DNA of 64,000 bases, from contig NC_083288.1 in NCBI RefSeq assembly GCF_963506605.1, positions 48,112,001 through 48,176,000 of the forward strand, given 5' to 3'. Position 1 is the first letter of the stretch, and every line of letters begins with the position of its first letter. Shown here one piece after another: positions 1 through 64,000 of the stretch. Source of the DNA: Zootoca vivipara. Lineage: Eukaryota. Position numbers and translations under genes: made by a program. Under the pieces are notes generated by a model, which did not search any database, had not been told where the DNA came from, and saw nothing but the letters and a program-made list of their open reading frames with translations.

Positions 1-806
1 GCCAGACCACCGGAATGAAGTGGGTAAATGCCCTTCCCCTTGTCCTCCACAATATACGAAGTTGCCCCAAAGGGAAACTCCGCCTCTCCCCTTACGAACT
101 ACTGTTTGGGAGGCCATCCCCAGTGTACAATACCCAATTCCCCACATCGGAATTAGAAGTAGGGGAGTCTGAATTAACGCAGTATGTAATCCAGCTCCAA
201 AAACAGCTGGTTAATCTTCACAGGTACGCAGCTGGAGCCCAGAATTTACCCCTAGATGAGAACGTCCACTCTTTCCAACCGGGAGACTGGATCCTGACCA
301 GGACTTACCTCAAGGTGCCACTGCAACCCACCTGGGAGGGACCTTATCAGGTACTACTGACTACCCCCACCTCTCTTAAAGTTGCAGAAAAGTCCTCCTG
401 GCTCCACCACACTCGCTGCAAGGCTGTACCCCCACCTACTGATTCACCAGACCCCGACGGGGACCTCCCGATTTTTGCGACACCTGCACCACTAGAAGAG
501 GACGACAGAGACGACGAAGAGGATCAACAGACCGGACCAGCTCGGGGCACGAATCGGGCCCAACAGACCGGACCAGCTCGGGGCACGAATCGGGCCCAAC
601 AGACCGGACCAGCTCGGGGCACGAATCGGGCCCAACAGACCGGACCAGCTCGGGGCACGAATCGGGCCCAACAGACCGGACCAGCAACATTTTCACCTGA
701 GACCTGTTGGACCTCCGAGATCCTTCCAGGACCCGACACTGAGGACCAACCACCCATCCGCCTACGTCTCCGGAGGGAACCTATTTCATCTGACAGCTCC
801 GTTTGA
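1..806 (+). CDS. pol: ERV pol, C-terminal integrase portion (5'-truncated by window edge)
   Basis: Open frame with class I integrase C-terminal motifs (LSPYELLFGRP, FQPGDWIL, WEGPYQVLLTTPTSLKV, WLHHTRCK), followed by an acidic/repeat tail; TGA at 804-806. Confidence 0.93.
   Translation, partial: QTTGMKWVNALPLVLHNIRSCPKGKLRLSPYELLFGRPSPVYNTQFPTSELEVGESELTQYVIQLQKQLVNLHRYAAGAQNLPLDENVHSFQPGDWILTRTYLKVPLQPTWEGPYQVLLTTPTSLKVAEKSSWLHHTRCKAVPPPTDSPDPDGDLPIFATPAPLEEDDRDDEEDQQTGPARGTNRAQQTGPARGTNRAQQTGPARGTNRAQQTGPARGTNRAQQTGPATFSPETCWTSEILPGPDTEDQPPIRLRLRREPISSDSSV
525..685 (+). repeat. 36-bp perfect tandem repeat (~4.5 copies) in the integrase tail, encoding QQTGPARGTNRA
   Basis: Unit CAACAGACCGGACCAGCTCGGGGCACGAATCGGGCC starts at 525, 561, 597 and 633, with a partial copy at 669. 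Confidence 0.97.
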
Positions 807-1033
807 CAGCTCATCTGACAACTTCGTTGACAGCTCACCTCTCCGCTTCGCTTCCCGCTCCGTTTGACAGCTCATCTGACAGCTCACCTCTCCGCTTCGC
901 TTCCCGCTCCGTTTGACAGCTCATCTGACAACTTCGTTGACAGCTCATCTCTCCGCTTCGCTTCCCGCTCCGTTTGACAGCTCATCTGACAGCTCACCTC
1001 TCCGCTTCGCTTCCCGCTCCGTTTGACAGCTCA
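791..1033 (+). repeat. Higher-order tandem repeat (61+49 bp units, twice) between pol and env, rich in TGACAG
   Basis: Units at 796-856, 857-905, 906-966 and 967-1015, partial at 1016-1033. Confidence 0.93.
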
Positions 1034-1073
1034 GCTGGCAGCTTCCCTCTATTGGTGTTCCAACCTTCTCCCC

Positions 1074-3125
1074 ATGCCACCGTCTACTCCACACCCTTTC
1101 TTCCTTTTTCTCCTCTTCAACACCGCCAGCTTTTACACAGCAAGTACGGATACATGGTGCCCAGGACTACACACCAAACACCAATATTTGGACTATGGGA
1201 TTGTGGATATGGTGAGGGAGGGGACCCCAGACCGCTTAGGAGACTTTGACTTCTGCTTACCTGAGACTCGCATCTTGCTACGACATGCCATTCTCCCTAT
1301 TTTGACACCACAAAGCACGTGGGAACTTTTCATCCGTTCCCCAAATTACACGCGTGTTGGGAAATTACTTTTAACCCTCGATGACACCTGGAACAGGGCT
1401 CGCTGTCTTAATGGATCTTACACCCTCTTTGAGGATGGAAGGATCCTTAAACCCTTGAACTGGACTGCACTGGATGGTGACACTTCAGACACAGTTTACA
1501 CTGACCGAAACCATCCCTCTGACCGCCTGCTTTATGGATTCTATTGTCAACGCGTGGACACTTCACCAAAACCCACCATCTTACAAGGAATTTGTTTGCG
1601 ACGCTTCTGCTGTGTCTGGGACATCGGAAAAGCCTCGACCTGGGTGGGAAAAACATATATAGAAGGCTGGTTCCACCCCACTGCTGGCCTCACAGACTCT
1701 AAATGGGACACAACTGGTCCACAAAGGTGTGGAGGTTTGTCCACCAATCTAACCCTTCTCACTCGGCAAGACCCTTTACATCCTGTGGGCACCGCTCCTC
1801 GCCAAAGGGGGGAACTGTTGTCTCCGACTTCTCCCTCTAACAATGATCTCCTCTCCCTCTGGCACTCCAACTCTTATGTACGCCTCATCTCTGAAATAGC
1901 AGGACAAGCAACTACAGACAACTGCTGGGTCTGTGCGCATACCCCAGCCCACCTCCAAAGTGGCATTCCCTTTCTTGGGGTCCCTCTTTCATTGCAACAG
2001 CACCTTTCTGCCAACATATCGTCTTGGAACCTTACCGCAGTAAATCTCACCCACCAATACATTCATTTATCTGGACCTACCAACGGGGACTTATGCCGCA
2101 AATTCAGTGGCGAAGATAGGATGATCGGAGACAGCTCATGTAAGTACACCATTGACATCTCCTTATCAGGCCGAATAACTGTATCGCATAGGGGTGCCTC
2201 TTTTCCCCACCCGGACCTAGCATCCGCTTGGAAACAGATAATGGGGCTACCTGACTCCTGGACCCCCACCCCTATTGCCCGCTGTTTTTTCCGATCGTTT
2301 ATTACAGGGCGTATAAACTCCTGCCTCCAAGGCCTGTTCTGGCTGTGTGGGCATCGTGGTTACGTGTGGGTTAGTCCACATTCTCGCGGTTCCTGCTACC
2401 TTGGCCTAATCTTACCAGGGATTAGAGTGACTCCTGAACTACCCTCGGGTAGGAGACGAAACAGGAGGGAAAAGGACCTCTCTAAATTGTCAAAAGTATC
2501 TGCAAATGGAGAAACATACGGTAGGGCTTTGTTTCCCGCCTACGGAGCAGGCTCCAACCATGTCGATATCCTTAAACTGACTGACATTTTACTAAACTTC
2601 ATGGAGGAGTCCAATGCGGCCACCCAATCTATTCTTACGGAACTCACGGAGGTGAGACAGGTGGCTTTGCAAAATAAATTAGCTTTGGATTTTATATTAG
2701 CATCAACTGGAGGCGTATGCGCTCTTGTAGGATCAGAGTGCTGCACCTACGTCTCTGACCAGACCCTGAATATCACTGGGCATATGAACAATATACACCG
2801 ATTAACGGAGGGACTGAAGGAAATCCAACACGAAGGTCTCTCAGACTCCCACCTCTTCGACTGGTTACCTGGGTCAGCCTGGGTGAAACAACTTTTGGGT
2901 AATGGTCTTATTATACTGATCGCTGTGGTCGCATGCGTCGCTCTATTTTGCTGTGCTATTAATTGTTTCCCCTTGTGTTGTCATGCATGCGGTCCCTGCC
3001 TCCCTACCCCTCACACTCGTCCCCTATTTCATCCAGTCCGGGAACCACAACCTTGGGGCGATCATTCTGAATGCGTAGAAATGGGACCTTTAAGTACTTT
3101 ACAGACTTCAGACTTTTGCATATAA
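1074..3125 (+). CDS. env: Intact gamma-type ERV envelope glycoprotein (~683 aa from ATG 1074)
   Basis: Hydrophobic signal peptide (FFLFLLFNTASF), CWVC motif, furin site RRRNRR, immunosuppressive domain LQNKLALDFILASTGGVC, CX6CC (CALVGSECC), TM helix (LIILIAVVACVALFCC); no internal stops. Confidence 0.95.
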   Translation: MPPSTPHPFFLFLLFNTASFYTASTDTWCPGLHTKHQYLDYGIVDMVREGTPDRLGDFDFCLPETRILLRHAILPILTPQSTWELFIRSPNYTRVGKLLLTLDDTWNRARCLNGSYTLFEDGRILKPLNWTALDGDTSDTVYTDRNHPSDRLLYGFYCQRVDTSPKPTILQGICLRRFCCVWDIGKASTWVGKTYIEGWFHPTAGLTDSKWDTTGPQRCGGLSTNLTLLTRQDPLHPVGTAPRQRGELLSPTSPSNNDLLSLWHSNSYVRLISEIAGQATTDNCWVCAHTPAHLQSGIPFLGVPLSLQQHLSANISSWNLTAVNLTHQYIHLSGPTNGDLCRKFSGEDRMIGDSSCKYTIDISLSGRITVSHRGASFPHPDLASAWKQIMGLPDSWTPTPIARCFFRSFITGRINSCLQGLFWLCGHRGYVWVSPHSRGSCYLGLILPGIRVTPELPSGRRRNRREKDLSKLSKVSANGETYGRALFPAYGAGSNHVDILKLTDILLNFMEESNAATQSILTELTEVRQVALQNKLALDFILASTGGVCALVGSECCTYVSDQTLNITGHMNNIHRLTEGLKEIQHEGLSDSHLFDWLPGSAWVKQLLGNGLIILIAVVACVALFCCAINCFPLCCHACGPCLPTPHTRPLFHPVREPQPWGDHSECVEMGPLSTLQTSDFCI

Positions 3126-3204
3126 GTGTCCATTTCGTCCGTTTGTGTGGAGAAAGGGATCGTGCGGTACCCACCTTCACGATCCTATCTCCAAAGGGGG
3201 GAAC

Positions 3205-4223
3205 TGTTGCAGGAATTACCCCCCCCCAATCTTTCAACACAAAATATAGGTTTACACAGTTCCACAAGCACACCCTCTTTATCACGTAGCCTCCTTTCTT
3301 TTATGGCCCCCCCGTAAATAAGGGCTGGCCGACATTTCGTCCCTCCGGAAGGACGCGCTCGCACTCCTGCTCCCTGCATGGGTAGACCGGATGAAACTAC
3401 TTTGACAGCTCTATCAGCATGTCTCCCGCGTCTGTTCTCCGTCAATTGGTAGACCGGGTGAATCTATTTTGACAGCTTTCTACACTTACCTCAGGTGATT
3501 ACTGACTGGTTTCAAAGTTGCCTGTAACCCAAAGTGTTTGAATGTGTTAACCCATTACTGTCTAGGACAGAATGTTTCCCCACATGCTGCACATCTAGAA
3601 GGAAACACTCACGACTCAGGGTTCTTCTGATTCCATGTTTTATTTTAGCCTATATATTAAACTGTATCAAAGGGGGGATCCTGGGAGGAGGAACAGCCAT
3701 AATCTGGTGAGCGAGACAACACGTACACAGCCTCCTCCCAAACAAGGAAATTCCATCTCCAACTGTGCCAGACAGCCGACCATCTCCTATACAATGGATT
3801 TTCCCTTCATGTGGATTCGGACCAAACCTAAGTCAATGGACAACCATCACCTTCCTGATGGCTACGCATCTCCCTTTGACCTGAGGAAATATAGAAGGGA
3901 GGGGGTGAGAAGGCGCCAGGAACACCTGGCCAGATGCTCGAATTACTACCTCTGAACCCCTCCTTTTTGTGATGTATTAATGATGTATTAGTGACATTTT
4001 AGTGACGTAGACTTGGGGTTGTATCTTGGTGGTGGGGAGCACATAAAAAGGGAAGACCCCTTTTGTTCGGGGTCTCCATCTTGCTTCACTTCGTTGCAGG
4101 TGGGGCCCTGTCGCGACAGTTCATCCTTAATAAAGACCAAGCCTACTGGCTGCTGTTTTGCTCTGATATTTTGGCTGGAGTTTTGTTTTGTCCAAGGGAG
4201 CCCTCAGATTTTTTCCGTTAACA
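3205..4223 (+). mobile_element. 3' LTR of the ERV (5' boundary 3205 or alternatively 3682)
   Basis: Polypurine tract AAAGGGGGGAAC then TGTT at 3205; ends TTAACA at 4223; TATA-like CATAAAAAG ~4042 and AATAAA ~4129. A second PPT-like tract at ~3669 makes the start ambiguous. Confidence 0.75.
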
Positions 4224-4818
4224 GAGTCAAAACTCCTGGAAGTTCCCTTGTTTCTCAGTATTTCTGGCACTCAGCAGGAGTGGATTAAGGCCAGTGAGTC
4301 TCCAATTCCATGGGATCCTTTCAGACACAGAATCTCAGAGCTGATGCTAGAGCCAGAGGGTGTGGCTCAGATCTGTTGCTATTTTTTTTTAGCACACACT
4401 GTCCCAGGGGCTAATCAAAACCAGCCACCCTATTCCTGACCTCAAAATAGATCCGGGGCTTCATTCAGAGAGGTCAGAGACCAGTAATGCCACTTCCATG
4501 GCATCTCTGTGTCCTCCTTTAAAGCACCAACAAATTTATCCAGGCCAGTCTGTGGCTACCAAGCTGGGACTGGTACAGGAAAACAACATTCTGGCCTGTT
4601 CTAGGCCGCTTGCTTACGTCAGTCAGCACTGGAGACACTAAACAGAAACCATAGTACACTAGATAAAGCGGATAAAGTCTTGCTTCACAAGGCTCTGGTG
4701 ACACTGCCCAATTCCAGTCTCACAATGATTACCTCCAATCATCAGCCATAGCCCTCTCTCTCATCAGTCTTCCTGCTAAATTTTACCACTGGCTATTCTG
4801 AACCACCAGTATTATCTC

Positions 4819-4852
4819 TGTTTGTTTGTTTGTTTGTTTGTTTGTTTGTTTG
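4819..4852. repeat. (GTTT)n microsatellite
   Basis: Direct reading. Confidence 0.95.
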
Positions 4853-6736
4853 AATTAATTTATGAATCACTTCACACAAAGCATCCTGAAGTGATTTAAC
4901 AATAAAAACATCAACATATAAATGAAATTTCTAGGCAAATATAGATAAAGGCTGGGATAAAAATCTTCACTTGAAAGGCATGCTGGAAGAGAAACAAGAC
5001 TTCAATCCTTCAACTGTAATTGACAGTCCAATGTTATCTGTTTCCGCAATCCCTCCCGTCTGGTTGTTGTTCTTTACTAATTCCACAGCCTTTGCATTCC
5101 AGTACTGTATTCGATTTCAAAATTTGGCCAAAAGGCCCATTAGTGAGCAGCTCCTCGTTGTTGAGGTCTGGAGGCATAGATTTTTCTTCTTCCCTGCCTC
5201 TCTTTCATATGCACATTTAATCTCTCCCTTTTTAGCTGACTCAGCTGCTGAGTAACTGGCTTTAACTTGATGGATAAACTCCTGCTGAGCTGCTGCAGCT
5301 GGCTTGCATAAGCGCCTCAGCCAAATCCCCTCCCTGGCTGGTGCTTGTCTTTCCCCACCCCCACTCCTGCCCTGGAGCTAGAAAGGAACGAAACTAGTTC
5401 AGGCCTGATTTTTCCAGCAACTGATGTCCTAAAGTAACCTCAGGGAGAACTACCCCTCCTAAATGTCTTTTGAGTTCATGGGGAACACAGCTGCCCACTC
5501 CCCACTGATTAAGATTGGGGCAACTGTGCAGACATCCAAGACAGGACAGGTGGGGGGAACCTGTAGACGGACAGAAATGGCTTAAAGCTTTGGTGGAAAG
5601 AATCTCCTGGCATTTGGGCATTCCTTATACTTTCTGTGTTCCTCACTCTGACCCTTCTAACATTTCCGCTTCTGTCTTGTACTCATTGCATGTGGGGTGC
5701 TTTTAGAGTGAGGCTGCATACACACCATACATTTAAAGCGCCACACACACTCCAAGAATCCTGAGCACTGCACCCCCTCACAGAGCTACATGTCCCAGCC
5801 CCTTAGCAAACTATATTTCCCATAATTATTTGGAGGAGAAATTCCAATGCTGCTTACACAGCCTCTGCTACAGCTGCGGGTAAGGAGCTCTATTTCAGAT
5901 TAGTAGGATGTAAGATGCATACCAAAGGACACTCAATATTAAATTGCAAAAAGTACCCTATTTTAAGAACGTTTGTTGTCATTATTTATATCTTATACCG
6001 TAGCTCACAGTACTTAGAACACAGGTCAAACAGTGATACACCTTTCCAAAAGAGTGAAAGAATTTGTTCTTTCAGTATGCAGGCCAAATGCACATTATTC
6101 CACACATTTGTACCCACTCCAACTCCAAAGAGCTCAGGGTGGCTTACATAGATGTGAGTTAACCTGTTTTAATCTTACAACAACCTTGCAAAGTAGACTA
6201 AGTGTGAGAGAGGGACTGGCCCAAGGTCACCCAGTAAATTTAGTGGGCCAAGCAAAGATGCAAACTTATATCTTTCTGGTCCAAGCATAACAGCCTAGCT
6301 TCAACATCACACGGAATAATATTGGAATAATTACTAAATGTGTAGAAATGGTGAGTTGGCCATAGCTATACATGCCTCTGAGGAATAACTACACATGGTT
6401 TGAAACTCTTGAGGGAGAATCTGCTGTTGGCTAGATCAATTGTAACATAACTCCAGGGTCTTTGAGTAGATAAAAAATGCTTCCAGAATGTCACTATTTG
6501 GGGGTGTGATTCAGTCACATACCAGCAAGTTCAGGTTGCTAAATCATAATTGATTTTTTGGGGGGTGGTTGCAGTAAGGAAAGTGGTGGGGAAATGCACT
6601 GGAAGCTGTGTGATAACTATTGTCTTGGCACAATGTCATCTAACCTCCCTGCAAGGAATTTATAAACTGCCAGTTCAGTCAATCTGAATCAGCCCAATAT
6701 TCATGGCTAAAGGATGGTAGTGGGCTCAGTACTTAC

Positions 6737-6888
6737 AAAGGCAGACCCCAGCGAGCAGTCGCAATCCCGCTTCTGGGGGAAGGCAGGTAGGGAAGAGTGG
6801 CTGTAGTACGTAGTTTGAGAAAGTGAGGGCAATAACAGCCTGGTTGGTGGGGTAGATCACCAGGACAGCAATCCATAACCGCAGGAAC
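6737..6888 (-). CDS. SLC7A8: SLC7A8 (LAT2) coding exon 3
   Basis: 152 nt, AG/GT flanked, encodes [50 protein letters not shown]. No later exon was recognised inside the window, so they presumably lie left of position 1. Confidence 0.96.
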
Positions 6889-7030
6889 CTTGAGAGAAAT
6901 ATTCAAGTGTGAAAGAGTTGGACAATCTGCCTCTTAAAACTCATCCCCTCCTACTTTTAATCCTGCTCCAATTCACCATCACATCCCCAGCCCACCCACT
7001 TACATCCTTATTTCTTCTTTCCTCACTTAC

Positions 7031-7235
7031 CCAGCCAGTCCCCCAAAGATGTCCTTGACATAGGAATAGTCGCCTCCAGATTTGGGGATGGTGACTCCTA
7101 ATTCTGCATAGCAGAGAGCCCCCACGGCTGTGATAAGACCCGTTACAATCCACACAATTAGTGCCAGTCCAACTGAGCCTGCATTCTCCAACACACCCTT
7201 TGGTGACACAAAGATCCCTGATCCAATGATGTTAC
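7031..7235 (-). CDS. SLC7A8: SLC7A8 coding exon 2
   Basis: 205 nt, AG/GT flanked, encodes [28 protein letters not shown]...[18 protein letters not shown]; phases match exons 1 and 3. Confidence 0.97.
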
Positions 7236-8047
7236 CTGGAGAAGAAACAAAGGGGTACAGAGAGATTAGAAATCATAGAGGGAAATGGTGAGAGGGGAGA
7301 CTCTCTCTAGTGCAGAGGCCCTCCAGATGTCATTGGACTCCAACTCCCATCAGCTCTAGCCAGCATGTCCAATGATCAGGGATTTTGGGAACTGGAATGC
7401 AGCAACTTTCAGAGGGCCACAGGCTAGCTACTGCTGTTTGAGTGCAACAAACATTGAAGTTTGAGTTTCAAATGAGTTTGCAGAGTCTAAGATACTGGCC
7501 CGAGAAATGGAATTACCTTCTGTGTCTAATAAGAAAGGTTAACTTAGGGTGACATTTAAATGTCAGCTTCTTCATATATCACCAAATGGAGAACACGCTA
7601 CCTCTTGTACTAATCAAATTCTCTGGTAAGAAGAAATAGAAATATCCATGTTTGTGTTTTAAACTTTTCAGAATGGAAATTGTTTATACCACTTTGTTAT
7701 TTAACCTATTTTCTGTTTCTATAACACCAAAGATGATATATGATATGATATATGATATGATATGATATACCCAGTTTTTAAGGTGAAGAGGAAAGTCTCA
7801 GTCTGAACTTCCAGTCCTGAACTTCCAGAAGTTCAAGACTTCCAGTCCTATTTAAAGGCAACTCATGTTGACTTAACATAAGAATAATAGAAACAAGCAC
7901 TTAATTCTTAGCAAATAGGTTTAGGACTGGGAAGTAATGATCTATTTTTTTTGCTACAGGTGGCCTGATTGCACACATATGCCAAATACTTGCAGATCAT
8001 GTCTCCTGTGTCTGGGGAGGCCACGACTGTATGCTTAGCACCTAGCC

Positions 8048-8183
8048 CAGGCATCCCCAAACTGTGGCCCTCCAGATGTTTTGGACTACAATCTCCATCA
8101 TCCCTGACCACTGGTCCTGTTAGCTAGGGATCATGGGAGTTGTAGGCCAAAACATCTGGAGGGCCACAGTTTGGGGATGCCTG
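8048..8183. mobile_element. 136-bp palindromic hAT-type MITE, TSD ACCTAGCC
   Basis: TIR CAGGCATCCCCAAACT...AGTTTGGGGATGCCTG; perfect 8-bp TSD. Confidence 0.93.
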
Positions 8184-8316
8184 ACCTAGCCTATCTATGA
8201 TTCCAAGCCTTCCATTTTTTGTAGCCTTGCTTTGATTCAACATCTGGCCCCATGGCCAAAACAGGGAGGATACCACTTTTAAAAGCAAACCTATGGCCCT
8301 ATAATTCCATCTGAGG

Positions 8317-8452
8317 CAGGCATCCCCAAACTGTGGCCCTCCAGATGTTTTGGCCTACAACTCCCATGATCCCTAGCTAACAGGACCAGTGGTCAGGGAT
8401 GATGGGGATTGTAGTCCAAAACATCTGGAGGGCCACAGTTTGGGGATGCCTG
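8317..8452. mobile_element. Same hAT MITE family, opposite orientation, TSD ATCTGAGG
   Basis: TIRs and perfect 8-bp TSD. Confidence 0.93.
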
Positions 8453-8622
8453 ATCTGAGGCTTCAATGCATATATAGAGGACATTGTGTGCAAGGGATGA
8501 TCGTCTGTAACCTGGGAGATGTTCCAAAGGCATCACTGGCGATCTCAGTGTGGCACATTTCTCTTTTTGAAAAAGAGCTTTAAAATTATCAAATAAAATT
8601 TCACTGAAATATTCGTCCAGAT

Positions 8623-8758
8623 CAGGCATAGGCAAACTCAGCCTTCCAGATGTTTTGAGACTACAGTTCCCATCATTCCTGACCACTGGTCCTGTTAGCT
8701 AGGGATGATGGGAATTGTAGTCTCAAAACATCTGGAGGGCCGAGTTTGCCTATGCCTG
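8623..8758. mobile_element. hAT MITE subfamily variant (TIR CAGGCATAGGCAAACTC), TSD GTCCAGAT
   Basis: TIRs and perfect 8-bp TSD. Confidence 0.92.
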
Positions 8759-10690
8759 GTCCAGATGAACCAGCTCTTTCCTCCTATATACACCTACCTA
8801 TTATTTATGCATTTGTCCCTGTCACTACATTGCTGGCTGAATACCTCAGAGTGTGCACTGTCCAGCTTTCCATCCTTGTGGACACATTCTGGCTCTTTTC
8901 CCATCACACAGAATCATTCCACTATTTTTCATTAAGAAAATTAAAACTCTGCAGCTGTGAATTGAAGCCAAAGGGCTGGGTGGAGGTGTGGCTAAAAGTA
9001 CCAGCTGCAGGATAGGATTGGGCTGCATTGCTACAGGCCAATGGAAGTGAGAGGGGCCAGAGAATTATACACAAAACTTGAGAAGATGGGGCAGGGGGTG
9101 GCTAAGGGAAGAAAGAGGGATGCGGGAAAGGCTGGAGTGGCTTGAATATGTGGAAAGAAATACAGGAGGAACTGGTTATGTGTCATGGTTTGGGAAAGTG
9201 GAAACTCTCTCTAAGGTGGGCTTTAATGATCCTCCTGATCAAGACAGAACCAAAGAAGCAGGGCAAGGAATACTGAAAAGTGTTGATAGATGACAACTTG
9301 CCATCCTAGGGTGCAGAAATGGAGAGAAAGCATAAAGCAGTGCAGTACACTGTGGAATGGGGGGCAGATGCAGTGGAAGGAGGGCTCAATAAGTAGGTAG
9401 AATTTGGGTGTGAGTGAGGCTTAGACAAGTAGGGAAGCAAGGGTTTTCTCTCTTTCAAAGTGCTTCCTCATCCTCGTCCTCCTCTGTTTGTTCAGTGGTC
9501 TCCTGGCACCTGCTGAAACAAAGCCATCTGGAATGAGACTGATGGAGTTGGAACAAACATGCTCCGAGAGCCAAGTTCCAGCTGCACTGGAGTGGAAAAC
9601 AAACTCCAGTTACTAACTGTTGGGGGAACTGTAAAGGTACAATCTGCTCCCTCATGGCTCTGCTGGCAGCCTTTAAATCAGAAGTCCCCTAGGCCATGGA
9701 ACCCTACATAATTTTATTTGTATGCCGCCTTTCTGTGGTTCAAACCATGCTCACGGAAGCTTACATTAAAAAATGCATAACTAAAATAGTCGTAAACAAT
9801 AAAACAAACATAAAAATACATAACCAAACTGAAAAAATTCCACATAAATTACAAGATACAAAAAACCAAAAGCAACCATCTCCACAACAAAAAACCCCAA
9901 ACCACACGGCAGCTCAAGAGTCTAAGTTGCATCTCCATATGAGGCAGGGACAACTGGAGGACTTCATTACTTACTTTGGCAAGGGGCAGTTCAGAGAAAT
10001 CTTGCCCGCCATGAATTTGCAACCCCATCCAGGGCAATCAGCTGTGTAGTCTCCCATTCTTGCTTGTTCCTGAGATCGATCTCCTTCTGGGCCATGACAG
10101 CAGTACATACAAGCATTCCACACCCACTGCTGAGATGCTAATGTTTTTAGTGTTTTATCAGTGATTGTGTGTGTCCCAAAACATAGAAGGGCTTAGGGTG
10201 GTGTACCACAGCAAAATGTGCTGGGAATTGACCAGGAATCTGGTTATCTCAATGGAGAATGAAACAGGCTGGGGTTAAGAGGAATTCAGTTGGTGGTGCT
10301 GGGAAGACTAGCTCTAAACGGATTGGTGATGTGAACTGACAGCTCTAAGGTATTTATAGAAAGGAGGAAAGGAAGACAAACAGAAAAAAAAAGAAATGGT
10401 GGCTAAAATTAGAAAGGAGCATAAATAAATAAAGAGAAGGAAGGTTTTCATCCCTCATTCTGGTAACTGCAGAATATGAGGTAGAAACTTCCTAGCCAAG
10501 TTGGGGCATGGTGCTAATCACTGCTACAGGAAAGACAGAAGATCCATGGCCATGATAGAGGGTAGTAGCAGGATCTCTGCTTCCTGGGTGATAGGAGAGG
10601 ATGAATATCACCCAATGTTAGACCAATATGAGAAGATAGTATTGTCCAGCTCAGCAGAGAAAATAACATCCCACCAGAGTCTCCACTTAC

Positions 10691-10817
10691 CCACTATAAT
10701 GCCACATGCGCTCATCAGCCCAATCTCTTTCTTGAGTGCAACACCACCTCCTCCTGGTTTATCAGGGCTATCAGAACCCTTCTCGGAACCACCTCGATGA
10801 CGTGCTCCATCCTCCAT
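10691..10817 (-). CDS. SLC7A8: SLC7A8 coding exon 1
   Basis: ATG at 10817 with an upstream in-frame TAG; MEDGARHR...[21 protein letters not shown] matches the LAT2 N-terminus; GTAAGT donor. Confidence 0.96.
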
Positions 10818-13800
10818 AGTGTTGAACTAGTCAGCACCAAGTAACTATAGGTTAGAGGTTGTGGATGGCTCTCCTAGAACTGGAATGACTCTGGATTCAC
10901 TCTGTGTCTGATGGTCCAGTTACAGGCTTGAATCTTGTGAAAATGGACTTCTGCAAACTTTCCAGCTCCAAATTATACCTGTTCCCAGTCTTGCTCTGCC
11001 AGTCCACTTTGGGGGACGCTGTCTGAAATCTTTAGAGTCAAGATGTCCCAGTCTGTGCTTCAGGTGATGGCCAGATCTGTTGTCTCTCTTCTAGAAGCAA
11101 ATGAGTTGTATCTTCTTCCTCTGATTAGAAACTTCCTTTCTAATACCAGAAATGCTGGATTTGTTAGAACTGAGTTAGGTCTCTTCTCTCTTGATCTGGG
11201 TGTCGGCAGCTAGATTTCCTTTGGTTCTGATATCAAACTGATCCTCTCTCACATGCAGTAAGTACAGTACGATACAGTATTTCCCGCTCCAAATCACAGG
11301 TGCAGATGATGTGGGATTCCAATCTCACGTTGTTGCTGTTTCTTTTTTTTGTAGTTTGCCCTGAAGGGAAGGAGGAGAACCGCACAACAGTGCAGGGGAA
11401 GCCGACTGGTTTGATCTTGTTTGTGCAGCTCCCACACACTCACTACCACAGTTTTATTCTGATCAGTGGCGCTTGCTCTAAAAAGATTTTCCTAGATCTT
11501 CCTTGTGGCTCAGTTTGTACAGGGATCGCTCTAAGTGCCAGGGTGGTTTCTCATCACAGCGTTTCTCTCGCTTTGATGGTCGATTCGCCGTTTTTGTTGT
11601 CCCAGCTGAGCTTCTCTCTCCACCAGGTCTCTCGGCTTCTCATGCCTTCTCGCAGACCAGCTCTTGCGCTTCTCCGCTCTGCATTTGTTTTTCTCCCTCT
11701 TGAGTTCCTTTCCCCTGCTCTTCTGCTGAACCAGCCGCTGCCGGTCCTGGGGCAAGGCGGGGGGAGATAATTATTCGCTCCAGGAGAGGCAGAGATAGAC
11801 TCCTCCTCCCTCTCGCCTTACCTCTCCGCTTAAAACTCATCCACGGAAGCTGGTCGTGTTGTCGCTTTGGGATCTCGCCCGCCTTCCTATGCAACTGACT
11901 CTCGTTATGCCTTGTTCGGTCTCGTCTTCTAATAGTATCAAAGATGCCCCGTTCGCTGTTGCAGGGGGTGTGGAACACACATTAATCGGCAGCCTAACCC
12001 GCGAGGCACCAGCTCGTTACCTGAGCAGTGCCACCACAACTGGAATCTAGCCCCAACAACTCTGTTACATGATCCCATATTGTCATAGGATCACGTGACA
12101 TAGAGTTCCTCAGGTTAACGGGTTCATTTCATTTCAGAAAGAAATGACCAACTCTTTAATTGCACAATTTTAAAGAATTCTCACTATACATAAATTTGCT
12201 TGTTTTTGTTTGTTTAGTCGTGTCCGACTCTTCGTGACCCCATGAACCATAGGACGCCAGGCTATGGTCTGCTCTTGTGCATACATAAATAGGCATACAT
12301 GAATATGTTCAATCTATTGAACTGGTATTCACTCTATTGTACTGGTATTCCTCTTTCTACACCCCCTTCCAATTATCTTTTTCTCCACAGAAGCTTTTAG
12401 GTCACAGATCAAACTTAACTTTGCTGCATTGTTTTATTGTGCATTATATTATTTGCGTGTTTTATTACTATGACCCACCCTGCAGTCATTGGAGGAAGGG
12501 CAGGATGTAAAATTTAAAAATAAAGCTTTCCTTTCGTTAACCCCAATACTTTTCTGGTTACCACCGATACTGTAAGCACGCAAAGCCAAGTTTACATGCT
12601 GCTGGATTTCCTCACAAAACGCGTATCCAATCCAGCACTTTACCAATCTCTTCTTTTCCTCCACCACCCCTGCAACTGTGGCTCCCTTTTGTTACGTTTC
12701 AGTTTGAAAGAACATGAGTTTAGGTTCATCCCCCACCCCACCCCACCCCAGTCTTGTAAAGTACCCTATGCTGACACTCACTCAAAGCCTTTCAGTAAGG
12801 GCACACACTGACAAAATTGTTCTTTGAAAATAATAGCGGTTTCCGGAAACGGGTTTCTCCGTCTCTGCTGCCCGGGCCGCTACCATTCACTGTGGTGATG
12901 CTTCAGTTTATCTGTTTATTGCTCAACAGCGTCTATTACACTAACAACCTTAATCTTTCTCCCTAATCAGCTTGGGGTGTGTGTGTGTGCGCACCGCCAA
13001 TATACTGTACTGTACAGTAATCCCCTTTTAAAAAGTGGCACGAGTGCCGATTTTGCTACATGATGGACCTGTTTTTGGAAGCCCCTCATCTTCCAGACCT
13101 GGAAAATCAGAAAAGAGACTTGACAACGGGGGGGGGGGGGGGAGGACCAGAATGACAGGATTTTGTGTGCCCCCACTTTTCCTGTGTACTATTCCTCTTC
13201 CTTCTTCCCCCGCACCTTCTGTTCAATGTCCCCACTTCCCCTTGCTTGGCACATTTTTCCCTCTGCTATCTCTGCTGATCTCGCACGTTCTCCTGCAATG
13301 TGGGGGTGAAGTCCAGCCTTTGGGGAGCACCCTTGACTCTTTTTTATCGTCATCTCAGCAGGAACAGGCTAGAGCAAAGGTCAGGGCTGGGAAGGAGAGA
13401 AGATAACAGCAGAGAATGAGAAAAAGCAGGGTGTGGGGAGGCAGGGGTAGTGCGTGGCGACTCAGCAGCAGCAGTAACTGCACAACAATCCATTAGAGTT
13501 GTGGGTTCAGGCAGTCTCGTGAACGAAAGAAAAAAAGGGAATAACAAGATCAAAGTGGAACTGACATGAAGCAAAACTGCAGTAAACATCTCATGACTAA
13601 TTCCTTCCCTCCACATCCCCAATCTCAAAATTGAACTAGGATTCAATTGCTGCCTATAGTTTGAGGGTGCTTCTGGATCCAGCTCTTTCACTGGATACTC
13701 AGTGAGTAGTGTATAAGTGCATTTTAGCAACTGTGGCAGGCACGGGCGTAAACAAATACAAATACTAACTGACCAATTGTGTTGCAGATAACTCAGGTTC

Positions 13801-13884
13801 CCCGCCCCCCAACATAATGCCTGCTCCCCTAAAATAAACCCTGGCTACGCCCATGGCGGCTGGTTCGAGAGCTACAGCTATTCC

Positions 13885-14540
13885 TGAGCCGAGAGGCCTT
13901 GCCACAGTAGTTCACACCCTGGTTACTTCAAGACTGGATTACTGCAATGTGCTGTATGTGGGGCTTCCCTTGCGCTTGATTCGGAAGCTGCAGTCAGTGC
14001 AGAATGCTGCAGCACGATTGCTGACGGGGCAAGGCCTTGTCAGCATATAGCACCTGCGCTCAGAAATCTGCATTGGCTGCCAATTTGCTACCAAGCAAAG
14101 CTCAAGGCATATTCATATTATCATATAAAGTCCTGAATAACTTGGGACCAGTTTATCTCTGAGATCATACCCTACATGCATCTACTTGGCCGCTTCAATT
14201 GGCATAATTGGCACTGCCACAGGTGCCACATAATCCCCATTCCGCATTTGTAAAAACTCAAGTGACACTTTGGAACTCCCCGCCAATTGACATCAAGCAG
14301 GCGTCTTCCCTGTTATCTTTTTCAGCGCCTGCTAAAAACATTCCCTTTTAGACACACCTACCCAGATGCTTAGAAAGTTGAAGTAATTTTAATCTGTTTT
14401 ACTATTTTAATTTACATGTATGTTTTAAAGTAGGGTTGTGAATTTGTCTTCATTTTACCGGATTACCTTTTTGCAAACTGCTTTGAGGGTTGTTGTTCCG
14501 GTTTTTTTAAACAATCAAGTGGTGTATTAATTTTATGAAA
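13885..14540 (+). mobile_element. Degenerate L2 LINE 3' fragment
   Basis: Encodes LVTSRLDYCNVLYVGLP...LQSVQNAAARLLT and LHWLP, typical of the L2/CR1-group ORF2 C-terminus. Confidence 0.8.
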
Positions 14541-15419
14541 TAGAATCCACCCTGGCCTTGCTGGTTCTGCCTCCTTCTGGTATCAATTTAAAAGGACCAC
14601 AACTCTACAGATTAGGATCCCACACCCTCCATATTTAGCTTCTCCTCCCCATCCTAGGCTCCTCCTGCATCCACGGCCCTCAAAAGTCATTTTATCCCCT
14701 TATTGCTCCTCACTTCCTGGAGAGTATTTTGGCAGGTTTCTCTCACTAAGCAGCAGGAGGAGATTCCAGCAGCGCAGCTTCCTGAGGCTAAGAAAAAGCA
14801 GGTTGGAAATGCTTGGACCTGCTGGATCTTCCTGTGCTGCTTACTGACAAGTGTCTACCATTTCCCCTAAAGCTACCCAAGGACAGATCCAAGGAGCCAA
14901 CGAGGAGGATCCACAACCCCTGCAAAAAACCTCCTTGCTTTTTCTCACCAAGAGGAGGCATCCCAAAATCACCCACTGAGCTGGCGCAGAAATTATGCCT
15001 TTAAGGGCAAGAAAAATGGGGACCAGAAACGTTTCCCTGCCCCATCCAAACCCTCGCTGGACCATGAACCAAACTCAGACTGGGGTGGGGGGGCACCCAT
15101 GGAAATTAATGGCCACAAGTTGTTCATGGTTTTCAGCGGGTCAACTCTTGAGTAATACTTAAGTTGAATCCCACCGACTTTTATTGCAGAAACTCCGTGC
15201 CCGTCCCCGCCAACTCTCAGAGGCCGCTTTCAGATTCCCCAACCTCTCTCCTCTGCCTCCATTCCTTTTTCTTAGTTTTCACAAAGTATCCCCCTTCCAA
15301 TCCTAAAAACCCCTTCCTCACCCACCCACCCCTGCCATTTTTATACGCCTGCTTCTCTCTCCAGAGCCACAACGTCGCCCTCCATCTGCGCCCCTCCCCC
15401 CCCCTTCTCCTTAATCCCC

Positions 15420-15620
15420 TTCAGTCCTCGCGCCGGACTCCCTCCCTCCGCGCAAACCGTTTCCCGCCTTTTTTAACGGTCGTTTTTCGCTCAGCGCCGA
15501 GGCGGCCAAGTAGTCTCGGGAAAAGGGCGGGAAACAGGCAGGGGCCGGGGGAGGGGGGGTGTTGGGAACTTGCCTTGGCTATCGGCTTGTGAAGCGACCC
15601 TGCTTTAAATTATAAATTTG
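15420..15620. promoter_or_regulatory. CpG-rich putative promoter between divergent SLC7A8 and RNF212B
   Basis: CpG enrichment, GGGCGGGAAA (E2F/GC-box-like) and TATAAA ~15611; position upstream of RNF212B. Function is inferred. Confidence 0.4.
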
Positions 15621-17327
15621 AGAATTTTATACAGTAACTGACTTTTCAGACGGCAATCGCTGCATGAAAAACAGGCGGGTTAGAAGAGTGGGGGTAGAAA
15701 GAAAAGAGGTATTGAAGGAGTGTTCTGATGAAAATCCTTTTTATTAGTGGGTGTGGGGTGGGGGACCCTGGTCCCTGACCCTCTTGGGAAAGGTGCTTTC
15801 GAAATACGGATTCCTTCAGCACTTCCTTTAAGTCATGTTCTTTCTTTGTTGTTCTCAATAGGACTTTGCCTCCAGCTGATGGCAGGGACAGTCCCTATTT
15901 TCTAGTACCTGTCCTTGATACCATAAATTGTCCCTGCTTTCAGACAATTGTCCCTTTTAGTCCATTTTAGGAGACACAACACACACTCGCGGTGCCTTAA
16001 AAGACTAATACTAATCTATTGTGTGTATAAACAGGTGGATCTTTCTAAAGTCATTTGATTTTTGTGTGCAGGCCGTATAAAAACACCCTCAAACCATTTT
16101 CAACATCCTTTTTCAGGGACTGCACCATAAAAGCACAGACCTAAATGCACCTAAGGTGCTTCCATGGCACAGAAACATGAATCCACTATACAGATCCTGT
16201 CACCAAATTCCCACTCACATCTGTATATCCATGGACTCACATAGTAAAAAACAATGGATCAAACACCAGGTTGTAAGTGTGTGAAAAAATGTATACTTTG
16301 GATTTTGCCCTCCAAAATCTACCATCAAATCACACTCTTCAGATTGAACAGTAAAGAATAATGGTTTCAGCACATAGGCACATCAGTGTGGTGCAAAAAA
16401 TGAATCTGGATCCACACACTGTTGCACATTAAGGTACCTCAAATCCACTGTCAAATCCTAACCTTGCATTCAGGTCCACGGGTACGTTGCAAAAGTCATA
16501 GACCCAGTGTTTGTTGGCATCCATCTGTCATAGGAGACAGTGGAGGAGCATGCCTTTTGGGGTGAAGTAAAACACTGTTGAAAGGCTGAAGCACCTGCTG
16601 TGGCTGTAGAGACTGATACACCAGTGTGCTGTGGTACAAAAAAACAAAAACAAAACCCATGGTTATGAGGCACAGAGACCCATCGATCTGCTCATTAATT
16701 TTGCAGGCCACCGGGGTGGACTTTGGTAATATGGTGCCCTGACTGAGCCCAAAATTTGGTGCCCCAAAATGGATCTTCTCAATTACGGATCTTCTCGATT
16801 TTGCACCCCCTGGCTCAGTACCCTGTACGGGGCAACTGCCCAAACCACCCTAAATCTGGTGCTGAGGCCAGAAAAAGCTGCTGCTTAATCATGATTTACA
16901 CCAATGCAAACAAAGTACACCATTAAAATTATAGATCTGGTTGCCTCTGCTGCAGCACCACTGTGGACAGAAACATCAATATGACAACACAGATGTGAAC
17001 TGTCATTTCAAAGCAGGACGATAGTGTTGCTGTTTTAAACAACAACAACCTCAGATTCACGTTTCTGTCTTATGGTGGTGGCCACAAAGTACTGGACTCT
17101 TGGCTAATAGTGCAGCAGAACTGCATCTCATAATATTTTATTCTTGACTGCTACAGTTTTAAATCCTGTGATTTTCTGAACCTGCTATTCAAAGGGAAGG
17201 GATTAAGTTTAACTATTCCATTCAAATCAATGTGCCATGTACTGGTAAAATTTGACATATCCTCCTGATACACCTTTCTTAACAGAAGCTGAGGGAGGAC
17301 CTCTGCCTCACCTGTCCTTCTTGCAAC

Positions 17328-20264
17328 ATGGACTGGTTTCATTGCAATCAGTGCTTTATCCAGGACGCATCTGACTATTACGTCACCAGCTGTGGACACA
17401 TATTTTGCAAAAAATGTGCTGGTGCAGGTAAGAGTAACAGCGTGATGTTTATACCATGTCTGGGATGCAACATTCAGTCACCAATGCTGCCTTCCTACAC
17501 ACACCCTCAGAAGATGACTAGGTAGTGAACTTTCCTATTAGTTCCTTGTGTCCTGCACATGTAAACATATTGCTTATGTTTTGATTCGTCAGCCGTACAA
17601 TAGAACTTGACTGATCAAAAGCCAGCAGTCAGAAGCACTAAAATTTTCAAATCTGCTTTTTAAAGACCATCTAATGCAAGGGTAGCCAACATGGTACCCT
17701 CCATATATTGCTGGATTCCCAACTCCCATGGTCATGGATGATGGGAGATGGGAGTCCGATGACATTTGGAACTCACTATATAGGTCACCTCTGATCTAAC
17801 AATTTTGAAGATTCGTTCATAATTTATAGAGGATTGACCCATCTTGTGATATAATAACTTTTATATTATTTATAATAAATTTCCACATATTATTCTAACA
17901 CCTTTTGCATTTTAATCCTGACAGATAAATGCCCATCATGTGGAACCAGCTGCAAATATTTGTTTCTCAATAATAATGTAAGTTGTAGTTTCTCTAAAGC
18001 GGAATCTTATATTCTCCTTTGTTTCCATGGACTTTCTGAAACACAGATGTTCTACTTGTACCACATCCATTTTGGCTAATGTATGGAGTTCTTTTTATGA
18101 AACAGAGAAAGAAATATTGAGCAGAATTATGAAAGATGGCACAACTTTGATCCAGCCACCTTCACCACCAGAGAGATCCAGGGCTGCTAGCTTTTCCTAT
18201 CTGAGGATGTGGTTATGTTTACAAAGCGGCCCTTTTAAAAAGATGCAACCTACCCGCAAACAATTTGCTAGGGCTGTATGGCAAGGGGGGAAAGCCCATG
18301 ATTAATGGCTTCCATCCATGTATGGAGCCCAAAAGAATAAAGGCTTTCCCAAGAAAGTGGGAGCATTCAGTATACACAAGACTTTCTTATAAGGCCAAAA
18401 TGTTACAATTTTGAAAACACTTGTCTAATTTAATTAGTTATTAATACAGGGCTGGGGGCTGGCAGGAGTTGGACTGAGCAAGGTTTCTGCTCTGAACAGC
18501 TTCTTTGGCAATCACTCGTGGCTGAGTAAGATTGTCTTCCATTAATATGGTCTTAACAGTGAGTCTGTAAGTGACCGTGGAGGCAAATTCTGGATCTATA
18601 CGTCTTTCCACAGTAGGGACATAGGTTTCCGGGCGGGAGTTGATCACGTTGAGGGTTTGCCAAACGCACCTTCCTCTTAGTTTGTTTCTCTGAGCAGCAC
18701 ACCAATCAGTAAGAGTATTTCAGGGGATGCAATTAAAATACAGTATGCATAATGCACTTTTAATTTGCAAAGGAGTTTCAATCCATATTCTTACTTACCT
18801 TTTTGCCCTACTCTTTCCAGTCACAAGTCCATGCATAAAAGCTCTATGTCCGAGTGTTAGTTATTTTTGCCCTGAAGCTTTCCTTTCCCCATGAAAACCC
18901 ACTCTTTAGTGCTCAATTGGAGCTAACATCAATTCAGGTTTTCTGTAGAAAGGGTAAAGTGGCCATGTGTTTTGCTGTGAAAACATGCATGTGTGTGCAG
19001 CAGGGCGAGGGAATGAGTGAAGTAACTCTGCTGTTAATGCTTGCATGCTTGTGCATTCACACTTAAAGGGACCGCTGACCATTAGGTCCAGTCGTGACCA
19101 ACTATGGGGTTGCGGCCCTCATCTCGCGTTATTGGCCGAGGGAGCCGGCATACAGCTTCCAGGTCATGATGAAGCCGCTTCTGGCGAACCAGAGCAACAC
19201 ACGGAAACGCCGTTTACCTTCCTGCTGTAGCGGTACCTATTTATCTACTTGCACTTTGACGTGCTTTCGAACTGCTAGGTGGGCAGGAGCTGGGACCGAG
19301 CAACGGGAGCTCACCCCATCGCGGGGATTCGAACCGCCAACCTTCTGATTGGCAAGCCCTAGGCTCTGTGGTTTATCCCACAGCACCACCCACATCTCGC
19401 ATTCACACTTAGCCATGGTTTAAACAGAGGATTTGAACATCAGTCTCTTAAATACATCACCAGCTGATTAAACCTAGAATATCTCAGTTTGCTTTACCTC
19501 TTTAGAAGATAATAAAGAGTCTGGGCCTTATCTTGTCCTCTTTGTGTTTCTGATCTACAGATGAAAGAAGATGAAAAAAAGTTTTTCAAAAGCCCTGTTG
19601 AAACTGCTCTCAACTATATCACCCATCTATCTCAGGTAAGAATGACATACCCTGTGAGCATTGTCTCATAGGTCCTAAAATGCTGGTGACAGCCAAGAAA
19701 CATGGAGTGGATTTGTGGAATTGTGGGTCTTTGAGAAAAAGCAGGTTAGCTTAAAGATAGATCTGCAATCCAGTCAGAAAAAGCAGGTTAGCTTAAAGAT
19801 AGTGGGAGAAGTGTATGCTGAAAATGTATTCAGAAGTATGTTTAAGAGGTCCTTCCTGCAAACAAGGAAGAAACAAAAATTGCTTCAGGCAACCTGTTTA
19901 TTGAGCATTAATCTCATTTGTTTGTGCAAAGTTTTCAGGGAGGTTCTGTGAAATTGGCTGCATAATGAACATTCATTCCAATTTGTTTGTAGGGAGGTTA
20001 TACCGTACCAAGCAAATATCTCTTACTTTCCAGTACATGTTCTATCACTTTCTTTACCCCTCAAAAGCTTGTTATTTAAAAATTGGCTTGTGTTAATAAA
20101 TAAATAAATTAATAATGTTGTTGTTGTTGTTGTTTAGTCGTTTAGTCCTGTCCGACTCTTCGTGACCCCATGGACCATAGCACGCCAGGCACTCCTGTCT
20201 TGCACTGCCTCCCGCAGTTTGGTCAAACTCATGTTCGTAGCTTCGAGAACACTGTCCAACCATC

Positions 20265-20312
<48 letters not shown>

Positions 20313-23300
20313 TTTAATTTAATAATTTATTGGCCAAGTACATTTTCCAACATACTTGGAATTTGTTTCGGCTACATTGTAATGTAAACATACACACACT
20401 GTTCCACTCACAATACAAATAAGCAAAGAAACCCACCCATAATTTACATTAAGTAAACTAAACACTGAGCAACCTGGATTTGCTACGGTAATACTGTATG
20501 CGATTGAATCCTAGCCGCAAAATAGCAAGTCTGGAAGCAGCTGTAGCAGCTTAATTTCCTATCCTAATAAACAATGAATATGATTTGAAAAGAAGTTACA
20601 TTTCACCCCATTTCCAATGGCTTGGGGCTATGTGGTTGGGGTTAAATCCAAGGTCATTTATAGGACTAGTTAATAAGCAATCTGGGGAAGGGTTAATAAT
20701 AATAGTGGTCCTCTTTGCCAACTTAGCTAATTAATTACTATGACAAATCTAGATAAAAGAGCCATATAAATATGCAGACCAACTACAGTAGTTAATAATC
20801 AGGTAGAATTTCAGCAGAATCAGCAGCACCTGAACATTAAAATCTGCCAGGATTGCCATTTTATGTGTATCTCACAAGCCTTGGTATTTATGGACCAGCT
20901 TCCTCCCCTGAGCAAGATACTACTTCTCATTGGTGGATATTACTGTAGTGACAATAATAAAGGTATTTATTTATTTGGGAAATATGTATATATCACATCT
21001 TCAACAACAAAGTTTCTAAAGTAGTCTACAAGTATTAAAATAATAATAACAAAAGCATAGACTAATGAAAACAGTGATACAACAGTAGAATCAAGCAGTA
21101 TTTAAATCAGTGAACGCATTTATAAGGCCTGTAAAAATTAAATGGTCTTCACCTGCTGCTGAAAATACAGCAATGTAGATGCCGGGAAAGCTGACCATGG
21201 GAGAGAATTCTAAGAACAGGGTGCCACAAGTGTAAAGGGTGTCTCTCTGTCTAGGAATTTCAGGTATTGTAATTGCTGCATTTCCAATATTTTCAGGAAC
21301 CTCTCCCTTTCTGACCTGCCCCTTTGCACCCCACTAGCTCTGCATGCCCACTACAGATGTCTATCGACTTGATACACTTTTGCAACATGTTTTTTTCCAA
21401 CATTTTGAACAGGAGTTTTATCTCCAAAGTTGTTACTGTGTCTTTATATTGCACTTTAAGTACTGGTAGATACCCTGCCATTCATTACAGTACTGTACAC
21501 AGTACTTACCTTTAGCCAACTGTTTGAATGGAGCAAGCTTGCAGCTGCCTGTGCCAGTTTTCTGTCAATTTTCCTTTTTAAAAGCTCCCCCTAGCAAATT
21601 CATGGGTTGTTTCTTAATTTCTCAGAGTTAAAAAAAACAATTTAGGGGCTCTTATTGAACAAGGTGATAAGAGCCCCTAAATTGTTTTTTAACTCTGAGA
21701 AATTAAGAAACAACCCATGAGTTTGCTAGGGGGAGCTTTGGGTTGTTTCTTAATTTCTCAGAGTTAAAAAACAATTTAGGGGCTCTTATCACCTTGTTCA
21801 ATTACAGCCATTAGCACAAACTCTGATTCACTTGCACAACATGATGTGAATCTCATATGATTGGAGTGAACATGCAAAACTATATAACCTTAAGTCAGAC
21901 AATTTGTTCATTTAGCCCAGTCTACTCTGATCATAGCTGCCAAGTTATCCCTTTTTTACAGGGATTTTCCCTTATGCTGAATAGGCTTCCTCGCGAGAAA
22001 AGTGAAAACTTGGCAGCTATGACTCTGATTGGTAAGGGACCCAGGTGGCGCTGTGGGTTAAACTACAGAGTCTAGGCCCAGGGCTTGCTGATCAGAAGGT
22101 CGGCGGTTTGAATCCCTGCAATGGGGTGAGCTCCCGTTGCTTGGTCCCAGCTCCTGCCCACCTAGCAGTTCGAAAGCACATCAAAGTGCAAGTAGATAAG
22201 TAGGGACCGCTCCAGCGGGAAGGTAAACAGCGTTTCCGTGCGCTCCTCTGGTTCGCCAGAAGCAGCTTTGTCATGCTGGCCACATGACCCAGAAGCTGTC
22301 TGTGGACAAACGCTGGCTCCCTCGGCCTATAGAGCGAGATGAGCACCGCAACCCCAGAGTCGGGCACGACTGGACCTGATGGTCAGGGGCCCCTTTACCT
22401 TTACTCTGATTGGTAGATACTGAACCTGTTTCTTGTGGTGGCTGGTGCCCATTGGGAATGGCAGGGCAGCAGGCAAAGAGGTCCACCATAGGTGGAACCT
22501 AAGACAGACAGAGCCCACTAATTCTGGTTTTGTTCCTATATTTCTCCCTGTCAAGTTGTACAAGGGTAAAACTGAGTCCAAGGAGGAGGAAGCTGACAAC
22601 CAGTACCACTCACAGGGCTGGTTGTAAGGAGGTAGGCAAGTGGGGACTAACTGGGGGCAGACTGAAATGAGTGGGTCACTGCCCCATTTACCCTGTGACC
22701 ATCTATATATAAGGCAAATGCTGTACCACTGCACTATGCCACTTGCTTCCTGTCTAGTATGTTCCTTAGAGTTGAAAGGACCCATATTCCATTTCTGATC
22801 TCCTGAAGCAAGTCACAGTCCCTGGATTTGACCAGGAGAGCACATAATAATATTAATTTTATTATTTTTACCCCACCCATCTGAATGGGTTGCAGACTGG
22901 TTCCCCCCCCCCCAACTTTTCGATCCTTTTATTTCATTCCCTTTGTTTCTCTTCCTAGGTGTGCATGTTCCAGAAGGGACAGATGGAGCTTTTAGTTTCT
23001 TTCTACAAACACAATGCTTCAAAAGCAGAGGGAGCTCTTCAGGAAGCTCACCAGAAACGAACTATCCAGGAAAAGCAGGTTGTGTTCCCATGAACTAAGG
23101 CAAACAGTGTTAGTTGTAGCTGTAGGATTTAGTAGAACCATCATGAGGAAGACCATCAAAGTGTTGAACTAGGACTGCAGAAACCTAAGTTCAAATCCCT
23201 GTTTAGTCCTAAGACTCACTTGGTGATCTTGGGCCAGTCATTATCTCCCAGTACAGTATATCCTATTCCCCCTCCTTAAAACAATATAAAGAAGGTTCAT

Positions 23301-26300
23301 ATGAAATATTCTTGAATTCTTGTTTAATTTGTAAGAAGCTCTTTTATTATTGATTGATGGCAGAATCCTGGTAAGGGGTGGAGTGGGCTCCTGCATTAAC
23401 ATTATTCACATAAAGCAACGAATTGGGGATAAAAATGTATACTGTTATTTTAAAAAAGACTTCATATTCTTATTCCATTAGTACTAGACATTATAACATG
23501 TTAATGTGAAATGGAACTATTGGTCTGTATGACCCCACAGACCTACATCCCAGATCTCTCTGCCAAAATGTTCCCACCTAAAGGGTCAACAGTATAACTG
23601 GAAGAATACTTAAGGCATTGTAAAATAATTAGTCAGACCACCTATCTTCCATTTCTTTCCCCCTCCTCCCCTTGGCTTAGGAATTTGGAGGCAATACGGA
23701 GAGAGAACAGGGAACTGAAGAAAAAGTGGGACAACATGAAGGTAGGAGTCCATTGCTGGAAACAAATAACTTTTTTTGTTACAGGTAGGTAGCCGCGTTG
23801 GTCTGACGTAGTCGAAACAAAATAAAAAAATCCTTCCAGTAGCACCTTAGAGACCAACTAAATCTGTCATTTGTATGAGCTTTTATGTGCATGCACTCAA
23901 AAGCTCATACCAATTATTTTGTTTCCACATTTTTTGTGATTGAGTTCCAGACACCATCTGCTGGTAGAAACAAGTTCTGCTCCTCTATGCCTTTGTCAAT
24001 GTTGGGATGGGAAAAGTGAATCAACCTCCCTGCAGGTTACTTATATTTGCATTTGGGTCATGCAAACCCACCCTTTTCTCTCAACAGGCTTTTCCGAGAC
24101 ACCGCCAGAGTAGCAGGTCAGTGTGTTAGTTCTGCTTATTGGAACATTTACCAGGAGCGGCAGCACAGAAAATGTAGACAGCAATCTAACTGTGGCAAAA
24201 CGTTAGAGCTGAGCTTGAGGCCACAGGACAGCAAAACAACTGGGGCAGTCACATGCCTTTGACCCTGACTGAACAAAATTCATTTCAATTTGCTGCAGAA
24301 ACAGCACTCCAAGGCCAGTTGGTGTCACACATCCATCACCCAGAGGTAGGTAGAAAGATGGGGCCTCTGTAGGCATGTATCAATGCCCTGCCTTGAGCAA
24401 ATGTTCACATTACAGTGTATCTGTTTGTGTATGAGCATGTGAATGCATGTGTTCTGGCCCTGAACACATAGCAATAAGTAGCTACTTACCCATCTAAAAA
24501 TGCATTTGCACATGTATACACATGCAATCCAACATGTGTCCCCGAGAGGGATGGACAGGTACAAACATATGCTCAAATATTTCTCTATAAAATCAGGGTA
24601 AAGGTTTGCACATGCCTTTTTGGCTCTTGAGTATTTATTACCTTCCTTATAATGACTCAGACCAACATCTTTCCTCTAGCACAGTATGTTGTTACTGTCT
24701 TTACAGTAACCTGTTTCATATTTTGCAGTTACACCACAACCTATTTCCCAGCACTCCAGTGAGGTAGTCAGGTAGGTGAAACAGGAAATACATATTCATT
24801 GGTTGCAGGTGTGAGGCATTGTTATAAAAACAACAGTAAAAATGTAGGAGTTTGCTCACAATTCCAGAGGAATTTCAGTTTATTTCGTCCTCTTTAAGTA
24901 AAACAAAATTCCAACTCTAAACACAGTACACTTCATGCTATGATCCCTCCTCTGTCCAGTAACCTATCATCAAAAATTGAATTCTAGTTTAGGAATCTAG
25001 ACCTCTTAGTAGAGGCAATGCATAGATATTATCTGTCTGCTTGCCTATCTAGCCTTCCCACCAGTGACTCCTGGACTTTTTGTGCCTTTATTCTCCATAG
25101 TCGCTCATCTTCCATGGATGCAATCTCTTCCAGAATCAGCCAGCTATCAAACTGGCAAGTGAGTCTCCACAACTGCTGTCCTTTATCTAGAAAAGGAAAA
25201 GATAAGATGGATATGTTGTTTTTGTTCTTCAAAAACTCAGTGTCACAGAGAATTCTGAGAACCAGGAGCCACTGATATAATATGCCCATGAAAAGAGAAG
25301 CCTTGTCCTCGTCACACACTGTTTTGTGTTATCAAGGCTTAGTGCTCAGTACTTAATACATTGCCATGGCAAAAGAACTACTGGTATTCTCCTGTTGCCA
25401 ACAAGGACCCACCAAGGCAATAACCACAACAAGGTCAGTGGGAGCTGTTAATATAATCTGTCTGATAAGGCCTACAGCACACATAACAAGTGCAGATTGA
25501 ATTGTAATGTAAAATTTAGAATTAAGGTGTTTATAATGTTGCCTTATTTTACCATGTAAAAACTCTTCTAGATAATATTAAAAAGCAGAGATTTCTCACT
25601 TGTACCCAGCATGCCACAGGATCCACTAGGATGACCCCAACTGACTCTATAAATGGTAAGAAATAGCTTCAGATAAAAGGTAGGGCAACACAAAATTTGG
25701 CAAAAGAAATTCAACTAGACAATAACAGTTTGGGGTGGGGAAAAGAATTCAAGGAGCACACCACTAAAATCATTAAGACCAACACTAAAATATTTTTATA
25801 TACATTAGAAGCAGGAAACCAGCTAGGGAGGTACCGGTAGCTGGATGCTAAAGGAGTCAAAGGTGTGTTAAAGGAGGAAGAGGAGATTGCAGACAAGCTG
25901 AATGAATGCTTTACATCTGTTTTCATTGCACAAGATATATCACTATGTGATATATCAGGTCACTATTTCTGAACTAATTTTATCAGGAGGAGAGCCTGAG
26001 GAACCAAGGAAAATAGTGGTGACAAGAGACGAAGTCCTAGGCCATACTGACAAATTAAATTTTTTTAAACATCATATCCAAATGGCATCTATTCAAGAAT
26101 TCTTAAAGAACTCAAAGGTGAAACTGCTGATCTTTTAATGGAAATATGTAACATGTCTGTAAGATCAGCCCCCACACTGGAGGACTGGAAAATGGCCAAT
26201 GTAACACCAATTTTTAAAAGGCGGATCAAAGGCAGGGGTCAGCAAACTTTTTCAGCAGGACAGTCCACTGTCCCTCAGAACTTGTGGGGGGCCGGACTAT

Positions 26301-29300
26301 ATTTTGAAGGGGAAAAAATGAACAAATTCCTATGCCCCACAAATAACCCAGAGGTGCATTTTAAATAAAAGGACAAATTCTACTCATGTAAAAACACCAG
26401 GCAGGCCCCACAAATAACCCAGAGATGCATTTTAAATAAAAGGACACATTCTACTCAAGTAAAAACATGCTGATTCCCGGACCATCTGCGAGCCAGATTT
26501 AGAAGGCAATTGGGCCGCATCTGGCCCCCGGGCCTTAGTTTGGTGACCCCTGATCCAAGGAGATCTAGGAGAGTACAACCCAATTAGCTTAATGTCAGTT
26601 GTAGGAAAGCTGGTGGAGAGCATTATGAAGAATTACCAAACATAAAAAGACTTGCTGAATAAAAACTAGCATGTTTACTACAAGTGTAATACTAGTCCCA
26701 TTAACATTTTGCAGTTCTTTGAGAGTGTCAAACATAGTGCCAAACACTTTCAAAACATTCCTCATCAAAAACTCCTGAGTATGATTACAAACCATGGGAC
26801 AAGAGGACAGATCCTCACTTCTATCAGTAACTAGCTAAAGAAGAAGCAGAGAGTAGGAATAAATAGAATTTTCATAACACAATATATTATATTATTTCAA
26901 TACTGGTCATAAAGAATTGGTATTAGTACCTTTGCTTTTTAACCTGTGCAGAAACTATCTGGAATAAGGGATGAGATGCCTATGAGGCCAAATTGTACGG
27001 GATAGTAAGAAAAGGGGTGATATATCCAACACAATTATACAAATCTATGGTGCAACCATACTTGAGAATACTGTGCACAGTTCTGGTAACACACCTTAAA
27101 AAATATATTGTAGAACAGGAAAAGGTTAAGAAAAAGGTAATGAATATCATCAAGGGACTGAAGCAACTCCCTTATGAGGAAAATCTACTACATTGTGAAT
27201 AAGGTGGAAGAATGAGAGTGAAGTGTCTAAAATTATGCATGGTATGGAGTTTTTCTCCTCATAATACTAGAAGCCAATAGAGTTTTTCTCCTCATAATAC
27301 TAGAAGCCAATAGATATTTTATAATGAATTTGGCAGATGAAAGGAAGTACTTAGTCACACATGGGGTCACGAAGAGTCGGACACGACTAATCAACTAAAC
27401 AACTCAGTCACACAGCACATAACTTAACTCTGGAATTTGCTACCAGACAATGTTGTAATGGTCAGCACCTTGGGTGGCTTTAAAAATGTGTTTTAGACAA
27501 ATTCATGAAGCATAAGACTACAGTATTGAAGGCTGCTAGTGGCATATACCTCCAGTATCAGAAACAGTATACTATACCTCAGAATCCTAGGCTCTATTTT
27601 TATTAATGTTGTATATGCTTTGACTACAGATAATACAAAAGACCAAAAGGTGGCAATGGAAGACCAGGAATAGAAGAATGCAAGATTCAGCCTCCTCCAA
27701 AGCTTATTCAATGTCCAAGAGGGGAAATTGTCCCCTCTTTTAAATGGGCAGATACATTATTGTATCTAAGAAAAGTAAAGTCCTACATCAGGCATCCCCA
27801 AACTGCGGCCCTCCAGATGTTTTGGCCTACAACTCCCATGATCCCTAGCTAACAGGACCAGTGGTCAGGGATGATGGGAATTGTAGTCCAAAACATCTGG
27901 AGGGCCGAAGTTTGGGGATGCCTGTCCTACATGCTTACCTTTGTTCTTCTCCTGTCACCTTTCCACAGACCCTCCGATAGTCACTTGAGGCATAATACTT
28001 TGTTCTATTTTGCAGCTACTCCTTCTCCAGGTTCCACTCAAAGTTTATTCTTCAGGTGAGTTCCAGGGTGAGGGATGATATTCCCTCCAGGATAATATTA
28101 TCACATGACCATGAAAAGGCCATGGGACTAGTATTACTTGCCACAGTAACTTGCATTTCTCATCACCATTCATCTCTCCATTTGTTTCAGGGCTTCTCCT
28201 GCCTTTTCTCACACCTCCAGCATGACTGTCAACTCACACACGCCTACGGCGAGGCAAAATCAAAGTGCTAGGCAGCAACAAGAAACCCCATACATCAACC
28301 TCAACATCTTCTCTGGTGAGAAAGTACCCTGCTGCTAACAGACACAGCTTTTATTCTTCCATATTTCCTCCAGTACTTAACAATGCTATCATTGTACACT
28401 ATAGTTCATTGTAGTGATGATTACAATGCAAGGTGCAGTCCAAGGGTTGGGGTGACACACACCACTCAGCCTCAGAACCCCACCATATACTTTCCAGTGA
28501 TCAATTCTCTATTGGCTTTAACCCATAGATCAGACAGAGGGGGTTTCTATGCCAGAACAGCGTAACATTGAGAGACCTCAGCCTATACAGGTGAGGAGCA
28601 GTCTGTGATAAGAGTATGGATTGGGCAAAGCTTATCGTTGGAGCATTTTCAACAACTGCTTTTCTTTCTGTCTTCTCAGCTGAGATTCACCCCTCGCTCC
28701 TTTCACTGCAGGTAAGTAGTAACCTGTTTAGTTCCCCATCCTCTCACCCAGAGGCATACCTAGGCCCACTTGCGCCCTTGGCATGGAGATACCGGTATAT
28801 CAGTGCCTCTGAAGCTGGGAGAAACCATGGATTAGAAACTGAAAAAGTCACACTTCTAACAGCACCACTGGCTGACTGGGGAGGGAGCCCTCGGTCAGAG
28901 CAGCAGAGGAACAGCCTGGGGAGTGCATGGATGGGCAGGTGGGCTCCTAGCCACTCCAAGCCAGAGTGGAGAGGTGCGGTTTTTGTGCCACTCCTGAGCC
29001 TGTGCCCTTAGCAGGGGCCAACCCCTACATATGCCCCTGCTCCCACCAGGAATTAGGGCTGTGCCCCCCACGTTATTTGTGGGCACCAGGGCACCTTTGG
29101 GCACTCCCATTTGGGTTTAATTTGAAGAGGGTTGCCTTTATTTTTTGCTTATTTTTTTTTAGCTGTATTTTGCCCACTTTTATGGGATCAGGGTTCAAAG
29201 CCTCTAGGCCAAAAGCAGTTGGGGACTCCCTGAGTTAGGAGACTACAAGGACTCGTAAAAGAGAGCTTTAAAAGTTCATGAATATAATCCAAACCCAATT

Positions 29301-29500
29301 TCTGTTGAAGGAGTTGCAACACAGAAAATGATTCCTAATATAAATTAAGATAGCTTTTAGGGGGGGGGGACTTCTAAACTTCAGCATGCTTGCACAGAGC
29401 ATTAATAAAGCAATATAAAGAAAGCAGCACTTTGCCGCAGAGACAACATGATGAACGTCTGTGCATATTGTTTTGTGAAACTTAATTTTTTAAAGCTAAA

Positions 29501-29534
<34 letters not shown>

Positions 29535-29964
29535 GGGGCCCCCTAAAACAAGGTTTTGAACTTTTGGGATTTGTAGTATCAAGTATTCTGTCACTTCCTC
29601 CTCCTGCTGAGCCAAGCCAGGTACTTGATCTGCATAAGACACAAACTCCTGCCTAAATCCAATATGGTGCTGTAGATACAGGTTGAAGTGCATTACTTAA
29701 CCATAAACAGAAAAGTTTTGTTGAACATAACTGAGTGATAAGCTGCATTTGTAACTGAAGTGTGAACCCATCAATATGCAACTAGCTCATTTTATTTTCT
29801 CACAGGCATTCATCCAACAGCCAAGCCCACCAACAAAGATAGGGAAGACGAAAACTACTCTCTGCTTACCAATCTCAACATGGGCAAGATGGTATTTCCT
29901 GTCCCTGCATAAACTCTGCCGAATTTTTAGGGCCTTGGTGGAAAGCCACCCACTAAAAGTATTT

Positions 29965-30023
<59 letters not shown>

Positions 30024-30078
30024 CTCTCTCTCTCTCTCTCGTAACACAATATATTGTTTCAGGAGATCTAACATGTGA
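17328..30078 (+). CDS. RNF212B: RNF212B meiotic RING E3 ligase, spliced CDS: 17328-17427, 17925-17977, 19561-19635, 22959-23074, 23681-23741, 24088-24116, 24299-24345, 24729-24771, 25101-25158, 25610-25655, 28016-28055, 28191-28315, 28529-28590, 28680-28711, 30063-30078 (last exon tentative)
   Basis: [10 protein letters not shown]...[11 protein letters not shown]...[12 protein letters not shown]; [10 protein letters not shown]; coiled coil; STPRPVGVT; RSSSMD; [10 protein letters not shown]. Phases are consistent if the 23074 donor is GC. Synteny between SLC7A8 and HOMEZ. Confidence 0.9.
19066..19398 (-). mobile_element. Sauria-type SINE, TSD GCATTCACACTTA
   Basis: tRNA-like head and Bov-B-like tail; 13-bp TSD. 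Confidence 0.9.
20116..20265 (-). mobile_element. Bov-B (RTE) LINE 3' fragment, adjacent to (AAT)n
   Basis: Reverse complement encodes the end of the Bov-B ORF (...[14 protein letters not shown]) with a (CAA)n tail. Shorter copies at ~12205-12262 and ~27361-27403. Confidence 0.8.
21581..21802. repeat. Direct-inverted-direct (inverted triplication) repeat
   Basis: Forward 21581-21655, inverted ~21655-21739, forward again 21740-21802. Confidence 0.92.
22035..22402 (+). mobile_element. Sauria-type SINE, TSD ACTCTGATTGGTA
   Basis: GGGACCCAGGTGGCGCTGTGGGTTAAAC head, (ACCTTT)n tail, 13-bp TSD. Confidence 0.92.
25780..27560 (+). mobile_element. Old degenerate CR1 LINE fragment interrupted by a hAT MITE and a Bov-B tail
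   Basis: Remnant motifs [32 protein letters not shown] with many stops and frameshifts. Confidence 0.75.
26233..26552. mobile_element. hAT non-autonomous element, TSD ATC(A/C)AAGG
   Basis: TIR CAGGGGTCAGCAAACT...AGTTTGGTGACCCCTG, 8-bp TSD with one mismatch, internal ~50-bp duplication. Confidence 0.85.
27789..27924. mobile_element. 136-bp hAT MITE, TSD TCCTACAT
   Basis: TIRs and perfect TSD. Confidence 0.93.
29963..30040. repeat. (TTTC)n(TC)n microsatellite upstream of the putative last RNF212B acceptor
   Basis: Direct reading. Confidence 0.95.
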
Positions 30079-31142
30079 TAGACTTAAGTGGTGTAATATA
30101 TATTTGCAGGAAAGGTGATCAAAGGCATACTTAGTAGGCTTATTTCAAGGCTCAGTGTTACTAGGCTATGACATTTTCTAGCAGACTATTGCAACTTATA
30201 AAGCAGTTCGTAGATCATAAAATAAACTTGCCAAAATTGAAATAAGATTCATTTGTTGAGAAGCTAGTATGTATGCATTTTTGAAGTTCTCAGTTGCAAT
30301 TTAGCCACTGGCAGCTCAATAGAAAAGTTCCTTTTTTTATTCCAGTTGCATAGAATATAGGACTATTTTCTCCATACTGTATAACCAAAGTTGCTTTCCA
30401 GAGTAAGGATGTGACAAGTATTCCTTTGAAAGATAAGACTAATTATCAAGAGAATCCCACAGTTATGGCTATTTGAACTAAATCCACACCTCAGTCTATT
30501 TTATTTATCTCCAACATCACACAAGTTTGTACAGTCCCATGTTCTGCCTTCTCTCCCTATGACCAGCTTATACAGTACAAATATTTTTAGTTTTTCTTGC
30601 AGGGGAAAGAGGTGTTGCTTTTTCAGCTACTCTGTAAAAATGCTTGAAACAGTGATTTAATAAATAGGTTTGGTTTTTTAAAAAAAATGCAGATTAGTAT
30701 CACTATGTACAATCTTCTGCCTACTCATTGTTCCATAAATATCAGAATCCATCTTCCCTATAACCCCTTATAAATGATTTAGGGCCAGTTCTGAGAGTTT
30801 ACAGCAGCTTTTGATCCCTTAGATTCTGGGGCAGGGAGCAGGGTAGGAAACACATCCCTGTTTCAGTGACAGTATTGGCTTTGTGGATGGAATAAAGATG
30901 GCATACAAACAGCAATGCTTCCTCCATTTCTTCCATAAAGGAGATGGTCTCTACACCTTACCTCACCTCCAAGTAAGCTGCAATGGAAAGTGGTGGGTTT
31001 CAGTTCATAGCCATCAACCATCTAGTTCAAAATGGATATATGACTGTGGATATATGACCAACGTGAAAACTGGTGGATCAAGGCACCAGTAAAGGGAGAG
31101 TGAGCACAGGAATGAATAAAAAAAGGGTGATGACATCCACCT

Positions 31143-31276
31143 AAGGAGCTCAGCTGGTAGAGTGTGAGACTCTTACCCATGAGACCCATGGATCTCAGGG
31201 TCATGGGTTTGAGCCCCAAGTTGGGCAAAAGATTCCTGCACTGCAGGGGGTTGGACTTGATGATGCTTGTGGTCCT
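31143..31276 (+). mobile_element. tRNA-derived SINE with CR1-like 3' tail
   Basis: AGCTCAGCTGGTAGAG A-box, GGTTTGAGCCCC B-box-like, and a GGGGTTGGAC...TTCTAT tail shared with CR1. Confidence 0.65.
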
Positions 31277-32388
31277 TTCTAAGTCTACAATTCTATTAGC
31301 CTAAGATCATCAAGAGCAGAAGAAAAGTTAGAAGCTGTACAAAGAAGAGGCAATTAAAATGCAAGGAGAGAATGAAACGGAAGACAACTTAGATTAAGGC
31401 ACAAAGTCACCATCCTTGATTGGCAACTGCCAAAAATCAAATATTTATAACTGTAATTTTGGGCCACAATTTTAAAAATGAAAAACAAAATCCCATAAGT
31501 AAACAAACAGAAAAAAGCCAAAGGAGAGGTGGGTTAGAGCTAAAAGCTTGGAAGAGCTTAGTCTAAATTCCATTTTTTAAAATGTGATCTGTCAGTAAAG
31601 GGACTTTGATTTATAAAGCCAAAATAAATGTTTCTTCATTGTATTCCCTAGGCTGCTGCTTCACTTAGCAGAATGAAATAGGATTGATACATAGGAGAGT
31701 AGCCAGATGTTACATATTTTTTGGATGGAATTCGAAAAAAAGACATTGTTCCATAAGTGAAGGTACAGAGAGTCATACAGTATAAGCTATGTCACTGTGC
31801 CAGTGAGGAAAACACTGACAAGCAGGAGTCAAAGAATTAGTTGGAAGCAGAGAGACAAAGCAGAATAACATGGTTCTCTTATCCCAGATATCCCGTTTAA
31901 AATGAGGGAATGTAGCAGCTTTAGAACTCAAGAACGGCAAGAAGGAAAAATGCACCAGGATTCTAGAAGGAGGAAACAATTTAGACTCTATGAGCACAAC
32001 ACAAAGGCTGCAATTTGAAAGTTTGATACGAAAGAAATTTATAGGTCCAGCACACTACTGAATGGGCTCGTTCTATGGATTCTGGAGAAAGGGTGTAAGA
32101 AGCCCCTTATCCTACACCTTTCTAACTCTCTGATTAAACACATCACTGCATGGTACAAATTTATTTTACTTCAATTCTAAAACTTGGGGGGCGGGGGCGG
32201 GCGACACACATAAATATGCTGGAACAGAAAAGGGGACCAAATTCAGTGTTTTGGAACCATGACTAAGGGCGGGAATTTGATGGAACAGAACCTAGTAACA
32301 CATTTGCCAGTTGAATCTTGATCCTTCCCCCAGACCTATCTCAGAAGTCCAGAATCACTAATATCCATCCAACACTCACACAAGAGCC

Positions 32389-33852
32389 CTAGGCAACCCA
32401 GTCTTCATCCTCCTCCTCCTCGTCCTCATTATCATCATCTTCCTCATAGTCTTCATCTTCTACTTTTATCATAGCGGCTGCCACCTCCTCATCTACTTCG
32501 TCCTCATCCCCCAAGCATACCTCTACCTCGCATGGTGCTGGCGAGTGTGAATTGAAATACTTCAGCACCTGCTCAGCCTCCATACCAGACTCATGGCACA
32601 GTGCTGACAAGTCATTTTCCTGCAGCTGCAGGTGGCTTGCACGGCACCGTTTCAGTGGGCTTATGTCTGGATGGTGAGCATGCAGTGGGTGAGGAGGTAT
32701 TGAGGAGACAGGCTCTGGATTCTGTCCTGCATTGTCCCGAAACCATTTCAGCTGGCCATGTTTGAGGGCATAGCGAGTGTCTCCAAACCACTGGATGATC
32801 TCTGCTCGTGGTAAACCAGTGATCTTCTCCAGCTGGTGATAATCCTCTCTCCTGGCCCACTGACGACGAAGGAAGAAGGACTTTAACATATCCAGTTGTT
32901 CCTTTGTTTTTCGCCTAGGTTTGCGAAGAATGTCTGAGAGGTAACCTGAAGCCTGCTGCTGGTCCCCCACAGGGCACTGATAGTTCTGAAGGCTGTGTGA
33001 CTCAACATTGGCTGTAGCTGTAGAGGATGATGGGGTAGCTTTGGTGGAAGAGACCGCTGGAAGAATCACTGGGTGATTCCCACCATTCACTGCAGGTGTG
33101 ACAGGTTCAGCCGGCTGCAGGGGTGCTTTGGTAAGACCCCAGGTCATAGGGTGAGAGTTATGGAAATTGCGATCCAAGCTGGTGGTTGTGGTAGGTAGAT
33201 GAGAACTAGAAAGGATTTCTTTGGTATTGTGAAGCTGCACGGAGGTTCCTGAAGGTTCACAGTTCTCCTGAACTTTGTTATGGTGGGACAAGACATTCCC
33301 CTTCAATTCCCAAATGTCCTGAGTGATTCTCCCAAGTTCCCTCATTCCTTGGGCTGTGGTGAAGTGGCTTAAGTGAGTTATGGAAGACTGCTGGTTCGGC
33401 GGATATTTAGTGGAATGGTGCACAGAGGTAGGAACCGGTCGGTGATATTCCTGACTCTTACAAGTTTGGTGCCAGGGGTCATCATCATTCCTGGCAAGCA
33501 GGCAGCTAAAGTGAAGCTGGTCCTGATGGTAGATGAGGCGAGCTCGTGTCTCTTCAATTTCCTCTGCACTCCAACTGATGCCACAGCGTAGGCGCTGTGC
33601 CATGAACCAGGCCTTGACCTTTTCCATGTGGAGGCCATGACGCAGGCAGAGCAAGGCCAGATCAGAGAGGCTGGGGTATGGAAAATAGCTGAAAGTTTGT
33701 AGCAGATGCTGGTTGCCATCAAGGTCGCTTGTCTGTGCTGCCTGTGTCCACACCAACTGGAGGTCCTCAGAGATGGGTGGTAGGCAGATCAAACCGGGAG
33801 GTGAGCCAAGGCAGCCAGGGGCATCCTTGTTGGGAGGCATGACTGCTGTCAT
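32389..33852 (-). CDS. HOMEZ: Homeobox and leucine zipper protein HOMEZ (487 aa, single coding exon)
   Basis: MPPNKD...LICLPPISEDLQLVWTQAAQTS, WFMAQRLRCGISW, RRKTKEQL...WFGDTRYALKHGQLKWFRDN, acidic tail; acceptor at ~33903; synteny. Confidence 0.96.
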   Translation of the reverse strand: MTAVMPPNKDAPGCLGSPPGLICLPPISEDLQLVWTQAAQTSDLDGNQHLLQTFSYFPYPSLSDLALLCLRHGLHMEKVKAWFMAQRLRCGISWSAEEIEETRARLIYHQDQLHFSCLLARNDDDPWHQTCKSQEYHRPVPTSVHHSTKYPPNQQSSITHLSHFTTAQGMRELGRITQDIWELKGNVLSHHNKVQENCEPSGTSVQLHNTKEILSSSHLPTTTTSLDRNFHNSHPMTWGLTKAPLQPAEPVTPAVNGGNHPVILPAVSSTKATPSSSTATANVESHSLQNYQCPVGDQQQASGYLSDILRKPRRKTKEQLDMLKSFFLRRQWARREDYHQLEKITGLPRAEIIQWFGDTRYALKHGQLKWFRDNAGQNPEPVSSIPPHPLHAHHPDISPLKRCRASHLQLQENDLSALCHESGMEAEQVLKYFNSHSPAPCEVEVCLGDEDEVDEEVAAAMIKVEDEDYEEDDDNEDEEEEDEDWVA

Positions 33853-34137
33853 CTACAAGAAGTCTTCTATCTCCGGGGATCAGCTTCTGTCCCTCAGAAC
33901 AGCTAGAACCAAAGAGTAAAGGAAGAATATGGGTCAACAGAAGAAGAAGAAGACATCAGAGGAGGAGGGGACAGGACAGAGATTGCACAATGAGGAAATT
34001 GTAGTGTTCACTTCCAGGTGAAGAAAAGAAATATTTTCTGTATATAGCAAGCCACTGTCTGGAAGAAGAGTTCTAACCTAGCCTTTCTATGTGCAGAGAA
34101 TTGGCCAAGGTGGTGTGAGGTGATATAAAAGCATTTA

Positions 34138-34351
34138 CAGTGGTACCTCGGTTTAAGAACAGTCCTGTTTATGAATGATTCGGTTTACGAAGTCCGCAAA
34201 ACCGGAAGTAGTGTCCCGGTTTGCAAACTTTACCTCAGTCTAAGAATGGAATCCGAACGGTGGAAGGGAAAGTGCGCCTTGGTTTAAGAATGGTTTCAGC
34301 TTAAGAACAGACGTCTGGAACAGATTAAGTTCATAAACCAAGGTACCACTG
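34138..34351. mobile_element. Tc1/mariner (Tigger-like) MITE with TA TSD
   Basis: TA-CAGTGGTACCTCGGTTTA...TAAACCAAGGTACCACTG-TA. Related copies at ~39141-39250 and 56698-56918. Confidence 0.85.
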
Positions 34352-34401
34352 TAGTTATCATTAAAGGTCCCACCTGCAATCCAAAGTGCTACAGCCTAGA
34401 C

Positions 34402-34537
34402 CAGGCATCCCCAAACTTCGGTCCTCCAAATGTTTTGGACTACATTTCCCATCTTCCCTGACCACTGGTGCTGTTAGCTAAGGATCATGGGAGTTGTAGG
34501 CCAAAACATCTGGAGGGCCGCAGTTTGGGGATGCCTG
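34402..34537. mobile_element. 136-bp hAT MITE, TSD GCCTAGAC
   Basis: TIRs and perfect TSD. Confidence 0.93.
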
Positions 34538-37262
34538 GCCTAGACACAGGGTCACTGCTTTTGAGTCATGGGACTGTTTTACTGATGCAGACCAACACAG
34601 CTTCTAGATAACATTTAGGAAGTAAATGGCCTTTTTGGCCTGCTTCAGAAGTAACTTATCAGCCCCCTAACAAGCTGCATGCCATTGCACTCATTCCAGA
34701 CCCCTTCCCTCCTCTCACGCTCCCAGATTTGCTGCCAATATTGAGGCTTATTTAAACCAGTTTTCCATACATCCAAACTGGCAAACAGATTTAATATCCT
34801 TATTAAGCAAGTTATGAAGCCAGAATTAGATCTTGTTTGAGACTAGAAAAACAGGTGGGATCTGCAACAAAATGTTACAGTGCACAATGTCCGTTGTTCA
34901 GGAGTCCAGCTGCCCCACCCCCCTCCCCATCAGTTCTCTGCTTTCGCTACCCTGCCCCAAACATCCAACCAGCAATTCTATGGCCACTGTATATGCTAAG
35001 TCTTCGTTTGGGTGTGTTTCTGTTTTAGGCATTTTCCTCTGGTTTTTTTTGTCCTTCTGCAAACCTTGGGGTTCCCCAAAGCCTGCTGATGCCCCCCAAA
35101 ACAGGGTTTCCCAAACATCTGAGTTCATTTACCCCCTTGATAAGCTTATAAAGTTGTCATTGACAAGTGAAACAATGTTTTGTTTCTTAAATTAATACTG
35201 TATATAATAAATAAGAACCACCCATCACCATTCCCAGGAACCATAAAATATAAAAAATAAGAAATAATGTTTTATTGTTGAATCATCTTATTAAGTACTG
35301 AGGTTCCTCATAGGCAAGGAAGGTACATTCCCATGCCTTTTATTCCTGATACTCATAGTTCCTGATTAAATTTTCAAACAATACACAGAAATTTTATTTT
35401 CCACTCTAGTCCTCTTCAGTGTTCAAAACTCCCATTGTTCTCTAGGATCATTTTGCAACAGGGAATTTCATTAGTACAAGCAGTTTCTGAGCTAAGGGCT
35501 CAGTTCAGCGCCTAAGATTTCAAATTAAAACTGCAGAGGGGAAGGAAAGGAGGACCTTTTTCTTCCTCCCCACTTCCAACTACTCTCTAGGGGAGACACC
35601 CTCTTAAGAATATTAAGAGGGGTGGGCAGGGGAAAGACTAGACCATGTGAAAGATGAACACAATATTTTAGGTGCAGTTCATTCACTTTCAGCTTTGTAT
35701 TGTTATAAAAAAGCACACCTATACATTCCGTTGCTGCGCTCATAACCTAGGTTTAAGGTGCTGTTTAGCTCCTAACTTTCATATATCTCAGTTTCTAACA
35801 CTGGTCCTCTTCTGGTATGGGTTAACACTTCAGCCCCCTTTCGACTCTGAGGTCTGTATTCACTCCCTGCACAGTCCCACCAACCTGGGGTGTTGGGAGC
35901 TATATTAGCCATCACTTTGGAAAACTCTGCTCTAGAGCATGGAAACAGATATATAGCTCAGTTTCAACACTGTGTGCATCTGCTTAGTTCCATTATATTT
36001 GTTCTAGAATTGTTCACTTGGGACTCTAGTTTGATCCAATTTCCGCATTTACCTTCTGCTATTTCACGTGTTCCCTCATATTCATCCACATCTTTTAAAC
36101 TGCAAGCCTCTGGGGAGCCTGTTATGTATTTCAAAATACAATGATTAACACACACTGGTGTGTGGGTGGGTGTCTGTGTGTATATGTCTGTACACACACA
36201 CAGCACTGATCAGCCAGACTGAAATTCCAATTTTACTCTAATAGTTCTAGAAAGCAGATGGCCTTTAATTAAATAGGATAATGAAGCAACAATGGAGAAA
36301 TGAATGCCAATTTCCAAAGGCACCAGAAGATTAAATGCCCCCAAAGTCAGCACTAACAGAAAGTAAATCACAATTCCATCAAAAGCAGACTGTATTTTCC
36401 AAGGTTTTGCAACTAGCCATGTAAACATCATAGTACTAGCTGCCCAGATCCGCTTCATCCGATCTTTAAGGAATTTTGCAGAATATGTGTCTGTGTATAA
36501 CTATTCTCCATGTACTCAGACATAAGCATCCCCAAAGGATTTACCCAATCGGTTTTAACCAACCGATATCCTGAGATTTCACAGTACCACCCCCTTTTGC
36601 AAGCAGCCTACTTTAACTTCAACATTTCCCTTTCCAGCAGTGCCTAACCTTCCCTCTTGCTTTTCCTCCCTAGGTCAAAATCCCCTCCCGTCTCCCCAAG
36701 CCTGAATTCTCTCCTCTATACAGTACAGTACAGTACTCACTTTTCTCCCCTGACTCCTCCCCCACTTCAGGACTTTCCTTCCTTCTTTCTCTTCCCTGCT
36801 CCCTGCAGTGCACGCTGGGAAACAGGGGGAAGAAGGCGGGGTTTCTCAGTCCCCAGGAACCTGGCCCTTTAAGGGGAGCCAGACACGTTGGGTCCTCTAT
36901 CCTAACTTGCGTTTACACGGGTTTTTATTTATTTATTTAAGGAGTGCTTTCCTTAACTTTTTCATTTTCTCCATCAGCTTCTGCAGATCTGCTCCCATTA
37001 AGTTGCCCAAAGCTCCCCACCCCTTTAAAAAATAGCCTAACCCTAGTGTTTATACAGTACACTGAAAATAAATTATAAAAAAAGATTTAAGAACTTTTAA
37101 CCCATCTTGTTTCAAAAGAAAGTTAAAGTAGTTAACAAATCCTGACATCACGACAATGATTTTTTTAAAAAAAAACTCATAAAAATAAAGCCATCTAGTG
37201 AAAAGCTGGGGAGATAAGTGAAATAAATGTGGAGGAATTTGTCCACCTGTACTCAGAGCCAA

Positions 37263-37597
37263 AGGGATGCGGGTGGCACTGTGGGTTAAACCACAGAGCC
37301 TAGGGCTTGCCGATCAGAAAGTCAGCGGTGGGGTGAGCTCCCGTTGCTCGGTCCCAGCGCCTGCCAACCTAGAAGTTCGAAAGCACACCAAAGTGCAAGT
37401 AGATAAATAGGTACCGCTCCGGTGTGAAGGTAAACGGGGTTTCCGTGTGCTGCTCTGGTTTGCCAGAAGCGGCGTTGTCATGCTGGCCACATGACCTGGA
37501 AGCTGTACACCAGCTCCCTCGGCCAATAACGCGAGATGAGCGCCGCAATCCCAGAGTCGGTCACGACTGGACCTAATGGTCAGGGGTCCCTTTACCT
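37263..37597 (+). mobile_element. Sauria-type SINE, TSD TACTCAGAGCCAA
   Basis: Family consensus and 13-bp TSD. Confidence 0.9.
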
Positions 37598-38026
37598 TAC
37601 TCAGAGCCAAGGCTCGTCCCAACTTTCCCACCTACTCATTGCATAGCCCTTGGCAAAGTCCCTCTCCCTCTTTCAACCTCAGCTCCCCACATCCAGCTCC
37701 AGCACCCAGCAAGGTCCACGGGAGTTCAGAGGCCCACTGTAGAATGGGAATGGCACAGCAAGGGCAAACAGAACAGCAACTGTATGGAATTCTGCGTGTG
37801 AAATGGTTCTGCGGAACTGATGTTAACATTCATCCAGTCACACCCTGTCACTGCCTCCTTAATCCCAAATCTGGTGGCTGTCTGTGTTACTGAGTACAGT
37901 ATACCCAGCAACAAGAAAAAGGTGCTATGCAGACAAATCCCAAATAACCAGGGGTGGGTAGCCAATGTGTCCTTCAGATGTTGTTGGACTACAGTTCCCA
38001 TCACCACTGGCCTTTGGCCATGCTAG

Positions 38027-38682
38027 TGATATAGGCAAAAATCTGCCTTTATTCCCTTATTGGGTTCTCCATCGGTTGGAGAATATAACAGAGGCCAACC
38101 AGAGAAGTTTGAGAAGCAAAGCCTTTATTTTCGCTGTTGCAACAGGGTCCTTCCTCTCACACAGGAGAACAAGGAAGGAACCCCAAACAAAGATGTCTTG
38201 CCCTTAAAAAGAGATTTGAAATTGGTTTCAGCCCACCCCCCAGAAGCATCATCCATATGTCACAGAAGGGGTGTAGCCCAAGACCCCCCCTCCCTAGATT
38301 CATCATAGGTACATCATGAAAGGGGAGGTCTGGTGGCAGTAATCTGAGCATCCTGGACCCTGCCCCCTGCCCCCAAAACCTAATCAACAAAATTGAGAGA
38401 TATTTACATTTCCCTGTTTCCCAGCCAAGTTAATCACACCCTTTTGTCTGGCAGTCAGGTATCAGGATGCCAGGGATTATCACTTTAATTCCTGAGACAA
38501 TGAGAAGGTTCCCCCCACCCCACTTCTTCCTTGCAGAGGAACACCTGGTCAGAGAGAGTCAAAATGGTGTCAGTCAGGCCTGTTTTCCTGTGCTGCTTCA
38601 GACATGTTTCTGTACATTCATGTACATGTTTTATGAACAATTATTATATATATATATATATGACCTCAAAATTCTTATAACA
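38027..38682 (-). mobile_element. Solo ERV LTR (656 bp), TSD CTAG, inserted in an old MITE
   Basis: TG...CA termini, 4-bp TSD CTAG, minus-strand AATAAA ~38125; the flanks are the two halves of a degenerate palindromic MITE. Confidence 0.8.
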
Positions 38683-40099
38683 CTAGCAAGGGCTCATGGG
38701 AGCTGTAGTGTAACAACACCCAAAGGGCACCATGTTGGCAGTCCTGCTGGACCAGATTGGCATTATGTTCCCCAGATACCTATGGGAAGCCCACAAGCAG
38801 GGCATGAGCAGTCTACACTCCTATTCATTTCCATCCCCAGCAAATGGATTTCAGGCACCAAGTTGTGTCACACCAACACATCTACCTACCTGAATCTAGA
38901 GTCTGGCAAGTATCTGTTACCAATATGCGTAAGAGATTCAGGAACTATTTACCATCTCAAAGGAATGGCTAGGCTACCCAGAAAATGCAATCAAATAAGG
39001 CATTATCAGGCACCCTGGCAGACAGGAGAGATGCAACACTCTCAAATTTCTGATGGAAACCACCTCCTTCTATAATGTATGTATGATTTTGGGGGGGGGC
39101 GGTCATTGGGCTACAGGGTGGGCAATTTCAAAAGTCTATACAGTGGTACCTCGGTTTAGGAACTTAATCCGTTCCAGAAGTCTGTTCTTAAACCAAAGCC
39201 GTTCTTAAACCAAGGCGCGCTTTCCCTAATGAGGCCTCCCGCCGCTGTAAACTCCTAAGGGCAGGGCCCTGTCTTGTGACTCTGTGTAAGGATTGAATCC
39301 TGCCGCCTGCAATGGTTTGCTTTTTCACTGCATTCCCTGTAGAGAACACCCTGGCAAAGTAGCACCCAGCAAGACTCTAGTCCCTCTCCATTAGCTTGTG
39401 TCACTTGGTAGTTGGGGGGGGGGGACCACAGGCCAACCTGGACCTCCTGGGTGGTGGGGAGGGGGGTAAGACTGCCATTCTCAAGTCCCTGCTCTAAAAC
39501 TTCAGGCACATCACTGCTGACACAACCCCATATTGTCTCCCACCCATTTCACCCCCAAATCCTTTCACAGCATCCCTGTCCCTATCCTATAGCCCTGACT
39601 ACCTGCTTTAACTACAGTCCCACACAATTGTGAGCACGCCTTACCCTCTCTTCCTCTCTACTCTGTCAGTTCTCCCCCAGGAGCTACTCCAGGGCTCCCA
39701 CTTTGCCCAGGCACGCTTCCCAGGACAAATAAGGAAGGAAACCGGAAGACTGCTGTTTATTTTTCTCCCCACCTTCCTTACTCCACCGCAATATGGTCTT
39801 ATTTATAGCAGTTTTGGGAACAGAGTGTAAACAAAAGAGAAAGGAAGGGGGATGGACAGGCCGAAAGAGGCGGAGGGGCAGGACGAGTAGCGGAAGAGAA
39901 AAGGATGAGAGGAGACGGGGAAACGGTGGAAAGGGGGGATATTTTTGTATGTGGAAGACGAGAGAGCGAGCAATCTAAAAGAAAGAGGAGAGCAGAAAAG
40001 AGGAGCAGGCTTCCTGGGAGAAAAGCCAGGAAAGAGGAAAAGGAGGGATGTAGCATCAAGGCTACCAAAAGGGGAGGCAATGAAGGAAAGGCTCAGTAG

Positions 40100-40380
40100 A
40101 GGAGGGATCGCAGCAGGCCGAGGCGAAGCGGGAGAGGGGAGGGCGCACTGAGGCTCCCACTCACCCGCCAGGGCCTGCTCCGGCTCTTCTTCTCCCTTGC
40201 AGTCGGGTTCCGCCCGCTTGGGGAGCCGACTTGGGGAGCCGGCGGCGGGGATCGAGGAGGTTGGGCTGGGCAGCCGTGCGGGCCGGGGACCTGCCATTGG
40301 CTGGGAGAGGCAGCCGGGCAGCAAAGCCGGACTCCTGGGATTTCCAGGCAGAGCGAAACAAGCAGCGAGGCGCCCAACCA
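40100..40380 (-). promoter_or_regulatory. HOMEZ: CpG island, likely HOMEZ promoter and non-coding first exon (donor at 40165)
   Basis: CpG-rich; minus-strand CGG|GTGAGT donor; CCAAT box ~40296-40300. Confidence 0.6.
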
Positions 40381-41513
40381 GCAGGTCTCCTGGGTTCTAC
40401 ACTCAGGACGTTCGTCTGTTTTTGAATAGGAACCAAGGTTCAAGCCACACCCCCTTACCTGAAAACCCAGCCCCTTCGCCCCAGATGTGTGGGGATGGTA
40501 CTTTACTCTGAACGTGCTCGGAAACATCTTTGCGCCCTCCCCCTTTCATTGTGGCTTCAGGCGTTCCAGAATGCTCAGGGAGGAAAGCTGCTCTTTGTCC
40601 GGTGGGGAGGGACTGCGATTTTAATAAATCTTTGTATGTGGAGGCTTGTGTGTGTGTGAATAAGTTGAAATAATATTAAGTAATTGCGAGGATGAGAAAG
40701 CATCTGCTTCCCCCCTGAGGCCATTGGGAAGGTATGGGACCACATGAAATCTGAAGCTGCTTGGTGCTGTGGTGGGATTTTGTTGAAAACTCAAGAAGGT
40801 ATTCAACTAAGTTTTATTCAGAGCTGACCTATAGAAAACAATTAACATGACAAACATTGCTCCATTAATTTCAGCGGACCCACACTCTGAATAAAACTTA
40901 AGTTGATTAGCAGTTTGTTAACAGCCCAGCTGGGATTTGGTGACCTTTCTGGTCATCATATGTCTTGCACATAAACCATTACTCTGCACCGGCTTTATAG
41001 TTGATTTTGGGGTGCCTCGTTAGTAAAACAAGATGAGTGATTTTGCGGTGCCTCATTGGTAAAACAGGGATTGTTGATCTTCCATCGCCACTCAACTTCC
41101 TCTTTACTCTTTGAACCTATCACTGGACAACTGCCTTGTAGGAAGCATGCACAGAAAATTGGTAGGAGGGCAAGAACTCTGGCCGCAGAGGTAAAATAGT
41201 GCTGGATTAATGGTTCAAATGATTCAATTTTTTTCAAAAAGTCTCTTTGGATAGATTTATTTCTTGAGGTTTATACACCAGGTGAAGTTTATACGCCAGG
41301 ACAGGGCCCTGTTTCAAAAATTCTTCAGCTGGAATAAGTTGAATATATATTCGTCAGAGACCCTCATTAATTAACATGAAAATAATATTTTAAAAATCAA
41401 TCTGTTTAGGGAAGCTTTTAATGTTTGATGGATTTCTGTATTTTAATATTTTGTTGGAAGCCGCCCAGAGTGGCTGGGGGAACCCGGCCAGATGGGCAGG
41501 GTATAAATAATAA

Positions 41514-41550
<37 letters not shown>

Positions 41551-41719
41551 GGATTTACAAGCATATATACAAGAATGTACAATACAATCTTACCGGATAG
41601 TCTTAGAGTCAACGTGTACTGGTAGTTTCGAGTTAAATGATATATAAAGCAGAGATTGGGTGTGTTCTAATAAAGATTTAAAGAGGCAGTGGTACACATT
41701 CTATCTTAAGGTTACAGTA

Positions 41720-42190
41720 AGGGGTATAGCAAATTACAAAAAGGGAGTAAAATCCTGATAGTTATTTAAACCTCAGGGGGAAACAGTATTGAAAAGATGG
41801 ATAAATCTAGTTTCTTGTTGTAGCAGAAGTTTGTCAGTGTTCTTGCGATGAAAGCGATCTGGAGATAGCTTCCAAATTACAAAGAACAAAAGTCTTCTTC
41901 TGTGTGTTTATGTTGCATGTAATGTTCCAGGATTTGGTTAACGTATTCTTAGTTCATTGATACTAAGTCTTATTTGCCTGGCGCATATCCTAATGTACAT
42001 CATTTTGCAAGGACATATCCATACATAAATACAGTTTTTTGTGTTACAATTACTAAAATGTCTAATTTGAAATTTAAACCCAGATTGTTCATTAGAGAAT
42101 TCCTTAAGCTGTAGGGAATATTTGCAAATGTTGCATCCTCCGCATCGGAAATGTCCCATTGGAAACTCACCAACTGGTTTCATTTGTGCA
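41720..42190 (-). mobile_element. Penelope-like element fragment (GIY-YIG endonuclease region)
   Basis: GHFRCGGCNICKY...CNTKNCIYVWICPCKMMYI...RLSINE and LLQQETRFIHLFNT, matching the PLE zinc-knuckle/GIY-YIG C-terminus; degenerate. Confidence 0.75.
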
Positions 42191-42419
42191 GTCATATCAG
42201 ATTTTATTCTATTCTATCTGAAGTCAGAGATGCTGTGATGGAGTCAGACCAGTGTCTGGCAGCAGTGATGGAGGCCAATAAACTGAGACCTCTGGGTCTC
42301 AGAGTCTGGGGATGCTGCCAGTTGCAACTTGTCACACGAGTCTCAAGAAGCTGCTGTGGCTACAAATGCTCAGGCCCAGTTTAGGCTGCCTCACAAGCCA
42401 CTTCCATTCCTGGTCTTGT

Positions 42420-43090
42420 TTGTCCACGATCTGGTGACCTCCCGCCTGGACTGCTGCAGTGTGCTGTATGTGGGGCTTCCCTTGGAGACGGACCAGAAGA
42501 TGCAGCTAGTGAGCGGCTAGGCTGAAAAGTGAGGCAGCCTTGATGCTGTTTTCCTGTGTTTCCCCCTGGAAAGCTAGTTTCTGGTTGTTTCTTCATCATT
42601 CAGGTCGTGATAACTTTGTCATCCCCATAAAAAGCTGTATGTAAGTAGAACAACCTATTAATAAGGACCGCAATACCTCAAGGACCGCCTGTTTCCATAT
42701 GAGCCTACCATGACCCTGAGATCACCTTCCGAGATCACCTTCCGAGGCCCTTCTTCGTATGCCTCCTCCTCGAGAGGTCCGGAGGGTGGCAACACGAGAA
42801 CAAGCCCTTCTCCTTGTCTGTGGAATGCTCTCCCCAAGGAAGTTCGCCTGCCACCTTCATTATACACCTTTAGGCACCAGGCAAAAATGTTCCTTTTTAA
42901 CCAAGCCTTTGGTTGATCTGATTTACATCCTTTTAAAATGTGTTTGTTTTGGGTGGAAGGCTATTGGGTTGTTGTTTTTATTTTTATTATGTATTTCGTG
43001 GTTTTATATCTTGATTTTATTCTGTGATCTGCCCTGAGGCCTCTGGGTTTAGGGTGGTATATAAATTCAATAAATAATAACAACAAATAA
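42420..43090 (+). mobile_element. L2 LINE 3' fragments
   Basis: LVTSRLDCCSVLYVGLP, GPQYLKDRL, LWNALPKEVR and an A/T-rich tail. Confidence 0.7.
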
Positions 43091-43547
43091 TCAGCTCAGA
43101 AGATAATCTGTCTGGTGAGGCTTCTGCAACACAATTACCTTGTCTTGTGAACTGCCCCGATATCTTGTGATGAAGGACAATATATAAAACGAATAAATAA
43201 CAATAAGGACAACAACACAGGTAAAAAGATTTATTTTATTATCGTTACAAAGATGGGAAACTGACAAAAGTCTTTATATCTAGGTCCGTGAAGCAATAGA
43301 CTTGGATGAGGTGTTCAGAAAACTTGGGGCTGCGGAGAGGGGTTGGAAAAGGGGCATTGTTTTTTTCCCCACAAGGTGGCTATAGGCAGGTGCAGTGCTT
43401 ACAAGCAGAAGACATTTTCTCTTTTGGGAGAGGTGCCTTAAACAGCGAGTATTAGGGAATAAGGCAAAGTCAGCAGGGTTGTAAGAAAGAGCAGAGAGAG
43501 GGGACTGTAGTTGGCAAGATATCCATAATAAGCATATCCATAATTAG

Positions 43548-44351
43548 ACTACTGGGCCAAAGCAAACAAGATGAATTTTAACAAGGAGAAATGTAAAGTA
43601 CTACACTTGGGCAAAAAAAATGAAAGGCACAAATACAGGATAGGAGACACCTGGCTTGAGAGCAGTACATGTGAAAAGGATCTAGGAGTCCTGGTAGACC
43701 ACAAACTTGACATGAGTCAGCAGTGTGATGCAGCAGCTAAAAAAGCCAATGCAATTCTGGGCTGCATCAATAGGAGTATAGCGTCTAGATCAAGGGAAGT
43801 AATAGTACCACTGTATTCTGCTCTGGTCAGACCTCACCTGGAGTACTGTGTCCAGTTCTGGGCACCACAGTTCAAGAAGGATACTGACAAGCTGGAACGT
43901 GTCCAGAGGAGGGCAACCAAAATGGTCAAAGGCCTGGAAACAATGCCTTATGAGGAACGGCTTAGGGAGCTGGGTATGTTTAGCCTGGAGAAGAGAAGGT
44001 TAAGGGGTGATTTGATAGCCATGTTCAAATACTGTATATAAAAGGATGTCATATAGAGGAGGGTGAAAGGTTGTTTTCTGCTGCTCCAGAGAAAAGGACA
44101 CGGAGCAATGGATTCAAACTACAAGAAAGAAGATTCCACCTAAACATTAGGAAGAACTTCCTGACAGTAAGAGCTGTTCGGCAGTGGAATTTGCTGCCAA
44201 GAAGTGTGGTGGAGTCTCCTTCTTTGGAGGTCTTTAAGCAGAGGCTTGACAGCCATATGTCAAGAATGCTTTGAAGGTGTTTCCTGCTTGGCAGGGGGTT
44301 GGACTGGATGGCCCTTGTGGTCTCTTCCAACTCTATGATTCTATGATTCTA
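43548..44351 (+). mobile_element. Young CR1 LINE 3' end
   Basis: 156-aa near-intact ORF2 C-terminus ([12 protein letters not shown]...[15 protein letters not shown]) and a (ATTCTATG)n tail. Confidence 0.93.
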
Positions 44352-44636
44352 AGCAGAGGGAGAAGGTGGGGCAGAAGGCGCTGTTGCTTGGGAGGACCAT
44401 CGTAGACCAGTGCAGGGGAAGGGATGAGTCCAGAGAGGTCCATAGAACCAAAAAGGTTAATGAACAGCAAGAAAAAGCAAATGCTTCATTCATGTTTGCT
44501 CAGTGAATGAAGAGTAGGAAGGAGGCAGGATCAGGAGGAAAAGGAAGCCTGGATGTGACTGGGGCAGGCAGCCCAAGCAGAGGCTAGGGCAAGCGAGTGG
44601 GTGGTTTTTGAGGGGGCAAGAGACCCCCCAGAGATC

Positions 44637-44857
44637 TCAGTCCCGGCAACTGGAACATTGTGCGTGGGCTCCCCCATAGCCCAGGCAGTCTGGCCCCAGA
44701 CACTGGCAGCAGGCATTGTGGAACCAGCGGTAGCGCCAGGCGCCCACCGACTGGCAAGCCGTCCGGCACCGGCTCATAGACAGGCAATCGTTGAAGAAAA
44801 TGGACTGGCACGGTGGCGCGGTGGCATTGAAGCCCTTGGCATCTGAGAGGGTCAAGC
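44637..44857 (-). CDS. Twisted gastrulation-like paralog, coding exon 4 (C-terminal cysteine-rich domain)
   Basis: TTCCAG acceptor; encodes [73 protein letters not shown], versus TWSG1 [46 protein letters not shown]. Confidence 0.95.
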
Positions 44858-45559
44858 CTGGAAGCGAGAGGAGAGAAGGTTTGCGGCCGTTGCGGTTGAA
44901 CCCAGGACAAAGGCCCGCAGCTCAGATGTCGTGCGTCTGCTTTGCACGAAGAAGGTCCCAGGCTCGATCCCCAGGTAGGGCTAGGAAAGAATCCAGACTG
45001 AGACCCTGGAGAGCTGCTGCCAGCCTGTGTAGGCAGTATGGAGCTAGCCTGGCCGATGGGAAGGCTGAGAGGCAACGGCTGGGAATGACGAGCTCATGTG
45101 TGAATTGAACCAGGGTGAATTGAACAAATAGAATAAGCTGGCCTATCCCGAGTTGGATCAAAAGTCCATCTAACTCTGTATTGTCTGCACTGACTGGCAG
45201 CAGTGCTCCAGGATTTCAGACAAGGCATTCCCAATGCTACTAGAAGACGAACCTGCGACCTTCTACATGCAAAGAAGATGTTCTGTCCCTGGGCAATGGC
45301 CCTTCTAGGTCACAGCACACATCACTCAAGTAACCCCCACGCCAATCCAAAATAACCCCCAGGTGTCATTGTGAACAGGTATGTGTCATTTATTACTGTA
45401 GATCATGCCCTGCTCTCCAAGGTTCTAGTCTGAAGCCCTAACCATTATACCATGCTGCCTCTTAACCCACCTCCCCCATGCAAATGGCATGTATCCTTCC
45501 TGCGCCATCTGCTTCTCCCAACAGCCCCCTCGCCCCCTCCCTGCCCGCCACATGCGTAC

Positions 45560-45775
45560 CTGTGTGAGGCCCCAGCAGGAGGTGGCCGGTCTCCGCGTGG
45601 TTCTGCCGCAGCTCCTCTTCGACTGGGAGGGTCAGGATGCTCCAGCCCATGGGAGGGTCGTTGTCGGAGATGGCCATGAGTGCCCGGAAGAGCGAGGGCA
45701 CCGGGGACATTAGGTTGTGCATGGAGCTCCGCAGGGCAGGGCGGGGGGCCGAGGAGGGGCGTTTGTCACACAGCC
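45560..45775 (-). CDS. Twisted gastrulation-like paralog, coding exon 3
   Basis: 216 nt, phase 1-1, AAG/GTACGC; encodes GLCDKRPSSAPRPALRSSMHNLMSPVPSLFRALMAISDNDPPMGWSILTLPVEEEL..., versus TWSG1 PIPSLFRAL...NWNIVSFPVAEEL. Confidence 0.93.
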
Positions 45776-46124
45776 CTTGCGGAGAGGAGAAATCAAGTCA
45801 GAATTCCTCAAGGACCACAGTTCAGCCACTGGGAAGAAGGGGGCAGGGTCCTGGATCTGGAAATCAGCCCTATTTTCCTCGAAGGCCCCATAGTTCCCCC
45901 CGCCCCCGGTTTTCCCCCAGGAAAAAAAAAAGTGTGTGGAATATTCAAACTATAACAAACTTTTTTTTCAATTTCCGGGGGGGAAATGGCTTTGGGGGAA
46001 AAAAAACCGTTTCCCCCCCTTTTTCCAGGGTTTTTTCCGCCTCTACTTTGGCCCCCACCTTTTCTTCCACCCTGCAATGTGACAGTTGAATACGGGTGTT
46101 TAGCACCCCCTGGAATTCACTCAC

Positions 46125-46224
46125 CCACACATTCACAGCACGACTCCCAGAGATTGCCCAAGCAGAAAGCACATTCCCGACAGCATGGGCACCCAGCTCG
46201 GTTGGCCTCACACTGGCACACTTC
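46125..46224 (-). CDS. Twisted gastrulation-like paralog, coding exon 2
   Basis: 100 nt, CAG/GTGAGT; encodes [33 protein letters not shown], versus TWSG1 [33 protein letters not shown]. Confidence 0.95.
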
Positions 46225-46364
46225 CTGCCAAGAGATACGAAGTAGGGGTGTTAACAGTGACCCCCCCCCCCGGTTCCCTTTGTAAAACGATCACACCAGC
46301 GCGCACACAAATCTGCCCCCGTTTTGCCCCCAAAGTGAGGAAGGCCAATTCGACAAATACAGCC

Positions 46365-46610
46365 CTATTACCGAGAAGGCCCTCTGCGTAGTTCCCTGTA
46401 ACCCCTATAACTTCTCGCAGGGAGGGAACCACCAGAAGGCCCTCGGAGCTGGATCTCAGGGTCCAGGCTGGACGATGGGGTAGAGACACTCCTTCAGGTA
46501 TACTGGGCCAAGGCCATTTAGGGCTTTAAAGGTCAGCACCAACACTTGGAATTGTGCCCAGAAACGTACTGGGAGCCAATGAAGGTCTTTCAGGACCAGT
46601 GTTATAAACT
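46365..46610 (-). mobile_element. L2 LINE fragment in a TWSG-like intron
   Basis: LKDLHWLPVRFWAQFQVLVLTFKALNGLGP; same family as 52098-52455. Confidence 0.8.
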
Positions 46611-47241
46611 GACTTCAAATTAAATAGTTATATTTTTCATATATTGACTTCCCACCCACACCACATTGTTTTTCTTCATACCCATTTCTACTACATTATA
46701 TATCAATATTTTATCTATTACAGAAATCCCTCTAATGCAATCACTTTATCCTTTCTTCTCAAATCCTGCCCACAATTTCATTTTATAGGGCTTTTTCAGA
46801 TAGTCCAAAAAAGGCCCCCATTCTTCCAAAATGTGCACGTGTTGAGAAATAATTAAATACTTAGCAGATCCTGTGAACTCAGGTTGACCCTCCCAGAGGA
46901 GGAGGTTGCCCACTGCCTCTCTGCCTGATGCCCTGGCCTGACTCTGTCCAGTCAGCCCCCTGCCATGAATGCGCTGTTCTCCCCTGATTGCTGCATCAGC
47001 TGTGACTGGGTAGTTCAGCCTCCCCAAATGAAGAGGTTGCCTTGCTGTGCTTCTGCGTGAGTGACTGTTCTGGGCTGCCAATCCAAAGGAAGCTCGTGGT
47101 AGCGGCTCATGCAGATACACAAAGGGTCGTTCGCCACCAAGAAGGAGTACTTGTCACGCATTCTAACCACATTTTGTGTGAGAGCACTGGTTAGTGCTGT
47201 GACTGAGCCTCCCATTCAAGGGGGAGAAGAGGTCTCAGGAG

Positions 47242-48060
47242 CAGTGCTGGATTTACGTAGAAACTAAACAAGCTAAACAAGGGATCCAGGTGGCGCTGTG
47301 GGTTAAACCACAGAGTCTAGGGCTTGCTGATCAGAAGGTCGGCGGTTCGAATCCCTGCAACGGGGTGAGCTCCCGTTGCTCGGTCCCAGCTCCTGCCCAC
47401 CTAGGAGTTTGAAAGCACATCAAAGTGCAAGTAGATAACTAGGGACCGCTCCGGCGGGAAGCTAAACGGCGTTTCCGTGCGCTGCTCTGGTTCGCCAGAA
47501 GCAGCTTTGTCATGCTGGCCACATGACCCGGAAGCTGTCTGCGGACAAACGCCGGCTCCCTCGGCCTATAGAGCGAGATGAGCGCCGCAACCCCAGAGTC
47601 GGACACGACTGGACCTGATGGTCAGGGGCCCCTTTACTTTTACCTTTAAACAAGCTATAGTTTAGGGCCCCCCAAAAAAAATTAAAGGAAAAAAACCTGG
47701 ATGTGCATTTCCAAAATATAAGGCAAAAAAACAAATAAAATAAAAGCCACATACAGCAACAGTGTTTTGTGTTGTGTAGGCTCCTATGATGTACGTAATG
47801 GGCCCCACCTGCTAGCCTGTTCCCTAAAATATCACTGATTTGCTCATTTCGATATATAGAGTGCCTACATTCTGCATGGACTGGTTGCAGGGCAACATGG
47901 GCAAATGGCTTGAGATACCTATAAGGTCCATAAATGAACATATAGCATATATTCAACCCGAAAAACAGTGACAATTTGTTGTTGACAAAGGGCAGCTGGA
48001 CATATAAAGGGCGCCATTACCTTCAGTAGCTTAGGACCTCATCAAACCTAAATCTGGCTT
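47242..48060. mobile_element. DNA-transposon-like remnant carrying a nested Sauria-type SINE (47281-47646, TSD TAAACAAGCTA)
   Basis: The SINE consensus and TSD are clear; the outer element is inferred from imperfect termini CTGGATTTA...TAAATCTGG. Confidence 0.6.
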
Positions 48061-48139
48061 GGGAAACGCCCACCCCAAAACCAAGTCTGCAGGTTTGCAC
48101 CAAGATCTGATGCAAGGCAGCACCTTCTCAACCTTTTAC

Positions 48140-48253
48140 CTGCAGCAAGCACTTGCTGACGTCGCTGGCGCAGAGCGCCTTATTGCACCCATCCGCACGG
48201 GAGACCACAGCCCATGTGGCTGCCACCAAAAGGAAGGCCACACCGTGGGACAT
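48140..48253 (-). CDS. Twisted gastrulation-like paralog, coding exon 1 (signal peptide and start of N-terminal domain)
   Basis: MSHGVAFLLVAATWAVVSRADGCNKALCASDVSKCLLQ; CNKALCASDVSKCL is identical to TWSG1; exon acceptor at 48291/48292, donor GTAAAA. Confidence 0.95.
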
Positions 48254-48869
48254 TGCTACAATGTGGGGCGGTGGGGGGCGAGGAGACAGACCTGGAAGAA
48301 AGTGGAAGGTAAATGGTTACCTATGGGGAGAGGAACATCGATCAGGTGACAAAAGAATTGAGTAGCCCACAAAAATGTTTATTCGCCAGCTGCCCCACTG
48401 TACAGATACCTTTTGGGTCCTAAACAGATGTGGGGGGCTGTACCCCTATCAACACAGATTCCATAACACTTCCCTGGTGCCTCTTTAAGCATTACGGATT
48501 TAGTTCCTACAACTACAAAGTGGTTAAATTCACATTTCCCCCTTTCCTCTCTTATACTTTCCATCTAGATCTACTCTAACCGACCAAGGGATCTGTTGAT
48601 CTCTTCAGCCCCCCAGCTTTTCAATAGAGATACCTATGCTGTGGGGCAGGTCTCTTCTCTCCACTATAGGGACATGGGGGGGGGGGAGAGAGAAGCAGCT
48701 AATCTGGGGTAAACTAGTTACTAGTACATTATAAAAGCATCTTGGGGATTACATATCATGGGCTAAAGGAGCTAACACTCCCCCCGCCCTCAAGTAAATC
48801 CTAAATAAAACTGAGTACTGTAGTAACAGGAGGGATTACAAAGATGCAGTTCCCCCCCCCCCCAGTCAA

Positions 48870-49191
48870 GGTATGGACGTAGCCCGCGGCCAAAGACTCT
48901 CTCTCGACCTCCTCGGCATATATCCAGGCCTTTTCTTTTGACGGCGTGGGGGACATAGTGATGGCTAACAGTTGGGGAAAGTGCTCGCCCCCTCCCGCAT
49001 GCAACCAAGACGACGCGAAGAAGAAGAAAACTTAGTTAAGTGTCGATCGGCTTACCCGGAGAGGGGGGTGAAGTATGCGATCGGTGTATAGGGCTTTTTT
49101 TTTTTTAGGGTGTCCGGACCACAGTCGCCCCCCTCTCTCAGTCTCTGCCTGGTAGGAAAAGGAGGAGGGATCTGGAAGAAGGGAGGGCTAT
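48870..49191 (-). promoter_or_regulatory. CpG-rich non-coding first exon/promoter region of the TWSG-like gene (donor at 49056)
   Basis: CpG enrichment; minus-strand CCGG|GTAAGC donor upstream of the 48291 acceptor. Confidence 0.6.
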
Positions 49192-49430
49192 NNNNNNNNN
49201 NNNNNNNNNNNNNNNNNNNNNNNNNNNNNNNNNNNNNNNNNNNNNNNNNNNNNNNNNNNNNNNNNNNNNNNNNNNNNNNNNNNNNNNNNNNNNNNNNNNN
49301 NNNNNNNNNNNNNNNNNNNNNNNNNNNNNNNNNNNNNNNNNNNNNNNNNNNNNNNNNNNNNNNNNNNNNNNNNNNNNNNNNNNNNNNNNNNNNNNNNNNN
49401 NNNNNNNNNNNNNNNNNNNNNNNNNNNNNN
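49192..49430. other. Assembly gap (239 N)
   Basis: Run of N. Confidence 1.
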
Positions 49431-51018
49431 CAACCAGCCACTGATTTGGGCTTGCACCCAACTCTTCCAACTCTCTCCCCCCTCCAGAGGACCAAAGAGC
49501 AATCCTTTTGTTCCTTTTTCAAGGCTGCAGAAGAAATGAAAGAATGAAAGCAGCATGGATGGCACCAGGCGGTGGTTTGTTAAGGTTTCTGGGAACTGTA
49601 GCTCTGTGAGCGGTGAACTACAGTTCCCAGGATTGCTAGGGAGGAATTCGTGTGCTTTAAATGCATGGTGTGTTCTCAGCCTTTGTTCTCCATCCGATCC
49701 TTGCTAGGTACCGTGTTTCCCCCTTTTTAAGACACCGTCTTATAACTTTTTTTCCTCAAAAAAACACACAGTGTCTTATTTTCAGGGGATGTCTTTTTTT
49801 TAAAAAAAATTATTACTGTTTTTATTACAGTACTTGTAAAATACAGTATTACAACTTGTGGCGGGCTGGACCGTGTGTGTGCGCACACACACACACACAT
49901 ACACATACGCCCATGCCTTCCCTCCCTCCCCGCGTTCAGATGGAGCAGGCTGGGCTGGGGAGGGGGCACCCCGTCGACACTGGGTCTCAGCTTGCGCTGA
50001 GGGGCCGCAGCCACCCTGTCAGGAAGGGCCCCTATCCCGGGGTGTCCATGACCGTGCTGCTAATGTGCCACCGCCAAGCAGCACAGAGGAGTCCTCCTCC
50101 TCCTTCTCTTACTGCTCCTTCTCCCTCCTCGCAGGCTCTCTGCTCCGCGGCGCTGCTGGGCTCTCGAAGCGTTCTGCACTGCAGCAGCCGCCGGTTCTGG
50201 GCTGCGGAGAGAGCAGGCAGGGCGAGCACACGCAACCTGCGGGAATTGATGCGCTCCCGTCTGCGGCGCGTGCAAATGGCCCGGTAGGTCGGGTCTCCAC
50301 ACAAGGCGCCTTCGCCGCCGTAGCTGCAGGCTTCCCGCCGGGGCCGCCTGCAAAGCGCCGCGCCGAGGCTCCCCGGGAGAAGGCGTGCAGGGGCTGAAGC
50401 CAGAGGCAGCGGGGGGCATATTCCGGCCCCGGTGATGTCAGGCCTCCCCATGGGACCGGGACCGGGAACGGGACTGGGGGGGGGAATCTCGCTCAGCTTC
50501 GTCACTCTCCCGGACAGCAGCAGCAGCGAGAGGAGTGCACGCTCGTCCCTGGCGTCACAGCCTCAAGCGCAGGCTGGGGAAGAGGAGGCGAAGGAGGCGC
50601 GCTCAGTGCGGTGGGGGCTGAGGCATGGTGGAGTGCTCCGAGCCTCTGGGAGCCGGCAGGAGGAGGAGGAGGCTTGCCGGGTCGTCACCCAGCAGCGCGC
50701 GCAGAGCACCCCGAGCCTCCGGCAGCCAGCAGCAACAACAACAATCCCAGAGGCTCGGGGCGCTCCACGCACGCTGCTGGGTGACGACCCGGCAAGCCTC
50801 CTCCTCCTCCTGCCGGCTCCCAGAGGCTCGGGGCACTCCACCATGCCTCAACCCCCACTGAGCGCGCCTCCTTCGCCTCCTCTTCCCCAGCCTGCGCTCG
50901 AGGCCACGGTGCATGCAGCCGCCTGCTGCCCAGCCTTTTTGTTCTCCTAACCCCTCCGTCTTGCCTACCTCGAGCCTCACATTGTTCGCCTCTTCGCCCG
51001 CAACTCCATCCCGAGACG

Positions 51019-51108
<90 letters not shown>

Positions 51109-51411
51109 AGGAGAGGGTGAGGGTGGGGAGACAACCAGCCACTGATTTGGGCTTGCACCCAACTCTTCCAACTCTCTCCCCCCTCCAGAGGACCAAAGAG
51201 CAATCCTTTTGTTCCTTTTTCAAGGCTGCAGAAGAAATGAAAGAATGAAAGCAGCATGGATGGCACCAGGCGGTGGTTTGTTAAGGTTTCTGGGAACTGT
51301 AGCTCTGTGAGCGGTGAACTACAGTTCCCAGGATTGCTAGGGAGGAATTCGTGTGCTTTAAATGCATGGTGTGTTCTCAGCCTTTGTTCTCCATCCGATC
51401 CTTGCTAGGTA
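49431..51411. repeat. 280-bp direct duplication (49431-49710 and 51132-51411) enclosing a Tc2-like transposon end, GC-rich DNA and a hairpin
   Basis: The copies read identical; TA|CCGTGTTTCCCC...TAAGACAC begins at 49711. Confidence 0.85.
50560..50904. repeat. GC-rich inverted repeat, ~160-bp arms and 30-nt loop
   Basis: 50560-50719 pairs with 50750-50904 with few mismatches and one small indel. Confidence 0.93.
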
Positions 51412-52097
51412 TATAGGTCCTGAAACTTCCTTCTTGTTCGTTTTTTGTTTGTTTTTTTTGTTACGGTATTTTGTGTTGTTATTTTGTAATTATTTTGATG
51501 TGAACCACAGCCCTGCGATTTTTGGATGAAGGGCGGTATACATGGTGAATAAACAACACCTATAATTCTTTTTCCCCTCCCTGTGTTGCCAGGTGATGTA
51601 AATTGCCCAGTTCTCCTTCCCACCTGCTAGGCAGCCTTTCTCAGACTTGCGTCCCAGTTGTTGGACTACAACTCCCATCATCCCTTACCACTGGTCCTGC
51701 TAGCTAGGGATGATGGGAGTGGTAGTTTCGTTCAGTTCTTCATCAGCCAATTAGTTCAACAAACACTCATGAGTGGAAAGATGTGTAATTTCTTCAATAA
51801 CCAATCTTTTTTCGAATTGATATAATATACATGAGAATATTATGGCCACTAGAAGCCATTCCTGGGGTGCGGCTGCTGTTGTATACATGCAGCTTCCAGG
51901 AGCCATAGGTGAGAGCGGAGTGCAGGGTGGAGACCAAAAGTGGACAAACTACCCCAGAAGCATGATGTGTCCCCCCACCAGAGGTACTACCCCTCCCCTA
52001 ACATCCCATATACCATGCTCTGAATTGCTGGGAATTGCAAGTGAGGAGAATACTGTTGTGCTCAGGTCCTGCTTGCAGGCTTCCCACAGGCATCTGG

Positions 52098-52455
52098 TTA
52101 TTATAATAAGAATTTATAATCCGCCCATCTGGCTGGGATACCCCAGCCACTCTGGGCGGCTTCCAACAGAAAAAAAAAAATCAATTAAACATTAAAAGCC
52201 TCCCTAAACAGGGCTGCCTTCAGATGTCTTCTAAAAATCTGGTAGCTGTTTTTCTCTTTGACACCTGATGGGAGGGCATTCCACAGGGCGGGCGCCACTA
52301 CCGAGAAGGCACTGTGCCTGGTTCACTGTAACTTGGCTTCTCGCAATGAGGGAACCACCAGAAGGCCCTCAGTACTGGACCTCAGTGTCCGGGCAGAATG
52401 ATGGGGGTGGAGACGTTCCTTCAGGTACAGTATACTGGACCGAGGCCATTTAGGG
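52098..52455 (-). mobile_element. L2 LINE 3' end
   Basis: YLKERLHPHHSARTLRSSTEGLLVVP and a GCCGCCCAGAGTGGCTGGGG tail; tail-only copies at ~41415-41550 and ~56920-57035. Confidence 0.75.
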
Positions 52456-52533
52456 CTCATGGTTGCCACCGTGAGAAGAAAATGCTGGACAAAATAGTTT
52501 ACTGCCCTGATCCAGCAGGCTCGTCTTACATCC

Positions 52534-52865
52534 TTGTTGTTGTTTAGTCCAGGCATCCCCAAACTTTGGCCCTCCCGATGTTTTGGACTACAATTCCCAT
52601 CATGCCTGACCCCTGGTCCTGTTAGCTAGGGATCATGGGAGTTGTAGGCCAAAACATCTGGAGGGCCTCAGTTTGGGGATGCCTGGTTTAGTTGTTTAGT
52701 TGTGTCCGACTCTTCGTGACCCCATGGACCAGAGCACACCAGGCACTCCTGTCTTCCACTGCCTCCCGCAGTTTGGTCAAACTCATGTTGGTAGCTTCGA
52801 GAACACTGTCCAACCATCTCGTCCTCTGTCGTCCCCTTCTCCTTGTGCCCTCAATCTTTCCCAAG
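52534..52865 (-). mobile_element. Bov-B 3' fragment with a 136-bp hAT MITE (52550-52685) inserted in its tail
   Basis: [36 protein letters not shown]...VHGVTKSRT; MITE TSD GTTTAGT(C/T). Confidence 0.85.
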
Positions 52866-55778
52866 AGGTATGCAAATATAACGCGAGTCCGAGACTTTTC
52901 ACAGTCTTTTTCACTGTTTTATTTATTTGGTTTTTCAGTCCAATTGCTTGTTTTGGTCACTTACAAACATTAATGTAAACTTTTGTTCACTGCTGCTTTT
53001 CATTGTCACATTATGGAACACACCAAAAGCATATATCACTGATCCAATCTCTGCCCAAGCCTAGCGTCTTCCCTCTGTCCAGACAAATAGTCCATTTGCC
53101 CCAGAATCTTCTGCCTGGGTTGGAATAGGGAGCAGATGGCACCCAGTAATTAGAGGTGATTTTAGGCAGCTGGCTTTCCCCAATCATTACACTATGGTGG
53201 AGGAGAAAAAAATGATGCCATCAGAAATCTATTCTATATTTTGGAAAATGGATTGTCTGTTTTCTGTCGGTTCAGATACGACTCGAGACATCATCACCAA
53301 ACTTGTCATGAAGACTCCTTCAGTCTTCATTCGATATCTGGATGCCAGTCACCATTTCGAATCAAGATGGTGAAGCAGAACATGACTTTGCCTGATTTTT
53401 GGTGTGATGGGCCCAAACTCACAAGTTGCACTAGCCATTTGAAAGTCACAATATTTTGGGGTTTCTGCAAGTTCCCAGGCAGCGCCAGATACTCCTCATT
53501 AGTATAAAGAGGCTACCTATTGCGTCTTCCTATGAATAAATGGAGGCCTGCTTTTCCCTTAAACACCAGCCAGGTCACTGCAATTTTCTGGAAAAGACCC
53601 CACCTGCCTGACATGTGCCACATGTTCATTTAGCTTCTACTTGAACCAAGAGCAGTAGTACATCATAAGGACTGGATTAGGCCAAGGCTTCCAGTGTAAT
53701 GGCACTGGTATTTTAGAGCATTGCTCCTATAGCAATTAGGCAGGCACATACAATTCTGATGTTCTCTCAGTGCTGAAAACATTTGTTGTGTCAAACATTT
53801 TCAGAGACTTAATTCTGCTAATTGTTGGTCTTTTGGTTTTGTGTTTTATGTTGTTTTCATATTTTATTGTAGTTTTCGGTTGCACATTTTTTGTTGTTGT
53901 ACACAGCTGCACTGCTTTGCTCATGAGAGAACGGTTTGAACTGCTTGTAGGCACCTAGAACGCACCTAGAACAATGACCGAGTCACGCAGAGAATGGATT
54001 ATTTTTGCACACATCGGAATAAATATTTTCAGGTGCAAGAGTGAATAATGCTTTCAATCGTAAGAGAATAAATTCATCAGAATTTTGAGAAACACTATTG
54101 TGGAGTCTTCAGTTGTTAGGGGTCTTGTGGGTCATGGAAATTTCGAACTTTAACCCATTTTTTCATTAAGGCTTACTCCCCGTGCATTTCAACCAAAGCA
54201 TGGATGGTATCAGGGGACACCACTGTAAACTACCCTGGACACCATTTTGGGGAGTGCTGCTTCTACACAAGACATTATTATTATTTTCTGCAACATGAAG
54301 ATAATGAATTTGGCGCAAGTGTTCATTACCCCCCCCTAAACACACAGATCAGGCAGCTACTCTCTGCTTGATCAGTGAAGTGATCTCACAATGACATATT
54401 GAAACATGCGCAAGGAACCAGTTCAGAACACACGAGTTGAAAGAACAGCAGTACAATTACATGTAAACATTCATACATTCCACATTTCCCATGTATTCAT
54501 GCAAGGAGATGCGGGTGGAATTAGCATGTGTGAACAAATCCTCAGGATGAAAGCTCATTGTTCTCAGTGCCACCCATAATCTGTTTGACGGACGAGGAGG
54601 AGATCCACCTCTCAGTGACGGTATATGGCAGTGGATCTTTTGTTTCACAAGAGTTCAGTCTTTTTCACCTTACTCCGAGGCCGGAATTTCCTCCTTTCCT
54701 CCCTCACGTATGTGTATTTAGCTTACTCTTGCTCAATCTCATGAAAAGGCACCTGCGAGACCCCAACAAAGGGAAGGGATCTCTTGATGATCCTCAAGAT
54801 TTACAGATGTTGCTTAGTTACATGGGGTGGGGATGGTACTTTGAAGGCTAGCCTCTTTATGCAGATTTTGTTCAGTCTCAGAGAGCCCCCAGTGTGGAGT
54901 CTTGAGTTCAAATCCTAGCTTACACCAGATTCAAGTCGCTCTCTTAGGACCTCATTTCCCCTAACTGTAAAATGAGAACAAAGGGCCGGTTTGCCTGACC
55001 TTTTTCTGAATATTTCCCATTCAATATATTTGCTTGGTGAAATAGATTGGTGAAAGCACACACAGCTAGATAGCAAGTTAGTATATTGTGGGAAACAGAG
55101 TATGTGGTGAACGTTACTGCCCTACCGTACTTCAGAGACTGATTTTTGAATTTGTCAGATATCACTCAGCTAGAAACTCCATAGCAGACTTTGACCTGCA
55201 CAATGTCATGCTAGGGAGCCTGGGAGCAAACCCAAATCATCTGCCTCAAACCTTTGCATACATCTGCTATATATATTTTGGAAAGTTGTTTGCTACGCAT
55301 TTGGACGCTTCTTAAGAAAAAGTAACTGAAATTTGCATAACGGCTCTTAAGATCAAGAAGCAGGTTTCTGTCTATATTTTGATACAGTGGGGCGCCATTT
55401 TGAATCCAGATGGCGGATGGAAACTTTCGAGAATGTGCTGAATTTTACCGCGTTTTGCCTGATTGTTCCTGAGATCAATGAGCAGTTTTTGGCCTATGTT
55501 TTGATACCGTTGGGTGCCATTTTGAATCAAGATGGCGGACTTTCAAAACTGCACTGATTTAAATCACTGATTGCAAAACTGTACTGATATTTTGGGTTCT
55601 TTGAATTCCCAAGTGTTGCATGAGACCTCTGGCATATTGATAGTTGCCACCCACACTATTCATAGGGCTCAAGGCAAGTACCCTGAATACAGACATTTGA
55701 CAAGTCCCCCCTTCTGCTCTGTTCTGTCCTTTGGTTCCCTCCCTTCCTCCTATCTTACTGGGATGGCTCTATGTTCCC

Positions 55779-56258
55779 CTAGAGGAAGTGTATCCACCCT
55801 GTCTCACAGCAATCGGCAGTGGGGCTGGGGGGCTCATCCTCCTCATCCACACAGGGTGGAGGCCTCAGGCAATAGTTGCGGCCTTGGTTGTTGTCCCAGA
55901 ACTCTTCTGCCCCCACAAGGTAGCAAATTGCAAACTCTAGGACAACCCCGGGGACCAGCGGCGTGAGCAGCGGAAGGCGGAAGGCAAAGCGGTCGGCGTG
56001 GTCCCGATCCCGGCCTGCAGGAGCGGCGTAGGATGCCCGAACTTCGTGTTGCGTAGCCCAAGAATCCCAGGTGTATCGCAGGGAGACCCGTTTTTCATAG
56101 GCCAAGTTGAGGACCCGGATGGTGCCGGATACACAGGAGCCTTCGGCCCGGGCCCCTTCGAGGAGAACGCACTGCGCCAGGAGGCGCGGTAAGAAATCTG
56201 GCATGGACAGGGGGTCTGGGAAGGTGGGCTCCAGCAGGTATCGCAGACTCAAAGGATC
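55779..56258 (-). CDS. PPP1R3E: PPP1R3E coding exon 2 (CBM21 glycogen-binding domain)
   Basis: GTIRVLNLAYEKRVSLRY, ADRFAFRLP, EFWDNNQGRNY, GWIHFL*; CAG acceptor, phase 0. Confidence 0.95.
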   Translation of the reverse strand, partial: DPLSLRYLLEPTFPDPLSMPDFLPRLLAQCVLLEGARAEGSCVSGTIRVLNLAYEKRVSLRYTWDSWATQHEVRASYAAPAGRDRDHADRFAFRLPLLTPLVPGVVLEFAICYLVGAEEFWDNNQGRNYCLRPPPCVDEEDEPPSPTADCCETGWIHFL

Positions 56259-56989
56259 CTGGAGAGACAAAGGAAGAGGGGAGTGAGAATTGTGGAAGGG
56301 CCATGGCTCAGAGGCAGGTCACAGGTTGCTGGAGACAAAGTTGATATGTTTGATTAGAGAAAAACCATTGATGAAATTTATTATTGTTAACAACAACAAC
56401 AACCCCTTTTGGAGTTTTTGTGTAAAAAAGAAAATGAATCAAAGACATTTGGGTTGGAAGATTGGGAAAATGTTACCTAACAGATAGAAGATCAGTTGGA
56501 TGTCATTCTAGAGTGAATATATTTTGACTAATTTCTTTTATGAAACTGACAGACAGAAAATCAAAAGTCCTTTAAATTTATTCTCTTCTCTTTTTTTTCT
56601 ATTCCCCCCCCCCTTTTCCTTGGGTGTTTTCATTTCTTTTTCTCACCTTGTTTTTAAGGGATTTTTAAATGTTTGATGTTTTATCATGTTTTTAATATAG
56701 TGGTACCTCAGGTTAGGAACTTAATTCGTTCTGGAGGTCCGTTCTTAACCTGAAACTGAGGTACCACTTTAGCTAATGGGGCCTCCCGCTGCCGCCGCGC
56801 TGCCAGAGCACAATTTCTGTTCTCATCCTGAAGCAAAGTTCTTAACCCGAGTTACTATTTCTAGGTTAGCGGAGTCTGTAACCTGAAGCATCTGTAACCT
56901 GAAGCATCTGTACCACTGTATTCTCTTGGGAGCCGCCCAAAGTGGCTAGGGAAACCCAGCCAGATGGGCGGGGTATAAATAATAAATTA

Positions 56990-57035
<46 letters not shown>

Positions 57036-57793
57036 TTCTGGCATTTCCCTGTTTGTCTGGGAAAGATTTGAAACCTTGGTGACCCACTGCCAGTCAGTGT
57101 AGACAAGACATAAGATAAGATGGACTAATTGGTCTAACTCTGTATAAGGCACCCTCCCTGTGTTCCTAATTAGAAAATGGAGCATGTGAAGGACTATTTG
57201 TGTGTTAGGGGGAAAACAGAGGGGGAAATGGTGAGTGGGAACAAACCATGAGAATTTAGAAAGAAAAGACCAAATAAGATGGAAAGAGAAAACATTATAC
57301 AGGATATACGGTATGACTACATAAATTTAAACAAGTGAAAAGAAAACAGAAGGAATTCTAGAGAACGCAGGCAGAGAGAGACTAAAAGCTGGCAGGAAAC
57401 AGTGTGTGCCCATGTGGTAAAGTGGTTTGAATGTGAGACTTGGACCTGGAACCTGCGAGACTCGGGTTCAAGTCCTCACTAGGCCAGGAAGCTCCCAGGG
57501 TAGGCCTGGGTCAGCCTTTGTTTCTCAGATTAACCTTCTTCACCCGGCTGTCATGGGGATAAAATGGGATATAATAAGCACATGACCAAGTAAATAAAGA
57601 GGAAAGGAATTCTCGAATCAGGTCAGGAGGACCAAGAAGAAGGAAAGTCAATGGATGGGAGGTGAGGAAAAGGGGCAATAAAGATGAAAGATAAAGATAC
57701 TGGCTGGCCAGCAGAAAAAGAACAGGAGGAAAACAAGAGAGAGAGGTGGAGGAAGAGGGTGAGAAAGAGAAAGAGAAAGAGAAAGAGGAGCGA

Positions 57794-58031
57794 GGCCACA
57801 TTTGCACCATACATTTAAGACACTCTGATACCTCTTTAAACAGTCATGGCTTCCCCCAAAGAATCCTGGGAACTGTAGTTTGTTAAGGGTGTAGAGAGTT
57901 GTTTGGCAGCCCCTATTCCCCTCATGGAGTTGCAATTCCCTAAAAACGGTAGCTCCCAGAATTCTCTGAGGGAAGCCACGACTGTTTCAAGTGGTACCAT
58001 AACGCTTTAAATGTATAGTGTGGATGCGGCC
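57794..58031. mobile_element. Palindromic MITE-like element
   Basis: Arms CACCATACATTTAA...TTAAATGTATAGTGTG; related pieces at ~5710-5830, ~49570-49670 and ~58035-58180. Confidence 0.55.
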
Positions 58032-58347
58032 CTTTAAAGCACGTTCTTTCCCCTCAAAGGATTCTGGGAACTGTAGTCGACCCCTCACAAGAGATACAAT
58101 TCCCAGCGACCCTTAACAAACTCCAGTGCCCAGAATTCTTTGAGGGGAAAGGAATGTGCTTTGAATGTGCCTTAAATGTACAGGTCACACAGGGAAAAGG
58201 AAAGAAGTCAAGGGGGGAGATGAAGGGGTGGGACAAGGCGAAGAAGAGAAGAGACTGGAGATCCAAGATGGCAGCGTGTGGAGAAGGGAAGGGCGGGTGG
58301 ATGAGGAGGCAGGCAAGGTGGAAAGCAAGGGAGGCGCTGATGGATCC

Positions 58348-59444
58348 TGTTATAGAAAATTATATGGGGGGGGGGGAGCAGGACACCATTATTAATGAAC
58401 AGAGAGGGGTGACAGCTGCAATACCCAGAATCCTGTTCAACGCCATCTTCCCAGTCTCCGCTCTGCTTCAAAGACCTTCACCCCTCCTGCTTGGACGCAA
58501 CCCTGCCTTGAGGAAGGCTTAAGGATCTGCATATGCACAACAGTTAGCATAAGCTCACACATTTCCCTTCTCCACCTTCCCCTCTGCCCCGACTCCTTTA
58601 GATTATCACTACAGAACCTTTTGCCTTAAATTATGCTAGATTCTCTCTGTATTAGAATTGCTGTCTTATTCATGACGTATGCTAGGATCTCTCTGTATTA
58701 TAATTGCTGTTTTATGTCCCAGAACCTTTATATACCAGGAGTCCAGGACTACTACCTTTTGCATAGAATTCTCTGTATTAGATATGTCTCCTGTAAAAGG
58801 AAATGCTGCATAACCCGTGCATGACCCCAGCCCACCTGAACCTTGCCCCATCGCCATCCTGATTCAAAAGACACACATGGACAAAGATGGATTAACTGGG
58901 ACAGTTTATTCAAACCTCCAGAAGTGTCACCTTTTACATAATCCCAGGGATCATCCTTGCGTGACCTGGGGGAAAACACCTGCCGGATGGACCCCAACCC
59001 CTCAGCAATCGCCAGGAACGGCCCCACCTCAACTCCCATCTAGACTGATCAAACAAAGGGAAACCCATCAGCAATGGAGGAGAACAATTGACATTTCACC
59101 ATATGAAGAAATAGTCGTATCAACACCCAGTTAATCCCATCAGCACCCATTTTCCTTGTCTTTCCCGTCCCTCCCAGTCCAGGGATTTCCATGTGGGGAC
59201 AGAAAGGTATAAAAGGGAGATTCACCATTTCCCGGGGTTCCTTCCTACATTCTTTGAGGCAGGGACCCTACCGCTGTAGTTCTTTCTTTTCTGTAATAAA
59301 AGGGATCAGTTTGTTTTTCCTGACAGCATCGTGTGGTCTCTGTCATTTCCCGGCGGAGCTGAACTTAGGGCAAATTTTGGACCTTCCGACCCGCGTCTGT
59401 CCTTCCTAAAAGGCTGCGCATTTTAGGGGCAATTTTCCATAACA
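58348..59444 (+). mobile_element. Solo ERV LTR (1097 bp), TSD ATCC, antisense in the PPP1R3E intron
   Basis: TGTTATAGAAAATT...AATTTTCCATAACA inverted termini, 4-bp TSD, TATAAAA ~59208, AATAAA ~59295, U3 direct repeats ~58632-58790. Confidence 0.9.
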
Positions 59445-61466
59445 ATCCTAAGTGCCATTTGAGAGTCACTTTCAGGAAAGAGAAGGGAGACTTCTGGTCT
59501 CCGGACAACATTTAAAAAACCCCTTTCCCAGCACCACCAGCCCATCTATGTTAATTCCTTTGGCTGGAATGGAGTCGTTATGGAGACATCTCTAATGCAG
59601 CCAGCAAAACTCTCACCAGCCCAAGCAAGCACAGCCACTTTTGGACCACAACTCCCATCAACAGCAGCCAGCCACAGAGTTATGGTCCTGGACGGCAGCT
59701 GGTTGGCGAAGGCAAGGCTGCCTTTATATAAAGGCCCTACGAGCAGACTAGTGAGGGCTGGGGGCCCAAAATAAAAGCATTTTTCATGTTGGCATGACTG
59801 TGTGGGCTCAGAATGGGAGGAACGGCCTTTCTTTAAGCCTGAGGACTCTCTTTGGAGACGGAGGGATCCCCTCAGCCTGCCAAGGGTGAGGAGATCTTAT
59901 ATCCCCTCCCAGCTCCTTGCACAACCACCATCCCTGGAGATTTGGGGCCATCTCAAGAGATGCTCAATAATTCTCAGGGGGGAAAGCTTAAGGCGAACTG
60001 CGAAAGACCTTAACTGCCCAAAGGTGGGCAGAATCTTGAATGCCTCCGAAGCCTTGTAGGTTAGCTCCACCTGGAAACTGTGGAAACAACCTTTCAAGGC
60101 ATATTTTGGATTCATGCCTTTTGTATAATAATAGATCTAAGGCCTCTTCAGGGGTTACAAAGAGGGAAATGCAAATGCATTGGGGGGCAATGCAGATTAG
60201 TATCCATGCCCCATCGCTGTTTCTGCCTCCTAACTCTTGGAAGGCAACTGACTGAAAGAAGGAGACACCCGTATCTGCGGAGGCCTCTTGACACCTTTTA
60301 ATAACCTCCTGTTATGCCAAATTTGAAAATGCATGAGAAATCTCTGTGGATACTAAAGGCTCTGTGCTTCTGTGCCTTGCTTTGTAAAGTAGGAAGGCAG
60401 GCAGGGAGTGGAAATGATGGCGGAGAGGCTTGCATTTTCACAACACACCTCCCCCAGCAACCATAGAATCATAGAATTAGAAGGGACCCTACGGGTCATC
60501 TAGTCCAACCCCCTGCAACGCAGAAATCAATGCAGGAGTGCACTTTAACACTGAAAGAAATATACTGGCCAGTTACCTTTCCTTCCCTATTTACAGGACT
60601 CCTGCAAAGGCTCAGAGACGTGGATATAGGTTACTACAGGGTAATAACGTGACTTTATGGTAAGAAACGAAGGCTGCAATCCCATGTACGCTTATCTCGG
60701 GACAAGGGTCACAGCTCAAGGGCATAGCATCTACTTTGCATGCAAGATGTCCCAAGTTCAATCCCAAGTGGCAACTCCTCAGGTAAGGATGGGAATGCCC
60801 TCTGCTTGAAACCCGGAGAGCCCGGAGAGTCACTGTACTGCCTTCCTTAGTTGTTACAACTCCCATCAGCTCCAGGCAACAGGTTCAAAACTTGCGGCAA
60901 GTAAATACAGAACACTATTTATTAGACCTAGCTGCCTGTTTTGATGTCTCATAGCCTCTGGATGGCACCAGCTTCCCCCCATGGCCAAAAGAGGCATTGC
61001 ACATGGGAATATGGAAAGCTGCTTTCTACTGAGTCAGACCTCTGGTCCACCTCACTTGGTATTGTCTGCACTGACCGGCAGCAGCAGCAGCAGCAGCAGC
61101 AGGGGACACTCCCAGCCCTATCTGGGAGATGCCAGGGTTTGAACCTGGGACCTTGTGCATGCAACACAGATGTTCTACCCCTGGGCTACAGTCCTTATCT
61201 GAAAATGCTACAGTTGATGCTAGTTGATGCAATATAATGCATTTTGGACCAGTCCAATGCTGGTTATTTGGCTCTTTAAGGCGCTTGTGGGGGGTAATGA
61301 GTAGGAATTATTATTCTCCACGGAATTACTGTAATGCTTCCTTTGCCCTCAGAAAGGGGCTGCTGAAGGGAAATCTATGGTTGATTTCCTTCCCTCCCAC
61401 CTTTCTGCCACTTCCCATTCTGCCCCAGGATTCATCCCACCACTAGGCTGGCTAACCTCCCGTTAC

Positions 61467-61919
61467 CTTCACAGGTGGGCAAAAAGGCAGGCACGGGGCA
61501 AAGTGGCTGAGTGAGTCGCGCCTCAGCTGGGCATGGACACGCTCCGGCACCTCTGGAAGGTCGTTGGGCCAGAACTGGCGGACGCTGGTGAGCTCCAGGC
61601 CCAGGGAGTCGGCAAAGCGAACCCTCTTGCGTGTCCCGGGGCTGCGGCTGCGTGAGGCCCCCCGACTTCTGCCCCGGGCAGGGGCCGAGCGAGTCCGGCG
61701 CCTTCCTTTTCGCTTGTGCCCTCCAAAGACGTGCCGTCGCCTCCGGGGCCTGCTCCGGGGCCTGCTCTCCGATTCGGATTCGGAGCCCTCGGTCCCCGAG
61801 TCCTCTGCTATGCTCGGCCGGGCGGTGCGGTAGTAGGCTCGTTCATACAGGCCTGCGATGTAGCTCAGGTTCCGTGGGATGTTGCTAGGGGTCAGAGGGG
61901 ACGGTGGGGCACGAGCCAT
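61467..61919 (-). CDS. PPP1R3E: PPP1R3E coding exon 1 (PP1-binding RVxF)
   Basis: IPRNLSYIAGLYERAYYR, RSRSPGTRKRVRFADSLGLEL; GTAACG donor; total 310 aa with exon 2. Confidence 0.95.
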
Positions 61920-64000
61920 GGGGGCAAAGCTGCAGACCCCAAGGCTTGGCTCTTCTACGCAGCTCAGGCCCAAGAATGACTTTTGGGGAGTGTGTGGTGG
62001 CAATCCAGTTCTTCACGCCCTTCGCCGGACCTTCCTCCACTGTTGCTCCGTTTGGGACGGACTGCCTTATTGCACGTTTGGGAGGGAAGATGTTCCTTTG
62101 CGGCTCTGTTGTCCACCGCCCTGCCTCTCAGTCTTCTTCAGCGCTCTGATTCTCCCTCAGCATCTTACCTCCTCTGATTTCTCCCGCTAGAGTCTCTTTG
62201 CCATGCTTCCGGTTGTCTGCAGACTCTCGGTCTGTCTGTGGGTCACTTCTTCACTTATTACCACTCCATCATCTTCTGCTCTCTCTCCCTCAGTCCATCT
62301 GGGCTGGTGTTTTCGCTCTACCTTTCCATTTTTCAGTGTATTCCACTGCTCTTCCTTCTGAAGACTTTCTCTCCCTCGTTCTACCTCATTCTTTTTGCTT
62401 TGTCACTGTGCCTTTTGGAGATGCTCTGTGTTTTATTATTCCATCCGTGCTCTGTATCTTTCTGTTGATTCAACTGTGTGACTTTGCCTTCTTCCCAAGG
62501 ACACCGCCACTCTCGTCTGCCTTTGAGGAGTCAAGTCGGTCAAGTCATCGATCTGCTCTCTCCTGTATCTTTTCACTGTACTTCATCTCTGATGCTCTCT
62601 TGTGTATATTTAAAATGTTATATGTGTCTGTATCAAGATATATTTCCCTCGCTGCTTCTTCCTTCTTCTATCTGTCCATCGCTTCACTTCCACGCTCTCC
62701 CACTCCAGAGATTCCCAGACTTTCTCTCTCTCTGGAAGATGCTGTTAAATATTTTTGCTTCCTGGAGAGTTTTCAGTCTCTCTAGCTTTTTGTTCAGTGT
62801 GGTCCAGCTAAAGGTGACTCACAATCCTCAGAGATGCAGCTCCTTGACAACCTGACTGCCCATCCAGAATCTGAAGGGCCGGCACTCCAGAGGAGATCTC
62901 TCCAAGGAACGCAGACAGGCACAACTCAGCCAAGAATGGGAGGCTTGGGCTGGTGGGAAGGAGAAGATCTTTGCTTCCAGACCCAAAAAGGTTTTATTAC
63001 TGCTAGGAAAAGGGCTCCCTCTCCCTCACACCTTGCCCCTCTAGGTTCCAGAGACAAGATGTACCTTTAAAAAAAGTATACGTGCCCAGAAATGTTTCTT
63101 TGGGAGATGAATTATTCAGAAGAGAAAATGGAACTAATGGATTATGCAAGAGCCATCAAGCCCCACAAAGATCAGGAAAAGGGGGGTGGGATTCAAAATC
63201 GGGGGCAGATTTGGCAGTGGGAGCTCAGAAATGGGAAATGTGTGTGGGTTTTTTTTTTGGGGGGGCTTCAAGCTGGCAACAAGGGAAGTCAGTAGAGCTG
63301 GGGAGCTTGTTTTGAGGGGCAGAGATGAAGCTGTTAACTGAGGTGGAGCTGCTCCTTTGGCTTCATGCCGCGTTAACCAGGTGCCTGAGAGCGTCTCTGT
63401 ACATGAAACTGCAGGCATCCGGTCATGAATAATGGAGCAAGCCTAAAGCTTTCTGCCCTCCTCTCCTTAACATCCCTCCTGCCTGCTTTCACCACGAAGC
63501 ACAAAAGGAGTTATAGGATGTTTACTGTACTATCTTTATTGCAAAGGAAGGAGCCTCTTCTCTCTCCCTTCCCTAAATTGATAGAATCACACTTTTCCTT
63601 TCCACTGACAGCCACCTTAGATCAGCTTCAGAAAACAGGCAACCGCATCACGCCACCTCCCTGAATCTCATGAAGGTACAGAAATGGTTACGGACAGCTC
63701 TACAAATACGTAGCCTTTTCACTCTTGGGAGCAGAGTGAGTTCAATGACATCCTCCTCATCTTATTTTTATCGCAGCTGTTCTGTCCCTCTGCTCAACTT
63801 GCCTCATTTCCCAAGGTCATGTGAAATTGAGCTTGGTTTGTCTCGGGCCCGAACGTTAATGCATCCCTTGCAGACACATGCAAACAGCCAATGTTTGTTT
63901 TGCACCTAAAACAATCTGTCTGTCTCTTACGCCTATGAAGTCCGGCTTTTTACACTCTGCACAATTTCTCTGGGACAGCCTTTCCAGGCATCTCCAAACT

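Follow-up and report, generated by a model that had tools for sequence, protein, structure and literature searches.

The interval between PPP1R3E and HOMEZ in Zootoca vivipara very probably contains an intact Tsg2 gene – orthologous to Xenopus 'Twisted gastrulation homolog 2' and an ancient vertebrate sister paralogue of TWSG1 – that is transcribed, correctly spliced and codes for a secreted protein of the Twisted gastrulation (Tsg) family. The gene lies on the minus strand of a 64,000-nucleotide stretch of contig NC_083288.1 (positions 48,112,001 to 48,176,000; hereafter the window, from whose first letter all coordinates are counted). Its coding sequence is divided among four exons of 114, 100, 216 and 221 nt (the last including the TGA stop codon), which together encode a predicted secreted protein of 216 amino acids. 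The lizard gene is confirmed rather than new: it is already annotated, and its paralogue class is the Tsg2 known from Xenopus.

A first-pass annotation, made from the DNA letters alone, had presented the gene as hidden. This description does not hold, as the exact 216-amino-acid model is present in RefSeq (XP_060137830.1, 'twisted gastrulation protein homolog 1-like', Zootoca vivipara). Each coding exon is 100% identical to this protein, with coding exons 1, 2 and 3 corresponding to residues 1-38, 39-71 and 73-143. More than 40 squamates have an annotated copy, named 'TWSG1-like', '1-A-like' or '1-B-like', while one Tsg2-type record from Anolis carolinensis is named plain 'homolog 1'. Such names hide orthology and could mislead comparative work. 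The case also illustrates that a gene correctly found from sequence alone can already stand in routine annotation.

Both flanking genes proposed in the first-pass annotation are borne out by open reading frames and Pfam matches within the window. Upstream of Tsg2, PPP1R3E (55779-62003) includes an exon encoding a CBM21 domain (55779-56270; CBM_21, 1.7e-27) and an N-terminal open reading frame (61452-62003) that is without a Pfam match and was assigned by position and composition only. Downstream, the main coding exon of HOMEZ (32389-33852) matches the Pfam families Homez (2.4e-13) and Homeodomain (2.5e-8). HOMEZ, Tsg2 and PPP1R3E all read from the minus strand.

Reading the exons from the sequence reproduced the sizes, frames and splice borders originally claimed, and every intron is GT...AG on the minus strand (CT..AC on the plus strand). 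The 5' non-coding exon spans at least 49056-49148, as judged from a transcript contig; it had previously been drawn to 49191, where a run of Ns begins and continues upstream. 'CpG-rich' is a weak description of this exon, which contains few CpGs. Its junction can be shifted by 2 nt (gt/gt); placed at 49056/48291, it has canonical GT-AG borders. Exon 2 (48140-48291) carries 5' UTR (48291-48254) followed by the first 114 nt of coding sequence (48253-48140), which encode the signal peptide and the beginning of Tsg_N, with the motif CNKALCASDVSKCLLQ and the BMP-contact helix alpha1. Exon 3 (46125-46224; 100 nt) supplies the remainder of Tsg_N, including 10 cysteines and a conserved tryptophan (W67 in Xenopus). 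Exon 4 (45560-45775; 216 nt) encodes the last N-terminal cysteine, the linker and the start of the C-terminal Tsg domain, where the PSLFRAL helix alpha4 carries the Chordin-contact leucines.

Exon 5 (44324-44857) completes the coding sequence (44857-44637; 221 nt, with the TGA at 44639-44637). It encodes an N-glycosylation sequon (NAT) and the 10-cysteine C-terminal domain and continues into a 3' UTR of at least 313 nt. The transcript contigs end at 44324, where a dispersed repeat starts, and there is no AATAAA before this position. Given the coincidence of contig end and repeat start, we rejected 44324 as a polyadenylation site.

Assembled transcript contigs from two studies contain all four splice junctions predicted from the DNA (49056/48291, 48140/46224, 46125/45775 and 45560/44857). 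A 1015-nt contig from run X2 (presumed RNA) joins 44324-44856, 45559-45774, 46124-46223 and 48139-48296. From the second study, a contig of run X3 (also presumed RNA) joins 48139-48289 to 49054-49148, which is equivalent to the GT-AG junction 49056/48291, and other X3 contigs span coding exon 3 together with both adjoining exons. Relative to the window, the transcripts carry five variants; four of the five are synonymous, and the fifth, an alanine-to-valine change, keeps the N-x-T sequon.

Two raw-read RNA runs gave a sparser picture. Depth did not exceed 2 over exon 5 and the 3' UTR in run X19, and run X20 yielded no Tsg2 coverage; about 6% of each run was read, so these data are neither support for the junctions nor proof of silence. 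The few X19 reads over exon 5 and the 3' UTR have their first mate on the plus strand, as expected for minus-strand RNA in the usual stranded library. The near absence of coverage in the two runs suggests that Tsg2 expression is low or tissue-restricted.

The encoded protein is a member of the Tsg family by domain content, cysteine pattern and fold. When searched singly, all four coding exons scored above the Pfam curated cut-off: coding exons 1 and 2 matched Tsg_N (PF23782; 4.6e-6 and 3.2e-9), and coding exons 3 and 4 matched Tsg (PF04668; 8.7e-6 and 1.5e-25). The translations and an alignment to TWSG1 confirm the earlier description of a signal peptide, a 24-cysteine Tsg pattern and the motifs CNKALCASDVSKCLLQ, PSLFRAL and YRWFHNACC. 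A hydrophobic N-terminus precedes the first cysteine in coding exon 1, and the 14 N-terminal and 10 C-terminal cysteines fill all 24 TWSG1 cysteine columns.

For the whole-protein alignment, tree and fold analyses we used XP_060137830.1. This protein scored 1e-37 against Tsg and 1.6e-22 against Tsg_N. Its AlphaFold2 (AF2) model has a pLDDT of 76, rising above 90 in the C-terminal domain, and matches TWSG1 structures only (8bwa, 1.3e-18; 8bwi, 3.6e-18; and the N-terminal domain in 8bwl, a GDF5 complex, 7.7e-4). Coding exon 4 by itself matches the human TWSG1 structure 8bwa at 2.1e-19.

The locus might instead be a decaying or functionless relic that is still transcribed although selection on it has ceased, a reading that we consider very unlikely. 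The very low coverage in the raw-read runs, a faster rate of evolution than that of TWSG1 and the absence of one of the 24 cysteines (Cys53) from snake copies are what such a relic might display. Against this, lizards separated by roughly 200 My of evolution retain an intact reading frame and the full set of 24 cysteines, the splice sites are all canonical and in use, and within-species variation amounts to four synonymous changes to one conservative change. Identity of Zootoca Tsg2 reaches 86-87% with its gecko and anole counterparts and 76-78% with those of snakes, compared with 83% between Zootoca and snake TWSG1. Across squamates as a whole, identity ranges from 76 to 97%, only slightly below that of TWSG1 for the same species pairs.

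Tsg2 coexists with a canonical TWSG1. The first-pass annotation had anticipated a separate TWSG1 in the lizard genome, and one is present on another chromosome-sized contig. Both genes are likewise found, on different contigs, in Podarcis, Lacerta, Pogona, Gekko, Rhineura and many snakes. The two contigs are, for example, 59.6 and 54.9 Mb long in Zootoca, 63.5 and 59.6 Mb in Podarcis muralis, and 56.7 and 51.7 Mb in Lacerta agilis. The frog Hyperolius also carries both a Tsg2-type protein and TWSG1.

Phylogenetic analysis, in which the site-heterogeneous model LG+C20 was used, placed the lizard gene with Tsg2 rather than nested within TWSG1. The squamate genes formed a 100/100 clade in both of our trees, and this clade fell within a group of basking shark, sturgeon, coelacanth, lungfish, salamander and frog genes that includes Xenopus 'Twisted gastrulation homolog 2' and stands apart from gnathostome TWSG1. 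Support for the Tsg2 clade was 100/100 in the first tree; in the second it was 93/58 with deuterostome outgroups only, or 96/95 without the shark. A profile search gave a matching distribution of scores: Tsg2-type proteins scored 281-369 bits, lamprey 268 bits and all TWSG1 proteins 262 bits or less. Among the annotated proteins searched, none from mammals, birds, turtles, crocodilians or teleosts fell in the Tsg2 tier.

The drop in support to 93/58 and the length of the squamate stem branch (1.13-1.16 changes per column, versus 0.02-0.3 within squamates) are features that might also arise if the gene were a squamate-specific, fast-diverging duplicate of TWSG1, drawn to the 'like' genes of amphibians and fish by long-branch attraction. 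We regard this, too, as very unlikely. A site-heterogeneous model was used, and an AU test rejected a single clade of all squamate Tsg genes (lnL difference 68.9, p-AU = 4e-10). Many states are common to the Tsg2 of squamates, coelacanth, shark and amphibians and absent from TWSG1, among them L73, R87, S89, H136, L139, an ISDNDPPMGW stretch and a short linker that places an N-x-T/S sequon immediately ahead of the C-terminal domain. One candidate marker was discarded: outgroups have the long form of the three-residue stretch that follows FRAL(T), so that the derived state is the deletion seen in TWSG1 and in cyclostome genes.

There is a negligible probability that the gene is a translocated orthologue, the sole TWSG1 of the lizard at an altered chromosomal position, as the NCBI name 'homolog 1-like' and the Anolis 'homolog 1' record might imply, since its own genome has a canonical TWSG1 on a different contig, to which it is 41% identical (versus 55-58% to the Tsg2 of coelacanth, salamander and shark), and it lies outside a TWSG1 clade supported at 99/97.

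The separate TWSG1, the trees, the AU test and the distribution of profile scores together uphold the original proposal that squamates retain, and mammals lack, an ancient second paralogue of the Tsg family. An origin by whole-genome duplication is plausible. As a class, the paralogue is not novel: Tsg2 was already known from Xenopus.

The X. tropicalis protein is named 'Twisted gastrulation homolog 2' in UniRef and has a counterpart in X. laevis, LOC446926. A second Twisted gastrulation gene was reportedly described in Xenopus by Oelgeschlaeger et al. in 2004, in an Int J Dev Biol paper entitled 'Identification of a second Xenopus Twisted gastrulation gene'. The Xenopus and lizard proteins fall in the same clade in both trees and in the same tier of profile scores, and they have in common 24 cysteines, the stretches CLLQE, VGLC and HxLLG, the RSS motif, and a short linker whose N-glycosylation sequon precedes the C-terminal domain. 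They differ in that their identity is 49%, a C-terminal tail (QPKEMMPEGKKERATV) is present in the frog and absent in squamates, and the long stem branch belongs to the squamates. Our literature search for vertebrate Tsg2, Tsg-2 or a Tsg ohnolog returned nothing relevant, the matches to 'Tsg2' being a Drosophila tsg2 allele or gene.

Lizard Tsg2 shares with TWSG1 (human 18p11; structures 8bwa, 8bwi and 8bwl) a two-domain architecture, the 24 cysteine columns and the residues that contact BMP and Chordin. Intron positions appear to be shared as well: mis-predicted TWSG1 models turn to true sequence at Q|ELCQC and VG|MC, which are the Tsg2 exon borders. The two proteins differ in their linkers (HLLLGPH versus LVSFLE...), in clade and in chromosome, and the rate of evolution is much lower in TWSG1, whose branches are short in both trees.

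Using published lists of BMP- and Chordin-contact residues for TWSG1 (PMC11167000 and bioRxiv 10.1101/2024.07.08.602551), we found that K28, A32, S33, D34, V35, E42, W67, L103, L107, W116 and F172 are identical in lizard Tsg2 and that I100V, L114M, M176L and M188V are conservative changes. This retention suggests that a secreted BMP/Chordin modulator is the most likely function of Tsg2. By homology with human TWSG1, after signal-peptide cleavage, helix alpha1 of the 14-cysteine N-terminal domain would reach into the pocket of BMP/GDF dimers that receives the type I receptor, inserting a hydrophobic finger there, while the 10-cysteine C-terminal domain would bind the von Willebrand C domains of Chordin-family proteins through a hydrophobic patch around the two PSLFRAL leucines. 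We infer that the biological role of lizard Tsg2 could thus be to modulate BMPs outside the cell, side by side with the canonical TWSG1 that the genome also encodes. The finger residue is leucine in lizard Tsg2 and isoleucine in the human protein (Ile40). We considered this leucine as a possible Tsg2 novelty and rejected it, because all outgroup Tsg proteins have leucine at the position, making it the ancestral state.

At four positions squamates depart from a residue that hardly varies among other vertebrate Tsg proteins. One of these replacements, L58F, falls in the BMP-binding domain; the others, T161Q, S206G and K207A, fall in the Chordin-binding domain. Together with the long stem branch, these four replacements suggest that partner specificity may differ from that of TWSG1. 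The contrast between about 1.15 changes per site on the stem and 0.02-0.3 within squamates may reflect a burst of change on that branch. It is conceivable, if rather doubtful, that after its loss in other amniote lineages squamate Tsg2 acquired an altered partner or ligand specificity during this burst and became an extracellular regulator of BMPs unique to this lineage. Snake copies may have changed further through the loss of Cys53.

Work on vertebrate Tsg has been framed around a single TWSG1 – a 2024 structure paper, for example, mentions only TWSG1 and the Xenopus a/b copies (PMC11167000) – and our data reveal that squamates retain and express another Tsg gene of ancient origin. Studies of Tsg loss of function or expression in lizards, snakes and amphibians must therefore count two genes. 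Drosophila Tsg, Crossveinless/Tsg2 and Shrew are described as several Tsg-family BMP modulators, each with its own role (PMC13186252). Like squamates, this lineage kept more than one Tsg-family gene; unlike in squamates, its paralogues stem from independent insect duplications.

The first-pass annotation predicted four in-frame Twisted gastrulation (Tsg) exons with GT-AG introns on the minus strand between HOMEZ and PPP1R3E, and both the exons and their placement were borne out. The coding exons lie at 48253-48140 (114 nt), 46224-46125 (100 nt), 45775-45560 (216 nt) and 44857-44637 (221 nt, with the stop codon at its end). The sequence reads in a single frame across them, with two split codons, and all introns start with GT and end with AG on the minus strand. 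The neighbours, HOMEZ (32389-33852) and PPP1R3E (CBM21 exon at 55779-56270), are also on the minus strand. The exon peptides contain a hydrophobic N-terminal signal sequence, the motif CNKALCASDVSKCLLQ, a cysteine-dense block of 33 residues, PSLFRAL and a C-terminal block that carries YRWFHNACC followed by the stop. In an exon-by-exon search, exons 1 and 2 matched Tsg_N and exons 3 and 4 matched Tsg, each above the Pfam curated threshold, and exon 4 matched the solved chain of human TWSG1 (8bwa, 2.1e-19). Domain content, cysteine pattern and fold all place the locus in the Tsg family.

The gene had been described as hidden, which did not hold up. The four exon peptides are all 100% identical to XP_060137830.1 (P0277, a 216-aa Zootoca vivipara protein) over residues 1-38, 39-71, 73-143 and 145-216, with the split codons accounting for residues 72 and 144 – the exact gene model is therefore already public. 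In place of a spliced product we worked with P0277, the matching database protein, and we refer to the gene and its product as Tsg2. Searching exon 4 against 1.8 billion representative proteins returned three full-length proteins at 85-86% identity, separated by a clear gap from the next matches (at most 60%). NCBI names the gene 'twisted gastrulation protein homolog 1-like', '1-A-like' or '1-B-like' in more than 40 squamates, including lacertids, iguanians, geckos, skinks, anguimorphs, one amphisbaenian and many snakes. Some Tsg2-type proteins, such as XP_008121138.1 of Anolis carolinensis (P0276) and P0175 of Bombina bombina, carry the unqualified name 'twisted gastrulation protein homolog 1' in public records. 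Public names of Tsg2-type proteins (homolog 1, 1-like, 1-A-like, 1-B-like) do not follow orthology.

The first-pass annotation also proposed an ancient Tsg paralogue, kept in squamates and absent in mammals, and expected a separate TWSG1 in the same genome. We found canonical TWSG1 in the same species on a separate chromosome-sized contig from the second gene. TWSG1 and the second gene occupy, respectively, contigs of 59.6 and 54.9 Mb in Zootoca vivipara, 63.5 and 59.6 Mb in Podarcis muralis, 56.7 and 51.7 Mb in Lacerta agilis, 197 and 122 Mb in Pogona vitticeps, and 91.9 and 74.3 Mb in Rhineura floridana. The window protein is 41% identical to Zootoca's own TWSG1, compared with 57%, 58% and 54.5% for the 'like' proteins of coelacanth, axolotl and basking shark and 49% for the Xenopus tropicalis protein that UniRef names 'Twisted gastrulation homolog 2'.

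Two mutually consistent maximum-likelihood trees (LG+C20, rooted with invertebrate outgroups) recovered the squamate Tsg2 genes as one clade (100/100), nested with Cetorhinus, Acipenser, Latimeria, Protopterus, salamanders and at least nine frogs, including both Xenopus species. Support for this Tsg2 group was 100/100 in one tree and 93/58 in the other (96/95 without the shark). Gnathostome TWSG1 formed its own clade (99/97 in the second tree), with members from shark, sturgeon, bichir, teleosts, frogs, squamates, turtle, crocodile, birds and mammals. The window gene lies outside that clade, and this position, the 41% identity to Zootoca TWSG1 and the presence of a separate TWSG1 rule it out as the TWSG1 orthologue. 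A squamate-only duplication was likewise rejected – with every squamate Tsg gene constrained to a single clade, the log-likelihood drops by 68.9 units (p-AU 4e-10). Retroposition of Tsg2 is argued against by gene structure: intron positions appear to be common to Tsg2 and TWSG1, with mis-predicted TWSG1 models turning genuine exactly at Q|ELCQC and VG|MC.

Searched with a profile of the Tsg2 group, Tsg2-type proteins scored 281-369 bits, lamprey 268 and all TWSG1 at most 262; among the annotated proteins searched, the upper tier held no mammal, bird, turtle, crocodilian, bichir or teleost protein. The proposed reading as an ancient paralogue holds. By the features tested, tree placement and coexistence with TWSG1, the window gene belongs to the Tsg2 orthology group. 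Since the Tsg2 and TWSG1 clades each hold cartilaginous fish, ray-finned fish, amphibians and squamates, the duplication predates the gnathostome radiation. An origin of the pair in the 2R whole-genome duplications is plausible and would fit the known fourfold paralogon 14q11/16q/18/20q, to which SALL1-4 and NFATC1-4, for example, belong. Lamprey and hagfish genes were placed with TWSG1 or left unresolved in the trees. In the region after FRAL(T), these cyclostome proteins have a deletion of 2-3 residues in common with gnathostome TWSG1, relative to Tsg2 and invertebrate Tsg, which hints at a TWSG1 type for the cyclostome genes recovered.

The Tsg2 paralogue class is already known from Xenopus, where Tsg-2 shows late expression in the lateral plate mesoderm, the neural crest and the branchial arches; a 2004 paper reportedly described the class. 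Two points go beyond public annotation: the squamate 'TWSG1-like' genes are here assigned explicitly to Tsg2, and the group has a distinct phyletic pattern, with copies kept by squamates, amphibians, lungfish, coelacanth, sturgeon and shark and none seen among the annotated proteins of other amniotes or of teleosts.

Human TWSG1 binds BMP/GDF dimers through its N-terminal domain, as established by crystal structures and mutagenesis, with helix alpha1 in the type-I-receptor site, Ile40 as a hydrophobic finger and further contacts at Lys28, Ala32, Ser33, Asp34, Val35 and Glu42; Xenopus Trp67 is required for BMP binding (PMC11167000). The binding surface for vWC domains of the Chordin family is a hydrophobic patch on the C-terminal domain, formed by Ile100, Leu103, Leu107, Leu114, Trp116, Phe172, Met176 and Met188, of which Leu103 and Leu107 were SPR-tested (bioRxiv 10.1101/2024.07.08.602551). 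In the window protein, the BMP contacts are identical except position 40, which is Leu, the state in all Tsg2 proteins and every invertebrate outgroup. Leu103, Leu107, Trp116 and Phe172 of the patch are identical, the remaining four residues are conservative swaps (I100V, L114M, M176L, M188V), and none of the 24 cysteines is missing. Modelled with AlphaFold2 (pLDDT 76, C-terminal domain >90), the protein matches only TWSG1 structures. Given this conservation of contact residues, cysteines and fold, we take Tsg2, by homology, to be a probable secreted BMP/Chordin modulator working like TWSG1.

Within squamates, identity to Zootoca Tsg2 is 97% for Podarcis, 86-87% for gecko and anole, and 76-78% for snakes; TWSG1 is 98% identical between Zootoca and Podarcis and 83% between Zootoca and snake. 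These values fit purifying selection on squamate Tsg2 that would be just a little less strong than that on TWSG1. The squamate Tsg2 stem is long in both trees (1.13-1.16 changes per column), and at four sites that hardly vary among other vertebrate Tsg proteins squamates have fixed replacements (L58F, T161Q, S206G, K207A). All three aligned snake proteins (P0298, P0286, P0296) have a deletion of two residues (ANRT--RCC) that removes the cysteine matching Cys53 of human TWSG1, so that the mature protein has 23 cysteines, an odd number, versus 24 in lizards. The long stem, fixed replacements and Cys53 loss leave room for a possible change of specificity in squamate Tsg2.

We looked for transcripts in two transcriptome-sized contig sets (X2 and X3, from different studies) and two raw-read RNA runs bearing the same organism label. 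The gene is transcribed, and its splicing follows the prediction: the predicted junctions, including 49056/48291, were found in X2 and X3. One X2 contig (1015 nt) joins 44324-44856, 45559-45774, 46124-46223 and 48139-48296 with introns absent, and X3 contigs cover exon 3 with parts of the exons on either side. A further X3 contig joins 48139-48289 to 49054-49148, confirming the upstream non-coding exon that had been claimed; this junction has a two-letter ambiguity, and its GT-AG reading is 49056/48291. Contigs stop at 44324, where a dispersed repeat starts, so 44324 is no mapped polyA site. The transcript contigs differ from the window at five places; four of these changes are synonymous, and the fifth, Ala to Val, keeps the N-x-T sequon. 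The window and the X3 contig also disagree by one base on the length of the A run at 49095, within the 5' non-coding exon.

Tsg2 expression is low in the raw-read RNA samples: depth reached only 1-2, on the last coding exon and 3' UTR in run X19, where first mates lie on the plus strand, as expected from minus-strand RNA in the usual stranded library. Runs X15-X18, of unrecorded type, contain most of the genomic stretch (0.86-0.89 of words) and are presumably DNA. In every run, read depth rises thousands-fold over dispersed repeats just beyond the 3' UTR (44300-44463) and within the first coding intron (46430-46600, 47250-47740).

Upstream of the Tsg2 5' exon, an N run (49192-49430) is directly followed by a 280-nt stretch (49431-49710) that recurs exactly 1701 nt on (51132-51411), with a GC-rich island (50000-51000; GC 0.68-0.69) between the copies. 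The repeat could be a genuine local duplication or an assembly duplication at the gap, and the true Tsg2 promoter and first exon may lie within this region. Elsewhere in the window, a plus-strand ORF (43571-44041) resembles a LINE reverse-transcriptase tail, with no match in a Pfam search, and positions 15-3125 of the plus strand hold part of a gammaretrovirus-like endogenous provirus. This part comprises an ORF with an MLV-type integrase C-terminal domain (15-806; 9.9e-17) and an open 700-aa envelope ORF (1023-3125; TLV_coat, 3.5e-12), both on the plus strand.
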